From an uncultured Bacteroidales bacterium (GTDB lineage: Bacteria; Bacteroidota; Bacteroidia; Bacteroidales; VadinHA17): DNA of 64,000 nt. A program made the translations under genes and the position numbers. The stretch is from NCBI GenBank assembly GCA_963725785.1, contig CAVRZV010000011.1, positions 165,956 through 229,955 of the forward strand, read 5' to 3'. Numbering within the stretch: the stretch's first letter is position 1; every line of letters begins with the position of its first letter. Below the pieces are notes generated by a model. It made no database searches. It had not been told where the DNA came from and saw only the letters and a program-made list of their open reading frames with translations. This document shows, in pieces, positions 1 through 64,000 of the stretch.

Positions 1-3000
1 AGTATAAATACTACAGGACTTGTGACAGCTATTTCAAATGGAACCGTTACGGCAGTTGCTACTGCTTCTGACGCTTCGGGAGTTACTGGTACATTTGCTA
101 TTACTATTAACACCAATTTAATTCCGGTTAGTTATATAACTGTTTTGGGAGCCGGTGGTATCTCTACTATTACCTCAAACCAAGGATCACTTCAGTTAAG
201 TGAAAGTGTATCACCAGCAAATGCAACTGATAATACTGTAATGTGGACCCTCATTAATGGTACCGGACGAGCTACTATCAATTCTTCTGGTCTTGTTACC
301 GCTATTGACAATGGGACAGTAACTGCCAGGGCAACGGCTAATGATGGCTCAGGTATTTTTGGAAATCTTATTATTACTATTTCCAATCAGACCATATTGG
401 TGACAAGTATTAATATCAGCGGATCAGGAGGAGCAACTTCCATAACTACTGATGACGGAACTCTTCAACTTATAGCAACTGTGTTACCCGCAGATGCTGA
501 TATAAATTCTGTGACATGGTCAATAGTCAATGGGACCGGACAGGCTACAATTAGTTCCGGGGGCCTTGTTACTGCCATTGATAACGGAACTGTCCTGGCT
601 GCTGCAACAGCTAATGATGGCTCAGGTGTTTACGGGAGCATGGTTCTTAACCTTTATAACCAGATAATACATGTAACTAATATTTCTGTAAGCGGAACTG
701 GAGGAGTAACTACTATATCTTCTGATAACGGAACTCTTCAGCTTAGTGCAGCAGTATTGCCTGTGAATTCTACTGATAATTCTGTGATATGGTCAATAGT
801 TAACTCAACCGGACATGCTATAATCAGTTCTACAGGTCTCGTGACCGCCATCGACAATGGTACGGTCACGGCCATAGCAACGGCAAATGATGGTTCAGGA
901 ATATCAGGAACCCTTGATATTATTATTTCCAATCAATTGGTGCCGGTAACTGCAATTACCGTCAGAGGAGCAGGAAGCGCAACTACAATCACTACTGATA
1001 ACGGATCGCTTCAATTGAGTGCAGAGTTATTGCCTGTAAATGCTACGGATCAATCGGTAACATGGTCATTGATAAGTGGTACTTCACTTGCCGGCATCAG
1101 TACTACCGGACTGGTGACTGCTATTGATAACGGCACAATTACAGCCCGGGCAACTGCTAATGATGGATCTGGTGTTTATGGCACTCTTGTAATTACTATT
1201 ACCAATCAGATTATTTCTGTTACCGGTATAACTGTTACCGGGTCAGGCGGCAGAACAACAATTACAAATGATAACGGAACACTTCAGCTGTTTGCATCAG
1301 TGGTGCCATCCAATGCAAGTAATAAAGCAGTAACATGGTCGATTGTGAGTGGCGTCGGACTGGCTTCAATAAATTCAAGCGGGCGCGTAACAGCTCTTGA
1401 TAACGGATCCGTTACAGCCAGAGCGACAGCCAGAGACGGCTCCGGTGTTTCCGGAAACCTCATAATTACTATTTCCAATCAAATAATACCAGTGACTTCA
1501 ATAACTGTTACCGGTGCCGGTGGTGGAACTACAATCTCAACCGATAACGGGTCTCTTCAGTTAACTGCAGCAGTGTTGCCTGTCAATTCTACAGATAAAG
1601 CTTATACATGGTCAATAGTAAATGGAACAGGACACGCTACAATTAATTCCACTGGTCTGGTAACAGCTTCGGATAATGGTATTGTTACTGCCAGGGCTAC
1701 TGCAAATGATGGCTCAGGCATTCATGGTGACCTGTTAATAACTATTTCAAACCAGATTGTTCCCGTAACAGGTATCTCGATTACAGGATCAGGAGGGGCA
1801 ACCATTATCGCTACAAATGATGGCACGCTTCAGCTTAGTGCAGTAGTAATACCGGCTAACGCGACGGATAAAACTGTGACCTGGTCTTTGACAAATGGCA
1901 ACGGGCAGGCTGTCATCAATTCCACAGGACTTGTTTCCGCAATTGATAATGGTACCGTTACAGCAACTGCCACAGCTAACGATGGATCAGGAGTATATGC
2001 CTCACTGATAATAGATATATTTAACCAGGTAATACCGGTAACCGGCATTACTGTTACCGGTTCAGGCGGAGTATCTGCCATTAATGTCAATAATGGAACA
2101 CTTCAGATGAGTGCAACGGTTTTGCCGGCAAATGCAAGTGATAAAACCATAACATGGACTTTGGTAAATGGAACTGGCCTGGCTATTCTTAATGCTTCCG
2201 GTTTTATAACAGCAATCAATAATGGATCTGTTACAGTCAGGGCATCAGCTAATGATGGATCTGGCGTCTTTGGAGACAGGGTAATCAATATTTCGAATCA
2301 GATAGGACCTGTAACGTCAATCACTGTATCAGGAGCAGGTGGCGAGACTTCCATTACCACTAATAAGGGATCTCTTCAGCTTAGTGCCGCGGTATTCCCT
2401 GCGAATACTGCTATTCAAACTGTTTCGTGGTCATTTGTCAGTGGCACAGGACTGGCTACCATAAATGCAACTGGTCTTTTATCAGCAATTGATAATGGAA
2501 CTGTTACAGTCAGAGCAACAGCTAATGATGGTTCAGGTGTTTATGGTACCATTGTTATCACAATTTCCAACCAGATAATTCAGGTAACAGGTATAAGTGT
2601 TACCAGTGCAGGTGGAACTAACTATATCGCAACTGATAATGGAACCCTTCAACTAACTGCTGCTGTATTTCCGGCAAGTGCCGCAAATAAATCAGTGACA
2701 TGGTCCATAATCCCGGGTTCCGGACAAGCCACTGTAAGTAACACTGGCCTTGTCACGGCTGTTGACAATGGTACTGTCACGGCAATGGCTACTGCAAATG
2801 ACGGATCGGGAGTTTATGGTGCCATGGGCATCTATATTTCTGCACAGATAACACCTGTATCGGCCATCAGTGTCAGGGGAGCAGACGGGACAACAGCTAT
2901 AACTGATGCTAATGTTTCCCTGCAGTTAATTGCAACTGTTATGCCGGAAAATGCCACAGTCAGCAGTGTTACATGGTCGTTAGTAAAAGGCAGGGAACTG

Positions 3001-3354
3001 GCTGCTATCGATTCTACCGGGCTGGTCACGGCTTTTAATAACGGTACTGTTACGGTTAAGGCTGCAGCCAATGATGGATCAGGAGTGTACGGATCAATCG
3101 TTATTCCAATATTTATAGAAGATTTCGATCTAACCTTTTCGGCTGTTACACGTGATGAATTAAAAATAAAACTAAACAATAACTATATATCCTGGAAAGC
3201 CGGGCTGTATAGTATTCAGGGTAGTTTGTTACTTAGCAAGCTTGTCAATAGTGATGTACTTGTTTTTGATATCTCATCACTTCATTCAGGTTTATATATT
3301 GTCGTTTTATCAAAAGGGAAAAATATAAGAATGGCAAAAGTAATTAAACCATAA
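1..3354 (+). CDS. Large Ig-like (Big_2-type) repeat surface protein with C-terminal T9SS sorting domain; 5' end lies outside the window
   Basis: Frame 1 is open from base 1 (SINTTGLVTA...). About 12 repeats of ~91 aa (273 bp), each containing VTWS...GLVTAIDNGTVTAxATANDGSG. The C-terminus (LYSIQG...FDISSLHSGLYIVVL...KVIKP) resembles a T9SS type A CTD. Confidence 0.85.
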   Translation, partial: SINTTGLVTAISNGTVTAVATASDASGVTGTFAITINTNLIPVSYITVLGAGGISTITSNQGSLQLSESVSPANATDNTVMWTLINGTGRATINSSGLVTAIDNGTVTARATANDGSGIFGNLIITISNQTILVTSINISGSGGATSITTDDGTLQLIATVLPADADINSVTWSIVNGTGQATISSGGLVTAIDNGTVLAAATANDGSGVYGSMVLNLYNQIIHVTNISVSGTGGVTTISSDNGTLQLSAAVLPVNSTDNSVIWSIVNSTGHAIISSTGLVTAIDNGTVTAIATANDGSGISGTLDIIISNQLVPVTAITVRGAGSATTITTDNGSLQLSAELLPVNATDQSVTWSLISGTSLAGISTTGLVTAIDNGTITARATANDGSGVYGTLVITITNQIISVTGITVTGSGGRTTITNDNGTLQLFASVVPSNASNKAVTWSIVSGVGLASINSSGRVTALDNGSVTARATARDGSGVSGNLIITISNQIIPVTSITVTGAGGGTTISTDNGSLQLTAAVLPVNSTDKAYTWSIVNGTGHATINSTGLVTASDNGIVTARATANDGSGIHGDLLITISNQIVPVTGISITGSGGATIIATNDGTLQLSAVVIPANATDKTVTWSLTNGNGQAVINSTGLVSAIDNGTVTATATANDGSGVYASLIIDIFNQVIPVTGITVTGSGGVSAINVNNGTLQMSATVLPANASDKTITWTLVNGTGLAILNASGFITAINNGSVTVRASANDGSGVFGDRVINISNQIGPVTSITVSGAGGETSITTNKGSLQLSAAVFPANTAIQTVSWSFVSGTGLATINATGLLSAIDNGTVTVRATANDGSGVYGTIVITISNQIIQVTGISVTSAGGTNYIATDNGTLQLTAAVFPASAANKSVTWSIIPGSGQATVSNTGLVTAVDNGTVTAMATANDGSGVYGAMGIYISAQITPVSAISVRGADGTTAITDANVSLQLIATVMPENATVSSVTWSLVKGRELAAIDSTGLVTAFNNGTVTVKAAANDGSGVYGSIVIPIFIEDFDLTFSAVTRDELKIKLNNNYISWKAGLYSIQGSLLLSKLVNSDVLVFDISSLHSGLYIVVLSKGKNIRMAKVIKP

Positions 3355-3375
3355 TTTATTGATTTGGTCAGTCAA

Positions 3376-4800
3376 TTAAACTTCTTTAAGCTTCCACTTC
3401 CCTCTTCTGAACACAAGCCAGGCTATAAGAGTCATTAAAGATTCTGCTACTACTATTGCAATAAAGACTCCTTCTTCATTGAAACCTGCTTTTATCGCCA
3501 GTAACCATGCCAGAGGAATTTCAACGCACCAAAAAGCAAAAATATTTATTTTCAAAGGTGTAGATGTATCACCTGCTCCATTGAAAGAATTCACCAGTAC
3601 CATACCGAGACCATACGCTACGAAACCAATACTTACGATCCGAAGGCCAAGTACACCTGCCTTTACAACTGCTTCATCACTTATAAATATCCGTATAAAA
3701 ACTTCCGGAAAAAGTACAAGGAAAATACCTATGGTACCGAGCAATATCATATTTATCCATCCTGTTACCCATACAGCTCTTTCAGCTCTTTCCGGTTTTT
3801 TTGCACCAAGGTTTTGTCCAACAAGAGTTGAAGCAGCATTGCTAATTCCCCATGATGGTAAGATTGTAAATCCGATTATCCTCATAGCAATTGTATAGCC
3901 GGCCACAACTTCACTTCCAAACATAGAAATAATCCTGACAAGTGCTATCCAGCTTGTTGTTCCGATAAGGTTCTGTCCAATGCTGCCAATTGATAACCTG
4001 AGCAATTTCAACATAATTTTGAAATCAATTTCAAGGTGTTTAATTGAAAGTCTGATACGTTTTTTTCCGAAAAACAGAAGATAGAACTGAACAAGAACGG
4101 CAGTCCCTCTGCCAATAGTTGTTGCAACAGCCGCCCCGGTTACTCCCAGATGTGGAAATGGTCCAAGACCAAAAATCAGACATGGATCCAATAAAATATT
4201 TATGATATTCCCGATCCATAGCACCTTCATTGCAAGTGCTGCATCTCCGGCACTTCTGAAAATTGCATTTATGATAAACAGCATCATAATAACTATATTA
4301 CCACCAAGCATAATGGTCGTATACCCGGACATAGTTTTTACAATTGGTTGTGAGGCTCCCATCATACTCAGAAGTTTCTCAGAGAAAAGTGCACCTGGTA
4401 TTCCTATTAACAATGAAACTACTATACCGGTGAGAATTGCCTGAAAAGCTGCAACGGATGCTGCATCAGGATTCTTTTCGCCGATTCTTCTGGAAACCAG
4501 TGACGTTGTTGCAGTTCCCAGACCAATAGAAATAGCATAGATGATAGTCAACATCGATTCGGTAATACCAACTGTGGCAACAGCATTGGCTCCAAGTTTG
4601 GAAACAAAGAAAATATCAACGATTACAAAAATTGATTCCATAACCATTTCCAGAACAGCAGGGATAGATAGTAAAAGAATTGCCCGGCTCAGGGTTCCCT
4701 CCGTATAATCCTGCTCAGTGCCGGAGATAGCTTCGGAAATACTGTTGAAGAAAGACTTTATTTTTCTGTGGATATTTATATTTGTATGTTCAGAATTCAT
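3376..4800 (-). CDS. MATE family efflux transporter
   Basis: 474 aa, about 12 hydrophobic segments, two-fold internal repeat, MATE-like motifs (VDIFFVSKLG, RSAGD, NIILDPCLIFG, GQNLGA). Confidence 0.92.
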   Translation of the reverse strand: MNSEHTNINIHRKIKSFFNSISEAISGTEQDYTEGTLSRAILLLSIPAVLEMVMESIFVIVDIFFVSKLGANAVATVGITESMLTIIYAISIGLGTATTSLVSRRIGEKNPDAASVAAFQAILTGIVVSLLIGIPGALFSEKLLSMMGASQPIVKTMSGYTTIMLGGNIVIMMLFIINAIFRSAGDAALAMKVLWIGNIINILLDPCLIFGLGPFPHLGVTGAAVATTIGRGTAVLVQFYLLFFGKKRIRLSIKHLEIDFKIMLKLLRLSIGSIGQNLIGTTSWIALVRIISMFGSEVVAGYTIAMRIIGFTILPSWGISNAASTLVGQNLGAKKPERAERAVWVTGWINMILLGTIGIFLVLFPEVFIRIFISDEAVVKAGVLGLRIVSIGFVAYGLGMVLVNSFNGAGDTSTPLKINIFAFWCVEIPLAWLLAIKAGFNEEGVFIAIVVAESLMTLIAWLVFRRGKWKLKEV

Positions 4801-5292
4801 ATTATAAGCTGCAAATATTATTTACGCGAAAACGCAACATTTATTAATAATCATCGTTAGAGTGAATATTTTTAATTTAAGATCAGGACGCAAAAGTATT
4901 TTAAATTAATTTCTCTGAGAAATTCCGGTACGATTATTGAGAGTACGCAATACTTAATTTTAATATATAAAAGACAACTTTGCAAATAAATGAGTATATG
5001 GTTTCTAAAGTGATTCGAAAAAACAAGATCAAAAAAGTACCAGATAATAAGATGGTTCCTTTCAGAAATCTATTTGGTATAAAACATTGTATAACAGCGT
5101 TTTAATGCTAGTATATACTACGTGCAGAAAATCGATTGTTAATAAAATGCCAATAGTGTTAATATTTCTGATGGTCGAATGATACATTGTATTTATAGAT
5201 TATATACTTTCGTGACTAATTATTTAAAATAAACATTACTAATTTAAAACAAACAAACTAAAAAGAAAAGGTGAAAAATTTCATCATCTGTT

Positions 5293-6534
5293 ATGAACGC
5301 TAACAATAATGAGGCTACGACGCTCCACGGAGAGAGTCGCCTCGTGGGTTGCTCTTCTGATGAAGAGCCTGGCGCGAAAACCACGATTTTTTCGCAAAAC
5401 GAAATCCCAATTCCGTTAGTTAGCAACCGAAGTTCGGAGTTCATGCACCGCTACTTCCCCCTAACGACTATCGACTCCTGGAATGATTGGAAATGGCAAC
5501 TTCGGAATGCAATCACAAGCATCGAAGATCTAAAGAAAATCATGAAATTATCCGACAAGGAGATTATGGCTATTAATAACCTTAAAGGCCGTTTACCGCT
5601 CCGGATCACACCCTATTTTGCTTCACTAATTTACAACAGTAAACCGTCGCATCCTTTGAGGCGGAATGTAATTCCCGTTGTAGAAGAATTGATTGAATCA
5701 AGTAGTGAACAATCGGATCCTCTGCACGAGAAATCGTTCTCACCTGTTAAGGGAATTGTTCACAGATACCCCGACAGGGTTTTGTTTACAGTAACACAGG
5801 TCTGTTCAAATTATTGCAGGTACTGTACACGCTCGCATTCCGTCGGGAGACTTGACAAACTGGGCCGACAGGATTTTGAAAAGGCTTTTAATTATATTGC
5901 AGGCCATAAAGAAGTACGAGATGTACTTATTAGCGGGGGCGATCCACTCACTTTAAATGATGAGACTCTCGACTATATACTTTCAAATATCCGTAGTATT
6001 GAGCATGTTGAAATTATAAGGATAGGAACCAGAATTCCCGTGGTTCTTCCGCAGCGAATTACTGATAATCTGATAATTATTCTTAAAAAATATCATCCTC
6101 TTTTTATCAGCCTGCATTTTTCACATCCTGATGAAATTACGGATGAATGTGCAAAAGCATGCAATAAACTGGCCGATGGAGGATTCCCTCTCGGAAGCCA
6201 GACAGTTCTTCTTAAAGGTATTAATGATAATGTACCTACTATGAAGGAGCTTATGCATAAATTGCTGAAGATAAGGGTCAGACCCTATTATCTTTATCAA
6301 TGTGATTTAATACCAGGATCAGGGCATTTCAGAACGACCGTCAAAAAAGGTCTTGAAATTATAAAAGGACTACGAGGTTTCACAAGTGGTTATGCAGTAC
6401 CTACATTTGTTGTGGATGCTCCCGGTGGCGGAGGAAAAATTCCTTTACTCCCAAACTACGTTGTAGATCATAATGAAGAGCGGATAGTATTGCGCAACTA
6501 CAAAGGTGTATTATGCGAGTATCCTGAAAAATAA
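5293..6534 (+). CDS. KamA-family radical SAM protein (lysine 2,3-aminomutase-like)
   Basis: HRYPDRVLF, CSNYCRYC (CxxxCxxC), SGGDPL, YQCD, and VDAPGGGGKIP containing the PLP lysine. Confidence 0.9.
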   Translation: MNANNNEATTLHGESRLVGCSSDEEPGAKTTIFSQNEIPIPLVSNRSSEFMHRYFPLTTIDSWNDWKWQLRNAITSIEDLKKIMKLSDKEIMAINNLKGRLPLRITPYFASLIYNSKPSHPLRRNVIPVVEELIESSSEQSDPLHEKSFSPVKGIVHRYPDRVLFTVTQVCSNYCRYCTRSHSVGRLDKLGRQDFEKAFNYIAGHKEVRDVLISGGDPLTLNDETLDYILSNIRSIEHVEIIRIGTRIPVVLPQRITDNLIIILKKYHPLFISLHFSHPDEITDECAKACNKLADGGFPLGSQTVLLKGINDNVPTMKELMHKLLKIRVRPYYLYQCDLIPGSGHFRTTVKKGLEIIKGLRGFTSGYAVPTFVVDAPGGGGKIPLLPNYVVDHNEERIVLRNYKGVLCEYPEK

Positions 6535-6543
6535 GGTTTATAA

Positions 6544-7512
6544 ATGAAAATTGGTTTAACGTATGATCTTCGGTCATGGTATACTGACCGCGGATATTCC
6601 ATGGATGAAACAGCCGAATTTGACAAGCAGGAAACAGTCGATGCCCTTGAAAATTCACTAAAACAGATGGGCCATGAAACTGAACCTGTAGGAAATGTTT
6701 TTCAGTTAATCGAAGCTCTTGCCCACGGGAAAAAATGGGATATCGTTTTTAATATTGCTGAAGGATTGTATGGTGATGGCAGAGAATCTGTTGTTCCTGC
6801 CATTCTCGACCAATACAAAATACCGTATGTTTTTAGCGGTCCGGTGATAATGGGATTATCTCTGAATAAGCACCTTGCAAAACTTGTAGTTGCAGCTTCA
6901 GGAGTACCGGTAAGCCCGGGTTACCTGATAACCGATTTTAAAGATCTGGAAAAATGTAATCTCAATTATCCTCTTTTTGTTAAACCAGTATCTGAAGGAA
7001 CAGGTAAAGGAATTACCGATAAAAGTCTTGTTAATAATCCTGCTGAGCTATCGAAAATGGTTAAATGGATTCTCCATGAATTCCGTCAACCTGCTCTTGT
7101 AGAAGAGTATTTACCAGGGAGGGAATTCACAGTGGGAATTGTAGGATATGGAGATGAAGCTCAAGCAATAGGCGGGATGGAAGTAATGACGATCAATAAT
7201 CTGCCCTATTCAGTTGAAGTAAAAGAAAATTATCAGAATTATTGTACATATAAACCTCTTGATGCAGATATTATCGACGAATGCAAAACGGTCGCTCTCG
7301 GCGCCTGGAAAGCATTGGATGCAGTCGATGCCGGAAGAGTTGATCTGAAAGCCGACCGCTTTGGAAAGATTTGTTTTATTGAAGCAAATCCGTTAGCCGG
7401 ACTTAACCCTGTTCATTCTGACCTTCCAATTCTATCTCGCATGTATGGTATTGAATACCAAACATTAATGGAGATGATAATGAAAGCAGCCATCAAGAGG
7501 ATCAAGGGGTAA
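6544..7512 (+). CDS. ATP-grasp ligase, D-Ala-D-Ala ligase-like (copy 1)
   Basis: FNIAEG, PLFVKPVSEGTGKGI, LVEEYLPGREFTVG, GRVD, IEANPLAG. Lacks the canonical Ddl N-terminal GGxSxEH motif. Confidence 0.85.
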   Translation: MKIGLTYDLRSWYTDRGYSMDETAEFDKQETVDALENSLKQMGHETEPVGNVFQLIEALAHGKKWDIVFNIAEGLYGDGRESVVPAILDQYKIPYVFSGPVIMGLSLNKHLAKLVVAASGVPVSPGYLITDFKDLEKCNLNYPLFVKPVSEGTGKGITDKSLVNNPAELSKMVKWILHEFRQPALVEEYLPGREFTVGIVGYGDEAQAIGGMEVMTINNLPYSVEVKENYQNYCTYKPLDADIIDECKTVALGAWKALDAVDAGRVDLKADRFGKICFIEANPLAGLNPVHSDLPILSRMYGIEYQTLMEMIMKAAIKRIKG

Positions 7513-7554
7513 AAAGCTTATAGAATGTGTTTTAAAAGTTAGAGTCGAGTAATT

Positions 7555-8518
7555 ATGAGGAGATGTTGTATTATTTATAATGAACCGGGTAAAAGCGCTT
7601 TAGCTGATGAACTTGATGTACTTGACCAGGTAGCTCATATCGAAAAACACCTTATTGATCTGGGAATTAAAGTCTTATAGGAAAGGTATTACTGATCAAT
7701 TTATGACTGAGATGGCAGCTCTGGCAAAAGATAAGCCTGATTTTGTTTTTAACCTTGTTGAATCTATCAATAATAAAGGGGAACTCATCTATTTTGTACC
7801 GGCTCTTCTGAATTTGTACGCCCTTCCTTACTCGGGGAATTCGCTGGAATCGATATTTCTGACAAGCAATAAGACAATATGCAGTAAAATGATGAAGAAT
7901 GCGGGAATAAAAAATCCCGGATCATACCTTCCTTCCCAATTTAAGCTTCTTGAAAATGGGAAAAAGTATATTGTTAAACCTATATGGGAGGATGGTTCCC
8001 TTGGAATTAATAGCGAATCAGTATTTGAGTGCAAAAATGGGTTTGAAGAAAAACTAAAAGGTTTGGATGATGCTCATTGGTTTATTGAAGACTTTATTGA
8101 CGGCAGGGAATTTAATATAAGTGTTTTAGCCAAAAAAGACGGTCCTGAGGTTTTGCCTCCGGCTGAGATAGTATTTGTGAACTACGATGCCGACAGACCA
8201 AAGATCATCGATTTTAAAGCAAAATGGGAAATGGACAGTTTTGAATACATAAATACTGTCCGGGAATTTCCAGGTAACAAACTGAACAGCCGTTTATTGT
8301 CAAACCTGAAAAATGCAGCATTATCCTGCTGGAAACTATTTGATTTAAAGGGTTATGCAAGAGTTGATGTCAGAACTGATAACAACGATAATGTTTATGT
8401 AATTGAGATAAATGGCAATCCGTGTATTTCCCCCGACGGTGGATTTGTTGCTGCAACCAGAGAAGCAGGATATCCCTTCACAGAGGTTTTACAGAGGATC
8501 ATTGATGATCTTAATTAG
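7555..8518 (+). CDS. ATP-grasp ligase, D-Ala-D-Ala ligase-like (copy 2), with a +1 indel near 7675
   Basis: ATG at 7555 gives MRRCCIIYNEP...DLGIKV, then the frame shifts to YRKGITDQ...FNLVES...IVKPIWEDGSLGI...EDFIDGREFN...GYARVD...IEINGNP. Confidence 0.8.
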
Positions 8519-8533
8519 TGATTAAAACAGTAA

Positions 8534-8902
8534 ATGAAAGGTCTATATACAGTACTGCTGCTTGTAATGTCAAATACATTCATGACAGTTGCCTGGTATG
8601 GTCATCTTAAGTTAAGGACATTGAGCAGGTTTGAGAACCTGAGTCTGCTTGCAGTGATTCTGCTTAGCTGGGGGGTAGCTTTTTTTGAGTACTCTCTTCA
8701 GGTACCCGCCAACAGAATTGGTTTCCAGGGAAACGGGGGACCATTCTCTCTGATCGAGTTAAAAGTTATTCAGGAAGTTATTTCAATTTTAGTATTCACG
8801 GGATTTACACTCATCGTTTTTAAAAACGAGCATTTCCGCTTAAACCATCTGATCGGATTTGTGTTTCTGATCCTCGCGGTATTTTTTATTTTTAAAAAAT
8901 AG
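8534..8902 (+). CDS. Small DMT-family membrane protein (DUF486-like)
   Basis: 122 aa, four hydrophobic segments, SNxFMTxAWYGHLK, FEYxLQVPANRIG and LKVIQEVI motifs. Confidence 0.85.
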   Translation: MKGLYTVLLLVMSNTFMTVAWYGHLKLRTLSRFENLSLLAVILLSWGVAFFEYSLQVPANRIGFQGNGGPFSLIELKVIQEVISILVFTGFTLIVFKNEHFRLNHLIGFVFLILAVFFIFKK

Positions 8903-8905
8903 ACC

Positions 8906-9355
8906 CTATTTTATAAGGTTAGCATTGTAATATCGAGGATTATAAGTTACTTCCTCGCCCAGCCAATCGGGCTTTGCAAATTGTTCATCATCTGAAACAA
9001 GTTCTATTTCTGCAATTATCAACCCTTCATTTTTTTCATGAAATACATCAACCTCAAATACGTGTCTTTCGTATGGGATCAAATATCTTGTTTTAACTAT
9101 TCTGCCTGGCAGACACATCTGCATCATCTCTTCAGCATCCTTAACCGGAATCTGTAATTCCCATTCATTCCGTGTAATAGAGTTCTTCCCGGGTCTGCCT
9201 TTTATTGTCAGATATGCTTTTTCATCAGCGATCCTTAGACGGATTGTTTTATCGGGATCTATTGACAGATAAGATTGAATAATCTTTATTTCTTTCGCTG
9301 CCATATGCAGGAACTCCCCTTTTACCAGAAATTTTCGTTCTGTTTCTGTAGCCAT
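8906..9355 (-). CDS. CYTH domain protein
   Basis: N-terminal ETERKFLV (ExExK), RLRI, FEVDVF, AEIEL, WLGEEVT. Confidence 0.9.
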   Translation of the reverse strand: MATETERKFLVKGEFLHMAAKEIKIIQSYLSIDPDKTIRLRIADEKAYLTIKGRPGKNSITRNEWELQIPVKDAEEMMQMCLPGRIVKTRYLIPYERHVFEVDVFHEKNEGLIIAEIELVSDDEQFAKPDWLGEEVTYNPRYYNANLIK

Positions 9356-9623
9356 TTTTTATGTAAAGTTAGTATTAATGAAAACCTCTTATAATCTGAG
9401 AATAAAAAAATGTACTGTTACCCGGCTCTTTTCGCTTGTCTGATGTTTCAACTTCAGACGTTATAAATTTATTAACTTGTTCTTATTAATATAGTTAGCA
9501 TCTATTTCCAAAAGAAGAATATATAGCAAGTCATCAATTTCATTAAAATGTTAACAAATTAATATTTATTAACAATTATGCCTCAAATATTGAAATATAT
9601 TAGGTGGGGAGAAGATCATTTCA

Positions 9624-9775
9624 TAAATTTGATATGATAGTTAAAGGGATTCTTCACGATATATATAGTTATTGTGTTTGTCTTTAGAAATATTTTGGAA
9701 TAGTTTTAGTTTAGGTTGTGAGGGTGAACAAGTGGTTATGGGCTGACGGTTTGTGCCGTCAGCCCATATTTTTTT
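9624..9775 (+). ncRNA. Candidate small RNA bounded by a promoter and an intrinsic terminator
   Basis: TAAATTTG (-7 box) at 9624-9631, 13-bp hairpin plus T7 at 9737-9775, no ORF in between. ung has its own TAAATTTG at 9787-9794. Confidence 0.4.
9737..9775 (+). terminator. Rho-independent terminator
   Basis: Perfect stem TATGGGCTGACGG / CCGTCAGCCCATA, 6-nt loop, followed by 7 T. Confidence 0.8.
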
Positions 9776-9842
9776 AATCCATTGTTTAAATTTGTACTTT
9801 AGAGGATCCAAACCGGAAGAGCAAAATAAATATTGAATAATT

Positions 9843-10508
9843 ATGGATGTAAAGATCGGAGAATCCTGGAAGTCGAAACTTCATGGCGAATTTGAAAAAG
9901 AATACTTCATTAAACTTGCAGAATTTATAAAAGAAGAATATAGAATCAGTACAATTTATCCTCCGGGTAGTCTGATTTTTAATGCATTCAATCTTTGTCC
10001 CTTCCAAAATGTCAAAGCTGTTATTATCGGACAAGATCCTTATCACGGCCCCGGGCAGGCACATGGATTATGTTTTTCAGTGAGAGAGGGAGTCGGATTT
10101 CCTCCAAGTCTTGTAAATATTTTTAAAGAGATTAAATCCGATCTCGGTCATGAAAAGCCTGAAAGCGGGAATCTTGAAAGATGGGCTGCACAGGGTGTAT
10201 TGCTGCTGAATGCTACACTTACTGTAAGGGCACATCAGGCCGGGTCGCATCAGAAAAAAGGCTGGGAACAGTTTACTGATAGTGTTATAAGCATACTGAA
10301 CAATGAAAAGAAACATTTAGTCTTCTTCCTGTGGGGAGCATATGCTCAGAAAAAGGGTGAGTCAATTGACAGATCAAAACATCTTGTTTTAGAATCTGTT
10401 CACCCCTCTCCTCTTTCTGCTTCCAGAGGATTCTTTGGGAATAAACATTTCAGCAGATGCAATGAGTATCTTGTAGAACATGATGTTGAACCAATAGACT
10501 GGAAATAA
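9843..10508 (+). CDS. ung: Uracil-DNA glycosylase, family 1
   Basis: GQDPYHGPGQAHGL, PPSLVNI, GVLLLNA, HPSPLSA motifs. Confidence 0.97.
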   Translation: MDVKIGESWKSKLHGEFEKEYFIKLAEFIKEEYRISTIYPPGSLIFNAFNLCPFQNVKAVIIGQDPYHGPGQAHGLCFSVREGVGFPPSLVNIFKEIKSDLGHEKPESGNLERWAAQGVLLLNATLTVRAHQAGSHQKKGWEQFTDSVISILNNEKKHLVFFLWGAYAQKKGESIDRSKHLVLESVHPSPLSASRGFFGNKHFSRCNEYLVEHDVEPIDWK

Positions 10509-10510
10509 AC

Positions 10511-10603
10511 TGAGGCTAAGGCTGAGGCCGAGGTTGAGGTTGAGGTTGAGAATTGTCTTCTTCTAAGCCTTAGCCTTAGCCTCAACCTTAGCTTAGCTCA
10601 ACC
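10511..10603. repeat. Imperfect palindrome built from hexamer units (TGAGGY / RCCTYA) between convergent genes
   Basis: Left arm tgaggctaaggctgaggccgaggttgaggttgaggttgag, right arm aagccttagccttagcctcaaccttagcttagctcaacctta. The right arm overlaps the last codons of the PLP gene. Confidence 0.7.
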
Positions 10604-11778
10604 TTAGCCAGGGCTCCTGAAATCGTCCCTTCAAGTTCCCCATAATCTTCAAATCCCACCGACAACCTGATCATACCTGGTTCCGGATATTTTGTTCCCC
10701 AAACCGCTTCGACAGGCATCAGAATGGTATGCGGATCACCAAGTGTTGGTATCAGCTTTATTTTTTCTGAAACCAGTTCTATGAATTTATCTCTTCTGAT
10801 CTTCTTGTCGTTATTATCTTTCCCGTCAAAATCAAAGGTTATCATAGCACCAAACCCTCTGCCTTTGAAAATCTTGTCAGCAATATTATGTGTAGCATGG
10901 TTTTTTAATCCCGGAAACCAGACTGTTCCAATCAATGGTGATTTTTCAAGATATTCGGCCAGTTTTGATGCATTCTCACACTGACGAGAAAATCTTAGTT
11001 CAAATGATTGCATTTGTGTCTGCAATCTGTACGCATCATCAGGAGAAAGCATGTGCCCGACAAATTTTCTGTATTCTATTGCGGATCGCATAATTTTATC
11101 ATCATTTCCGCAAATCACACCGGCAGTAAGGTTTCCATGACCGGAAAAATACTTTGTAGCACTGTGAATTACTATATCTACACCTTCATTTAGCGGTTTA
11201 TAAAGCCATGGTGTCGCAAATGTATTGTCAATAATAACTTTTGCACCATATTTCTTTGCAATTCCAGCTATGTCTGATACATCTGCAACTATCAGCATCG
11301 GATTTGAAATCGATTCAATATAAACTAACTCAGGATTCAAACCTGCAATCACTTTTTCCAATTCATGAAGATTATAATTTCCATCTTCAGGAGTGAAATA
11401 ATGAATATCAAGTCCTCTTCGCGATTTCAAAACTGATTCAATATATGAGATCGTACCACCATAAATTTCAGTAAAGAATAACCATGGTTTGGTTCCCTTT
11501 CCATGTTGAAAAACTGAAAGTGCCGTATCAATAGCAGACATTCCTGATTGAGTAAGCAGAGCCCATTTGCAGCCTTCAAGTTTCATAATCTCCTCTTCCG
11601 CAGATACAACAGTCGGATTACGATAACGCGAATAAATATAGTTATCAGGTTCTCTGCTGTGTTCAGTCTCTTTTTTGAAAGCTTCAGCTGTTGTTGCAGC
11701 ATCATAAAGTTCAAAACCGGCATCTCTGTAAACCGGAATACGGGAACTGTTAACCTCTCTTTTTTTCATCTCTTTCAA
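10588..11778 (-). CDS. PLP-dependent Cys/Met metabolism (transsulfuration) family enzyme
   Basis: YSRYRNP, SGMSAI, ESISNPML, IDNTFATP, HSATKYFSGH (PLP lysine), IRLSVGFED. Confidence 0.88.
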   Translation of the reverse strand: MKEMKKREVNSSRIPVYRDAGFELYDAATTAEAFKKETEHSREPDNYIYSRYRNPTVVSAEEEIMKLEGCKWALLTQSGMSAIDTALSVFQHGKGTKPWLFFTEIYGGTISYIESVLKSRRGLDIHYFTPEDGNYNLHELEKVIAGLNPELVYIESISNPMLIVADVSDIAGIAKKYGAKVIIDNTFATPWLYKPLNEGVDIVIHSATKYFSGHGNLTAGVICGNDDKIMRSAIEYRKFVGHMLSPDDAYRLQTQMQSFELRFSRQCENASKLAEYLEKSPLIGTVWFPGLKNHATHNIADKIFKGRGFGAMITFDFDGKDNNDKKIRRDKFIELVSEKIKLIPTLGDPHTILMPVEAVWGTKYPEPGMIRLSVGFEDYGELEGTISGALAKVELS

Positions 11779-13066
11779 TATTTAATTGTCTGTCGATCAT
11801 AGTATTAATGTTTACCGGATTAAAATCGATATAAAATAACATCCGGTCAAAAAATTCTCCGGTTAAAAATATGGAAATTGTAATAATATCAGTGATTGGG
11901 TTATGCGAAATCAGCCTGAGCCCGGTAACAATCAGGAAAGCCATCCGGAGGAACCTGATTTCAAAATTTGAACTCTTTCTTTTAAGAATCAGATTATGAA
12001 GTGAGGTTCCTAATTTAACTATTGCTATAAAGATAAACGGCAGAATAATTCCTGAAAAAAAAGAAGCAATCAGAATCGCACTCAAAAAAGTCTGACCGCT
12101 ATGCAGTGTAACTGATTTCCTCTTGTCGGCAAAAATGTATACACTATCAATTGCAATGAGCAGACACAAACCTGCTACCGAGGTCGCAATAAGTAGACCT
12201 GGCAGTTGAAAAATAAGTGTAATAGTGCAAAGTGCCAAATAGATAATAAAGAATACTATCTCGCGGCTCAAAGGGGAGTAACTGAAATTTACAACTGCCC
12301 GCAACGATCTGGCCGGTTTGCCAAGGTGAAAGAATGATATCAATGCTGATAGAGAGTTTACCAGTAAAAAAACTGTTCTTTCCGGGTATACACCCATTAT
12401 AAAAGAGGAGATTACAATTGCCACTGACAATGTGGATAAAAAGCTGAATAGAATCAGGCTCAATTCACCTGAAATGCTTTTTCCGGGTACGACAGACCTG
12501 GCAATTTCAGTTTTATTAATATTCTCCGGAATTATTCTTAAAGGATTAGAGCTCTGTCCGGACAAAAATTCAATCGCAGGATTAAGGTTCTTATTTGGAA
12601 ACCACGGATAGGATGCTTCTGAATCAGAGCGCGAAAGTTGTCCAAACTTCAGAGCGCCTGTAGGACATGAAGATGAACATGCCGGCGGCTGACCAGCTTT
12701 TAATCTATTATAACACAGATTACATTTTGTTATTATTTTTTTTTCACGATCGTATTTTGGGGCATCATATGGACAGTTCCACTGACAATATCTGCATCCA
12801 ATACACTTATTCTCATCAAGTACTATAGCTCCTGTAATCAAGTCACGTTTATATGCGGAAGAAGGACAACCATCCATACAAACCGCTGATTCACAATGAT
12901 TACAGGCTAACGTAATATTGATCAGAACTAATGAGGATTCAGCTTCGGAATTATAAGTATAGATGGTTCTTGGACTTACAGCCCAGCCGTTTTCAAGAAT
13001 ACAGGCTGCACTGCAGGCTTTACAGCTCACACATTTATTATGATCAAAAATAAATCCTTCGCGCAT
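11750..13066 (-). CDS. Fusion of a DmsB-like 4Fe-4S ferredoxin and a DmsC-like membrane anchor
   Basis: Four Cys clusters (CVSCKACSAAC, CNHCESAVCMDGCP, CIGCRYCQWNCP, CNLC...CSSSCP), then multiple TM helices with FFHLGKP...SPLSREI (DmsC-like). Confidence 0.85.
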   Translation of the reverse strand: MREGFIFDHNKCVSCKACSAACILENGWAVSPRTIYTYNSEAESSLVLINITLACNHCESAVCMDGCPSSAYKRDLITGAIVLDENKCIGCRYCQWNCPYDAPKYDREKKIITKCNLCYNRLKAGQPPACSSSCPTGALKFGQLSRSDSEASYPWFPNKNLNPAIEFLSGQSSNPLRIIPENINKTEIARSVVPGKSISGELSLILFSFLSTLSVAIVISSFIMGVYPERTVFLLVNSLSALISFFHLGKPARSLRAVVNFSYSPLSREIVFFIIYLALCTITLIFQLPGLLIATSVAGLCLLIAIDSVYIFADKRKSVTLHSGQTFLSAILIASFFSGIILPFIFIAIVKLGTSLHNLILKRKSSNFEIRFLRMAFLIVTGLRLISHNPITDIITISIFLTGEFFDRMLFYIDFNPVNINTMIDRQLNIERDEKKRG

Positions 13067-15101
13067 TATTCATCAAATCTAATAACCTCAACCCTGTTAT
13101 CGTGAAATGCTGCACCAAATCCAATGTCAGTTTCAGTTTCTGCAATAAGATGATTTCCTCCTCCACCTTCATTGAACCATAACCCATTCGGAAGAACAAC
13201 CAGTCCGGGAGCAATCCTGTTCGATATATTTACTTTACTTATTATTGCCCCGGTTTTGTTGAATACTTTTACTTTCTGACCAGTAGTTATATTTCGTTCC
13301 CTGGCATCCTCAGGAGATATTCCCACTGCCGGTTCAACACTTGTCTCCCTGATTATTCCCAGATTGCCAAACTGGGAGTGGATTCTGCTACCTGTATTCG
13401 GAGTGATAAATACCAAACGGAACATTTCCTTATCAGGAGCATAACCAACCGGTGTAAAATCAGGCAACGGCGAAATGCCCCATTTCTCCTCAGCTTCATT
13501 TGAATATAGTTCAATTTTGCCTGAGGGCGTTTCAAATTTCAGATCCTCAAAGGCAATCATCTGAAGTCCGGGAGCAAGTACAGGGCCAGCTTTAAGTTCG
13601 CCAAGAGTAAGCTCAGAATAGCCTTTGATCCTTTTTTCCAGCCATTTCTCGATATTTAAGTTGCCGGGTTCAGGTACTAAATCATAGCTGATATTCAGAT
13701 CCAACCTTTTACCGATATGGTAATAGATTTCACTCTCAGGAAGAACATCGCCAGGAGATCGGATCACTTTTGGTTTGAATTGTATGTATGGAGACCAGTA
13801 TGATCCGATTATATCAGACTGCTCAAACATATCTTTCGCCGGAAGAATAATATCCGCCAGTGCTGCAGTATCTGTCATGAATTGTTCAACGACGACTTTA
13901 AACTCAAGTGCAGAAAACGCTTTCTTAACACTATTTGTATCAGGCGATTGTAATACCGGATTGCCTCTTTCAATCCAGACCGCTTTCAGCTCAGGATTGA
14001 CCATATTTGACATATCCGACCCAAGTCTCGCCATGGATACTGACTTACGGAAGGGTATATCATGTTCATTATCCGGATAATATGATAACGGTTCTTTGAT
14101 ATCATCAAAAATATAGCTCTGCAGGTTGGCATAATTAAATCCTGAACCGGGTTTTCCGATATTTCCTGTCAGAACTGATAACAAAAGTATGGATCTGATT
14201 GTTTGCCCACCGTTCCAGTGTCGTTGCAAACCATAACCCGGGAGTATTGTTAAGGGCCCTTACTTCCTATTATACCGGCAAGTTCGATTATGTTTTCAGA
14301 AGGAATACCTGTAATTAATTCAGCATCATCCGGTGAAATATGTAATGATTTCTGAATTCATCAAATCCTTTTACATAATTTCTGATGAATTCATGATCAA
14401 TCATATCTTTGTTAATAAGTACGGAAGCAATAGCCAGAGCAAGCGCTCCATCTGTTCCAGGTTTAGGACTGAATAGAATATCAGCTTTATCAGCTGTTGG
14501 AGTTCGCAAGGGATCAATGACTATTACCGGCAACCTTTTTCTTTGGCTCAGGCAATAAATGCAATCTCCTGTATATTTGTTTCTGCCGGATTTTTGCCCC
14601 ATATAATTATTGTTTTAGCGTTTTCAAGATCCCAGGGAACATTATGCTTCACTGATCCCAGGGTCAGTCTCACAGCTTCAAGTCCTGCCGGCCAGCAAAG
14701 ATTTCCATAGGTTGTTGTTGCCCCACCGAATGCTTTCCAGAATGAATATCCGATTTCATTGGTAAGTCCTGACATTCCGCTTCCCTTGTACCAGAGATAT
14801 ACTGTGTGGACCATATTTTTCTCTTATTGTCCCAAGTCTGTTGCTTATAATATCCAGAGCCTCATCATTATGTAGATTTGCTTAAAATTTCCGATTTGAG
14901 GTTCTGATCAGAGGATAAATTATTCGGTCCGGGGAGTTGTGTTCTTTCGAGGTAAGATAACCTTTTATGCAGGGTCCTTCAGGGAGTTGCCAGATTTCCT
15001 GAATATGGAAGAATCCTCCTGATTTTATTATTTTCAACCTGAACCCTGAAAGAACATGTACTATAGCAGTTTCTGGGGCAAGCAGTTATGAATTCTTCCA
15101 T
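13066..15101 (-). CDS. Molybdopterin (DMSO reductase superfamily) oxidoreductase catalytic subunit, broken by several indels
   Basis: ATG at 15101 gives MEEFITACPRNCYSTC...GPCIKG (FeS motif). Fragments TYGNLCWPAG, IIIWGKNPAETN, VIDPLRTPTA, PKPGTDGALAL, ADIILPA and HSQFGN follow in shifting frames. No twin-arginine signal. Confidence 0.82.
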
Positions 15102-15149
15102 TTTCCCTTTTTCCCGCAGGTCACACTATGTGGCAGGAAACTTCTTTAC

Positions 15150-15569
15150 TTATTTTAAAACCAATGCTTCTTCACGAATAACATTACTAATAGTTAGTTC
15201 CCTATTGTTTAGATTTGAAATATATACTTCAAAAGTAATCCTGTCCTGTCCGATATATTGCATATAAGTATAATCTACAGATCCGGTAGAAAACTTAACC
15301 AGCGAGCCACCGGTATTTATCTTTGCAGAGATTTCTGCTTTCTGGTATGCTTTTTTGAAACGGAAATAGTCAGATATGGAGGCTTTTGCAACAGTTCCAA
15401 GAGTATCAATATCTTTTGGGTTTTCAGAAGTCCTGACTATAACCTCTTCAAAAGTGAGATCGGATATATTTCTGATTCTTACATCTGTCGGCCCTTCAGG
15501 GGAGAATTCTTTCTTTTTACAGGCAAGTAATGAGAGCAATATCAGAATAACAGTAACTAGCTTTTTCAT
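15150..15569 (-). CDS. Hypothetical lipoprotein
   Basis: MKKLVTVILILLSLLAC lipobox followed by KKKE; 139 aa. Confidence 0.7.
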   Translation of the reverse strand: MKKLVTVILILLSLLACKKKEFSPEGPTDVRIRNISDLTFEEVIVRTSENPKDIDTLGTVAKASISDYFRFKKAYQKAEISAKINTGGSLVKFSTGSVDYTYMQYIGQDRITFEVYISNLNNRELTISNVIREEALVLK

Positions 15570-15639
15570 GATCAGGAAGTAATATTAATGTATTAATTCT
15601 GACCAGAAATATAGCAAAATAGTTGCAATAGGATTATAT

Positions 15640-16403
15640 TTAAATGAGACTATTTAATGGGACCCAGCCTTTATTTCCATCTGACAGCCTGATCTCAAAC
15701 CACTCTCCCACTTCATCTTCAACAGTTACCTTTGTACCCTCATGCAATACAAAAAGATCAGTTCCGCTCTTATCCGGTGAACTTTTCCCGCTTACCAAAG
15801 GACTGGAGATTATTGCTTTATGACTATCGTATACCAAAGATTTATTTCTTTGTGCAAATGCAGAGGAAGAAAGTGAAAGGACAATGAAAAAGATTCCTAA
15901 CCAGAATCCGTACACCTTATTGCGATATCTTGATGAATATATATACAGATGACAAAAACAACAGAAAAAGAATAAAAGAGGTCATACTTATTTTTGCCCA
16001 GCTGTTTGTGGAAAAAAAAAGCGAAATGAAATTGTACCATTTTATAAAAAAGAGTTCGGGAATTTCCTGAAAACGGTCAACGATCAGGGTTCTTGCAATC
16101 TGAAGATTATAATTGATATCTTCATCAGCAGGCTTTAGAAGGTAAGCACGTTCGTAGAACAGAATTGCTGAAGGAATATTATTTAGTTTAAAATATGCAT
16201 TACCTATGTTATAATCCAGATTTGCCGACCTGTATCCGGTGTTATATATTTCCGTCCAGACCTGCAATGCCTCTTTATAACTGCCGGCAGTAAAATATGT
16301 TACTCCCTGATAGAATTTGTCCTTATTTGATACTTGTGAAAAAGTTACATTAACTGTGAAAAGATAAAAGCAGGAAAAAAATATATTGTTTTTTCATGTT
16401 CAT
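15640..16403 (-). CDS. batE: BatE-like TPR + SH3 protein, frameshifted
   Basis: Fragments YNIGNAYFK...AILFYERA...DINYNL and LHEGTKVTV...WFEIRLSDGNKGWV; last gene of the bat series. Confidence 0.75.
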
Positions 16404-16406
16404 TTT

Positions 16407-18222
16407 TTAGCCTATTAAGTTTTCAACTGACTTAATAAATTGTGATGTACCTTCATAAATAGACTCAGCCTCCGTACCTGAAGATGATGGAGCAAATCGT
16501 GCAAATTCACAGGTATCAAGGATTTTAGACAGCTTATCTATATTATCTTCGTCTATGCCTTGTTCCTTAAGAGCTGCGATGGCATTGGTTCTGGTAAGAT
16601 CCGAAACAGGAATATTCAGCTTGTCGCTCAGATATCCCCAGATTGCTTTTAGAATTTCATCATAAAACTGATCGATTTCATCATTTTTAAGGCAAAGCGA
16701 GGCTTGATGCAACCTTTTTATTGCAACCTTTCCTGCTTTCCTGTTCTTTACCATTGAAAGGTCAGAATTGCGTCTGATATGCTCTCTTCTAAGAAACAGG
16801 ACCAGAAGAAATGCAAGAAGTGAAAATGCATACAGACTATAGAATGATTGCTTTGATAATATTACATTGCCCGATTTTTTGAGGTTTCCCGGATCAGATT
16901 TAATAAACCTTATATCTTTCCCGAGATATTTGACATCTTCTTTTGATACTCCGCCATATACTGTGGTTCCCGTGTTCTGGTCATTCACCTTACGTGCGTT
17001 AAAATGAAACTCCTCGGTAGTGAGTTTTTCGTATCTTCCAGAGGCAATATTGAAATATGAATAGGAAACAGATGGAATTGTAAAATCTCCATAATGTCTT
17101 GGAATCATCATATATTCAAAACTTTTTTGTCCTGTTGTTCCGTTTATTCCATTCTTCAGATCATCGGATATTTTCGGATCATAAACCTCTATATCAGGTG
17201 ACAATTTAAGTATTGGAGCTGATGCAATTTTCAGATTACCGTTCCCCGATATGGTTACTTTAAAATTTACAGCATCATTTACATTTACAGATTCTTTGCT
17301 AAGGGTTGCTTTGATATCAAGTTTTCCAACCACACCTGAAAAGTCAGCAGGTTTAACTCCCGGCAGCGGCTTAACTTTTATCTTCACTAATTTGCTTGCA
17401 ACAGCCTTTGGTATAGTCTGATATGAAGGGAAAAAATCTCCGAAGAAAGGATCAGACTGTGAACGGGTTTTTTGCTGAATAAGAACAGATATCTGAACAG
17501 GGTCGATTGTAATTTCACCGGTTACCTGGGGATATAAGAGAAACTGCTGGACTACTCCCGATCCATAGATAGTACCATTTACATTTTCCTGCCTTAGTGA
17601 TGTGAGAGGAGGTGTTTCTATATCCGACTTCAGGAAGCTGTTAAATGAGGGGTACTTGATTTCATTTATACCGGCAATATTTACACGTGAATATATTTTT
17701 ACAGTCGCTACTATAGGTTCACCAAGATATATCTCTTTCCGGTTTACTGAAAGATTAATGAAAAGATCATTCCCGGCAGATTCCACTGGTCCATCATCAA
17801 CTGAGTTATTGCCTCCTGATGTTACATTCTGTTTTTGAGATGAACTTCCAACAACTTCAATGTGCATTGAATCGGAGGAGTACGTTTTATTCTTCAGAGT
17901 AAATGTAGCCGGTGGAATAACATATTTTCCCTCCTTAACTGCCTGAAGATAATAAACATAGGAATAGGAAGTCTCATTTGACATTTTTCCGTTTATAATT
18001 TGGGTGTTTGAACTGTAGGATGTTTGCGGACCCATAAAGTTTATAGAATCCATTAAATGATGGAGCTGAAAACTCTCCTCCTCCTGCATTTACAGTCCAC
18101 ATCACAGTGAACTGGTCTCCGCTGTTCACAACAGCAGGATATTCAGCTTTTACATATACATCCTGTCCTGAAACTGAGTATGAAAATATAAAGATCAACA
18201 GATATAATAATGCCTTTTTCAT
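16407..18222 (-). CDS. batD: BatD family protein, frameshifted near 18060
   Basis: Signal peptide, repeated beta-rich domains, FSGVVGK, VNFKVTISGNGN, C-terminal TM and CEFARFAP; bat operon context. Confidence 0.82.
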
Positions 18223-18238
18223 TTTTATCCTTTACAGA

Positions 18239-18965
18239 TTACCAGTTTTTCACTGTTCTGACTTTAGTTTCGATGCTTTTGCAAGTTTAACTTTTTCCTG
18301 GACATTTTTTTCATCATTGGCCAGTGAATTTAGTAGTCTTTGAGCATCTTCTTTAGAAATTTCCTGCTTCTGGGGCTGCTGTTGTTGTTTCTGATCCTGA
18401 TTATCCTTCTGATCCTTTTGCTGATCTTTGTTTTTATCCTTCTGATCTTTCGGATCCTTTTTCTGGTTATCCTTTTTATTGTCCTTGTTCTGATCCTGTT
18501 TATCCTTATCCGTTGCTGCTGCTTTTGTTGCTCCTGCTGTTGTTTCAACAAGATCCTGTGCATACGACAGATTATATTTTGCTTCCTTGTTATCGGGCCG
18601 GAGCTTAAGTGAGTTTTTATATGCTTCAATACTTTCTTGCAGTTTATTTGCCTTTAGTAAAGAGTTTCCAAGATTATATAATCCTGCTGACTTCTTTACC
18701 TTGTCATCATTCCATTTGTACTTTCAGTAAATTGTTTACCGGCTTCTTCAAATTTATTCTGTTTATAAAGTGCATCTCCAACATTAAAAACTGCATCGGC
18801 TGATTGTTTATTATTATCAATGGCTTTTCTGTATGATATTTCAGATTCTGAATATTTGCTCTTTTCATACTCCCTGTTGCCCTTCCTGATAAATTTCTTA
18901 TCGTTCTGTGCATTCAGAGCGGAAAAAATAATAAGCATTATACTTATTAATAAGCATCTGACCAT
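18239..18965 (-). CDS. batC: BatC-like TPR protein with Q/D/K-rich linker, frameshifted
   Basis: KKFIRKGNREY...YRKAI...FNVGDALYKQ, low-complexity CAG/GAT/AAG region, ends ...KNW*. Confidence 0.75.
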
Positions 18966-19019
18966 TGATTTGTTTTCCTATATTTGAATCACTCCTGACA
19001 TCACAACTATCACGATAGA

Positions 19020-20062
19020 TTAAACTTTAAATTTAAATAACCTGATGTTTGCCAGTCTCCTGTTTTTCCTTTCCATAATAATAAAATCGACTAACAGCAG
19101 AAATAGGGCAATTGCCGCAAATATCTGGAACTGATCGTTGTACTCAGTATACATTGTACTTTCAAGATCCTGCTTTTTCATTTTTTTAATCTCGCTAAAG
19201 ATCTCATCCAGACCTATATTTGAATTGCTTGCTCTTACATAATTTCCATTTGTGCTTAAAGCAATTTTCTTAAGGATATCTTCATCGAGCTTTGTAACAA
19301 CTGTATTGCCATCTTCATCTTTCAGATAATCCTTTCTGCCATTAATTACCACCGGTATCGGAACTCCTTCTGTGGATCCTATGCCTATTGTATGTATAAC
19401 TATACCCGTCCTTTGAAGCTTCTTCAGCATCCTTAACAGGATCATCTTCATGGTTTTCTCCATCGGTAATTATTATCATTGCTTTGCTTTTTCCTTCTCC
19501 CGGACTAAATGATCTTACACCAAGATTTATTGCAGCTCCGATTGCAGTTCCCTGCTTTGGTACCATATTCGGATTTATTGCAGAAAGAAACATTTTTGCA
19601 GAGATATAATCTGTAGTTATGGGAATTTGAATATATGCATCACCTGCAAAAACAATTAATCCTATTTTGTCATTATCGAGGTTATCAACCAGCCGTGAAA
19701 TTGCCTGTTTTGCCCTTGTAAGTCTGTCGGGCTGAATATCTTCTGCAAGCATCGAATTACTTACATCAAGGGCAATTATTACTTCCACACCCTGCTTTTT
19801 GACATCTTCAATTTTAGAACCAAACTGTGGTCGTGCAAGCATTATTATACCTGCTGCCAAAAGCAATTAACTGCAGGATGAATTTTATCAGAGTACGGAT
19901 TCCTGACATTTCAGGTATCAGTCCGTTGACCAGGTTTGTATCACCTAATCGCTTTAAGGCTTTCTTTTTTCTTATCTCATTAATAATAAATAAAAGAATC
20001 ATAACCGGAAGCAGAAGCAACAGGTACAGAAAGTCGGGATTTGCAAATCTGAACAATTGCAT
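19020..20062 (-). CDS. batB: BatB VWA domain protein, frameshifted
   Basis: LARPQFG, IIALDVSNSMLAED, GLIVFAGDAY, IIITDGENH, IGIGSTEG. Confidence 0.85.
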
Positions 20063-20076
20063 TTTCACTATTACAT

Positions 20077-21071
20077 TTAAGTAAGGTTCTTGAATATTGT
20101 ATTTCTGGCAATTATTTCAACTACCAGCAGATAAAAGGCTAATAAGTGCCGGTATAAGATATTTCTCTTCCTTTCTGCTGAATTGTCTGACATCAATTTT
20201 TGATTTCTCAAGCTTATCAATTTCTTTATAAACCTGTAAAAGTTTATCATTATCAGTTGCCCTGAAATATTTACCACCGGTCATCTGAGCAATTTCCTGA
20301 AGTATTCCTTCATCAATTTCCACAGGCATATCCTGATATTGAATACCATAGGGTGTCTGAACAGGATATGGTGCCATTCCCTGAGTGCCGACACCTATTG
20401 TATAAACCCTTATGCCAAAAGTTTTTGCAATACCTGCAGCAGTTGCAGGAGCAATTTCGCCCCTGTTATTGACACCATCTGTAAGAAGAATAATAACTTT
20501 GCTTTTTGCTTTTGAGTCTTTATCCTGTTGACTGCTGTCGCAAGTCCCATTCCGATTGCAGTCCCATCTTCAATCATTCCGCTCTGGATTTCACGCAGAA
20601 GATTTATCAGAACTGCATGATCGGTGGTTAGTGGACACTGTGTAAAAGATTCACCGCTGAATACAACAAGACCAATCCTGTCATAAGGTCTTCCCGAAAT
20701 AAATTCAGTGGCAATATTTTTTGCGGCCTCACAGCCTGTCGGGTCTGAAATCACGGGCAAGCATACTTCCCGAAATATCCTGGGCAAGCACAATATCTAT
20801 TCCTTCGGTGGATACATCCTGAAATTTATCAGTTTTCTGCGGACGGGCAAGTACAATAATCAGCAGAGCTAATGCAGTCATCCGGAGCGCAAAAAGAATA
20901 TGTCGGAGATAGTGCCTGAATGTAGTTCCTGTATGTGGCAAATGGCTGTAATCCCGGCATTCTGACAGATGCGGTAACCTTCTGCTGTTTCAGGATATAA
21001 AATGCAATCATAGCAGGAATTACTAAAAGCAGATACAGAAAAAGTGGTTCGGCAAATTTTATCCCTTTCAT
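20077..21071 (-). CDS. batA: BatA VWA domain protein, frameshifted
   Basis: FAEPLFLYLL, LARPQ, DISGSMLARDFRPDRL, DRIGLVVFSGESFTQCPLTTD, GTAIGMGLATA, GGKYFRATD. Confidence 0.85.
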
Positions 21072-21075
21072 ACAC

Positions 21076-22059
21076 CTACCCTCCTTCCCACTTATTTTTC
21101 TGTCGACTGATTCTGCAACCTGATTTCATTCTCTTTTGTTGCATGAACAAAATTCCATGGAGTTCTGAAAATGTGATTCATTTTCTGTGGCATGCAGGGT
21201 TATACTTTGGCAAATTTTACCAGATCGGCACCGGTCAGAACAGTTTTAAGATCATCGTATGATCCATTCTTTTTAAAACCTGTTTTTACAAGTGCATCAA
21301 GTGTCTCAGCAGTGGTTAATTCAAGAGAGTACACTCTGAACCTGTTTTCCAGATACTGACGTAATATTTCGGTCAGCCTTGTATAGTATTTTTTGATTTC
21401 ACCTTTTTGCCAGAGTTCTTCACTTTTAAGATTTTCGAGTTCCCGGAAAGCAATAACATGAGCCGGATCAGAAGGAATGAATACATTCGTTCAGCGTTTT
21501 CGGATTTTTTATGTTTTCGCATATATCTTATAGCTGCCCAGGTCAAGATGCCCGCTAATAGCAGCGATAAGAAACCAGGGAAGCACCTCTCCGATAGTTA
21601 TAGGTGAGCTATAGGGCTCAATTATATCAAATATTTTTGCTGTGGTATCAGCCGGAGCAATTTTAACTCTCATGACTTCGAGCATGGAATAATCAGAATA
21701 AAATCTTTTAAGTCCACCTGCATTTTTAGCCTCTGCAAAAACAGGCTTAACCTGATAACGTCCTGAATCAAATGATGTTATAAGATATTTTTGTATAATC
21801 TTAATCCTTCCGTTCTGGCTTGCAATGCTGTCGATCTTTGGTCCTGATATAATTTCAATATTTTTACATAGAGTATCTTTAAAGACAGGAAGCGTTAAGC
21901 TTAAGGTCGGATGGCTTATCAACTGTAACCGTATATTTTATCTGATCACCGATATAATATTTTCGTGGAATCAAATGATGAGGTAATTTTTACCTCCTGC
22001 CCGATTGATGAAGAAACAATTGAAATAAACAGAAATATCGAAAATATGAACTTCTTCAT
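21076..22059 (-). CDS. Conserved bat-operon membrane protein, frameshifted
   Basis: ATG at 22059 with a signal-like start; fragment ITSFDSGRY...IFDI..P..IGEVLPW followed by a TM segment; lies between DUF58 and batA. Confidence 0.6.
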
Positions 22060-22064
22060 AGACA

Positions 22065-22933
22065 TTATCTTTTCTCAAACAACTTAATAAGTGGATTAAC
22101 ATAATCAAGGTCAGTTCTTAATTCTGTATGAATCCACTCCACATCTTTTGAAAGTATTTTTAATGATTTCCATGTGATTGATCCACCATTTTTCATATGC
22201 TTTCCTGGTAAACTACCGATGAAGTATCAATCCATTTCTCTTCTCCTGTTTCCGAATCTGAGACTTTTACCAGTCCGATATCAGGTATTGACTGTTCAAC
22301 CGGATCATACACTTTCAGTGCAACAATATCATGTTTGTTGGAAGCAATTCTGAGAGCTTCTTCAAATTCCGGAACCATAAAATCGGAAATAATAAAAGCT
22401 GTGCATCTTTTTTTAATTGCATTTGTAAGGAATCGCAATGGTTCATCAAGATTGGTCCTTTTGCTATTGCGATGTGAAAGTCCAGAAGTTCCCTTATTAT
22501 CCTTAGAATATGTTTTCTCCCTTTTAGCGGCGGTATGAATTTTTCGACTTTATCGGAAAAGAAATATTACACCAATCTTATCGTTATTATAGATTGCAGA
22601 GAAAGAAAGAACAGCAGCTACTTCAGTCATTATATCCCTTTTATAGCTGACTTTTGTTCCGAAATTTCCCGATCCGCTTACATCAATAAGCAACATAACT
22701 GTAAGTTCCCTCTCCTCTTCAAATACTTTTACATAGGGATGGTTGAAACGGGCTGTAACATTCCAGTCAATACTTCTTATGTCATCACCATACTGATATT
22801 CCCTCACTTCACTGAAGGCTATCCCACGTCCTTTAAAGGCACTGTGATATTCACCGGCAAATATATGCCGGCTTAATCCCCTGGTCTTTATTTCAATTCT
22901 CCGGACTTTTTTTAATAATTCAGTTGCTTCCAC
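22065..22933 (-). CDS. DUF58 domain protein, frameshifted
   Basis: AGEYHSAFKGRGIAFSEVREYQYGDDIRSIDWNVTAR, EERELTVMLLIDVSGS, FIISDF. Confidence 0.88.
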
Positions 22934-22944
22934 TTTACAACAAA

Positions 22945-23351
22945 TTATTTTTCAGATTCAATAGATATAACACACGACCATTTTCCTTCATTGATCTCAA
23001 TAATATAATCTTTCCCATCATGTTTGTCGATCCATTTATTATCACCATTCTTCATATATTGGGAATTGAACTCCTTCACTTTTTCAGATTTCATACTTGC
23101 GTCACAAATTATTCTCACGCTTCTGCAGACTGAATCGGGATTAAGAAAAAACAGCATAGTCTGGTTCTCCTGATTATCTGAATATTTCAGATAACTGAAC
23201 TTACTATTTACCACATTATTATAATTCATTTCGCTGTGATTCTCTTTCATGTATTTCACGAATGTCCTTTTCCTTTATACCCAATAAGATTCTGACTCTG
23301 TGCACAAATGCAGATCAATATCAGAGCTGCTGATAGTGTGATGATTTTCAT
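22945..23351 (-). CDS. Hypothetical secreted protein, frameshifted near 23270
   Basis: ATG at 23351 gives MKIITLSAALILICICAQSQNLIGYK, which joins the track ORF KYMKENH... after one indel. Confidence 0.55.
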
Positions 23352-23361
23352 ATAGTCTCTG

Positions 23362-24359
23362 CTATGGAACTTCAACAACATTAAGAATTTCGGAGATTAT
23401 ATGATCCTGATTAATATTCTCAGCTTCAGCTTCATATGTCAGACCAATCCTGTGGCGCATAACATCGTGACATATTGTTCTGATATCTTCAGGAATAACA
23501 TATCCCCGTCTTTTTATAAATGCAAATGCTTTTGCTGCAAGAGAAAGATTAATTGAAGCTCTGGGAGATGCTCCGTATGAGATCATATTTTTAAATGCAG
23601 GAAGACCATATTTTTCCGGATTACGGCTTGCAAAAACAATATTCAGAATATAATTTTCGATTTTTTCATCCATATAGACTTCCCTCACAACATTTCGGGC
23701 TCTGATTATATCTTCAGTTTTCAGAACTGTATTGGCTTTTGGAAAATCCTTGGCCAGATTTTCCCTGATGATCAACTTCTCTTCATCCATTGCCGGATAA
23801 TCAATAATGACTTTCATCATGAATCTGTCGATCTGAGCTTCAGGCAGAGGATATGTTCCTTCCTGTTCAATCGGGTTCTGTGTGGCAAGAACCAAGGAAT
23901 GGTTCATCAAGCTTAAATGTATTCTCTCCGATTGTGATCTGTCTCTCCTGCATTGCTTCAAGCAAGTGCGCTCTGAACTTTTGCAGGCGACCTGTTAATC
24001 TCATCGGCAAGAATAAAGTTGGCAAAGACCGGTCCTTTCTTTACTATAAACTCCTCCTTCTTCTGACTGTAAATCATTGTACCTATGAGGTCAGCCGGAA
24101 GGAGATCAGGAGTAAACTGAATCCTGCTGAATTTTGCATCTATTATGGATGCAAGTGATTTTATCGCAAGTGTTTTTGCCAGACCCGGAACACCTTCAAG
24201 CAGGATATGACCATTTGCAAGAAGACCTATCATAAGGCTGTCGGTCAGATGTTTCTGACCAATAATAACTTTGTTCATCTCCATTCTGACAATGTCGACA
24301 AACGAACTCTCTTTTTCTATTTTTTCATTTAAGATCCTGATGTCAGCAGTTTGCTCCAT
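23362..24359 (-). CDS. MoxR-family AAA+ ATPase, two +1 indels (~23962, ~23893)
   Basis: GHILLEGVPGLAKT (Walker A), RIQFTPDLLPAD, LADEINRSPAKVQSAL, LATQNPIEQEGTYPLPEAQIDRF, GASPRA. Confidence 0.9.
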
Positions 24360-24520
24360 GGCTTAAAAATTTAAGTAGCAAATATAATAATTTGAGTATC
24401 ATTAACCATACCGTGATTTCTGTTGGAAAATCGGTTCACAAAAGAAGTTTAAGAATTTCTAACTTCTTGTTAAGGAGTGTTAAAAATTCGTTAAAGTCTT
24501 AATATTAGTCGGGAGCTTTT

Positions 24521-24615
24521 CTCAGTGCCCCTCTGTGCTCCTCCGTGTGACTCTGTATCAGCTCTTATTTTTAGTTACACAGAGATTCACAGAGAAGCAC
24601 AGAGGACCACAGAGG
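24521..24615. repeat. Imperfect palindrome made of CTCTGTG-containing ~10-bp units
   Basis: ctcagtgcccctctgtgctcctccgtgtgactctgta ... ttacacagagattcacagagaagcacagaggaccacagagg. Confidence 0.65.
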
Positions 24616-25814
24616 AATAGTACAACTAGTTTTGGTATCGAAAGCGGATTCCACTCAAATTCACATCTTACAGAACTCCTGACCAGCAGGATTATTGCCA
24701 GAAGAGAAAATGCAATATTAAATTCCTGTGGTAAAATAAATTGCAGAACAAGAAATCCAGCAGAGATAAAGAAAACAATTCTGAACCAGAGTGTTCCGGC
24801 TTTATTCAGGATCAGCATTATCAGACAAACAATGATAAACGGATTCAGCCAGATAATATTCAGATTCCATCTCATCTGCAGATGATCGGTGAAAAAATTA
24901 AAAAAGATCATCAATACTGAAAGTATTGAAAACACAGAATAGATGACAATATCAGATAATCCTGATTATTTTCCTGCTTTTTATCAAAGCAGCCAGAATC
25001 AGGATCAATATTATTGCAAGTGTAAAAATAAATGGCGGAGAAGTAAAAGAGAATCATCTGTTTTACTTCCGGGGCACCAAAATCTAGCAAAACTTCAGGA
25101 TTCTGAAGCAGTGGGATCATTTTGCCGGACCTGTATACAAATGATTCAGATAATTCATTCTTCAGATCGATTGGAAGGAACATTCTGTCGCTGAAGACGG
25201 CTTTTTTATCAGCAGTCGATCCCATTATCAGATCAACTCCGAATTTATACCATGGGTATGGTTTCTGGTATTTTCCAACCATGTCCCTGAAAGTTGGTAT
25301 TTTCCCTGGTTCAGCAGGTGGATATTTAAGCTTTTCACCAATTGATTTTTCAAGCAGGTCGCGAATTCTTGTTGAACAATCATCATAGAAAAAATCATAC
25401 CTGTACTTTACGTTTTCAGGTTTCAGATTTTCATTGATAAGTCCGATAAGTACTCTTGCTTCCGATGCATCAATGATTTATTTTCTGAGAATATACATAT
25501 CTCTGCTCAAAAAAATATCCCTGCAGAAACCCTTTCAGGGATTCTCCTATGAGCATGTAGTCTAATCTTCCTTTGGCAAACTTCCAGACAAAATTTGTTG
25601 TATTGAAATCGAAGACCCCCCAGTTATAAACAGTATCCGTATGTTTTTCAGGAATTGCTATTCTCAACGCACTGTGACCATATATTGAATATGATTCAGT
25701 ACCGGGTCCACAGGTTAATAAATAGACGAGAGTATCGTTTGATGGCTGTGATAAACCATTTTTAAAAGAAAACAGGCTAAATATAATACCCAAAAGAAAT
25801 ATCTTTCTTATCAT
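24558..25814 (-). CDS. DUF4105 / Lnb-like (lipoprotein N-acyltransferase-like) membrane protein, frameshifted
   Basis: LLTCGPG..YS.YGHSALRI...YNWGVFDF N-terminal domain, YRYDFFYD-type segment, C-terminal TM helices with WNLNIIWLNP; split over several frames. Confidence 0.65.
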
Positions 25815-26042
25815 AGCGGTATAAATTGTCTTTTTGTAAACGTAAGGGATTTTTGGCAATTGTGAAAGAATGTATCGAATGATTTTTGATTGTAAAATAT
25901 TCATCATTTTTCAAGATACTGATTCAGATTATTCGTTTTTGATGACCCTTAATTGTTTATGAAATAAGAGATAGATTTCTTATCTTGCATATGTCCTATT
26001 GGAAATTAACACAGTGTAAAAACTGAAGAGATATTATTTAAG

Positions 26043-26408
26043 ATGAAGCGAAGCTGGAAAAAGAAGATCTTAGGTGGATTAAGTCTTACAAGTGCCCTTT
26101 TTATTTTTCAGGCTTGTTATGGCACTCCCCAGGACATGGGGCTTGATATCTTTATAGAAGGTCAGGTTAAATCGGATAAAACAAGCAAACCGGTAAAAGG
26201 AATAAAAGTATCCGTCGAAGATAAGATGCAGTATCAATATACTGACGAAAGCGGTAAGTTTTCATTCTATACCGAAACTGCGATCAGTTATAAAATAAAA
26301 TTTGAAGATACTGACGGAAATCAAAACGGTATCTTCGTGGGAAAAGACACCCTCCTTACAAACATTGATAAAGCAATTTATCTGGATATTGCATTGGAAG
26401 AGAAATAG
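26043..26408 (+). CDS. Radical SAM-associated putative lipoprotein (TIGR04134-like)
   Basis: Signal peptide ending FIFQAC followed by YGTP; directly abuts the radical SAM gene. Confidence 0.75.
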   Translation: MKRSWKKKILGGLSLTSALFIFQACYGTPQDMGLDIFIEGQVKSDKTSKPVKGIKVSVEDKMQYQYTDESGKFSFYTETAISYKIKFEDTDGNQNGIFVGKDTLLTNIDKAIYLDIALEEK

Positions 26409-27467
26409 ATGTTCCTGGAACTTAAAAAAAAATCTTTTCAGAGATTTAAGAAATATGAAACAAAGATTCATGAATTGAATTATTTGTTCTGGGAATGTAC
26501 CTCACGATGCAATCTGAGTTGTTTACATTGTGGCAGTGATTGTTCCACTGACGGCTCATCAGAAGATATGCCCCTGGCTGACTTCTTAGCTGCTCTGGAT
26601 ACAATTAAATCGAAATCCAACAATTTTACCGTCGTTTTAACAGGAGGTGAGCCGCTTTTACGCAACGATATTGAATTGTGCGGCAGGGAAATAAGAAAAC
26701 ATGGAGCACGATGGAGCCTGGTCACAAATGGATATCTGTTCGACCGTCAAAAATATATAGCATTGCTTAATGCAGGTTTAGGTGCTCTGACAATAAGTCT
26801 TGATGGACTCGGGGAGACTCACAACTGGTTACGTAATTCGAATTATAGCTTCGAAAAAGTTGACAGGGCAATTAGTTTAGCGGCAAGTTCGTCGAGATTG
26901 AATTTTGATGTCGTTACCTGTGTAAATGGCAGGAATATACATGAATTGTCTTCAATATATGATTATCTGGCCGCAAAAGGCATTAAGGCCTGGCGATTGT
27001 TTACAATAACTCCGATAGGCCGGGCAAAAAATAATCCGGAATTATTACTGACTGATTTTCAATTTAAGGAATTATTGGACTTTATAAGTCTTAAAAGAAA
27101 ACTGAAGTCAATAGATTTAAAATTCGGTTGTGAAGGATATGTAGGACCCTATGAATTAAAAGTCAGAGATAGTTTCTTCTTTTGCCGAGCCGGAATTAAT
27201 ATTGGGTCGATACTCATTGATGGTTCAATATCTGCCTGCCCTAATATTGACAGAGCTTATTCACAGGGGAACATAAACAAAGACAATTTTTACGAAGTAT
27301 GGGAAAACAGATTCCAACTTTTCAGAGATAGAAGCTGGACAAAAACAGGAAAATGTGAGAGTTGCTCAGATTATTCGTTTTGTCAGGGCAATGGATTACA
27401 CAATTGGAATATTAACAGTAAAGATGTGTTAGTATGCCACAAAGAAAAAATACGGTTAGCAGTGTAA
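26409..27467 (+). CDS. Radical SAM/SPASM protein (TIGR04133-like, rSAM/lipoprotein system)
   Basis: WECTSRCNLSCLHCGS, TGGEPLLR, SLDG, and SPASM cysteines (CRAG...SACP...CESCSDYSFCQGNG...C). Confidence 0.82.
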   Translation: MFLELKKKSFQRFKKYETKIHELNYLFWECTSRCNLSCLHCGSDCSTDGSSEDMPLADFLAALDTIKSKSNNFTVVLTGGEPLLRNDIELCGREIRKHGARWSLVTNGYLFDRQKYIALLNAGLGALTISLDGLGETHNWLRNSNYSFEKVDRAISLAASSSRLNFDVVTCVNGRNIHELSSIYDYLAAKGIKAWRLFTITPIGRAKNNPELLLTDFQFKELLDFISLKRKLKSIDLKFGCEGYVGPYELKVRDSFFFCRAGINIGSILIDGSISACPNIDRAYSQGNINKDNFYEVWENRFQLFRDRSWTKTGKCESCSDYSFCQGNGLHNWNINSKDVLVCHKEKIRLAV

Positions 27468-27522
27468 TACTAAATACACGTTGCATTATTCATTTATATG
27501 TTTTACTAACAGGCTACATTCT

Positions 27523-28623
27523 ATGGAAAGGAAAATCTTAGTAATTATTATCTTCTTTTTGCTTTTTAATCCTGGTATTTCTGCTCAAAAAGAGATTCAT
27601 ACTATCGTGAGTATTAAAAATGATCAGTTCTTCATAAATGGGAAACCCACCTATGAAAAGAGGTATTGGAAAGGTTATAAGATAGAGGGGCTTCTTTTAA
27701 ACTCGCGAATGGTTCAGGGAATTTTTGATGATCTTAATCCTGCGACTGCAGCAAACTGGAAATATCCTGATACGAAAAGATGGGATGCGAACCGCAATAC
27801 TGAAGAATTTATTCTGAATATGGAAAAATGGTATTCTTATGGTCTGCTTTCATTCACTATTAATATGCAGGGCGGAAGCCCCCAGGGTTATTCGGCTGTC
27901 CAGCCATGGGTTAACTCAGCATATTACGAAGACGGATCATTACGGCCGGATTATCTTTCGCGACTTGAGAAAATCCTGAATAAGGCAGATGAACTGGAGA
28001 TGGTTCCAATACTCGGACTATTCTATTTTGGACAGGATGAGCATCTGAGGGATGAAAAAGCAGTCATAAATGCTGTAAATAATATGATTGACTGGCTTTT
28101 TACAAAGAATTACAGGAACATTCTTATTGAAATAAACAATGAATGCAATATTGATGAATACAACCACGAGATTCTTAAACCGACTAGGGTACACGAACTT
28201 ATAAATATGGTGAAGCAGAAGGAAAAGAATGGTTTCAGTTTTTATGCAGGTACCAGTTACGGAGGTGGATTTATCCCGCTACCCAACGTAGTCAGGTCTT
28301 CTGACTTTATTCTGATTCACGGGAATGGTGTCCATGATCCCCAAAAGATTACGACGATGATTGAAGAGACAAGAAAAGTTAATGGCTATACTCCAAAACC
28401 AATCCTGTTCAATGAGGATGATCATTTTAATTTTGAGAGTGAACCAAACAATTTTACATCAGCGATCAAAGGTTATGCATCATGGGGATTTTTTGACTAC
28501 CGGATGAAAGATGAGTCATTTACAGAAGGTTATCAGAGTATTCCTGTCGATTGGGGGATAAACTCAAAACGAAAAACAGGTTTTTTCAACCTTTTAAAAG
28601 AAATATCCGGTAAAAATAACTAA
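27523..28623 (+). CDS. Secreted hypothetical protein, glycoside hydrolase-like TIM barrel
   Basis: Signal peptide; LLLNSRMVQG, LGLFYFGQD, EINNEC, PILFNEDDH, SWGFFD. Family not determined. Confidence 0.5.
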   Translation: MERKILVIIIFFLLFNPGISAQKEIHTIVSIKNDQFFINGKPTYEKRYWKGYKIEGLLLNSRMVQGIFDDLNPATAANWKYPDTKRWDANRNTEEFILNMEKWYSYGLLSFTINMQGGSPQGYSAVQPWVNSAYYEDGSLRPDYLSRLEKILNKADELEMVPILGLFYFGQDEHLRDEKAVINAVNNMIDWLFTKNYRNILIEINNECNIDEYNHEILKPTRVHELINMVKQKEKNGFSFYAGTSYGGGFIPLPNVVRSSDFILIHGNGVHDPQKITTMIEETRKVNGYTPKPILFNEDDHFNFESEPNNFTSAIKGYASWGFFDYRMKDESFTEGYQSIPVDWGINSKRKTGFFNLLKEISGKNN

Positions 28624-28697
28624 GCCCAAATTTTGTTACAGTTTACTTTTTGGTAGCTTTGCCACCGCTTTACGGAGCTCAGTAAATAATTGACAGA

Positions 28698-29342
28698 ATG
28701 GCAAACTTTGATTTAGCCCGTATCCTAATTTTCCTGCCGGGAATAATCCTGGGATTGACAGTACACGAATACTGTCATGCGTTGGTTGCGCATATGTGCG
28801 GAGATTCAACAGCAAAAGACCAGGGAAGAGTCTCGCTTAACCCTTTGAAGCATATAGATCCTCTGGGCTTTATAATGCTGATAATTGCCGGGTTTGGATG
28901 GGCTAAACCGGTACAGTTTAACGAGCAGAATCTGAGAAATCCTAAAAGAGATGTAATAAAAATAGCTCTGGCTGGACCATTATCAAATGCGGTAATCGCA
29001 ATGATACTATCTGTTGTATTCTCACTTTTATCATCAGCCTACCCCGAATATCACACACCTGTTATCAGGGTAATATTTGAAGTATTAAGTTCAGCTATTT
29101 ATTTGAACTGGGCACTCTTTATATTTAATCTTATTCCACTACCTCCTCTTGATGGTTCTCACCTTTTATTGTCTCAGTTTAGAAAATTTCCGGCTCTCTA
29201 TAATGGTTTGTACAAATATGGATCACTCCTATTATTCGGACTGATAATTGTAAGCTTTGTCACTAAAATAAATGTCTTCCCTATTTTGCCCGCCATACAA
29301 TTTTTAGGTAATGGATTTCTCTCACTTGTTGGATTCAGATAA
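28698..29342 (+). CDS. Site-2 protease family (M50) membrane metalloprotease
   Basis: TVHEYCHA (HExxH), NPLKHIDP, FGWAKPV, ALAGP, FNLIPLPPLDG. Confidence 0.92.
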   Translation: MANFDLARILIFLPGIILGLTVHEYCHALVAHMCGDSTAKDQGRVSLNPLKHIDPLGFIMLIIAGFGWAKPVQFNEQNLRNPKRDVIKIALAGPLSNAVIAMILSVVFSLLSSAYPEYHTPVIRVIFEVLSSAIYLNWALFIFNLIPLPPLDGSHLLLSQFRKFPALYNGLYKYGSLLLFGLIIVSFVTKINVFPILPAIQFLGNGFLSLVGFR

Positions 29343-29467
29343 CGGCTAACCGGCACAAGGGCGCAACGGTGAACTGACTTACAGACATACCTGATAGTTA
29401 CCAGCATACAAACAGATTTTTTTGAAGTAAAGCAGGAATTTATTATCTTGCAGGAAATAAGCATGTT

Positions 29468-30157
29468 GTGCGGCTGATATTAATATTAGTTATCTCAATT
29501 ATGTGGAAATATTCTTTTCCGCAGGTTGACAAGTACACTTCTGTCAGGAATGATATGGTAAAGTACCAGATATCCGACAGGGGAATTTACAATAGTGCGG
29601 TATTAAACGCAATGAGAAAAATACCCAGGCATCTTTTCGTTCCTGTTGAATATCAAAATGAAGCATATGGCGATTATCCTTTGTCAATAGGTCATGGTCA
29701 GACAATATCTCAGCCATATATAGTTGCTTACATGACCGCCGTTGTTAAACCGGATAAGAAGAAGAAAGTACTGGAGATTGGTACGGGTTCAGGATATCAG
29801 GCAGCTGTTCTTGCAGAGATAACAGATACGGTTTATACAATTGAGATTGTCCCGGAACTGGCAGTTGAATCAGCATCCCGACTAAAAAACATGGGATACA
29901 ATAATATTATATGTAAATCCGGCGATGGGTATAATGGCTGGCAGGAGCACTCTCCTTTTGATATTATTATTGTAACCGCAGCTGCCGCTGAAATCCCGAA
30001 ACCACTTATTGACCAGCTTGCTGAAAACGGTCGGTTGGTTATTCCCGTTGGCAGACCAGGTGAATTACAAAACCTCATGTTGCTTATTAAAAAGAAAGGT
30101 AAGCTTGAAAAGAAACTGCTTACAATAGTGAGATTTGTGCCATTCAGAAGATTATAA
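29468..30157 (+). CDS. pcm: Protein-L-isoaspartate O-methyltransferase
   Basis: IPRHLFV, AYGDYPLSIGHGQTISQPYIVA, LEIGTGSGYQAA, GDGYNGW, LVIPVG. Confidence 0.93.
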   Translation: MRLILILVISIMWKYSFPQVDKYTSVRNDMVKYQISDRGIYNSAVLNAMRKIPRHLFVPVEYQNEAYGDYPLSIGHGQTISQPYIVAYMTAVVKPDKKKKVLEIGTGSGYQAAVLAEITDTVYTIEIVPELAVESASRLKNMGYNNIICKSGDGYNGWQEHSPFDIIIVTAAAAEIPKPLIDQLAENGRLVIPVGRPGELQNLMLLIKKKGKLEKKLLTIVRFVPFRRL

Positions 30158-30188
30158 TCTATAAGTAATATTTAATAACCGAAAAGTT

Positions 30189-30398
30189 ATGGAATACTAT
30201 GCTGTTCAGAAACTAAAAGATGCCTGGGGCAAAAAACAATGCGATCATCCACATCTGGAAAAAGAGTACTATGTCGGGGCCTTTCTGATTAATTATGTCT
30301 GTATACAGTGTGGTAAAGAGTTTACTATCGCCCAAAAACTTGAACTGGACAAAACAAGAAAGGAAATCATCAGTAAAGATAATCCTGTTGGAATATAA
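30189..30398 (+). CDS. Small hypothetical protein with possible Zn ribbon
   Basis: 69 aa with CDH and CIQCG motifs; A-rich upstream region. Confidence 0.6.
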   Translation: MEYYAVQKLKDAWGKKQCDHPHLEKEYYVGAFLINYVCIQCGKEFTIAQKLELDKTRKEIISKDNPVGI

Positions 30399-30406
30399 AA
30401 ATTTTG

Positions 30407-30480
30407 TGATTCCGGAGCGACTCGAACGCTCGACCCACAGCTTAGAAGGCTGTTGCTCTATCCAACTGAGCTACGGAACC
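30407..30480 (-). tRNA. tRNA-Arg (anticodon TCT)
   Basis: GGTTCCG/CGGAATC acceptor stem, TAGCTCAGTTGGATAGAGC D arm, ACAGC-CTTCTAA-GCTGT anticodon arm, GTTCGAGT T loop. TATTTTTG promoter box at 30493-30500. Confidence 0.96.
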
Positions 30481-30626
30481 TTTTACAGGCTGCAAAAATA
30501 CATTTTTTTTCAGTTTTTACAACAGTATTTCTTACTCATCATACTTTTTCACGAAAGTCGATGAAACGATTAGGTTTTGACTGCTTTTTAGCCATTGAGC
30601 CCTTGCGCCTTTGCACCTTTGAGCCT

Positions 30627-32402
30627 TCATCTTGTTTTCATATAGTTAACGAGTCCTTTCCTGTCAATAATCTGTTTTAGTTTTTCAGGAAGCGGCTCGA
30701 AAGAAAATGTTGATGATCCGATCATTATCTCTCCTTTCTCGAAGTTAATATCAACCTGATCACCTGGCTTATAAGCTTCGGCGGCTTCCCTGTGAACTAC
30801 AAGCAGCAAACCCTGGTTTATAGAAGAACGATAAAATATCCTGTTCACAGATTTGACTATTATGGCTTTGATACCAATGTATGAAAGTCCGACAGACGGA
30901 TGCTCCCTGGAGCTGCCACAACCAAAATTGTCACCTGCTATAATAATATCATCCTTCATTACATTTTTGCTGAATCCCGGATCAAAATCCGCAAAGAGCA
31001 GTGGTGTTATGGCGGCAGGATCGGTGCTTAAAATATTATAGGTATGTTTCCCGGCAAACATCTGATCGGTATTCAGATTATCTACATCGGTATAATTCCA
31101 GACTGAACCGACTCTTCTGTTTTCACCGGATTTAATTTCGAAAGTCCTGCTTTGTGAAATTTTATATGGAAACTTTTCTTTTCCTGCATACATTCTTGGA
31201 TCTGTGATAACCCCTGTCAGCGATGAATGTGCCACTGTTGCAGGTGATGCCAGATAAATCTGAGCTTCCTTATTCCCCATTCTGCCCAAAAAATTCCGGT
31301 TAGCTGTGGAAATAACTACATGTCCGTTAGCAGGGATCCCCTGACCTGTACCCAGACAAGGTCCGCACGATGGAGTAAGAACATTTGCTCCTGCTTCAAT
31401 AAATATCGAAATCAGACCCTCCTCGATAGCCTGGAGGAATATCTTTCTTGAGGCCGGAATTATGTTCAGCTGAAAACTATCCTTAATAGTTTTACCCGCC
31501 AGAATCGCAGCAGCAATCCGCATATCTTCGATCCTTCCATTTGTACAGGTACCAAGAAGTCCCTCGTGAACAACAGTCCCGGCAACTTCAGCAACCGATT
31601 TAATATTATCTACATTATGCGGAGCTGCAATGACCGGGAATATTTCGTTCAGGTCAATATTGATCTCACTAAAATATTTTGCTCCGTCGTCTGCCCATAT
31701 TCCTGGTATTTTTTCGCCATAAAATTTATCCAGGACTTCATCAGCAGGAAAGACTGCATTTTTTGCACCCATTTCAGAGGCAAGGTTAGCAATTGTCATT
31801 CGATCGGAAATATCAAGCGTTCTGACGCCCTCTCCATGGTACTCTATCGACATATAGTTTGCACCGTCCGATCCGATCATTCCAATAATCCATAATGCCA
31901 GATCCTTTGCCGAAACATTTTCGTTTAGCCTGCCTGAAAGAGATATTCTGATTGATTCAGGTACCCGGAACCAGGTCTCTCCTCTTTTCCATATGCCGGC
32001 TGATTCGGTCCGGTCTATTCCGGCAGCCAGGGAGTTGAAAGCTCCTGCAGTTGAAGTATGACTATCGCTGCCGACGATAAGCATTCCGGGACGGGCATGA
32101 TACGACATTATCTGATGACATATTCCTTTCCCGGCATCATAGAATTTTTTTATTCCCTGCTTTTCGACAATATCCCTGATTTCCTGATACTGTGTTGCTA
32201 GTTTTGCATCAGCGGGAGGAGCATTATGGTCAAGAACAACAAGCATCTGGTCGGGATTGGCAACATTCATACCTCCCATCTTCTGAAACGTCTTATAGAT
32301 ACTAAATGTATTGTCATGAGTCAGAATTATATCGGGCCTGGCAAAAACGATCGCCCCGGCAGGAGCTTTGAATATCTTTTCAGCAAATGTTTGTGAAGAC
32401 AT
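30627..32402 (-). CDS. Aconitase-family hydratase, fused large (LeuC/HacA-like) and small (LeuD/HacB-like) subunits, copy 1
   Basis: LTHDN, LDHNAP, GICHQ, GSDSHT, GTCTNGR, SCGPCLG, STANRNFLGRMG; then NLNTDQM and NFGCGSSREH. Confidence 0.9.
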   Translation of the reverse strand: MSSQTFAEKIFKAPAGAIVFARPDIILTHDNTFSIYKTFQKMGGMNVANPDQMLVVLDHNAPPADAKLATQYQEIRDIVEKQGIKKFYDAGKGICHQIMSYHARPGMLIVGSDSHTSTAGAFNSLAAGIDRTESAGIWKRGETWFRVPESIRISLSGRLNENVSAKDLALWIIGMIGSDGANYMSIEYHGEGVRTLDISDRMTIANLASEMGAKNAVFPADEVLDKFYGEKIPGIWADDGAKYFSEINIDLNEIFPVIAAPHNVDNIKSVAEVAGTVVHEGLLGTCTNGRIEDMRIAAAILAGKTIKDSFQLNIIPASRKIFLQAIEEGLISIFIEAGANVLTPSCGPCLGTGQGIPANGHVVISTANRNFLGRMGNKEAQIYLASPATVAHSSLTGVITDPRMYAGKEKFPYKISQSRTFEIKSGENRRVGSVWNYTDVDNLNTDQMFAGKHTYNILSTDPAAITPLLFADFDPGFSKNVMKDDIIIAGDNFGCGSSREHPSVGLSYIGIKAIIVKSVNRIFYRSSINQGLLLVVHREAAEAYKPGDQVDINFEKGEIMIGSSTFSFEPLPEKLKQIIDRKGLVNYMKTR

Positions 32403-32541
32403 AATTCATTGACTAAGTGATTAAATTGCTAATTACTTAAATTTTAGCAACAAAGGTATAAAATAAAAATAACCTCTTCTCGCTTGAAATAGGAATCTGA
32501 TTCGGCTGAGTGTAAGTCGGGAAGTAATTTAAAATAATATC

Positions 32542-32718
32542 CAGGGAGATTCCTCGCTGACGCTCGGAATGACATGGTATTTAGGTGGTTACTGGGGTGA
32601 AGAAGTGGCGATTCGAACGCCTATTATGTAGGAAAATGCGTCTGCGAATCGCCACTTCTTCACCCCATCACAGACCCCAAACACGCTGTCATCCCGAGCG
32701 TTAGCGAGGGATCTCCTG
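32542..32718. repeat. Nested palindromic element, copy 1 (REP/CGTC-like outer arms, GGGGTGAAGAAGTGGCGATTCG inner arms)
   Basis: Outer ~30-bp imperfect inverted repeat, perfect 22-bp inner inverted repeat, small central hairpins. Homologous to 54915..55086. Confidence 0.85.
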
Positions 32719-32844
32719 TTTATATCCGCAGATGCCTTTAGGAAAACTTTTCAGGCAAACCAGTGTGATACCAGATATATTAATGTAAAAGATCACAGAT
32801 TGTAATCCCTATATCAGTTGAAGTAAAGTGAGATAGAAATAGTT

Positions 32845-34662
32845 TTATTTACCCAGTAAACCACCATTCTGGTAAACCTCGAACTGAACATCTGAAAATG
32901 GTTCTGCATGTACAATTAATTTATTAATGAGATTTTCAATTTCTCCTGTTTTCAGATTAACTCTGATATGGTCTCCATTTTTCAGTTCAAGTGCGGATAT
33001 TGTTTTGCAGCTTATGATCGGAAATGCGGCATTTATTGCGTTCCTTTCGTAAATAGAACCAAAAGAATCAGCAATAATAGCCTGTATTCCAAGGGCTGCG
33101 AAACAATCTACGGCCTGTTGTCTGGAGCTTCCGCACCCGAAGTTTTTTCCTGTTACAACAATATCTCCTGGTTCAGCTAACCTCGAAAAATCTTCAAATC
33201 CACTCAGGTTATCAAAAGTATACCGGCCCATCTCCTTTATATCTGTAATTGCAAGATAACGGTTATGGAAAATCATATCTGTGTCAATATTATCTTTTGG
33301 TATAAGCCAGATTTTTCCTTCAATCACAGATCCTTTCACAAAGGATGCCTTTTCATGATTACTCCTCACTTTTGCTTCTTCAAGTCTTTTGGGTTTTATA
33401 AATAATGAAGGTTTTTCGGGTATTTTGTCAGCTGTAGTAATATAACCAGCAACAGCGGATGCTGCCACTGTTTCAGGAGAAGCAAGATAAACGCTGCCCT
33501 TACCCTGTTTCCCGGGAAAATTTCTGTTTCCTGTACTTATTGTTACTTCTCCCGCACCGTTTTGTCCGACCTGACCGGCAGCGCACCCGGCGCAACCTGC
33601 ATTGGAAACAAGAGCACCTGCCTTCTTAAAAATATCAATAAGACCTTCAGTAAGGCATTGTTTCCAGATTTCATCGGTAGCCGGAACAATTTTAAGAACC
33701 ACTCCCGGCGCAACTTTCCTGTTTTTCAGGATAGCCGCAGCCATATTCATGTCATTCATCCTGCCATTGGTGCAGCTTCCAATAAATGCCGAATCAATTT
33801 TAATACCGGGAATTTGTGAAACATTCACCGTATCGTGTGGTTTTCCTGGAAGTGAAACCATTGGCTGAAAATCATTCACATTAATTGTAAAAGTTTTCTC
33901 ATAGGTTGCAGTAGTATCAGCAAAAATTGGTTGAAAACTCTTTTTAGAACGTTTTGTACAATAATCTATGATTTCTTTCGATGGAGGAAACAGAATTATT
34001 ATTGCTCCCATTTCAGTTGCCATTGAGGAAATAGTTATCCTGTCGTCGATATCAAGATCGTCAACCACAGGGCCATAGATCTCAATTGAATAACCAAGGA
34101 GTGTATTTGCTCCGAATGTTTTAAGGAGGTTGAGAATAATGTCTTTTGAACTGATATTATCAGGAATTTTTCCTTCAAAATTTATTTTTACCGATGGTGG
34201 TATTTTGAACCAGACTTTTCCGTTATGCCAGGCTGCAGCAATATCCATATCGCCCATCCCCTGGCCAAATGCACCGATGGCACCCAGAATATTAGCATGT
34301 GAATCAGTAGATACAGCAGTGGAGCCCGGGTAAACATATCCCTTATCCAACAATATATGAGTACCGATTCCGGCATCAATATCATACACTTTAATTCCCT
34401 GTTCCCGTGCATACAGGCGGCATGTGTGCTGGTTTACGGCATATTTCTGATCAGAACCGGTAGGATTACAATCGAATGTGAATAAAGTTTTACCGGGGTC
34501 ATTTATTGTTAAACCAAAATCAATAAGATTCTTAACCACATTTGCGCCTCCAAAATCACGAGCAACCCTGGTATCGATCTCAATGTCTACAATTTGACCC
34601 GGACGTACAGTATCATGTTTTGAATGAGCTGCGAGTATTTTTTCAAGCAATGTCATTGCCAT
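32845..34662 (-). CDS. Aconitase-family hydratase, fused large and small subunits, copy 2
   Basis: ARDFGG, TFDCNP, GIGTH, STDSHA, GSCTNGR, GCAGCAAG, STGNRNFPGKQG; then NIDTDMI and NFGCGSSRQQA. Confidence 0.9.
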   Translation of the reverse strand: MAMTLLEKILAAHSKHDTVRPGQIVDIEIDTRVARDFGGANVVKNLIDFGLTINDPGKTLFTFDCNPTGSDQKYAVNQHTCRLYAREQGIKVYDIDAGIGTHILLDKGYVYPGSTAVSTDSHANILGAIGAFGQGMGDMDIAAAWHNGKVWFKIPPSVKINFEGKIPDNISSKDIILNLLKTFGANTLLGYSIEIYGPVVDDLDIDDRITISSMATEMGAIIILFPPSKEIIDYCTKRSKKSFQPIFADTTATYEKTFTINVNDFQPMVSLPGKPHDTVNVSQIPGIKIDSAFIGSCTNGRMNDMNMAAAILKNRKVAPGVVLKIVPATDEIWKQCLTEGLIDIFKKAGALVSNAGCAGCAAGQVGQNGAGEVTISTGNRNFPGKQGKGSVYLASPETVAASAVAGYITTADKIPEKPSLFIKPKRLEEAKVRSNHEKASFVKGSVIEGKIWLIPKDNIDTDMIFHNRYLAITDIKEMGRYTFDNLSGFEDFSRLAEPGDIVVTGKNFGCGSSRQQAVDCFAALGIQAIIADSFGSIYERNAINAAFPIISCKTISALELKNGDHIRVNLKTGEIENLINKLIVHAEPFSDVQFEVYQNGGLLGK

Positions 34663-34713
34663 ATTGCAAAATATTAAAGTTAATTGAATTGCGAAATTAC
34701 AATTAATTAGACA

Positions 34714-35562
34714 CTAATTGAATTGTGCCCTGTAATCTCGTGGTGATATTCCTTCCGTCTTACGGAATTGCTTGTTAAAATTTGAGATGCTTGCAAAACC
34801 GCATTCCAGAGCAATATCGTGTACCTGGTATTCTGTTTCCCGCAGCAGGTAGCATGCTTTGTTTGTCCTCACCCGGTTCAGGTACTCAATAAATCCGGCT
34901 CCGCAGTTTTTCTTGAAGTATCTGCTGAAAGCAAACGGGCTCATTTTCGCCACTTTTGCGATCTTCTCAAGAGGAATAGGTTTGAAATAATTTTCTCTTA
35001 TATATGTGTAAACATCTGACATCCTTTTATTTCCTCTCTCATCAAATGCCAGTTTATAGTTCTCAGAACAAAGTAAAGCCTTATTTTCTGAGGCACATAA
35101 TACTATCATGATATTTAAAAAATCGATCATTTTAGCTATTCCCTTATTTCTGATCATTTGTAAGAAATATGTTTCAGCCTTTCTGGAATCTTCAACAGAA
35201 AAGACTATTCCTCGTTCGGCATCATGCAAGAGTTCTTTGAGACAGTGAAGTTCATGTTGTGCTAATAATGCCTCGCCGATTGATTCCAGCTTGAAATGAA
35301 CAATTATGCCATGATTTTCGGGAAGAATATTATTTTGCCTGTAATAATTCCAGCAATGAGGAATATTGCCTGCAATTAGCACCATATCGTACAGATCAAA
35401 TAATTCAACACTGTCACCAATTATCCTGGTTCCGTTGCTTTTGATATTGAGAGTAAGTTCGTACTCCGGGTGAAAGTGCCATAAACCACCGGTATCATTA
35501 ATATATGCGGCTCTGAATCCACCGCCATCATCATATAATATTTTCTCAAGTTCGGCTACCAA
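34714..35562 (-). CDS. AraC-family transcriptional regulator
   Basis: WHFHPEYELT cupin-like start; C-terminal FSRYFKK...IALECGFASISNFNKQFRK..GISP. Confidence 0.92.
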   Translation of the reverse strand: MVAELEKILYDDGGGFRAAYINDTGGLWHFHPEYELTLNIKSNGTRIIGDSVELFDLYDMVLIAGNIPHCWNYYRQNNILPENHGIIVHFKLESIGEALLAQHELHCLKELLHDAERGIVFSVEDSRKAETYFLQMIRNKGIAKMIDFLNIMIVLCASENKALLCSENYKLAFDERGNKRMSDVYTYIRENYFKPIPLEKIAKVAKMSPFAFSRYFKKNCGAGFIEYLNRVRTNKACYLLRETEYQVHDIALECGFASISNFNKQFRKTEGISPRDYRAQFN

Positions 35563-35703
35563 GGCAAAAGGTTATCGATTCTGATCAGATACTATAAAAT
35601 TAGGCAATATTTTATCAATTATTAACATATGTTTGAGATAATTTTTTGAGGTTTTTTTTGATTTAATGATTTATTTAACTAAATTTGTTCCAGGCTCATA
35701 CTA

Positions 35704-35915
35704 TTGGTATTAAGAGGAGATGAGCAAGGGTTGGGGGTGAAAATCAACAGGATTGTATTGCAGACATTGACTTTCACATCAGGAATCTTAGGACTAGCGC
35801 CAGCTAACCGTGGTTCCATCCTTTTATCAGACAGTAGACACGGGAGTTATCTCATTAATAAAGCCCGCTCCTGATTATCACAACCACCCTTTTCTCCTCT
35901 TATTTTTCTTACCAA
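35704..35915 (+). ncRNA. Candidate ~200-nt rod-shaped structured RNA (6S-like)
   Basis: TAAATTTG at 35680-35687 with upstream TTTG; long-range pairing TTGGTA/TACCAA, TAAGAGGAGA/TCTCCTCTTA, AGGGT/ACCCT, GTGA/TCAC, CAGGA/TCCTG; apical GGAA..TAGC-GCCA-GCTA..TTCC; no ORF. Confidence 0.4.
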
Positions 35916-35940
35916 ATCCCCTTGATTTAAAATATGACTT

Positions 35941-36039
35941 CTTAATTCTGATTTCGAATGTTCGTTATTCTTAATTGGTATTGAATTGCCTGATTGAACT
36001 AAGAACGCTGAACAAACGAACAGCGAATTAAGAATTAAG
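35941..36039. repeat. Imperfect AT-rich palindrome
   Basis: CTTAATTCT/AGAATTAAG, TGTTCGTT/AACGAACA and TTCTTA/TAAGAA pair in nested order. Confidence 0.55.
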
Positions 36040-36182
36040 GGGAAGCCTGGAGTGAGTGAAAAATAACTGACAGAAGGAGTTAACCTGATCCAAATGAATT
36101 AATTAAAATTTAGGTTATCTTTGCCTACTTTCAGTGAATGGGGATATCTGAATATAATTATATATAATCTGTATAGAGTATT

Positions 36183-36914
36183 ATGAAGACCTATATCAGA
36201 AGACGGGAAAAGAATAATCAGCTTGTTGTCTTATATGGTGGCTGGGGAACTGATGAAAATGTCTTCACGCCGCTCTGCAATGATGAGTTTGATTTTATAC
36301 TTTTTTATAATTATTCTGCTGATGAAGCGCTTGTGCTTCCGGAGATGAAAACTTATGAAAAAATCACCCTGATAGGGTGGTCTCTGGGAGTATGGGCTGC
36401 CGAGTATCTTTCGCCTAAAACAGGTATCAGACCCGACATTACAATTGCTGTTAACGGTACTCCGATACCTGCTGATGATCAGTATGGAATACCGCTTAAT
36501 GTATTTGAAGGTACATTGAATAATATTAATGAAGAAAACATCGACAAATTCTATCTCAGAATGTTCGGTGACAGAAAATCGTACCAGACGAACATTGACA
36601 GGATCCCGCAGCGTAGTCTAAAATCCTTGCACGATGAACTAAGGTGGCTGTACAACCGTATCATGGAGCAAAAAGAACCTGGTTTCAGATGGGATTATGC
36701 AGTAACCAGTGAAATTGACCGGGTTTTTCCTTCAAAAAATCTGGCAGGTTACTGGGAACAAAAAATTGACACAAAACACATAGTCCTTAAACTTCCCCAT
36801 TATCTGTTTAATAAATGGAAATCATTTTCTGAGTTTATTAGCTTTGTTGAAAATTTTAAGGAAGAGAAGCCTGGGAAGAAGGCAAAAGCATTAAGGAAAA
36901 CTAAAGATCTTTGA
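36183..36914 (+). CDS. DUF452 / BioG-like alpha/beta hydrolase (pimeloyl-ACP methyl ester esterase-like)
   Basis: GGWGTD, GWSLG nucleophile motif, AVNGT, DRVFP, PHYLF. Confidence 0.78.
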   Translation: MKTYIRRREKNNQLVVLYGGWGTDENVFTPLCNDEFDFILFYNYSADEALVLPEMKTYEKITLIGWSLGVWAAEYLSPKTGIRPDITIAVNGTPIPADDQYGIPLNVFEGTLNNINEENIDKFYLRMFGDRKSYQTNIDRIPQRSLKSLHDELRWLYNRIMEQKEPGFRWDYAVTSEIDRVFPSKNLAGYWEQKIDTKHIVLKLPHYLFNKWKSFSEFISFVENFKEEKPGKKAKALRKTKDL

Positions 36915-38238
36915 TTAAAATATTTGAATCTGATTTTGCGACCAGCCGGTCAAACTTCTCAAGCATTGAAATGATTTTTTCATAGTCCTTATTCCTGATC
37001 ACCATTATCTGCTCAACACCCCTCTTATCAAGACGTGTAAAAACGTAACTCACTGTCAGCCGGTTTATGTCGATAGCTGGTTGATATAATCGCTCAATCT
37101 CTTCATTTTCATGAATTACAGAAACAAGATTTACGCTGCTCAGATCCTGAAGTATGTCACGCGCCAGTCGTACCGGTATTTTTAGATTTGTCGCAATATA
37201 TGAGGCGCTGATTGGTTTTTCACCGATGGAAAAATTCCGTATAATCATATGCATTATCATAAGCACTAATGCCCTCTTTTGATAGTTGCTGATATTCAAC
37301 GCTTCAGACTCCAATTCATAACGCGATATATTCTGATTGGCAAAAGAAATTTCCGCTCCCAGGAGGACTACGATCCAACTGCTCTGTAACCAGATAATAA
37401 AAAGAGGTACTGCCGCAAAACTTCCATAGATAGCATTCAGCTTTGTGATCCCGAATTGAAGATCAATATATAACCACTGAATACCCTGAAGTATTGTACC
37501 GGCTATTATACCTGAAATCACAGCAGGAACAAACTTGACTTTAGCATTTGGCATTATTATGAACAGTATTGTAAGAGATATCCAGTTGAGAAAATATGGT
37601 GAAAACTTGACAAGAAAACTAATTACAGGTTTAAAAAAGTCAAGTATTGGCGCTGTCGACATATAAGAAGGAAGCTGCGTGCTTATAAATACAGTTATGC
37701 CACTGGAAAGAATAATGAAAACAGGCGCAATCAACATTATAGTCAGGTAATCGGTAAATTTTCTGTGCCATGGTCGGGATGATCTGATCTGCCAGATGTG
37801 ATTGAAGGAGCTTTCTATATGATTGAGCAATGACATTACCGACCAGAAAAGTATTATAATACCTACGCCAGCGATATAACCTCCACTGGTTTTTTCGATA
37901 GCTGTCCTTGCATTCTGTAACAACCATTTAAGAACCTCCTGCTCAGACTGGGTTTTTTTGATTATCTGATCCTGAAGGGTTTGATCGAGGCCAAATCCTT
38001 TTGCAATTGCAAATACTATGGCTGCAATGGGTATTACAGAAAGAAGGGAATAGAATGTCAGAGCTGAAGCACGAAGTGAAACTTTATCATTGGAAAAACC
38101 TTTTGCGGCCAGAATAAAAATCCTCAATTGCTTTAATAAGAACGTTTTACCTCTGGATATTTCCGATAGAGGTGTATGCCAGATCAGATCATTCAGCTGC
38201 TTTAACTTGTCCAGTGCCCATGTAACAGGATTTTCCAT
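36901..38238 (-). CDS. YihY/BrkB family membrane protein with C-terminal HTH-like extension
   Basis: RASALTFYSLLSVIP, IESSFNHIW, AIYGSFAAVPLFIIWLQSSWIVVLLGAEI. Confidence 0.9.
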   Translation of the reverse strand: MENPVTWALDKLKQLNDLIWHTPLSEISRGKTFLLKQLRIFILAAKGFSNDKVSLRASALTFYSLLSVIPIAAIVFAIAKGFGLDQTLQDQIIKKTQSEQEVLKWLLQNARTAIEKTSGGYIAGVGIIILFWSVMSLLNHIESSFNHIWQIRSSRPWHRKFTDYLTIMLIAPVFIILSSGITVFISTQLPSYMSTAPILDFFKPVISFLVKFSPYFLNWISLTILFIIMPNAKVKFVPAVISGIIAGTILQGIQWLYIDLQFGITKLNAIYGSFAAVPLFIIWLQSSWIVVLLGAEISFANQNISRYELESEALNISNYQKRALVLMIMHMIIRNFSIGEKPISASYIATNLKIPVRLARDILQDLSSVNLVSVIHENEEIERLYQPAIDINRLTVSYVFTRLDKRGVEQIMVIRNKDYEKIISMLEKFDRLVAKSDSNILIKDL

Positions 38239-38372
38239 AATGCTATATTTGCATTTATATCAGCATGTTAATTCAATAAACTGCTATCAGGTTCAAATAT
38301 ACGAAATACCTGAGGGAGTGAAAAGAGATATGCTAAAAATATTGTTATTTTCACCTGACAAAAAAAAGTAAA

Positions 38373-39065
38373 ATGAAGATTGATATCCTCGAGTTTGTTG
38401 AAGGTGCAAGAAAAGCAAAAGGGGTTGCAGTTATAATAGATGTATTCAGGGCTTTTTCAGTAGCATGTTATGCTTTTGATGCAGGTGCTGTCAGGATAAT
38501 TGCCACATCGGAAATTTCTGACGCATTTCAATTAAAAAAGAAGTACATTAATTCTGTTCTTGTTGGTGAGAGAGATGAAAAGAAAATTGAGGGGTTCGAT
38601 CTGGGAAACAGTCCGACAGAGATTATTAAAACTGATCTTACGGGGAAAACCGTAATCCATACCACAACAGCCGGTACACAGGGTCTTATCAATGCCGTGA
38701 ATGCGGATATTGTTCTGACTGGCAGTCTTGTAAATTGCGGTGCAATTGTAAGATATATAAAAACTCTTGATCCCGATCACGTTTCACTTATTGCAATGGG
38801 GTATCGGGCGTCAATATCAGCTGAAGAGGATCTGTTGTGCGCAGAATTAATAGCCACTGAACTGAAAAACAAAAATTTCATTGCAGGCAAGAAAATAGCA
38901 GATCTTCAGAGCACTTCAGGCAGGAGATTCTTCATTCCTGCCAATATCGAATTTTCACCTCCTACCGACTTTTTCCTCTGTACAATGGTTAATAAGTTCG
39001 ATTTTGTACTTAATGCAACAAGAAGAATCGATGGCAATATTGATCTTATGAGAATGGATGTTTAA
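38373..39065 (+). CDS. 2-phosphosulfolactate phosphatase (ComB) family protein
   Basis: VIIDVFRAFS, GER, FDLGNSP, TTTAGTQG, EEDLLCA. Confidence 0.88.
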   Translation: MKIDILEFVEGARKAKGVAVIIDVFRAFSVACYAFDAGAVRIIATSEISDAFQLKKKYINSVLVGERDEKKIEGFDLGNSPTEIIKTDLTGKTVIHTTTAGTQGLINAVNADIVLTGSLVNCGAIVRYIKTLDPDHVSLIAMGYRASISAEEDLLCAELIATELKNKNFIAGKKIADLQSTSGRRFFIPANIEFSPPTDFFLCTMVNKFDFVLNATRRIDGNIDLMRMDV

Positions 39066-39166
39066 TAGTTTGAAAAAAACCTGATTCGCACCGTATCTGA
39101 GAAATGCGAATTGAAGAACAGAGATTAATATCTTAACGCCTTCGCAAAAAATATTCTCAACGGATT

Positions 39167-40111
39167 TTAAAATCTTCCAAAAAATGGAAATATTGTTTTT
39201 CTCCTGTGAATCTCGCGGTAAGTGCAAAACATGCTCATTTTATAAAAACTAAACAACAGTAGTGAAATTTTTCCTGAGTCAAGCCTTATCTCCATCTTTT
39301 CACGGTATTTTATATATAATGCAGCAAATATTCGTGTCAGTCCCAGGAAACTGAGTTTTTGATAAATCCCAAGCATCTTAACTGTTTTTGAGAATGACTT
39401 CTTGTCGGTGACACTATCATATAGTTTACTCAGATTTTCTATACCGAGCTTAGTCTTATTAAGAAAGTCCCTGTTAGACTCGAGTCCTTCGTGTACCAGA
39501 CCATTATCAATATGGAGAATATCTATTCCGGCTTTTTTCAACTGGTAGCCCATCAAGGTATCTTCGTGACCATATTGCTTCAATTCTTCATTGAACCGTA
39601 TCTTCGAAAATACCGATTTTTCGAAAAGAACATTGAATGTTGAAAAACCTGCATGTGGGTGCCTGTTTCTTTCAGCGGCTTTGCGTTGTTCCCGCCATTT
39701 TCCGTATTTCCATCTGAGAAGTTTGTCGGGATCACCCGGAGCACTGTCGTGATATAAAACTCCCCCACACTGTACCCGTGATGTTTTCAAATTTGGAATC
39801 CACTTCAGAATATATGCCTCAGCTGTTCCGGGTAACATTGTATCTGCATCAATAAAAAGTAAAAAATCACCCCTTGCTTCAAGAGCAAGCTTGTTTCTTA
39901 TGGCTGCTCTTCCGATGTTTTTCTCAGAGTATATCACCCTGACATTATCACCCTCAAGAGACTTATATTTTTCCCTGAATTCAGCAGATGAACCGTCATC
40001 TCCTATAAGAATTTCTTGAAATTCAGGTACGACACCAAGGGCATTTTTCATGCTGTGAACAAGAGCAACAATGTCATAATCGAATACAGGAATAAGAAGA
40101 GAAATCATCAT
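39167..40111 (-). CDS. Glycosyltransferase family 2
   Basis: ISLLIPVF, ILIGDDGS, NIGRAAIRN, LFIDAD, YGHED. Confidence 0.88.
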   Translation of the reverse strand: MMISLLIPVFDYDIVALVHSMKNALGVVPEFQEILIGDDGSSAEFREKYKSLEGDNVRVIYSEKNIGRAAIRNKLALEARGDFLLFIDADTMLPGTAEAYILKWIPNLKTSRVQCGGVLYHDSAPGDPDKLLRWKYGKWREQRKAAERNRHPHAGFSTFNVLFEKSVFSKIRFNEELKQYGHEDTLMGYQLKKAGIDILHIDNGLVHEGLESNRDFLNKTKLGIENLSKLYDSVTDKKSFSKTVKMLGIYQKLSFLGLTRIFAALYIKYREKMEIRLDSGKISLLLFSFYKMSMFCTYREIHRRKTIFPFFGRF

Positions 40112-40232
40112 TTTGATAAATGGTTCTTATATCAAATGTACAAAATTTATTTTTAATTTTTTGGCTGACAAACTTTGGCAGAGAAATTGCATTGGCTATT
40201 TTTGCAGATATCTTTAATAATCATAACTATAA

Positions 40233-41651
40233 ATGAGGAGGATAATATTTTATATTTTATTTTCGACTGCGCCAACATTCTTATCTGGCCAGGTAAAAAC
40301 TGGTTACGCGATTGATATTACAATAAATGATCTGCAGGATTCCACTGTTTTTCTGGCCTATCATCTTGGCGATAAGCAGTATATTAAAGATACTATTAAG
40401 CTTGACAAAACAGGACACGGAGTTGCACATGGGCAGGAAGTACTTCCTGAAGGAATTTATATGATCGTATTACCCGGTAAAAAATATTTTGAATTATTAC
40501 TATCTAAAGAACAGCACTTTAAATTAAGCTGCCTGAACAGTGATTATTTCAAAACTCTGAAATTTAATGGATCTGAGGAAAATTCCGCATTCGTCGAATA
40601 TCAGAAAAAATGGTTGACTATGCAGCAACGGGCGAGTGCTATCGCGAGAAGAGTTCAGAACAATAAGCAAAACAGTGATTCACTGAAGATCCTTGGATCA
40701 ATTCAAAAACTTCAGGAGGAGAACATGAAGTCGTATCTTAAAGGTGTTATCAAAGTCAATGATGGGAATTTACTTGCCACTCTCGTAAAATCATTATTAC
40801 CTGTTGACGTTCCTCAGTTCTCAATACCCGCCGGAACGACAAATCCTGATTCTGTAAGATGGATTTTAAATTATAACTATAACAAGAATCATTTTTTTGA
40901 CAATACTGATCTCTCTGATGAAAGACTTGTTCGTACTCCTATTCTGTATGCCAGGCTGGAAGCCTTCTTCACTAATGTTTTAATACAATCGCCCGATTCA
41001 ATCAATAAAGAAATTGACAGACTGCTACTAAAATGCAGCGGTAACTATAAGATCTTTCAGTTTGTATCTGTCTTTCTTTTTAATCATTTCCGCGAAAGTC
41101 AAATAATGGGACAAGATGCAGTATTGGTCAAACTCGCTGATGAAATTTATCTTTCCGGGAAAGCCGATTGGGTGACAAAGGAATTCAAAGACAATCTCCG
41201 GAAACAGGTTGATCTTTTACGACCAAATCTCATTGGTAAAAAAGCCGAAAATCTGGTAATGGATTCCTACAAGGGGATATTTGTATCATTATATGATATT
41301 GAAAAAGATTTTACTATCCTTTATTTCTGGGAACCCGATTGCGGACACTGCAAAGAGTCTACTCCAAAGCTTAAAGAATATTATGCGAAACCCAAAGATT
41401 ACAGCATGGAAGTATTTGCTATATGCACTACAAAAGATAAAGAAAAATGGACCAGGTATATTGAGGAAAATAAACTGACCTGGATAAACGGCTGGGATCC
41501 TGAAAGAAGTTCACATTTTGATTATTATTATAATGTTCAATCTACACCTACTATATATATACTGGATAAAAACAAGAAAATAATTGCAAAGAAACTGGCA
41601 GTTGAAGATATAGGTTCTTTTATTGATAACTACAGAAAGTACTTTAATTAG
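40233..41651 (+). CDS. DUF5106-like / TlpA thioredoxin-domain periplasmic protein
   Basis: Signal peptide; C-terminal ILYFWEPDCGHC (CxxC) and YNVQSTPTIYILD. Confidence 0.78.
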   Translation: MRRIIFYILFSTAPTFLSGQVKTGYAIDITINDLQDSTVFLAYHLGDKQYIKDTIKLDKTGHGVAHGQEVLPEGIYMIVLPGKKYFELLLSKEQHFKLSCLNSDYFKTLKFNGSEENSAFVEYQKKWLTMQQRASAIARRVQNNKQNSDSLKILGSIQKLQEENMKSYLKGVIKVNDGNLLATLVKSLLPVDVPQFSIPAGTTNPDSVRWILNYNYNKNHFFDNTDLSDERLVRTPILYARLEAFFTNVLIQSPDSINKEIDRLLLKCSGNYKIFQFVSVFLFNHFRESQIMGQDAVLVKLADEIYLSGKADWVTKEFKDNLRKQVDLLRPNLIGKKAENLVMDSYKGIFVSLYDIEKDFTILYFWEPDCGHCKESTPKLKEYYAKPKDYSMEVFAICTTKDKEKWTRYIEENKLTWINGWDPERSSHFDYYYNVQSTPTIYILDKNKKIIAKKLAVEDIGSFIDNYRKYFN

Positions 41652-42666
41652 TACCGGTCTGTTCTTTGCCTAAATATGTTATTAATTCATAAATAGTCCG
41701 GAACTCATATTGTGTGTTATATGTGATTAATTGCCAGTTCTCGTCCGTTGCTGAAGGTGCTACTATATAAGGAATTTTTTTTTCGTCGGTTACAGTAAAG
41801 CCGGCTCTGATGATTGCCTTTTCGGTCCAGAGCTTTTTAAAACCTTCACCTTCGATGTACATACTTCCCTTTTCTTCAATACGGAAGGAAAAAGTTCCGT
41901 CTCCGTGATTAAAACTTACAGCCGAGTTATCAAATAAATGGTCAAATGCCCCTGCAATAATAAGATCTTCAGGAGCTCCTTCAATAAGTTCATCATCAAG
42001 TATCAGCCATATTTTATCCGACCGGTTAATAGCCATCTGGAGGTCATGGGTTGAAAATATAATAGTCTTCATGTTTATGGCCGAAAGCGTATGCATTAAC
42101 TGAAGGATTTCGTACCTGGCAGCTATGTCGAGAAAAGCAGTTGGTTCATCCATTATCATTATTCCGGTATCCTGTGCTAAAATTCTCGCAATCATTGCTT
42201 TCTGACGTTCACCATCAGAAAGTTCTGAGACATATTTTCTGTAAAATGGTTTAATTGAAGTCTTTTCTATCGCATCCATTATTGCCTCATGATCTTTCAG
42301 ATCAATTTTCCCGATCCAGTTGGTATGTGGAAACCGTCCAAGAGCAACAAGATCATACACGCTCATATTACTTACCTTTACAATATCCGTTGAAATATAG
42401 CCAACTCGCTGTGCAAGATCCATCCGGGAATAATTTTTAATATTTTCACCGCTATAAAAGATTTCACCTCCCAGAGGCTTTTGAAGTCCTGCAATTGTTC
42501 TTAAAAGCGTGCTTTTACCGATTCCGTTTCTCCCGATAACAGCTATAAGTTCTCCGCTGCTGGCCCTGGCATTCAGTGGAGGAAGAAGGATATTTTCAAT
42601 TTTCCCTGAAACATAACCTATTTTCAGAGAGTCAAAAGACATTATATCAGTTAAGTTGCTTTTCAT
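41644..42666 (-). CDS. Cobalamin/iron-chelate ABC transporter ATPase (BtuD/FecE-like)
   Basis: GRNGIGKST, LSDGERQK, MDEPTAFLD, STHD. Confidence 0.9.
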   Translation of the reverse strand: MKSNLTDIMSFDSLKIGYVSGKIENILLPPLNARASSGELIAVIGRNGIGKSTLLRTIAGLQKPLGGEIFYSGENIKNYSRMDLAQRVGYISTDIVKVSNMSVYDLVALGRFPHTNWIGKIDLKDHEAIMDAIEKTSIKPFYRKYVSELSDGERQKAMIARILAQDTGIMIMDEPTAFLDIAARYEILQLMHTLSAINMKTIIFSTHDLQMAINRSDKIWLILDDELIEGAPEDLIIAGAFDHLFDNSAVSFNHGDGTFSFRIEEKGSMYIEGEGFKKLWTEKAIIRAGFTVTDEKKIPYIVAPSATDENWQLITYNTQYEFRTIYELITYLGKEQTGTN

Positions 42667-43733
42667 CTGAATGAATCAGAAAAATTTCTGTTTCTCAGGA
42701 TAACCCATATAACTACAGGAATGCCAATAAGTGATGTTACAGCATTTACAGGCAGAACACTCTCGGAACCGGGCAACTGAGATATAATATCGCTGAGGAG
42801 CATAATAGCTCCACCTGACAGAATCGTCCCTGGTATCAGAATCTTATGATCAGAAGTCTTAAATATTATTCTGGCTATGTGGGGTACTGCGATCCCAATG
42901 AATCCTATTGGTCCGCAGAATGCAGTCACACTTCCCGCCAGAATACTTGTACAGACAAAAACAATTGTCCTGGCGAACCTTATATTTAGTCCTATACTGC
43001 TTGCATAGGTTTCACCCAGCAATAAAGCATTCAATATTTTGGATGAAAACAGACTTATGATAATGCCGGCTGATACTGAAACCAGAAGAACATTAAGCTG
43101 ACTTGCTGTGAGATTTCCTAAACTTCCCATTGTCCAGATAACATATGCTTTTAACATTGTCTCATTGCTGAAATACTGCATAATTGTTACTACAGCCGAA
43201 ATACCGCTTGAAAGCATTATTCCCAGAATCAGGATTGTCATTATATCTTTCACCTTTGATGAGATAACCATGATCAAAAGCATTACTAAACCAGCCCCTA
43301 TCCAGGAAGCCGCAACCAGAATCCAGTTGCCGAGGCCATTCAGACTACCCGGTGAAATATCACGGGAAAAACCTAAAATTACAAAAGCCACACCCAGACT
43401 GGCTCCTGAGCTTATCCCAAGAACATAGGGCCCTGCCATCGGATTCCTGAAAACCGTCTGCATCTGCAAACCGCTTATAGATAAAGCGATACCTACGGTC
43501 AAAGCAGTGATGGCTTTTGGCAATCTGAATTTCAGAACAATGGTTTCATAATTACTGTGTTCACCGGAAAAGAACACTTTGATTATTTCTGAGGCTTTAA
43601 TGCTTACCGAGCCCAGAAAAATATCAAGGATCAATAGAAATAATACAAGAACAAACAGTACGGTGAATATAATTCTGAATCTTCTTAGTGATTCAATGCC
43701 GGTGGACAATTCTATTTGTTTATTAGTTTTCAA
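42663..43733 (-). CDS. FecCD-family ABC permease (BtuC-like)
   Basis: RLPKA, GLQMQTVFRNPMAGPYVLGISSGA, GPIGFIGIAVPH. Confidence 0.92.
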   Translation of the reverse strand: MKTNKQIELSTGIESLRRFRIIFTVLFVLVLFLLILDIFLGSVSIKASEIIKVFFSGEHSNYETIVLKFRLPKAITALTVGIALSISGLQMQTVFRNPMAGPYVLGISSGASLGVAFVILGFSRDISPGSLNGLGNWILVAASWIGAGLVMLLIMVISSKVKDIMTILILGIMLSSGISAVVTIMQYFSNETMLKAYVIWTMGSLGNLTASQLNVLLVSVSAGIIISLFSSKILNALLLGETYASSIGLNIRFARTIVFVCTSILAGSVTAFCGPIGFIGIAVPHIARIIFKTSDHKILIPGTILSGGAIMLLSDIISQLPGSESVLPVNAVTSLIGIPVVIWVILRNRNFSDSFR

Positions 43734-43740
43734 TAATCCT

Positions 43741-44892
43741 TTAATAGATTTTTCTGTAAAAAATCAAATCTGTATCACTGAACAATTCAGGATGCAGGAT
43801 TGTGGCTATATCTTTCAGGATCAGATGAGGATAAAGACTGCCGGATTCCCAGTAATCATTTGCACCTTTTGCATTTGTCCTTTTAATATTATTATAGAGA
43901 TTATCATTTTTAAAACAATTAAGATTTGCCAGACGAGGATCAACATTCATAATCTCTTTCCTCGAACTGATGCTTCCGATGTTCAGCCAGTAATCTGCAG
44001 CAAGACCACTTAAATAGACATTTTCTATACCCAACGGCATTGATACGGAGGATCTGGTATTCTGCCACAGATAATTTCCCCCTGCATCGTTTATCATCTT
44101 GCTGATAAACGAATTTCCAGGTGAAATATACCAGGTATCCTTATAAGGAAAACCGAGCAAAACTTTTGGTTCGCTTTTAGCATTCCTTTCAATAAATGAT
44201 CGCAACTTTGAGTATTCATCAACTTCTTTATTATAAATACTGTCTGCCAGATTCTCCTTGCAATACAATGCTCCGAAAAATTTAATCCATTCCGCCCTGC
44301 CCAGCGGATCTGTTTCGAGATAATCTGCATTAAAAACAACTTTAACACCTAACTCTTCAATTTTGGCGGTATAGCTTTCAGATTCACTCCCGATACCATA
44401 CATCATTATCAGATCAGGAGAGATCTTGAGTATCAATTCCTTGTTCAGATCTGCATCATAACCTACGTCCTCTATAAGACCAAGTTCTACATTCCTTATC
44501 AGATCAGGCGAATATATGAATCCTGTCCCCGACATTCCGGAAATTGTCTTTGCTTCACCCAGAGCAGAGATCATCATTATATGGGTCGTTGACATACAGA
44601 TTATTTTTTTCAACGGGACAAAGATCACTGATGAGGAATCGAGACCAAGTGGCACCTCAGATCCTTTTTTCACCAGATAATAAACCTTGTTAACATCATT
44701 TGCTCCCTGCCACGGATTAATAATTGTTGCTATCGTATAGCTGCCAATTTTCCGAAGAGTGAATCGTTCGGCTCTGACTATCAGAGCTTCATTGCTCTCA
44801 ATACGTGGAACGCGATGATTTTCAGCCATCCTGCCGCATGATCCAAGATAAATTATAAATACTGCAAATACCGGTATCGAGAGAAATTTCAT
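43741..44892 (-). CDS. ABC substrate-binding lipoprotein (BtuF-like)
   Basis: Lipobox LGSC; VPLKKIICMSTTH, YLETDPLGRAEWIKFFG, YWESG. Confidence 0.88.
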   Translation of the reverse strand: MKFLSIPVFAVFIIYLGSCGRMAENHRVPRIESNEALIVRAERFTLRKIGSYTIATIINPWQGANDVNKVYYLVKKGSEVPLGLDSSSVIFVPLKKIICMSTTHIMMISALGEAKTISGMSGTGFIYSPDLIRNVELGLIEDVGYDADLNKELILKISPDLIMMYGIGSESESYTAKIEELGVKVVFNADYLETDPLGRAEWIKFFGALYCKENLADSIYNKEVDEYSKLRSFIERNAKSEPKVLLGFPYKDTWYISPGNSFISKMINDAGGNYLWQNTRSSVSMPLGIENVYLSGLAADYWLNIGSISSRKEIMNVDPRLANLNCFKNDNLYNNIKRTNAKGANDYWESGSLYPHLILKDIATILHPELFSDTDLIFYRKIY

Positions 44893-44895
44893 TTT

Positions 44896-46854
44896 TTAAT
44901 TTTTAAAATGGAATGATAGCATCAGAAAATAGTTTCTGCCGGGTTGCGGATAATAAGCTATTGTTTTATAAGTGACATCAAAAATATTTTCTACTTTAAA
45001 ACTTAAGTCAATATGATTCTCTTTAAAATTAAATTTCATACCACCTGTCAGATTATTTAAAGTATACCCTTTCAATGAACCTGAATTATCGGCAGTTGTA
45101 TATATACGTCCCTTAAAATTGACCAGCCAGATTGCATAAATATTTTTAAAAGCCAGATGGAGGGAGCTATTTGCCTGATTTTCGGGAATATAAATCAATT
45201 GTTTACCATCAGTTTCTGATGTTCCGCTGTTCATTTCTATGGCTCTTGTGTAGGAATATCCGGCATTAAGGTTAACCGACAGGTTATTATTCAGATATTT
45301 TGCAGCCAATGATGCTTCTACACCTGAGGATTTGACACTCCCGATATTATCGGCGACCCAGAAAGAGGAATCTCCTGGTCTCCATTGTATCATATCCCGT
45401 ATATAATTATTAAAATAATTCAGTTCAGAACCAAAGGATACTGAACTGGAAATCTGGTGGTCGAGCTTATATCCGAATTCGTACGAGTATGCATATTCAT
45501 TTTTCAGATCAGGGTTGCCACCAGGATTCCAGAAAAGATCATTCAGAGACGGAATTTTGGAATTTCTCGATATATTCAGTTTCAGATAATGTTCTTCTCC
45601 CCTGAAAACCCTGAATTCAAATCCTGCTGAATAATCTGGTATGAGAAACGATCTGTCATCAAGAGTCTCTCTGAGAAGTAGTACCGCGCCGAATCTTTTA
45701 CCTTTTTTTCTTTCAGCTGAAAGAGTGACAGATGCATTGTTGCGCCGGGCTCCTTCTTTATAATTATTTGATTCAATATTGTTTAATTCCTCACTTAAGA
45801 CGATCTTAAAACGTGAATACTCTCCGAGCGGAGTAGTTATGCCACCTTTAAGTACATAAGTGTTAGCCTTATTTTTAGACTCAATAGAGTAAAGCTCACT
45901 GGTATAGTTTAGATTAGATAGCATCCAGGCAGCCGTTACGAAATATTCTTTCTTTCCATCTACAAAATCATAGTTAACCAGACTCCTGAATGAATTATCG
46001 GATTGTTTCTCACCTGCATACCCGTATAGTGTTGACCCGGGCAGGTCACGGTCAGAAGACTGATACCAGAATCGGGCAGACAGGACATTTTCAGCCTTCC
46101 TCAGATATAGTTCCTGCATAAAACCATTCTGCATGATTTGATCATTTTTCCTCCGTTTCCATATAGGGTCAGGAATAGCATCAGTATCAAAATATGAGAA
46201 ATTGTTTTGTGATGAGTTCAGATAACCTTTAGTAACTGACTGGAAATGATCGTTTCCCGTACTCGCTTTGACGAATGCTGAATATCTCCCAAAGCTTCCT
46301 GCTCCCGTACCAGCCTCAATAAGAGTCCGTTTCTTCCAGCCGGGTTCATTCTCCAGATTTATAATTCCTCCAATTGCACCATTACCCAGATCCATTGAAG
46401 CACCGCCAAAACTTACCAGGACATTTTCTATCATAGCGGAAGGTATAAGTGAAAAGTCAGACTGCCCCAGCATAGGATCGTTAATATTGATACCGTTCCA
46501 TGTCACCTGAGTATGACCGGCAGATGTACCCCTGAATGATGAAGTTGCTGCTCCGCCTGACCCATAGTATTTAACAAATAAGGGTGTGTTATCGTTCAAT
46601 ACTTCGGTAAGGGAGAACAACGGGTAATCCCGGAGCTGTGAGGAGTCTATTCTGAAGAATTTGAAGCCTGGCTGCTCAGAACTTATCTGTTTTCGGGTGA
46701 TTAATACTTCCTGGATTTTCAGGGTATCATTTTCAAGCTGTATTTGTCCGTTTAGTTGTAACGACAAACAGCCTGCCATAATCAAGAGACTCGCTCCGGA
46801 AATGGATTTCATGTTTTTCTGATTAATTGTTTTCTCCATAATAACACTTATCAT
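44896..46854 (-). CDS. TonB-dependent receptor, cobalamin (BtuB-like)
   Basis: Plug motifs SFRGTSAGHTQVTWNGININ and GAIGGIINL; C-terminal ENIFD...YYPQPGRNY; downstream of a cobalamin riboswitch. Confidence 0.88.
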   Translation of the reverse strand: MISVIMEKTINQKNMKSISGASLLIMAGCLSLQLNGQIQLENDTLKIQEVLITRKQISSEQPGFKFFRIDSSQLRDYPLFSLTEVLNDNTPLFVKYYGSGGAATSSFRGTSAGHTQVTWNGININDPMLGQSDFSLIPSAMIENVLVSFGGASMDLGNGAIGGIINLENEPGWKKRTLIEAGTGAGSFGRYSAFVKASTGNDHFQSVTKGYLNSSQNNFSYFDTDAIPDPIWKRRKNDQIMQNGFMQELYLRKAENVLSARFWYQSSDRDLPGSTLYGYAGEKQSDNSFRSLVNYDFVDGKKEYFVTAAWMLSNLNYTSELYSIESKNKANTYVLKGGITTPLGEYSRFKIVLSEELNNIESNNYKEGARRNNASVTLSAERKKGKRFGAVLLLRETLDDRSFLIPDYSAGFEFRVFRGEEHYLKLNISRNSKIPSLNDLFWNPGGNPDLKNEYAYSYEFGYKLDHQISSSVSFGSELNYFNNYIRDMIQWRPGDSSFWVADNIGSVKSSGVEASLAAKYLNNNLSVNLNAGYSYTRAIEMNSGTSETDGKQLIYIPENQANSSLHLAFKNIYAIWLVNFKGRIYTTADNSGSLKGYTLNNLTGGMKFNFKENHIDLSFKVENIFDVTYKTIAYYPQPGRNYFLMLSFHFKN

Positions 46855-46951
46855 TTTATATGATAACCATTATCAGGGCTGACAGGAGTGTAAGTAAGGA
46901 ATCATTCAATGATCCGGCGCTTTTCTTCCCGAAAGCTGTGAATATGGTTTT

Positions 46952-47140
46952 GTCTGGCAGGTCTTCTGACTTATCCCGGTTTTGTGAAGCCTTCCCATAA
47001 CCTTAAATTGTCACAGTGGCAGGTATTCACAAAACCATAATCGTTAGAACGATCGGGCATCACAGCAGCGGGTACTGTTGCGGATTCAAACCGCATTCCC
47101 TTTTCATTACAATGATTTAATTTCATTGTAACACCAAAAC
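46952..47140 (-). ncRNA. Cobalamin riboswitch
   Basis: Minus strand reads AAAAGGGAATGCGGTTTGAATCCGCAACAGTACCCGCTGCTGT...GCCACTG...GGGAAGGC...AAGTCAGAAGACCTGCC, the B12-box consensus, upstream of a TonB receptor. Confidence 0.93.
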
Positions 47141-47216
47141 ATTACAAAGATAAAAGTTATTTTTATTCTGAAATAGTTTGACCCCAGTCAGATATCAACA
47201 TTTATTAACAACTATT

Positions 47217-48253
47217 CTAAATTGTGCCGCAGGAATTTCTCACAATAAGTTCCGGAGATATATTTACCTGACGTTTAAATTTCCCTTTTCCTGAGTTTTT
47301 AACTTCCGACCAGATCATGTTTGCCACTTTGGTGGAAATATCTGCCAGGGGCTTTCGAAGACAGGTCACAGGAGAAAACATAAGGTCGAATCCCGTGCCC
47401 TCTTCCATCGAAACAACGGCAATATCCTGAGGAACCCTCAGCTTTTTTTTCCTCAAGCAATGTCATTATTGGATAGACAAGACTTGCCTTCATTATGATC
47501 ATAATATCAGCCCGGTAAGGAGGGCGAAGATACTTTTCAAACTGTTCATATTCGATATTCTCACCTGCTGGTTCATTTTCCAACTCGACAACTACCGGTC
47601 TGTTGATTTCTGGTTTCTTGACCCACCGCATCAATAATATCCTGAACTGCCATACTGTCCGAACGGATTGATCTGTGGTCAGCTATGATTATAATGTTTT
47701 TATAGCCAAGTTTCTCAAGGTGATTTACAACAAGTTGAGCTCCGGCAGCAGTATCAGTGCTAACAGTATTCAGTCGTAGTGTCTTTAGGGGTTTTTCAAG
47801 AAGTACAAATGGATAATCCGTTGCTCTTAGCGCCCTAATCGTAGTTTCATCAGCTGCATCTCCAAGGAGTATGAGTCCGCTATAGAACTTTTTAAAAGCT
47901 CCCACAAGCCTGTCAAATCGCTGATCGTCGGGATCTTTTGTTACAATAGAGAATCCAACGCCAATGCTCGAAAAAGCTTTTTGAAGAAATGGTGTTATCT
48001 GAATAATAAAAGGATCATTAATTGAAGGAACAATCATACCCAGTACCCCTGGTTTCTCTTCAACAGGTGAACTCTCATTCTTCTCCTGAGCGGATTCAAA
48101 ATACCCCATTTGTCTGGCCAGCAAAAGAACTTTCTCCTGGGTATCCTTACGGATCCCCTGCTGATCGGCCTTATTGTTTAGTACCAGTGATACCAATGTA
48201 CCAGATACACCAAGCCTTGCGGCTAAATCTTTGTTTTTAAATTTTTTTCCCAT
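47217..48253 (-). CDS. LacI-family transcriptional regulator, frameshifted near 47600
   Basis: KDLAARLGVSGTLVSLVLN HTH; C-terminal VPQDIAVVS...ELIVRNSC. Confidence 0.85.
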
Positions 48254-48423
48254 TTCCCCATTTTTGGAAGAAATAAATTTAGCATTTTTTTCAAATGGTA
48301 GATGGGATTTAATAATATTTAACTTTTATGACTAAAAAAGATCCAACGCCAAAGACAAAAGTGAGAGAATGTGATCCCTCGCTTTTGCTCTTTTGCGACA
48401 CCTCATAATGATTTGTTAGTTTT

Positions 48424-50397
48424 TTATTTTTTAGAAGGATTTATTCCTCTTTGTTTGGCTGCAGCTTCAAGGCGTTGCTGCCATTTTGATTTTTGAAGCG
48501 GTTTCTTTTTATTCTGCTCCAGAGTTGCCAGTACCGCATCGGCATTTATAAACCTTTTAGATATCATATTCTGAGCATAAGTAAGCATATTCGCCAGGAA
48601 ATAGTAATAGGTCAGACCTGAAGAGAAATTATTAAGGATCAGCATAAACATTACAGGCATCATGTACATCATCACTTTCATTCCGGGTTGATCGGAACCG
48701 GGCGAAGAACCTGTCATTTTCATAGTAAGCAATGTTGAAGCTGTCATGAGAAGAGTAAAAAGACTTACATGGCTTCCATACATCGGGATTGAGAATGGGA
48801 GCGTGAGAATTGAATCATAGGTTGATAAGTCAGTCGCCCACAGGAAGTGTTCCTGACGCAGCTCAATTGAGACTGGAAAGAATCTGAACATGGCAAAGAG
48901 AATAGGCATCTGAAGAAGCATTGGAAGACAACCACCCATCGGGTTCACTCCTGCCCTCTTATACAGATCCATAGTAGCCTGCTGTTTTTTCATTGCATCC
49001 TCTTTCTTGGGAAACTTCTTGCCCAATTCTTCAACCATTGGCTTCAAAACCTGCATTTTTGCCGTTGACTGGTACGATTTGAAGGTGAGCGGAAAGAGTA
49101 CAACTTTTATGATAACGGTAAGTATAAGAATAATCAGACCAAAATTGTTTATGAAATGGTTTAGCCAGTTAAAGATCGGTATAATGGCAAACCTGTTGAT
49201 CCACCCTATAATATTCCTGCCCAGGAAAACAAGTTTATCGAGCTCAAGTCCTTCTTTTTTAAGAATAGTAAAGCTATTTGGCCCATAATACAACTTCATG
49301 TTGATGGCATTTGAAGAAGCTGGATTATACGGTACTCCGACCTCAGATGTGTAATATCTTATATATTTCTTGGATGTCAATGTCCGTGTTGACGACAGAG
49401 AACCATTCAGAAAGAAATCGTTAGATACTATAACTGAAGAAAAGAACTGATCCTGAAAAGCTACCCAGCTCAGTTTAGTAGTTACATCAACTTTTTCTAA
49501 TTCTTTACTTTGCCTTTGCTTCAAATAAGTAACATCGTCCTGATAGTATTTATAAGTAACATCAGAATAATTCTCTTCATTCTGCCTTCCTTTTTCCTGC
49601 TGAGGCATATATAATCTCCAATCCAGAGTAATACTGTTTTGATTTGAAGCAATAATGCCATCCATCGATTTGAAAGTTACATTAAAGTCAACCATGTATT
49701 TATCAGGAGCAAGAGTATATTTATATTCAATGTATTTATCTTCACCTGCCGATAACCTCAGAACTACGCTTTGGGGCTGGGAGCTCACAACATAAGATCT
49801 CTGATCAGTTACAGGTTTGAAAAAAAGGTTGTTAGTCTGAACTCTCTTATTGTCCATTGAAAAGAAATTAAACCCGAATACGGTTGAGTCGCCTTCAAAT
49901 AGGATCAGAGGCTTTGAATCAAATGTTTTGTAGTCCTTTAATCTTACAGAATATACCCTTCCCCCCCTGAGCGAAATTTTAAGGTCAACTTTGTTATTCT
50001 CAAGAGTTATGAATTCATTCTCACCGGTAGCATCTTTGGCAAAAACGCCATATTGAGATACATCTGTCTGAGCTTCAGGCGATTTGGGAACAGTAATGTC
50101 GGGTTTTATCTGATTCAGATTCAGAGAATCCGTGTTCTGTTTCCCGGGTGCGATCCCGAGTTTCGAGTTGATATCATTTATTTTTTTACTTATTGCTTCT
50201 GCCTGATTTGGTTTATTAAATCTCAGCGCACTCATATAGAGCGCTCTGGCAGCTTCAAGATCACCTTTTGCATAATCAGCATCAGCAGCAGACAAAGTCT
50301 TTTCAAATTCTTTAGTTACCTTGCTGCTATTATATATACTGAACCCTATAAAGATTACAAAAATCAAGATAAGGCCTGTTATTGTATTTCTATCCAT
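48424..50397 (-). CDS. yidC: Membrane protein insertase YidC
   Basis: MDRNTITG; NFGLIILILTVIIKVVLFPL; GVNPMGGCLPMLLQMP; FLWATDLS; SGLTYYY. Confidence 0.96.
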   Translation of the reverse strand: MDRNTITGLILIFVIFIGFSIYNSSKVTKEFEKTLSAADADYAKGDLEAARALYMSALRFNKPNQAEAISKKINDINSKLGIAPGKQNTDSLNLNQIKPDITVPKSPEAQTDVSQYGVFAKDATGENEFITLENNKVDLKISLRGGRVYSVRLKDYKTFDSKPLILFEGDSTVFGFNFFSMDNKRVQTNNLFFKPVTDQRSYVVSSQPQSVVLRLSAGEDKYIEYKYTLAPDKYMVDFNVTFKSMDGIIASNQNSITLDWRLYMPQQEKGRQNEENYSDVTYKYYQDDVTYLKQRQSKELEKVDVTTKLSWVAFQDQFFSSVIVSNDFFLNGSLSSTRTLTSKKYIRYYTSEVGVPYNPASSNAINMKLYYGPNSFTILKKEGLELDKLVFLGRNIIGWINRFAIIPIFNWLNHFINNFGLIILILTVIIKVVLFPLTFKSYQSTAKMQVLKPMVEELGKKFPKKEDAMKKQQATMDLYKRAGVNPMGGCLPMLLQMPILFAMFRFFPVSIELRQEHFLWATDLSTYDSILTLPFSIPMYGSHVSLFTLLMTASTLLTMKMTGSSPGSDQPGMKVMMYMMPVMFMLILNNFSSGLTYYYFLANMLTYAQNMISKRFINADAVLATLEQNKKKPLQKSKWQQRLEAAAKQRGINPSKK

Positions 50398-50502
50398 TCT
50401 TTAATATGAATTAATTTTTTGGGGTTAAAATTAAAAAACTATTACTATTTAATATAGGGCAGATACGCTGTGCATCCTTCGGAGATGCAATTCATGGCGT
50501 CT

Positions 50503-52116
<1,614 letters not shown>

Positions 52117-52146
52117 TTATTTTTTAAATTATAGATATCTTTAAAA

Positions 52147-54350
52147 TTAATCATCCAGCCCTGACTGGTCGATCATTCTGACTTTTTCCTCAAGTGTTTT
52201 TATCAGTTTTTTTGCGCTTTCGATTTTGTCTTCCACCTCTCTGATCATGGTATCAGCGTTGGTAGATTTTGCAAAAAAACCAATATTATTCTCCCACAAA
52301 ACTATGTCACTTTCAAGCTGTTTAATCTTTGTAAAAAACTTATCACGCTCATTTCTGACTTTTCTTGAAGCTTTAGGATTTGCTTTAAGATTGTCAAGTT
52401 TAGTTTTATATTTAAGGATACTTTTGTCCTCATCACCAATTTTCAGTTTATCAAACTCTTTATTAATGGCTGCCCGATATTTATTGGTGATTTCATCTTT
52501 CATATTAAACGGAACAAAACCAATCTCAGTCCATTTCCTCTGCAATTCTTTCAGGCGTTCGAAAGCAGATTGAACATCAGTTCCCGGTTCAAATTTCTCA
52601 AGTTCATCAATGATGGAGAGTTTTGCTTTCAGATTATCTTCGTAAGATGTATCGAGTGCGGTAAAAAACTCTGTCTTCCTGTTAAAAAAATGATCACATG
52701 CTTTGCGGAATCTCTTCCAGCATCTTTCCGATTGTTTCCTGGGAACGGGACCAATTTCTTTCCACTCTTTCTGCAGTTTTATCAGAGCATCGGAAGTAGC
52801 TTTCCAGTCTGTGCTTTCCTGAAGACTCTCAGCCTGGATACATAATTCCGTCTTCAGCTGCAGGTTATTCATCTGAATCTCTTTATTGTCTGCATAGAAA
52901 CCACGCTTCTTCTCAAAAAAAGTATCACATGCGTCTCTGAATCTCTGATAAACCCTGTTATTTTGCTTTTTAGGAGCAAATCCAATTGTACGCCACATTT
53001 TCTGTAACTCAACTACCTTATCTGCCCTTTCATCAAATTCTTTGAAGTTTTTAATTTCCAGCAGGTTTATGGCATCTACCTCTTCACACAGAGCTATTTT
53101 AGCATCAAGGTTTTTTCTCTGATCGTCTTTCTGTTTTTCAAAGTACTCATGATGTCTTTTGTTTATTTGAGAGGTAGCTTCCTTAAATCTCTCCCAGATC
53201 TCATTTTTTGATTCCTGTGGAACAGGGCCTATCTCGCGCCACTGGTTATGAAAATCCTGTAAAAATCTGAAGGCGTTGACCGGATTTGGTTCGAGAAGGA
53301 GTTCTTCTGCCTTTTCGCATAACAAAACTTTTGCCTCAAAATTCTTTTTAAGGTCAAGGTCTCTCAGCTCTTTATTTATTTTAATATAATCATAGAAAAT
53401 TTCCACATAATGATGATAATTCTCCCAAAGATCTTTCAGCGAAGTCTGAGGCACCACGCCAATAGAATGCCATTCATTCTGAAGCGCTCTGAAGTCATGA
53501 AATGTCTTATTTATTGATTCTTCCCTGTTTACCAGATCTTTGATTTTATCTATTATGTCATACTTTTTTTTCAGGTTTTCATATTTTTCAGCTTCCTGAA
53601 TTTTATTATAGTCGGTTTTTTTCTCTCTGTATTTTTCGAGCAGGTGTTTTACGCGGGCATCTTCAGGGTCAACCCATTGCCTGTACTCCTCAATTTTGCC
53701 TCCACCTTCAAGAAACTTGGCTTTCCTCTCTTCAGCTTCACTCTTTAATTTCTTATAGAAGTGTATTTTTAAGCGTTCAACATCATCCCTGATCTCAACA
53801 GTAGGCCTGTTTTCAATAATCAGAGCCAGTGTCTCAACAAGTTCATGCTTTGAATAACCGGAATAATCAACCTGCGGCAGCTCAATATTTTCAGACTCAT
53901 CAGCTTCCGCAATCACAGGTTCTTCCTTAACCTCCTCAACTACAGGTTCTTCCTTAACCTCCTCAACTATAGGTTCTTCCTTAACCTCCTCAACTATAGG
54001 TTCTTCCTTAACCTCCTCAACTACAGGTTCTTCCTTAACCTCCTCAACTACAGGTTCTTCCTTAACCTCCTCAACACAGGTTCTTCCTTAACCTCCTCAA
54101 CTACAGGTTCTTCCTTAACCTCCTCAACTACAGGTTCTTCCTTAACCTCCTCAATCACAGGTGTCTCATCCGGCTTAAGCCCTTCATTTTCGGTTATTGT
54201 CTCTGTATTAATTTCAGGATCTCCTGCGTCACCAGGAGATTCAAGTTCTTGCGCGTTGTCCGCTTGTGTGGCATCCTCAGTTCCGGTGGCGTTTTCGATA
54301 GCCCCGGATTGTTCTTTACGAACAGAGTCATCCGGATTTTTCTTGGTCAT
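52147..54350 (-). CDS. DUF349 domain protein with acidic N-terminal repeat tract; frame broken in the tract
   Basis: Repeated WRxIGxVP...W.RF...CD.FF units. The N-terminal ORF (54048..54350) joins via the VEEVKEEPV repeats. Confidence 0.85.
53915..54156 (-). repeat. 27-bp tandem repeat, 9 units, encoding VEEVKEEPV
   Basis: Unit ACAGGTTCTTCCTTAACCTCCTCAACT on the + strand; unit 6 (54050-54075) is 26 bp and shifts the frame. Confidence 0.92.
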
Positions 54351-54644
54351 AATCAATCCTTTTATAGTTCAGATCATTGTCAGATATTTGCACACCATGG
54401 CAATCCATGGAATTTTCAGAGTACGAAAATATTGAAATATTTAATAAAACTCAAAGTTTTGACATAAATAAATGTGAGAATCAGATATTAAGACCCTCTT
54501 TAAATGAAGTATTGAAAATATAGAAGTTGACAATTTCATATTTTAAGATGTCAATTACAGGAATTCAGAGAGATAAATTCTATATTTGACCATAAATATG
54601 ATCTAAAAAGGTACTCTGACAAAATAAAATTAAAATATTGAAAG

Positions 54645-54824
54645 ATGGATAAAACTCAAATATTTATCTATTCAGCTGTAATTGCATTAGTGGCTGTAAG
54701 ACTATATCAAAAATTTGTTAAGAAAGATAAAGGTAAATTGGGATCAGATGCTAAACATGGTTCAGATAACTCGATGTTGTCTTCTTCAAAAGATGATGAT
54801 TATGAACCGTACTCCAAAAAGTGA
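54645..54824 (+). CDS. Small single-TM protein (59 aa), not in the ORF track
   Basis: MDKTQIFIYSAVIALVAVRLYQKFVKKDKGK...SSSKDDDYEPYSKK*; A-rich upstream region. Confidence 0.6.
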   Translation: MDKTQIFIYSAVIALVAVRLYQKFVKKDKGKLGSDAKHGSDNSMLSSSKDDDYEPYSKK

Positions 54825-54914
54825 ATAGAAGGAATACTTAACTTTTGTGGGCTCACATTCTACCTGGTATTTGACAGTCTGTAATGGAATAATGGAACTT
54901 TCAGACAGTAGAAC

Positions 54915-55086
54915 AGGAGATCCTTCGCTTCGCTCAGGATGACAGCATTGTTGATGAACACATGGGGTGAAAAAGTGGCGATTCGTACCACTAATCTATC
55001 AATTAGATTTATCTACGAATCGCCACTTTTTCACTCCAATAACACCCTAATTATCTTGTCATCCTGAGCGAAGCGAAGGATCTCCT
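54915..55086. repeat. Nested palindromic element, copy 2
   Basis: Perfect 30-bp outer inverted repeat AGGAGATCCTTCGCTTCGCTCAGGATGACA; inner arms GGGGTGAAAAAGTGGCGATTCGTA / TACGAATCGCCACTTTTTCACTCC. Confidence 0.88.
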
Positions 55087-55132
55087 ACTCACATCATTAG
55101 CAAACTCTCATTTAAAGTATTCTGTTAATAAT

Positions 55133-56422
55133 CTATTTTCTGTTTTTCGACACCATATACCGGAATGGATTTATAATCTTCTGGAGAAGTCTGATCCTCT
55201 CGGTAATGATTTCCGCTGTACCCTGCATATTCTGATTAAAATCAAGTTTTTTACCATATAACGTCGAGAGGCCATCAGGCAATTCAATTTCAATAACATA
55301 AGCATCACCGGAAGGAACTAGTGATTTTGATTTTACAGTACCTCTCACAATTCCATATTCGAGGTAAGGATAACCACTCAGTTTGATATTAACCTTTTGA
55401 TTTATTTTCACTTTGCCGGATCGTTGCATTTTAAGATATATTCTTCCCAGATAGCTGCCAGTAGACAGAGGAACTATGCTCACCACCTGTTCATCTTTAA
55501 CAACTGACTGATTGGCACTCCAGAACTTTGTAAATGAAACAATTCCATCAATGGGCGAAATAAGAAGATAAGTATTCTCCCATAAATTTATCTGGGCCTT
55601 GAGGTTTAAAAAAGATTCGCGCAAAACTGAAACAAGCTTTTCCTTTTCATCCACACGGGTTATGCGATAATCCTGCAAAAGCTGTCGTTTTTCTGCTATC
55701 TCAATTGATTTTGCGGCATGGTCAAGCCTGACCTGCTGAAGCTCTATGTTGACTTTTAAAAGTGATTGATGTGATGTCTCAAATTCACTTTCAGGTATAA
55801 CCTTTCCTGCAAAAAGAGAAGAATCTCTCTTGTACTTTTTTGCCTCAAGACGCCGGTTTTCAGAGTAGAGATTTTCTTTTACTTTTAATCTGCTGACATA
55901 TTCCTGGATACTGACTATTTCATTGTTAAGCGAAGCTATTTTATTACCATACAAATCGTTGGTAATATAGCTATTTAAGTCAGACAGGTTTTTAAGAAAA
56001 GAGCCGTAAATTCCCTGTAATTCACCAAGCCCGGCCAGTAGAGGTAACATCCTGGCAGAAAGTAATTCAGGCCACCTTATAGTATCAATTGTCTGTTTAA
56101 GTAAATTAATTTCCTTCATTGACGCTGTTGTTTCCATTACAGCAATTAATTGTCCGGCCTTAACTTCTTCCTTTTCTTTTACAGAGAAATAGTTAATGCG
56201 TCCGGTTACTTTTGTGACAAGATTCACAGGCGGATTAGTTGTTGTAATTTCGACCGGAGCAGGAATAGTATCCGGATACCTGATCAGCCAGGCAAATACA
56301 ATAAACAGAATAAAAAGCAAAAGAAGAGTAGTTGTACCCCATCTGAGAATTCTCCCCGGCGGTCTTCCCATAATTTCTTTTACAGGTTCAGAGTACTTTA
56401 TTTCCGGCTGCTGATTCTTCAT
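55133..56422 (-). CDS. HlyD-family membrane fusion protein of a peptide exporter
   Basis: N-terminal TM, coiled-coil middle, LISPIDGIV, GKVKINQKVNIKLSGYPYLEYG, GTAEIITE. Confidence 0.9.
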   Translation of the reverse strand: MKNQQPEIKYSEPVKEIMGRPPGRILRWGTTTLLLLFILFIVFAWLIRYPDTIPAPVEITTTNPPVNLVTKVTGRINYFSVKEKEEVKAGQLIAVMETTASMKEINLLKQTIDTIRWPELLSARMLPLLAGLGELQGIYGSFLKNLSDLNSYITNDLYGNKIASLNNEIVSIQEYVSRLKVKENLYSENRRLEAKKYKRDSSLFAGKVIPESEFETSHQSLLKVNIELQQVRLDHAAKSIEIAEKRQLLQDYRITRVDEKEKLVSVLRESFLNLKAQINLWENTYLLISPIDGIVSFTKFWSANQSVVKDEQVVSIVPLSTGSYLGRIYLKMQRSGKVKINQKVNIKLSGYPYLEYGIVRGTVKSKSLVPSGDAYVIEIELPDGLSTLYGKKLDFNQNMQGTAEIITERIRLLQKIINPFRYMVSKNRK

Positions 56423-56431
56423 AAATGATCG

Positions 56432-58618
56432 CTAATTACCCAGTTCAAGTTGATTTTTTACCAGATTGTAATATGCTCCCCGCTTCCCGATAAGTGATTC
56501 GTGTGTACCAGTTTCTATTATCCTGCCGCTATCGAGAACAACAATTTTATCAGCATCTCTTACAGTGCTTAGCCTGTGAGCAACAACAATAACTGTTTTG
56601 TCTTTAAAGAATCCTGTAAGGTTTTCAACAATTGCTTTTTCGTTATTTGCATCAAGAGAGTTGGTTGCTTCATCAAAAATTATAATATCCGGATCCTTAT
56701 AGATTACCCTGGCAATAAGCAGTCTTTGTTTCTGTCCTTCGCTCAGACCATGGCCATTTGCTCCTATCCTGGTATTATATCCGAGAGGCAGTGATTCGAT
56801 AAATACTTTTATATTTGCTATATCAACTGCTCTGACCAACTTTTCCTCATTAATATCTTCTGATCCGGGAGCAATATTAGCTGCAATAGTATCGGGGAAA
56901 AGGAAACCATCCTGCATAACCGCACCCACTTTCTCTCTCCAGACTTTCAGGCTGAGATTTGATAAACGAGTATCGCCAATAAGTATTTCACCGGCTACAG
57001 GATGATAAAAACCAAGCAACATTTTTAATAAAGTTGTTTTTCCACTACCGCTCGTACCGACAATTGCAGTTACTTTATTCCCTTCGATAAACAAATCAAT
57101 GTCTTTTAAAGCAAACGGTGACCGGGGGCCCTCATACTGGTAAGAAAGACTATTAATATATATATCCTTTTTGTCGGGAAGTTTTCTTACTTTCATCTCA
57201 GGTTCAGGCTCTTCTTCCTGCAGGTTATGTACTTCAGCCAGCCTGTCGAGACTCATTTTCGCATCCTGCGACATACGAAAAAAGCCAATTATCTGGCTGA
57301 CAGGTACATTCAACTGACCTATAATAAACTGAACTGCAAGCATCATTCCAAGGGTCATATTACCTTTCAGAACTGCTGTTGCCGCAACTATAGTTATCAG
57401 GACGTTGGTGACTTCATTAATGAATGTAGCGCCTGCTGATTGATACTGGATTATGCTCAATCCTCTGATCTTCAATCCAAACAACGTCGCCTGCAGCTTT
57501 TCCCAATCCCATCGCATACTCAATTCACTCTGGGTCAGCTTAATCTCCTGCATTCCGTTTACTATATTAATAAGCTTGTTTCCTGAAACAGACATTTGCT
57601 TAAAACGCTGATGATCCAGAGCAGCCCTCGATTTCATGAAAATTGAAACCCAAAGTATATATAGTACTGACCCCGTCAGAAATAAAGCGAGGATTTTAAT
57701 ACTATATACTGCAAGAACAATTCCAAAAACAACCAGATTGAAAAATGAGAACAAAATGTTCAGACTTGCAGAAGTAAGAAACTCTTCAATCCGGTTGTTA
57801 TCTTCAATCCGTTGAAGGATATCACCTGTCAGCTTGGTATCAAAAAAAGCCACAGGAAGTGACATCAGTTTTTGAAGAAATCCCGATATCACGGCCACAT
57901 TCACTCTTGACCCGATATGTAGAAGCAACCAGCCTCTTATGAATTCAACAGACATCCTCCCAAAAACAAGAGCAAGCTGGGCAAAAAGAATCAGATAAAT
58001 AAATCCTATATCGTTGTTATTAAGGCCAATATCTATAATTGACTGGGTAAGAAAAGGAATAACCAGCTGGATACAGCTTCCAAGAACTAATCCCAGAACC
58101 AATTGGTAGAGATATTTCCGATAGATTCGAAAATATTTAAAAAGGAATTTAAAACCGTTTGTTTTATCCGGTTCATTCTCATTGTCATAAAGTGCCGGAG
58201 TAGGTTCAATTATTAATACCAGGCCTGCCGGTATTCCATCAACAACGGTAGATGCCCAGTTCTGAACAAATTCTTCACGAGTGAATTCCATTAGTCCAAC
58301 AGCAGGATCGGCGATCCAGATTTTGTCGTTTTTGATCTTGTAAACAACTACAAAATGTTTTTGCCTCCAGTGAACTATACATGGAAATGGGACATTCTCA
58401 TTCAAAATCTCAAAATGGACTTTTACTCCTATAGTTCTGAATCCCAAAGAATCAGCAGCTTCTGATAGTCCCAGGAATGAGACTCCCTCTCTTGTTATGT
58501 AACACTTTTTTCTTAGAGATTCAAGTGAAAAATTCATTTTGTAAAACCCTGCTACCATCTTTAGACAGGCAGGTCCGCAATCCATTGCATCAGGCTGTTT
58601 TACAAATGGGAAAGACAT
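56432..58618 (-). CDS. Peptidase-containing ABC transporter (C39 peptidase + TMD + ATPase)
   Basis: QPDAMDCGPACL (Cys), HWRQKHFVV (His), IADPA (Asp); six TM helices; GTSGSGKTT, LSEGQKQR, FDEATNSLD, VAHRLST. Confidence 0.95.
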   Translation of the reverse strand: MSFPFVKQPDAMDCGPACLKMVAGFYKMNFSLESLRKKCYITREGVSFLGLSEAADSLGFRTIGVKVHFEILNENVPFPCIVHWRQKHFVVVYKIKNDKIWIADPAVGLMEFTREEFVQNWASTVVDGIPAGLVLIIEPTPALYDNENEPDKTNGFKFLFKYFRIYRKYLYQLVLGLVLGSCIQLVIPFLTQSIIDIGLNNNDIGFIYLILFAQLALVFGRMSVEFIRGWLLLHIGSRVNVAVISGFLQKLMSLPVAFFDTKLTGDILQRIEDNNRIEEFLTSASLNILFSFFNLVVFGIVLAVYSIKILALFLTGSVLYILWVSIFMKSRAALDHQRFKQMSVSGNKLINIVNGMQEIKLTQSELSMRWDWEKLQATLFGLKIRGLSIIQYQSAGATFINEVTNVLITIVAATAVLKGNMTLGMMLAVQFIIGQLNVPVSQIIGFFRMSQDAKMSLDRLAEVHNLQEEEPEPEMKVRKLPDKKDIYINSLSYQYEGPRSPFALKDIDLFIEGNKVTAIVGTSGSGKTTLLKMLLGFYHPVAGEILIGDTRLSNLSLKVWREKVGAVMQDGFLFPDTIAANIAPGSEDINEEKLVRAVDIANIKVFIESLPLGYNTRIGANGHGLSEGQKQRLLIARVIYKDPDIIIFDEATNSLDANNEKAIVENLTGFFKDKTVIVVAHRLSTVRDADKIVVLDSGRIIETGTHESLIGKRGAYYNLVKNQLELGN

Positions 58619-58741
58619 TTCAGGTCTATGGAAATTGATTTTTAAGCAAAGTAAAGATATTTATTTTGGTTCAGATATCCCACGATTAAGATAAAATCAG
58701 TACCTCAAGGTATATAACGGGAGTTTTGACTTTTGAAATAC

Positions 58742-58749
58742 TATATTTG
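58742..58749 (+). promoter_or_regulatory. Bacteroidota housekeeping -7 box upstream of the ECF sigma gene
   Basis: TATATTTG matches TAnnTTTG; TTTG about 20 nt upstream; 28 nt before the start codon. Confidence 0.6.
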
Positions 58750-58777
58750 CCATTTGATTCTTCTTAAGTAAAAGGGG

Positions 58778-59344
58778 TTGTTTAAAAAAATATCTGATAT
58801 TGACTTACTTGAGGGTGTACGCAATCAGGATGGAAAAGTCCTGAATTGGCTATATGACAATTATTTACAAGCTGTCAAAAAACATGTTCTTAATAACAGC
58901 GGATCTATTGAAGATGTTTCCGATGTTTTTCAGGATACCATAATAATTCTGTATAAACAGATATCAGAGGACCATTTGAGTCTAACAACCGACCTCAAAG
59001 GTTATTTTTTTGGGATCGCACGTAACGTCTGGAGTGCACAGCTTAGAAAAAAACAAAAAACATTTGAACTGGAATTTGAAATTACCGATGAAGCGGAATC
59101 GGAAAACAGATACGACCCTACTCTGGAGAGGATTGTCAGCAGAGTATTTCAAAAACTAAAGCCTGATCAGCAGATGGTGCTGAATTTGTTCTCCGAAGGT
59201 ATTTCCTACGAAGAGATCGCGTCGAAGATGAATCTTAAAAATGAGATCTACGCCAGAAGGAAAAAATATCTGTGCAAAGAGTCTCTTCTTGAGCTTCTGA
59301 AAGAAGATCCTGAATATCAGGAGTATTTGCGTTTTCTAAAATAA
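58778..59344 (+). CDS. ECF (sigma-70 family) sigma factor
   Basis: 188 aa; region 2 (LYDNY...EDVSDVFQDTIIILY...YFFGIARNVW) and region 4 (LKPDQQMVLNLFSEGISYEEIASKM). Confidence 0.9.
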   Translation: MFKKISDIDLLEGVRNQDGKVLNWLYDNYLQAVKKHVLNNSGSIEDVSDVFQDTIIILYKQISEDHLSLTTDLKGYFFGIARNVWSAQLRKKQKTFELEFEITDEAESENRYDPTLERIVSRVFQKLKPDQQMVLNLFSEGISYEEIASKMNLKNEIYARRKKYLCKESLLELLKEDPEYQEYLRFLK

Positions 59345-62300
59345 AATCCGTAAAACAGAAGCAGGATTACAATGGGTACTGTAACAAAAACTTTCCATTT
59401 GGCAGAATAGTACAAAGGCTCATTATTTCCATATACTACCAGCGCAGACCAGAAATAAGGATGTGACCTTAACCTGTCGGCTGTTTTTAAGAAGCCGATT
59501 CTTGCCTTTCTTAGTGATACACTTTTCGAATACCCTCTTTTGAGGTTTTTATAGAACATTTCAACAATCTCAGTACCCGATTTATCTTCGATTTCCCACA
59601 TTGACATCACCACTGACTGACTTCCTGAATAGATAAAGCCTCTGGCAAGACTTAAAATACCTTCACCTGAATTCAACAGTCCTGTTCCGGTATTACACGA
59701 GCTGAGTACCACCATTTTGGCTTTAAGGGGAATTCCATAAATTTCAAATGTCTTGAGATACCCATCTTCAGGAGGATCATTTCCCCGGTCGAAGATCAAT
59801 GTTGAATGCATAGGATCTTTTTCATTTACCAGGGTATGCATAGCCAGATGGATAATATCGTATTTCCCTGATTCATTTTTATATACCGATTCTTTTGCTT
59901 CATTGTTTTCAAAAAGAATTCCCCCTGTTATTCTTGATACATATTCTGCTTCCTGCCGGGCATAGGGTAGATCGTTTAGCTTACCCAATCCTGCCTGTCT
60001 CGACATTAATACTGATTGTATATCAATGGGTTCAGGGTAATTTGGAGCAAATGCAATTAGCTTGTTCCTTCTGCTGGATTCCTTTTTTGACGATTCAGCT
60101 AAAAAAGTAGCAGAGTATGTATACGAAATATCAAAATCGTTCATCATGTAATTCAAATCCCTGTACATAAGGCCTTCTCTCTGAACTGCATCAGTTGGAA
60201 TAGTTTCAAATGGCAGGTATGAAAGAAAACTGTCAGGTGAAATAAATACCTTGTCAGAAATAAGGTATGATCTGACCGGTTCTATCAAAATTTTATATAA
60301 CCTGTATCCGGTTGACTGGAATTCATTAAATTTCTTAGAAGCATTTTCAGCAGGCAATGGCAGCGATAACAGACCCCTGAACCGTTTAACATCATTGAAG
60401 AATGATGTATCGACAGGTATTGCAAGCAACTGCTGATTTTTCCTGTTTACAACAAAAGTATACAATACAGTATCTGAGATCACATAATTAATATAATTTC
60501 CATTGTGGCCAATTACTGCAGGAATATCCTTAAGCCCAATCGTTTGAGTGTTATATTTAATGGCATAATACTCCGGATATTGTTTTTCAAATACAAGAAT
60601 GAGGGAATCTCTTTTTCTTATATCCTCCAGAAGATTTTCCTTCCATTTTGCTATTAATAGCATATTTGGGGTTTCTCCGGCCGATTCTTCGGCTATGCGG
60701 ATATTGAACAGGCTGATTTCACGCTTCAGATCCCTTTCATAGTCTCCTATCTCAGAAGGGATATGAAACTGTGCTGCCTTCAATTCCCGGGTGGAAGTCA
60801 ATAAAACTGCAACTTTGCTTTTTTCCGAATATTCAAATGCCTTTTCTCGGAAATACGGATCAGCAGTTTTATTGTACAGGAGATTAAAATCCCGTATCGC
60901 ATTTAGATACGACTCCCTGTATTTGTCTCCCAATATTAACCTGCTTTCCTCTTCACTGATATTTATTCTGACTCTATCGATCAGCGAAACAATTAATTCT
61001 GAAGTATTTGATGCCGCTTCAAGGATTTTCTGTTCGGGCTTTCTCATATAGATATCCCATAAAATATTATATTTTAGCCTGAGTATCCTGAGAGAAGTTT
61101 GGTCGGGCTTCAAAGATTCAAGTCCGGGATTAACTAAATTTGCTTTTATAGCAATATTATCACTGTCCGGAAAAAGTAATGACTGAATTATTTCCAAAGC
61201 TTTTTCTGATTTGCCTTCTACTTCCAGTGAACGAGAATAACCTATATAAACAGATGTTTTTAAGAATTGGTCATGAACATTTTTATTAACATAATCCATG
61301 CACTCCAGATAACATTCAATTGATTTTCTATTGTCGATCCTGTAATCTCTTAAATAGGCTGCATAATTATTTAAAACTTCAAAATAATCGCGGGGATTAA
61401 GTTCAAATCGGGCTTTTGACCTGACCAGAGCATTTTTCAACAGTTTCTCACCCTTTTTTTCTTCATTATCATTCCCAAGAAAAATACAATAGCTGTTTAT
61501 CAGGTTATAGCTTAATGATGAATTGTTGGAAATAGAAAGTGCTACCCCCTTCTCGTAATACTTACCTGCTTCTTCTTTGAGGCCAAGAGCATAATAAGTT
61601 ATTGCCAGGCCATTCAGTAAATTAATAAAATTGTCATTTTGATCGATGCCGGAAGTTTCATAAATTGATTCAGTTTTGTCGAGGTAGATTTTTGCTTTCG
61701 AGAAATCAGCCAGCCTGTTATAGCATACACCTAAATTGTAGTAGAGATCGGCCATTACAGCAGAAGATACCTTTCCGGGGTTTTTGTTTGCGATTGACAG
61801 CGCAATATTTGAATTATTTAATGCTATTTCATATTTTTTCTGCTCTACATAAGCTGAAATCAGCGACAAATATAAGCTTACCAGATCCGGACTTGATTCA
61901 CTATAAATTACTTTACCTATCTCAACCGATTTCGATGCATATTCCTCAAACTTATTTAAATCTTCGAGATTGGAGTATACAACACTAAGATTATAAAGTG
62001 CCCTGGCATAGCGAATATCAAGTTCATTGTTTTTTTCTTTTATAGAAATGCATCGATTGAGGTACAATATTGCTTCATTATAGCTTTTTATCTTTAAAAA
62101 ATAGATCCCGATTAAATAATAAGACTCCGACAAGATGGTATCACCAATGCTATTGGCACTTATCTTTTGCAATATGTTGTTAACTGTTAGTCTGCCCTGT
62201 GACATATCACCGTTAGTAAGCCTGGTTTTAAGGGATTCATTCAGATATTCGACCTCCTTTGAGGTCTTGTTAATGGAATCATTAAGCGGGCTTATGATCT

Positions 62301-62421
62301 GTTTATTCAGGTCAAAGTTTAAAAAAGATCGTTCGGTACCATAGATAACAGATGTATGAAGAGATCCGGTAGAGATTAAAACATAAAATATAAATCTTAT
62401 AATTCGATTCCTCGATTTCAT
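59317..62421 (-). CDS. TPR + CHAT (caspase-like) protease with C-terminal membrane anchor
   Basis: Multiple TPR-like repeats; ISPDSFLSYLPFETI, IIHLAMH (His), VVLSSCNTG (Cys), SVVMSMWEIED, HPYFWSALV; C-terminal hydrophobic helix followed by RKRK. Confidence 0.9.
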   Translation of the reverse strand: MKSRNRIIRFIFYVLISTGSLHTSVIYGTERSFLNFDLNKQIISPLNDSINKTSKEVEYLNESLKTRLTNGDMSQGRLTVNNILQKISANSIGDTILSESYYLIGIYFLKIKSYNEAILYLNRCISIKEKNNELDIRYARALYNLSVVYSNLEDLNKFEEYASKSVEIGKVIYSESSPDLVSLYLSLISAYVEQKKYEIALNNSNIALSIANKNPGKVSSAVMADLYYNLGVCYNRLADFSKAKIYLDKTESIYETSGIDQNDNFINLLNGLAITYYALGLKEEAGKYYEKGVALSISNNSSLSYNLINSYCIFLGNDNEEKKGEKLLKNALVRSKARFELNPRDYFEVLNNYAAYLRDYRIDNRKSIECYLECMDYVNKNVHDQFLKTSVYIGYSRSLEVEGKSEKALEIIQSLLFPDSDNIAIKANLVNPGLESLKPDQTSLRILRLKYNILWDIYMRKPEQKILEAASNTSELIVSLIDRVRINISEEESRLILGDKYRESYLNAIRDFNLLYNKTADPYFREKAFEYSEKSKVAVLLTSTRELKAAQFHIPSEIGDYERDLKREISLFNIRIAEESAGETPNMLLIAKWKENLLEDIRKRDSLILVFEKQYPEYYAIKYNTQTIGLKDIPAVIGHNGNYINYVISDTVLYTFVVNRKNQQLLAIPVDTSFFNDVKRFRGLLSLPLPAENASKKFNEFQSTGYRLYKILIEPVRSYLISDKVFISPDSFLSYLPFETIPTDAVQREGLMYRDLNYMMNDFDISYTYSATFLAESSKKESSRRNKLIAFAPNYPEPIDIQSVLMSRQAGLGKLNDLPYARQEAEYVSRITGGILFENNEAKESVYKNESGKYDIIHLAMHTLVNEKDPMHSTLIFDRGNDPPEDGYLKTFEIYGIPLKAKMVVLSSCNTGTGLLNSGEGILSLARGFIYSGSQSVVMSMWEIEDKSGTEIVEMFYKNLKRGYSKSVSLRKARIGFLKTADRLRSHPYFWSALVVYGNNEPLYYSAKWKVFVTVPIVILLLFYGFYFRKRKYS

Positions 62422-62462
62422 TTGCTGATTTAAAATTGATATGTTCCCCTTTTTTTCCTGAT

Positions 62463-62470
62463 CAAAGATA
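62463..62470 (-). promoter_or_regulatory. Bacteroidota housekeeping -7 box upstream of the CHAT gene
   Basis: Minus strand TATCTTTG, about 40 nt before the ATG at 62421. Confidence 0.55.
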
Positions 62471-62661
62471 ATAAAACCAAATCATTTTAATTAATTATGA
62501 AAAATGCATAGCTCTCTAATCAATTGATTATGTGTAAGAAAAAAAATATTTTAAAAATATGTGTTTTTTTTGTGTCACAAAATACCATCTTCGGACATGT
62601 AGTAGTGTGTAATCTGAATTAAAGAATGTCAAGACTAAGTACTAAACTAAAAATAACTGAT

Positions 62662-62796
62662 ATGAAAACCGAGAATTCAAAAATGACTATCGACAATTTC
62701 AATAATTTTGCACTTTCAAATGAAGAGATGATTAACATTCGTGGTGGCGAAGGTGATCCGACTATAAAAATAACAAAACCCCCGATAATTATCTGA
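62662..62796 (+). CDS. Double-glycine-leader peptide precursor (44 aa), not in the ORF track
   Basis: MKTENSKMTIDNFNNFALSNEEMINIRGG|EGDPTIKITKPPIII*. The leader matches LSxxE(L/M)xxIxGG exactly. A-rich translation initiation region; hairpin just downstream; C39 exporter in the same cluster. Confidence 0.85.
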   Translation: MKTENSKMTIDNFNNFALSNEEMINIRGGEGDPTIKITKPPIII

Positions 62797-62808
62797 CAAC
62801 AAGAATAC

Positions 62809-62832
62809 TTCCTGTTTTAGCGAAGACAGGAA
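62809..62832 (+). terminator. Hairpin after the peptide gene (probable terminator or stabiliser)
   Basis: TTCCTGTTT-TAGCG-AAGACAGGAA; the T tract that follows is weak. Confidence 0.5.
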
Positions 62833-63032
62833 CCGTTTATTTGATATACTTCAGTTGAGTTAAAGAGGATGTGAATTATACAATCCACTGGTCAATCAGT
62901 GGTCTTGCTATGAATCGAACATTAATAAAACATATGCTGACAATTTAGAATTTATACCTGACTTTAAACAGATTAAAACGATCGGCAGGTTATGAGATGG
63001 ATTTAATTAAAACGAAATAATATTTAATCTCT

Positions 63033-63782
63033 ATGAAAACAGTAGATTTTTCATACTTCATCGAACGGCATATTGCCGGTGAGATGAGTGATGCAGAAAA
63101 ACAGTGGTTCCTTAAGGAACTTGACGGTAACGAGAAACTCAGAAATGAGGTCAATCTCAGGAAGAGAACCGATGAAATTCTCAAGGATCGAAACGTAATG
63201 TCGTTAAGAAATAAACTTTCTGAAATTGAGAAGACCAGAAACGGAGCAATTGAACCTTCGAAAACCTCTAAAAAATCAAATTTCATTAAGTATGCCGCAG
63301 TTATTGCAGGAGTGGCGCTTATTGGAAGCTTAACATTGTTCTCGGGGAAGCATCTTAGTAATGATGAAATCCTGAAACGCTATTACAAAACTTATGAACC
63401 ACCGACAAGTCAGAGGTCAGCAAATATAGAAACTGATGAAGATTTTACTCTGGCTCTTGAGTTTTATAATACACGCGATTATGAGAAGGCTGCAATTCTT
63501 TTCAATAAAGTTCTTGAAAATAAGCCAAACGATATGCAGACTGTTTTACTAAAAGGTGTTTCAAATTTTGAAGAACAAAAATATCCGGAAGCCAAACAAT
63601 CATTTAATAAGGTGATAGACAACAAAGACAATCTTTATATTGATCAGGCTCAATGGTATCTGTCCTTATGTTATCTGAATACCAATGAAAATGACAAAGC
63701 TATACAACTATTGAAAGTAATTGTAAAAGATAATGGCAATTATAAAGACGAGGCAAACAAGATAATCAGGGAATTAAAATAA
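63033..63782 (+). CDS. Anti-sigma-like membrane protein: N-terminal helical domain, one TM, C-terminal TPRs
   Basis: IERHIAGEMSDAEKQWFLKELDGNEKLRNEV (zinc-free anti-sigma-like), TM FIKYAAVIAGVALIGSLTLF, TPR motifs ALEFYNTRDYEKAA and QAQWYLSLCYL. Confidence 0.72.
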   Translation: MKTVDFSYFIERHIAGEMSDAEKQWFLKELDGNEKLRNEVNLRKRTDEILKDRNVMSLRNKLSEIEKTRNGAIEPSKTSKKSNFIKYAAVIAGVALIGSLTLFSGKHLSNDEILKRYYKTYEPPTSQRSANIETDEDFTLALEFYNTRDYEKAAILFNKVLENKPNDMQTVLLKGVSNFEEQKYPEAKQSFNKVIDNKDNLYIDQAQWYLSLCYLNTNENDKAIQLLKVIVKDNGNYKDEANKIIRELK

Positions 63783-63839
63783 ATCTTATTTACTTCATTT
63801 TATACCAAAGGTTAATTAAGAAGATATGATTCACAATAG

Positions 63840-64000
63840 ATGACGAGCGAGATGGAGAATGATTCGAATATATCGAGGAATGATATGGTAAATTGCCCGA
63901 CAGTTTTAATTGGGATCTCTCATGAGATGAGAACTCACATGAATGCAATTGTAGCATTTTCATTTCTCATGAAAGATAATGGTTGCAACGATTCGGACCG
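63840..64000 (+). CDS. Start of a HisKA-domain (histidine kinase-like) protein, truncated by the window end
   Basis: ATG at 63840 gives MTSEMENDS...VLIGISHEMRTHMNAIVAFSFLM, matching the H-box pattern SHE(I/M)RTPMNAI. Confidence 0.65.
   Translation, partial: MTSEMENDSNISRNDMVNCPTVLIGISHEMRTHMNAIVAFSFLMKDNGCNDSD

Follow-up and report, generated by a model that had tools for sequence, protein, structure and literature searches.

The window, i.e. the whole stretch of 64,000 nucleotides of DNA analysed here, contains on its plus strand a gene for a 44-residue peptide precursor (62662-62796; ATG at 62662-62664, 44 codons plus stop, TGA at 62794-62796) that sits between two divergent blocks of genes. 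Its translation, MKTENSKMTIDNFNNFALSNEEMINIRGGEGDPTIKITKPPIII, splits as MKTENSKMTIDNFNNFALSNEEMINIRGG|EGDPTIKITKPPIII, i.e. into a double-glycine (GG) leader of 29 residues (62662-62748, plus strand) and a core peptide of 15 residues, which together with the stop codon occupies positions 62749-62796 (plus strand) and fits the consensus of a larger peptide family. A preliminary description of this DNA had claimed a double-glycine precursor of 44 residues at this place and a core of 15 residues without Cys and without aromatic residues; the translation confirms the core and, together with the leader pattern and the conservation of the open reading frame (ORF), the precursor as well.

On one side of the peptide gene, the minus strand encodes an HlyD-family membrane-fusion adaptor of 429 aa (55133-56422; TIGR01843, E=7e-23, and HlyD_3) and a Peptidase-C39 ABC exporter (PCAT) of 728 aa (56432-58618; Peptidase_C39, E=1.4e-38, with ABC_membrane and ABC_tran). 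These are followed by an ECF-type sigma-70 family factor of 188 aa on the plus strand (58778-59344; TIGR02937 at 55 bits against a cut-off of 42.9, with Sigma70_r2 and r4_2) and by a TPR-CHAT (caspase-like) protease of 1034 aa, encoded on the minus strand and divergent from the peptide gene (59317-62421; Pfam CHAT, E=1.6e-51, plus TPR families). On the other side, the plus strand encodes a protein of 249 aa (63033-63782) with an N-terminal helical domain, one transmembrane (TM) helix, and a periplasmic TPR domain, and then a HisKA/HATPase-type kinase of 261 aa without a sensor or TM region, the gene for which is syntenic in most loci and here extends from 63840 to 64000 and beyond the window edge. 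The protein of 249 aa, the gene for which is syntenic in all loci, matches TPR families and has no match to zf-HC2; by its architecture only, it is called anti-sigma-like here.

The C39 ABC exporter, HlyD adaptor, ECF-type sigma factor, TPR-CHAT protease, peptide, TPR anti-sigma-like protein, and kinase form a conserved seven-gene set, in which the partners of the peptide are regulators, not immunity genes. No modifying enzyme (radical-SAM, lanthipeptide, ATP-grasp, or other tailoring gene) was found in the conserved set across about 100 loci. No outer-membrane exit component was found in the locus, and, as far as gene content is a guide, the peptide may work within the periplasm of the cell that makes it or pass from one cell to another. 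The C39 domain of the exporter carries Q8, C14, H83, and D104, i.e. the residues of active double-glycine peptidases (read from the sequence), and the Pfam match and these motif residues support the neighbouring C39 transporter of the preliminary description as a catalytically equipped exporter in cis. Across loci, the PCAT is 72-91% identical and in every case located 4 kb from the peptide gene.

The leader ends in LSNEEMINIRGG, with RGG as its last three residues. Read from the sequence, it has Gly at -2 and -1, Ile at -4, Met at -7, Glu at -8 and -9, and Leu at -12, and thus shows the hydrophobic residues at -4, -7, and -12 and the acidic residues at -8 and -9 that are typical of leader peptides of C39 exporters; position -15 is Asn and departs from the secondary double-glycine position. 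Every one of the 29 aligned homologues has the two glycines (G28 and G29), and L18, E22, and M23 are invariant or nearly so. The homologues all begin with MKT or MKN at the position corresponding to 62662, which supports the start of the 44-residue ORF, and a reading of 56 aa from an in-frame ATG at 62626 was dropped on these grounds.

Third codon positions of the peptide gene are about twice as variable as first and second positions, and pN/pS, without correction, amounts to 0.41 in the leader and 0.55 in the core. The peptide region has no match in Rfam, no NCBIfam model scores above its cut-off for any of the 29 family members, and no curated protein family is found above cut-off for the 44-residue peptide. 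A profile search of 5.8 billion proteins shows that at least 713 clusters hold relatives, all of them named ‘hypothetical protein’ and devoid of Pfam domains. Judged by these patterns, the peptide gene is real, protein-coding, common, and unannotated, and we are highly confident that the ORF encodes a genuine exported GG peptide.

Distribution among Bacteroidales

Orthologues of the CHAT protein (39-72% identity) are present in 35 of the 37 genomes of the genus. A small ORF with a GG leader adjoins the CHAT gene in 28 of 30 genus loci, far more often than chance would give, the other two being cut by contig ends; conservation of the ORF in relatives, on which the preliminary description had made its case depend, is thus in evidence. 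Within the genus, synteny also covers flanking housekeeping genes and is therefore weak evidence when taken alone. A conserved ORF for a TM protein of 59 aa lies beyond the HlyD gene (54645-54824). As a candidate immunity gene it was rejected, its conservation being confined to the genus-wide synteny that includes housekeeping genes.

A further 80 named loci of metagenome-assembled genomes (MAGs) were scanned, all from uncultured Bacteroidales and originating from fen, peat, lake sediment, and similar sources. Their gene order is identical: kinase, anti-sigma, and peptide / CHAT and sigma / exporter and HlyD. The peptide gene is present in 70 of these 80 loci, and the remainder end before its place, with the exception of locus L060, which has a true deletion of the peptide ORF and keeps the promoter directly before the anti-sigma gene. 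Conversely, locus L077 contains five identical tandem peptide genes behind one promoter, and locus L071 contains two copies.

The genome from which the window derives also has a paralogous set on another contig (C10), which consists of a kinase, a sigma factor, a TPR anti-sigma protein, an N-terminally truncated CHAT protein, and a GG peptide. Loci of this paralogous type, which are without an exporter, have their own GG peptide in 13 of the 13 genus loci checked; DGNGSEPIIIIPKF and DGLDPIIIIPPPPPPPQT are examples of their cores. Additionally, the same genome contains a classical bacteriocin-type locus, where a peptide with a hydrophobic core of 45 aa and a TM immunity-like gene lie beside a second PCAT, the latter split into two parts.

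Beyond this family, profile matches in other families of the order (loci L148 and L203 among them) are GG peptides with short, acidic, Pro/Gly-rich cores. Their genes adjoin genes for signal-bearing TPR or TPR-CHAT proteins, anti-sigma-like genes, kinases, and sometimes an exporter gene. In the complete 5.38-Mb genome GCA_942493265.1, the order is compact: sigma factor, TPR protein, and TPR-CHAT / GG peptide of 45 aa, PCAT, and adaptor. As the association between peptide and TPR-CHAT genes recurs in shuffled orders and in a paralogous form, it is best regarded as a functional link rather than as mere inherited gene order.

TPR-CHAT homologues as such are more widespread: of 401 genomes of the phylum, 135 contain them. 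Among 20 TPR-CHAT loci of other orders and classes, no credible GG peptide was detected, and sigma and anti-sigma genes were adjacent in only 2. These 20 loci rule out the peptide link as a general trait of TPR-CHAT proteins; as judged from the genomes sampled, the link is a lineage-specific elaboration.

Promoter, hairpin, and transcripts

A candidate ECF-type promoter precedes the peptide gene (62573-62601, plus strand). It consists of TGTCAC at 62573-62578, a spacer of 15 nt, and GACATGTA at 62594-62601, with a T-run located just upstream. A GT[CA]AC box with a second box at a set spacing is in the style of ECF promoters. The region upstream of each orthologue has the same layout, in which TGTCACAAA comes after a T-run and is separated from cGACATGTA by a variable spacer; the frame from TGTCAC to GACATG is fixed at 27 nt and located approximately 65-75 nt before the ATG. 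In an alignment of 29 upstream regions, both boxes and their spacing are invariant across genus loci while the spacer varies. An earlier neighbouring note had placed the -10 box at GTAGTAG; the alignment instead puts the conserved box at GACATGTA, 15 nt past TGTCAC.

The strict motif TGTCAC-N15-GACATG has its sole match in the 3.85-Mb genome at this site, and a search of the genome for further targets of the strict motif returned none. The nearest approach to it, located within an ORF on contig C12, was set aside as probably a chance match. In approximately 70 MAG loci, each locus has a single copy of the promoter, ahead of the first peptide gene, with two chance matches elsewhere in the 20-kb flanks. 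This co-occurrence suggests that the sigma factor and the promoter may be a pair. The paralogous peptide genes are preceded by another conserved ECF-type promoter, GGTAACA-N16-GATATAAC (the second box also given as (c)GATAtAAC).

The 5' untranslated leader would span 62602-62661 (plus strand), and relatives carry a conserved box in it, with the consensus AATTACCCTGAAT.AGTA. Just past the stop codon, a hairpin followed by a T-rich tail (62809-62832, plus strand) is a candidate terminator or attenuator, and most relatives have a CCTG...CAGG stem 12-20 nt past the stop codon. This hairpin after the peptide gene and the layout of L060, in which the promoter directly precedes the anti-sigma gene, point to joint transcription of the peptide, anti-sigma, and kinase genes as one operon, perhaps with attenuation past the first of the three.

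Peat metatranscriptome contigs from relatives, approximately 90% identical to the window, span 62659-62751 as well as the first part of the anti-sigma gene. The contig ends that do not align run into the relatives' cores (e.g. ...GEGDVIVKI and ...DAPPILPPPP). As these data are assembled contigs, for which DNA carry-over is possible, they give weak support for the presence of the relatives' peptide genes in RNA libraries. The search for runs yielded two weak holders of this strain's DNA and two metatranscriptomes with relatives' sequence, and no run with this strain's RNA.

Core peptides and the TPR-CHAT protease

A total of 70 unique cores, 12-18 residues long, yield the right-aligned consensus [ED]-P-I-[IVL]-[KL]-P-x-x-P-P-[VI]-[KIR]-I-COOH. 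Pro is found at -5 in 69 of the 70, 63 cores end in Ile, 6 in Leu, and 1 in Val, and the ORF nearly always ends three residues past PP. Pro and Ile account for 26% and 17.5% of core residues, respectively, and the mean net charge is -0.8, i.e. slightly acidic. The whole set contains one Cys and two aromatic residues, and Ser and Thr are scarce. For the unmodified core of the window, EGDPTIKITKPPIII, the predicted mass is 1633.97 Da (monoisotopic 1633.965 Da; [M+2H]2+ 817.99). The view that the core is short for a bacteriocin and lacks handles for modification holds for the family, which is 12-18 aa in length, Cys-free apart from that one residue, and without a modifying enzyme in the conserved neighbourhood. 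The fixed Pro at -5, the Ile, Leu, or Val at -1, the end three residues past PP, and the mean charge of -0.8 fit what might be expected of a ligand.

The TPR-CHAT protease has a signal-like segment at its N-terminus and a TM helix followed by RKRK at its C-terminus, from which its body would be located outside the cytoplasm. Residues H858/H862 and C909 are invariant. The AlphaFold (AF2) model has a mean pLDDT of 72.6, with high confidence in the TPRs and low confidence in the active-site loops. Its best PDB matches in Foldseek are separase, the Craspase component Csx29 (7zoq_A and 8d9f_A; TMt 0.49-0.55), and DdvA (8rw5 and 8rot), and the model thus suggests a protease of the separase/Craspase/DdvA fold class. 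By sequence, the TPR part resembles peptide-binding TPRs, namely those of kinesin light chain (KLC), LGN, and RapJ.

The TPR region of CHAT is the fastest-diverging part of the locus (mean p-distance 0.59), and the core diverges about as fast (0.54); the exporter is slower (0.19-0.24). Partial Mantel tests were run on distance matrices from 56 complete loci, with the exporter body, HlyD, the sigma factor, and the cytoplasmic part of the anti-sigma protein as controls. The last 13 residues of the core co-vary with the CHAT TPR region (partial r=0.25, p=0.001) and with the periplasmic TPR domain of the anti-sigma protein (partial r=0.26, p=0.001), and show no significant relation to the C39 domain (partial r=-0.01). 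The leader behaves the other way round: it co-varies with the C39 domain (partial r=0.185, p=0.005), and its partial r with either TPR domain is about 0 or below and not significant. The tests are not tree-aware, related sequences make their p-values look better than they are, and the effects are of modest size; before being taken as controls, sigma and HlyD had shown a correlation with the core as well. Read with these limits, the split is suggestive, being the one expected if the exporter reads the leader and periplasmic TPR proteins read the mature peptide. The preliminary description had envisaged hypervariable cores that co-vary with the CHAT TPR region. The co-variation is seen as a correlation, at a partial r of 0.25, and the hypervariability is not seen: the cores share a fixed Pro framework and a fixed C-terminal Ile.

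Possible roles and related systems

We propose that the exported, unmodified peptide is the ligand of a protease/anti-sigma switch, which in turn induces the peptide, and we assign this main reading a probability of about one half. On the same footing, an unmodified pheromone is the best available reading of the sequences, at roughly even odds. The exporter would cut after Gly29 and thereby free EGDPTIKITKPPIII into the periplasm or beyond. The unmodified peptide would then bind, via its Pro-rich body and free Ile-COOH, to the periplasmic TPR domain of CHAT, of the anti-sigma protein, or of both. Binding would turn on a site-1 cut of the periplasmic domain of the anti-sigma protein, as DegS acts on RseA with the C-termini of outer-membrane proteins. 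The freed sigma factor would transcribe the peptide, anti-sigma, and kinase operon from TGTCAC-N15-GACATG, and the outcome would be positive feedback via the peptide, reset via new anti-sigma protein, and output via the kinase.

In its fullest form, which we advance tentatively and hold to be possible rather than probable, this would be the first peptide-autoinducer circuit reported from Bacteroidota, and it would use a new route of transduction. In such a circuit, the free C-terminus of a PCAT-exported, Pro-rich peptide of 12-18 residues would be read by periplasmic TPRs and would allosterically activate a membrane-tethered CHAT site-1 protease; the protease would cut the TPR anti-sigma protein and free an ECF sigma factor, the only strong promoter of which would drive the peptide/anti-sigma/kinase operon. 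One genome would contain the circuit twice, as orthogonal copies that differ in peptide family and promoter and may share one exporter.

The sequence data could fit activation and inhibition of CHAT by the peptide alike. Under inhibition, the peptide would be a securin-like pseudosubstrate or a decoy substrate of CHAT that is induced together with new anti-sigma protein and turns the switch off by negative feedback. Separase-type proteases are held by pseudosubstrates, and the model matches support this fold class here. The peptide and anti-sigma genes lie in one operon under the same promoter, the co-variation of core and TPR-CHAT fits any direct binding, and recognition could take place at the conserved [ED]-P boundary. 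However, for a damper internal to the cell, an ATP-driven exporter of its own and as many as five copies of the gene would be a costly outlay, and we regard this role as unlikely, if worth keeping in mind.

Somewhat more doubtful is an antimicrobial role, in which the peptide would be an unmodified bacteriocin or a Pro-rich antimicrobial effector, and the sigma, anti-sigma, and CHAT proteins would only regulate its production upon another envelope signal. Indeed, a GG leader, a PCAT, and an HlyD adaptor make up the classic bacteriocin export set, multi-copy precursor genes occur in bacteriocin loci too, and Pro-rich peptides of 15-20 aa (PrAMPs) can be antimicrobial. Yet cores of 12-18 aa with a mean charge of -0.8 and no Arg-rich or amphipathic character differ from those of class II bacteriocins, which are cationic or amphiphilic/hydrophobic and usually 25-60 aa long. 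Moreover, no immunity-type gene was found in the conserved set or in its distant versions, including the compact locus L203. Core variation tracks the periplasmic TPRs of its own locus, which a toxin directed at other cells need not do, and the typical bacteriocin-type locus of the same genome looks quite different.

[quoted passage not shown] Some clan-CD peptidases do act as transpeptidases, and the leader weakly resembles those of the Bacteroidetes GG-leader RiPP precursors TIGR04149 and PF14406. These weak HMM matches are limited to the leader; the TIGR04149 score is 12.7 bits, below the curated cut-off of 25 bits, and the best of the 29 homologues reaches E=0.02. Neither the radical-SAM/SPASM maturase nor the Cys-rich core expected for TIGR04149 was found, the locus having no such enzyme and the 70 cores one Cys in all. 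Tailoring genes are likewise lacking from the conserved set of every one of the approximately 100 loci, and the core, without Cys and with few Ser or Thr, offers little to modify; we consider a modified product improbable. Finally, it is very hard to credit that the ORF is untranslated and that the conserved region does no more than supply the anti-sigma gene with a promoter and a leader RNA, as might be read from L060, in which the promoter drives that gene directly in the absence of the ORF, given the excess of third-position changes, the pN/pS below 1, the conserved start, GG motif, and stop position, the tandem duplication of whole ORF units, and the lack of an Rfam match.

The signalling reading outlined above has its nearest counterparts in the GG-leader pheromones of Gram-positive bacteria. 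ComC/CSP-ComAB, BlpC-BlpAB, and PlnA share with the present system a short unmodified core, a GG leader, C39 export, a regulatory locus, and, probably, self-induction. They differ from it in several respects. The host here is a diderm member of the Bacteroidales; the presumed sensor is a periplasmic TPR-CHAT protease, joined by a TPR anti-sigma protein and an ECF sigma factor, and not the membrane histidine kinase of a two-component system; and the core is Pro-rich and slightly acidic with a fixed C-terminal Ile. The generic leader apart, the two have no sequence family in common. To our knowledge, GG-leader pheromone signalling has been considered a Gram-positive trait.

[quoted passage not shown] The activating signal of DdvA is unknown, and DdvA has been linked to phage defence and not to a peptide gene (PMC11506125). 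Here, too, a predicted periplasmic TPR-CHAT protein with a His/Cys dyad (H862 and C909) adjoins an ECF sigma factor, and the fold class is common to both. Unlike in DdvA, TPR-CHAT and anti-sigma are encoded by separate genes in all loci, CHAT has its own C-terminal anchor, the anti-sigma protein has only TPRs, and a dedicated exported peptide and an exporter belong to the locus.

In type III-E Craspase, the TPR-CHAT protein Csx29 cleaves Csx30 and thereby releases an ECF-like sigma factor (PMC10028731). Craspase provides the closest structural matches to the protease described here but is cytoplasmic, RNA-activated, and without an exported peptide. The DegS/RseA/sigma-E pathway of Escherichia coli, in which the free C-termini of peptides allosterically activate a periplasmic protease that cuts the periplasmic domain of the anti-sigma protein and so releases an ECF sigma factor, serves as an analogy only. 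There is no homology, as DegS is a PDZ-serine protease and the protein here a TPR-caspase-like cysteine protease, and the activating peptide here would be the product of a dedicated gene and not derive from misfolded porins.

A literature search on CHAT, double-glycine, sigma, and Bacteroidetes turned up neither this peptide family nor a TPR-CHAT/sigma module with a linked peptide; one apparent CHAT lead (PMC10352776) was discarded, as ‘CHAT’ there is an author name. The GG-leader exported peptide comes with a core family, a set of sensors, and a promoter that have no precedent. As the probable signal of the neighbouring protease and sigma-factor switch, it would represent a type of peptide signalling new to Gram-negative bacteria.

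The locus bears on the question of what activates TPR-CHAT proteases outside CRISPR systems. It supplies a 15-residue candidate ligand that can be synthesised, together with candidates for the protease, the substrate, and the promoter, and with these defined, the model is testable in vitro and in a heterologous reporter without culture of the host. The family is abundant in Bacteroidales of peat, fen, and lake sediment. If the peptide is a signal, such signalling would be widespread and overlooked in carbon-rich anoxic soils; if it is only a regulated effector, what has been defined is nonetheless a large peptide family without annotation, together with its promoter.

Features of the probable peptide operon and the exporter flank

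The untranslated leader at the 5' end of the peptide mRNA (window positions 62602–62661) contains a box, AATTACCCTGAAT.AGTA, that is conserved in relatives. In the TPR anti-sigma-like protein, a highly conserved stretch of the form …YYKxYEPxTxQRSA… lies between the transmembrane (TM) helix and the TPRs (window 63300–63420; residues ~105–130) and could be where the CHAT protease cuts or docks. The co-transcribed kinase (window 63840–64000; positions 229795–230580 of C11, the source-genome contig that continues past the window end) is devoid of a sensor or TM region, and its H-box reads SHEMRTHMN, as against SHE[MI]RTPLN in relatives from other families; no response regulator gene adjoins it.

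Beside the HlyD gene, and convergent to it, is a 59-aa ORF (window 54645–54824, + strand) whose product has a single TM helix and ends in a charged tail. It is kept at the equivalent position in 50 loci (38–68% identity), but the unrelated housekeeping genes beyond it are likewise conserved.

Two further loci of the source genome

Outside the window, contig C10 carries a second, paralogous module comprising kinase, sigma factor, TPR anti-sigma, CHAT and double-glycine (GG) peptide genes (10353–16785). Its CHAT gene lacks the TPR half, of which only fragments remain (15888–16344), and its peptide core, EGEGDGGCPVIIIPNQKCEKNSTIFFKVKEHF, overshoots the end point seen in relatives (…IIIPKF) by ~15 residues; this copy may be in decay.

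Contig C7, also outside the window, carries a classical bacteriocin-type locus (17418–22041) consisting of HlyD, a split PCAT exporter, a GG peptide (21265–21477) whose 45-aa core is hydrophobic, and a TM protein of 170 aa, possibly an immunity gene product. The PCAT comprises two ORFs (509 and 164 aa), possibly because of a frameshift.

Multiplication and loss of the peptide gene

Among related uncultured Bacteroidales, locus L077 (MAG CAVSZL010000013.1, 8824–9748) has the peptide gene five times in tandem; the copies are identical, repeat every 196 nt and are preceded by a single candidate promoter. Locus L060 (MAG PLNT01000018.1, 9700–10000) has lost the peptide gene, and its kinase gene was likewise not found; the TGTCAC-N15-GACATG candidate promoter is retained, now immediately 5' of the anti-sigma gene. 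L060 may represent a natural non-producer of the peptide.
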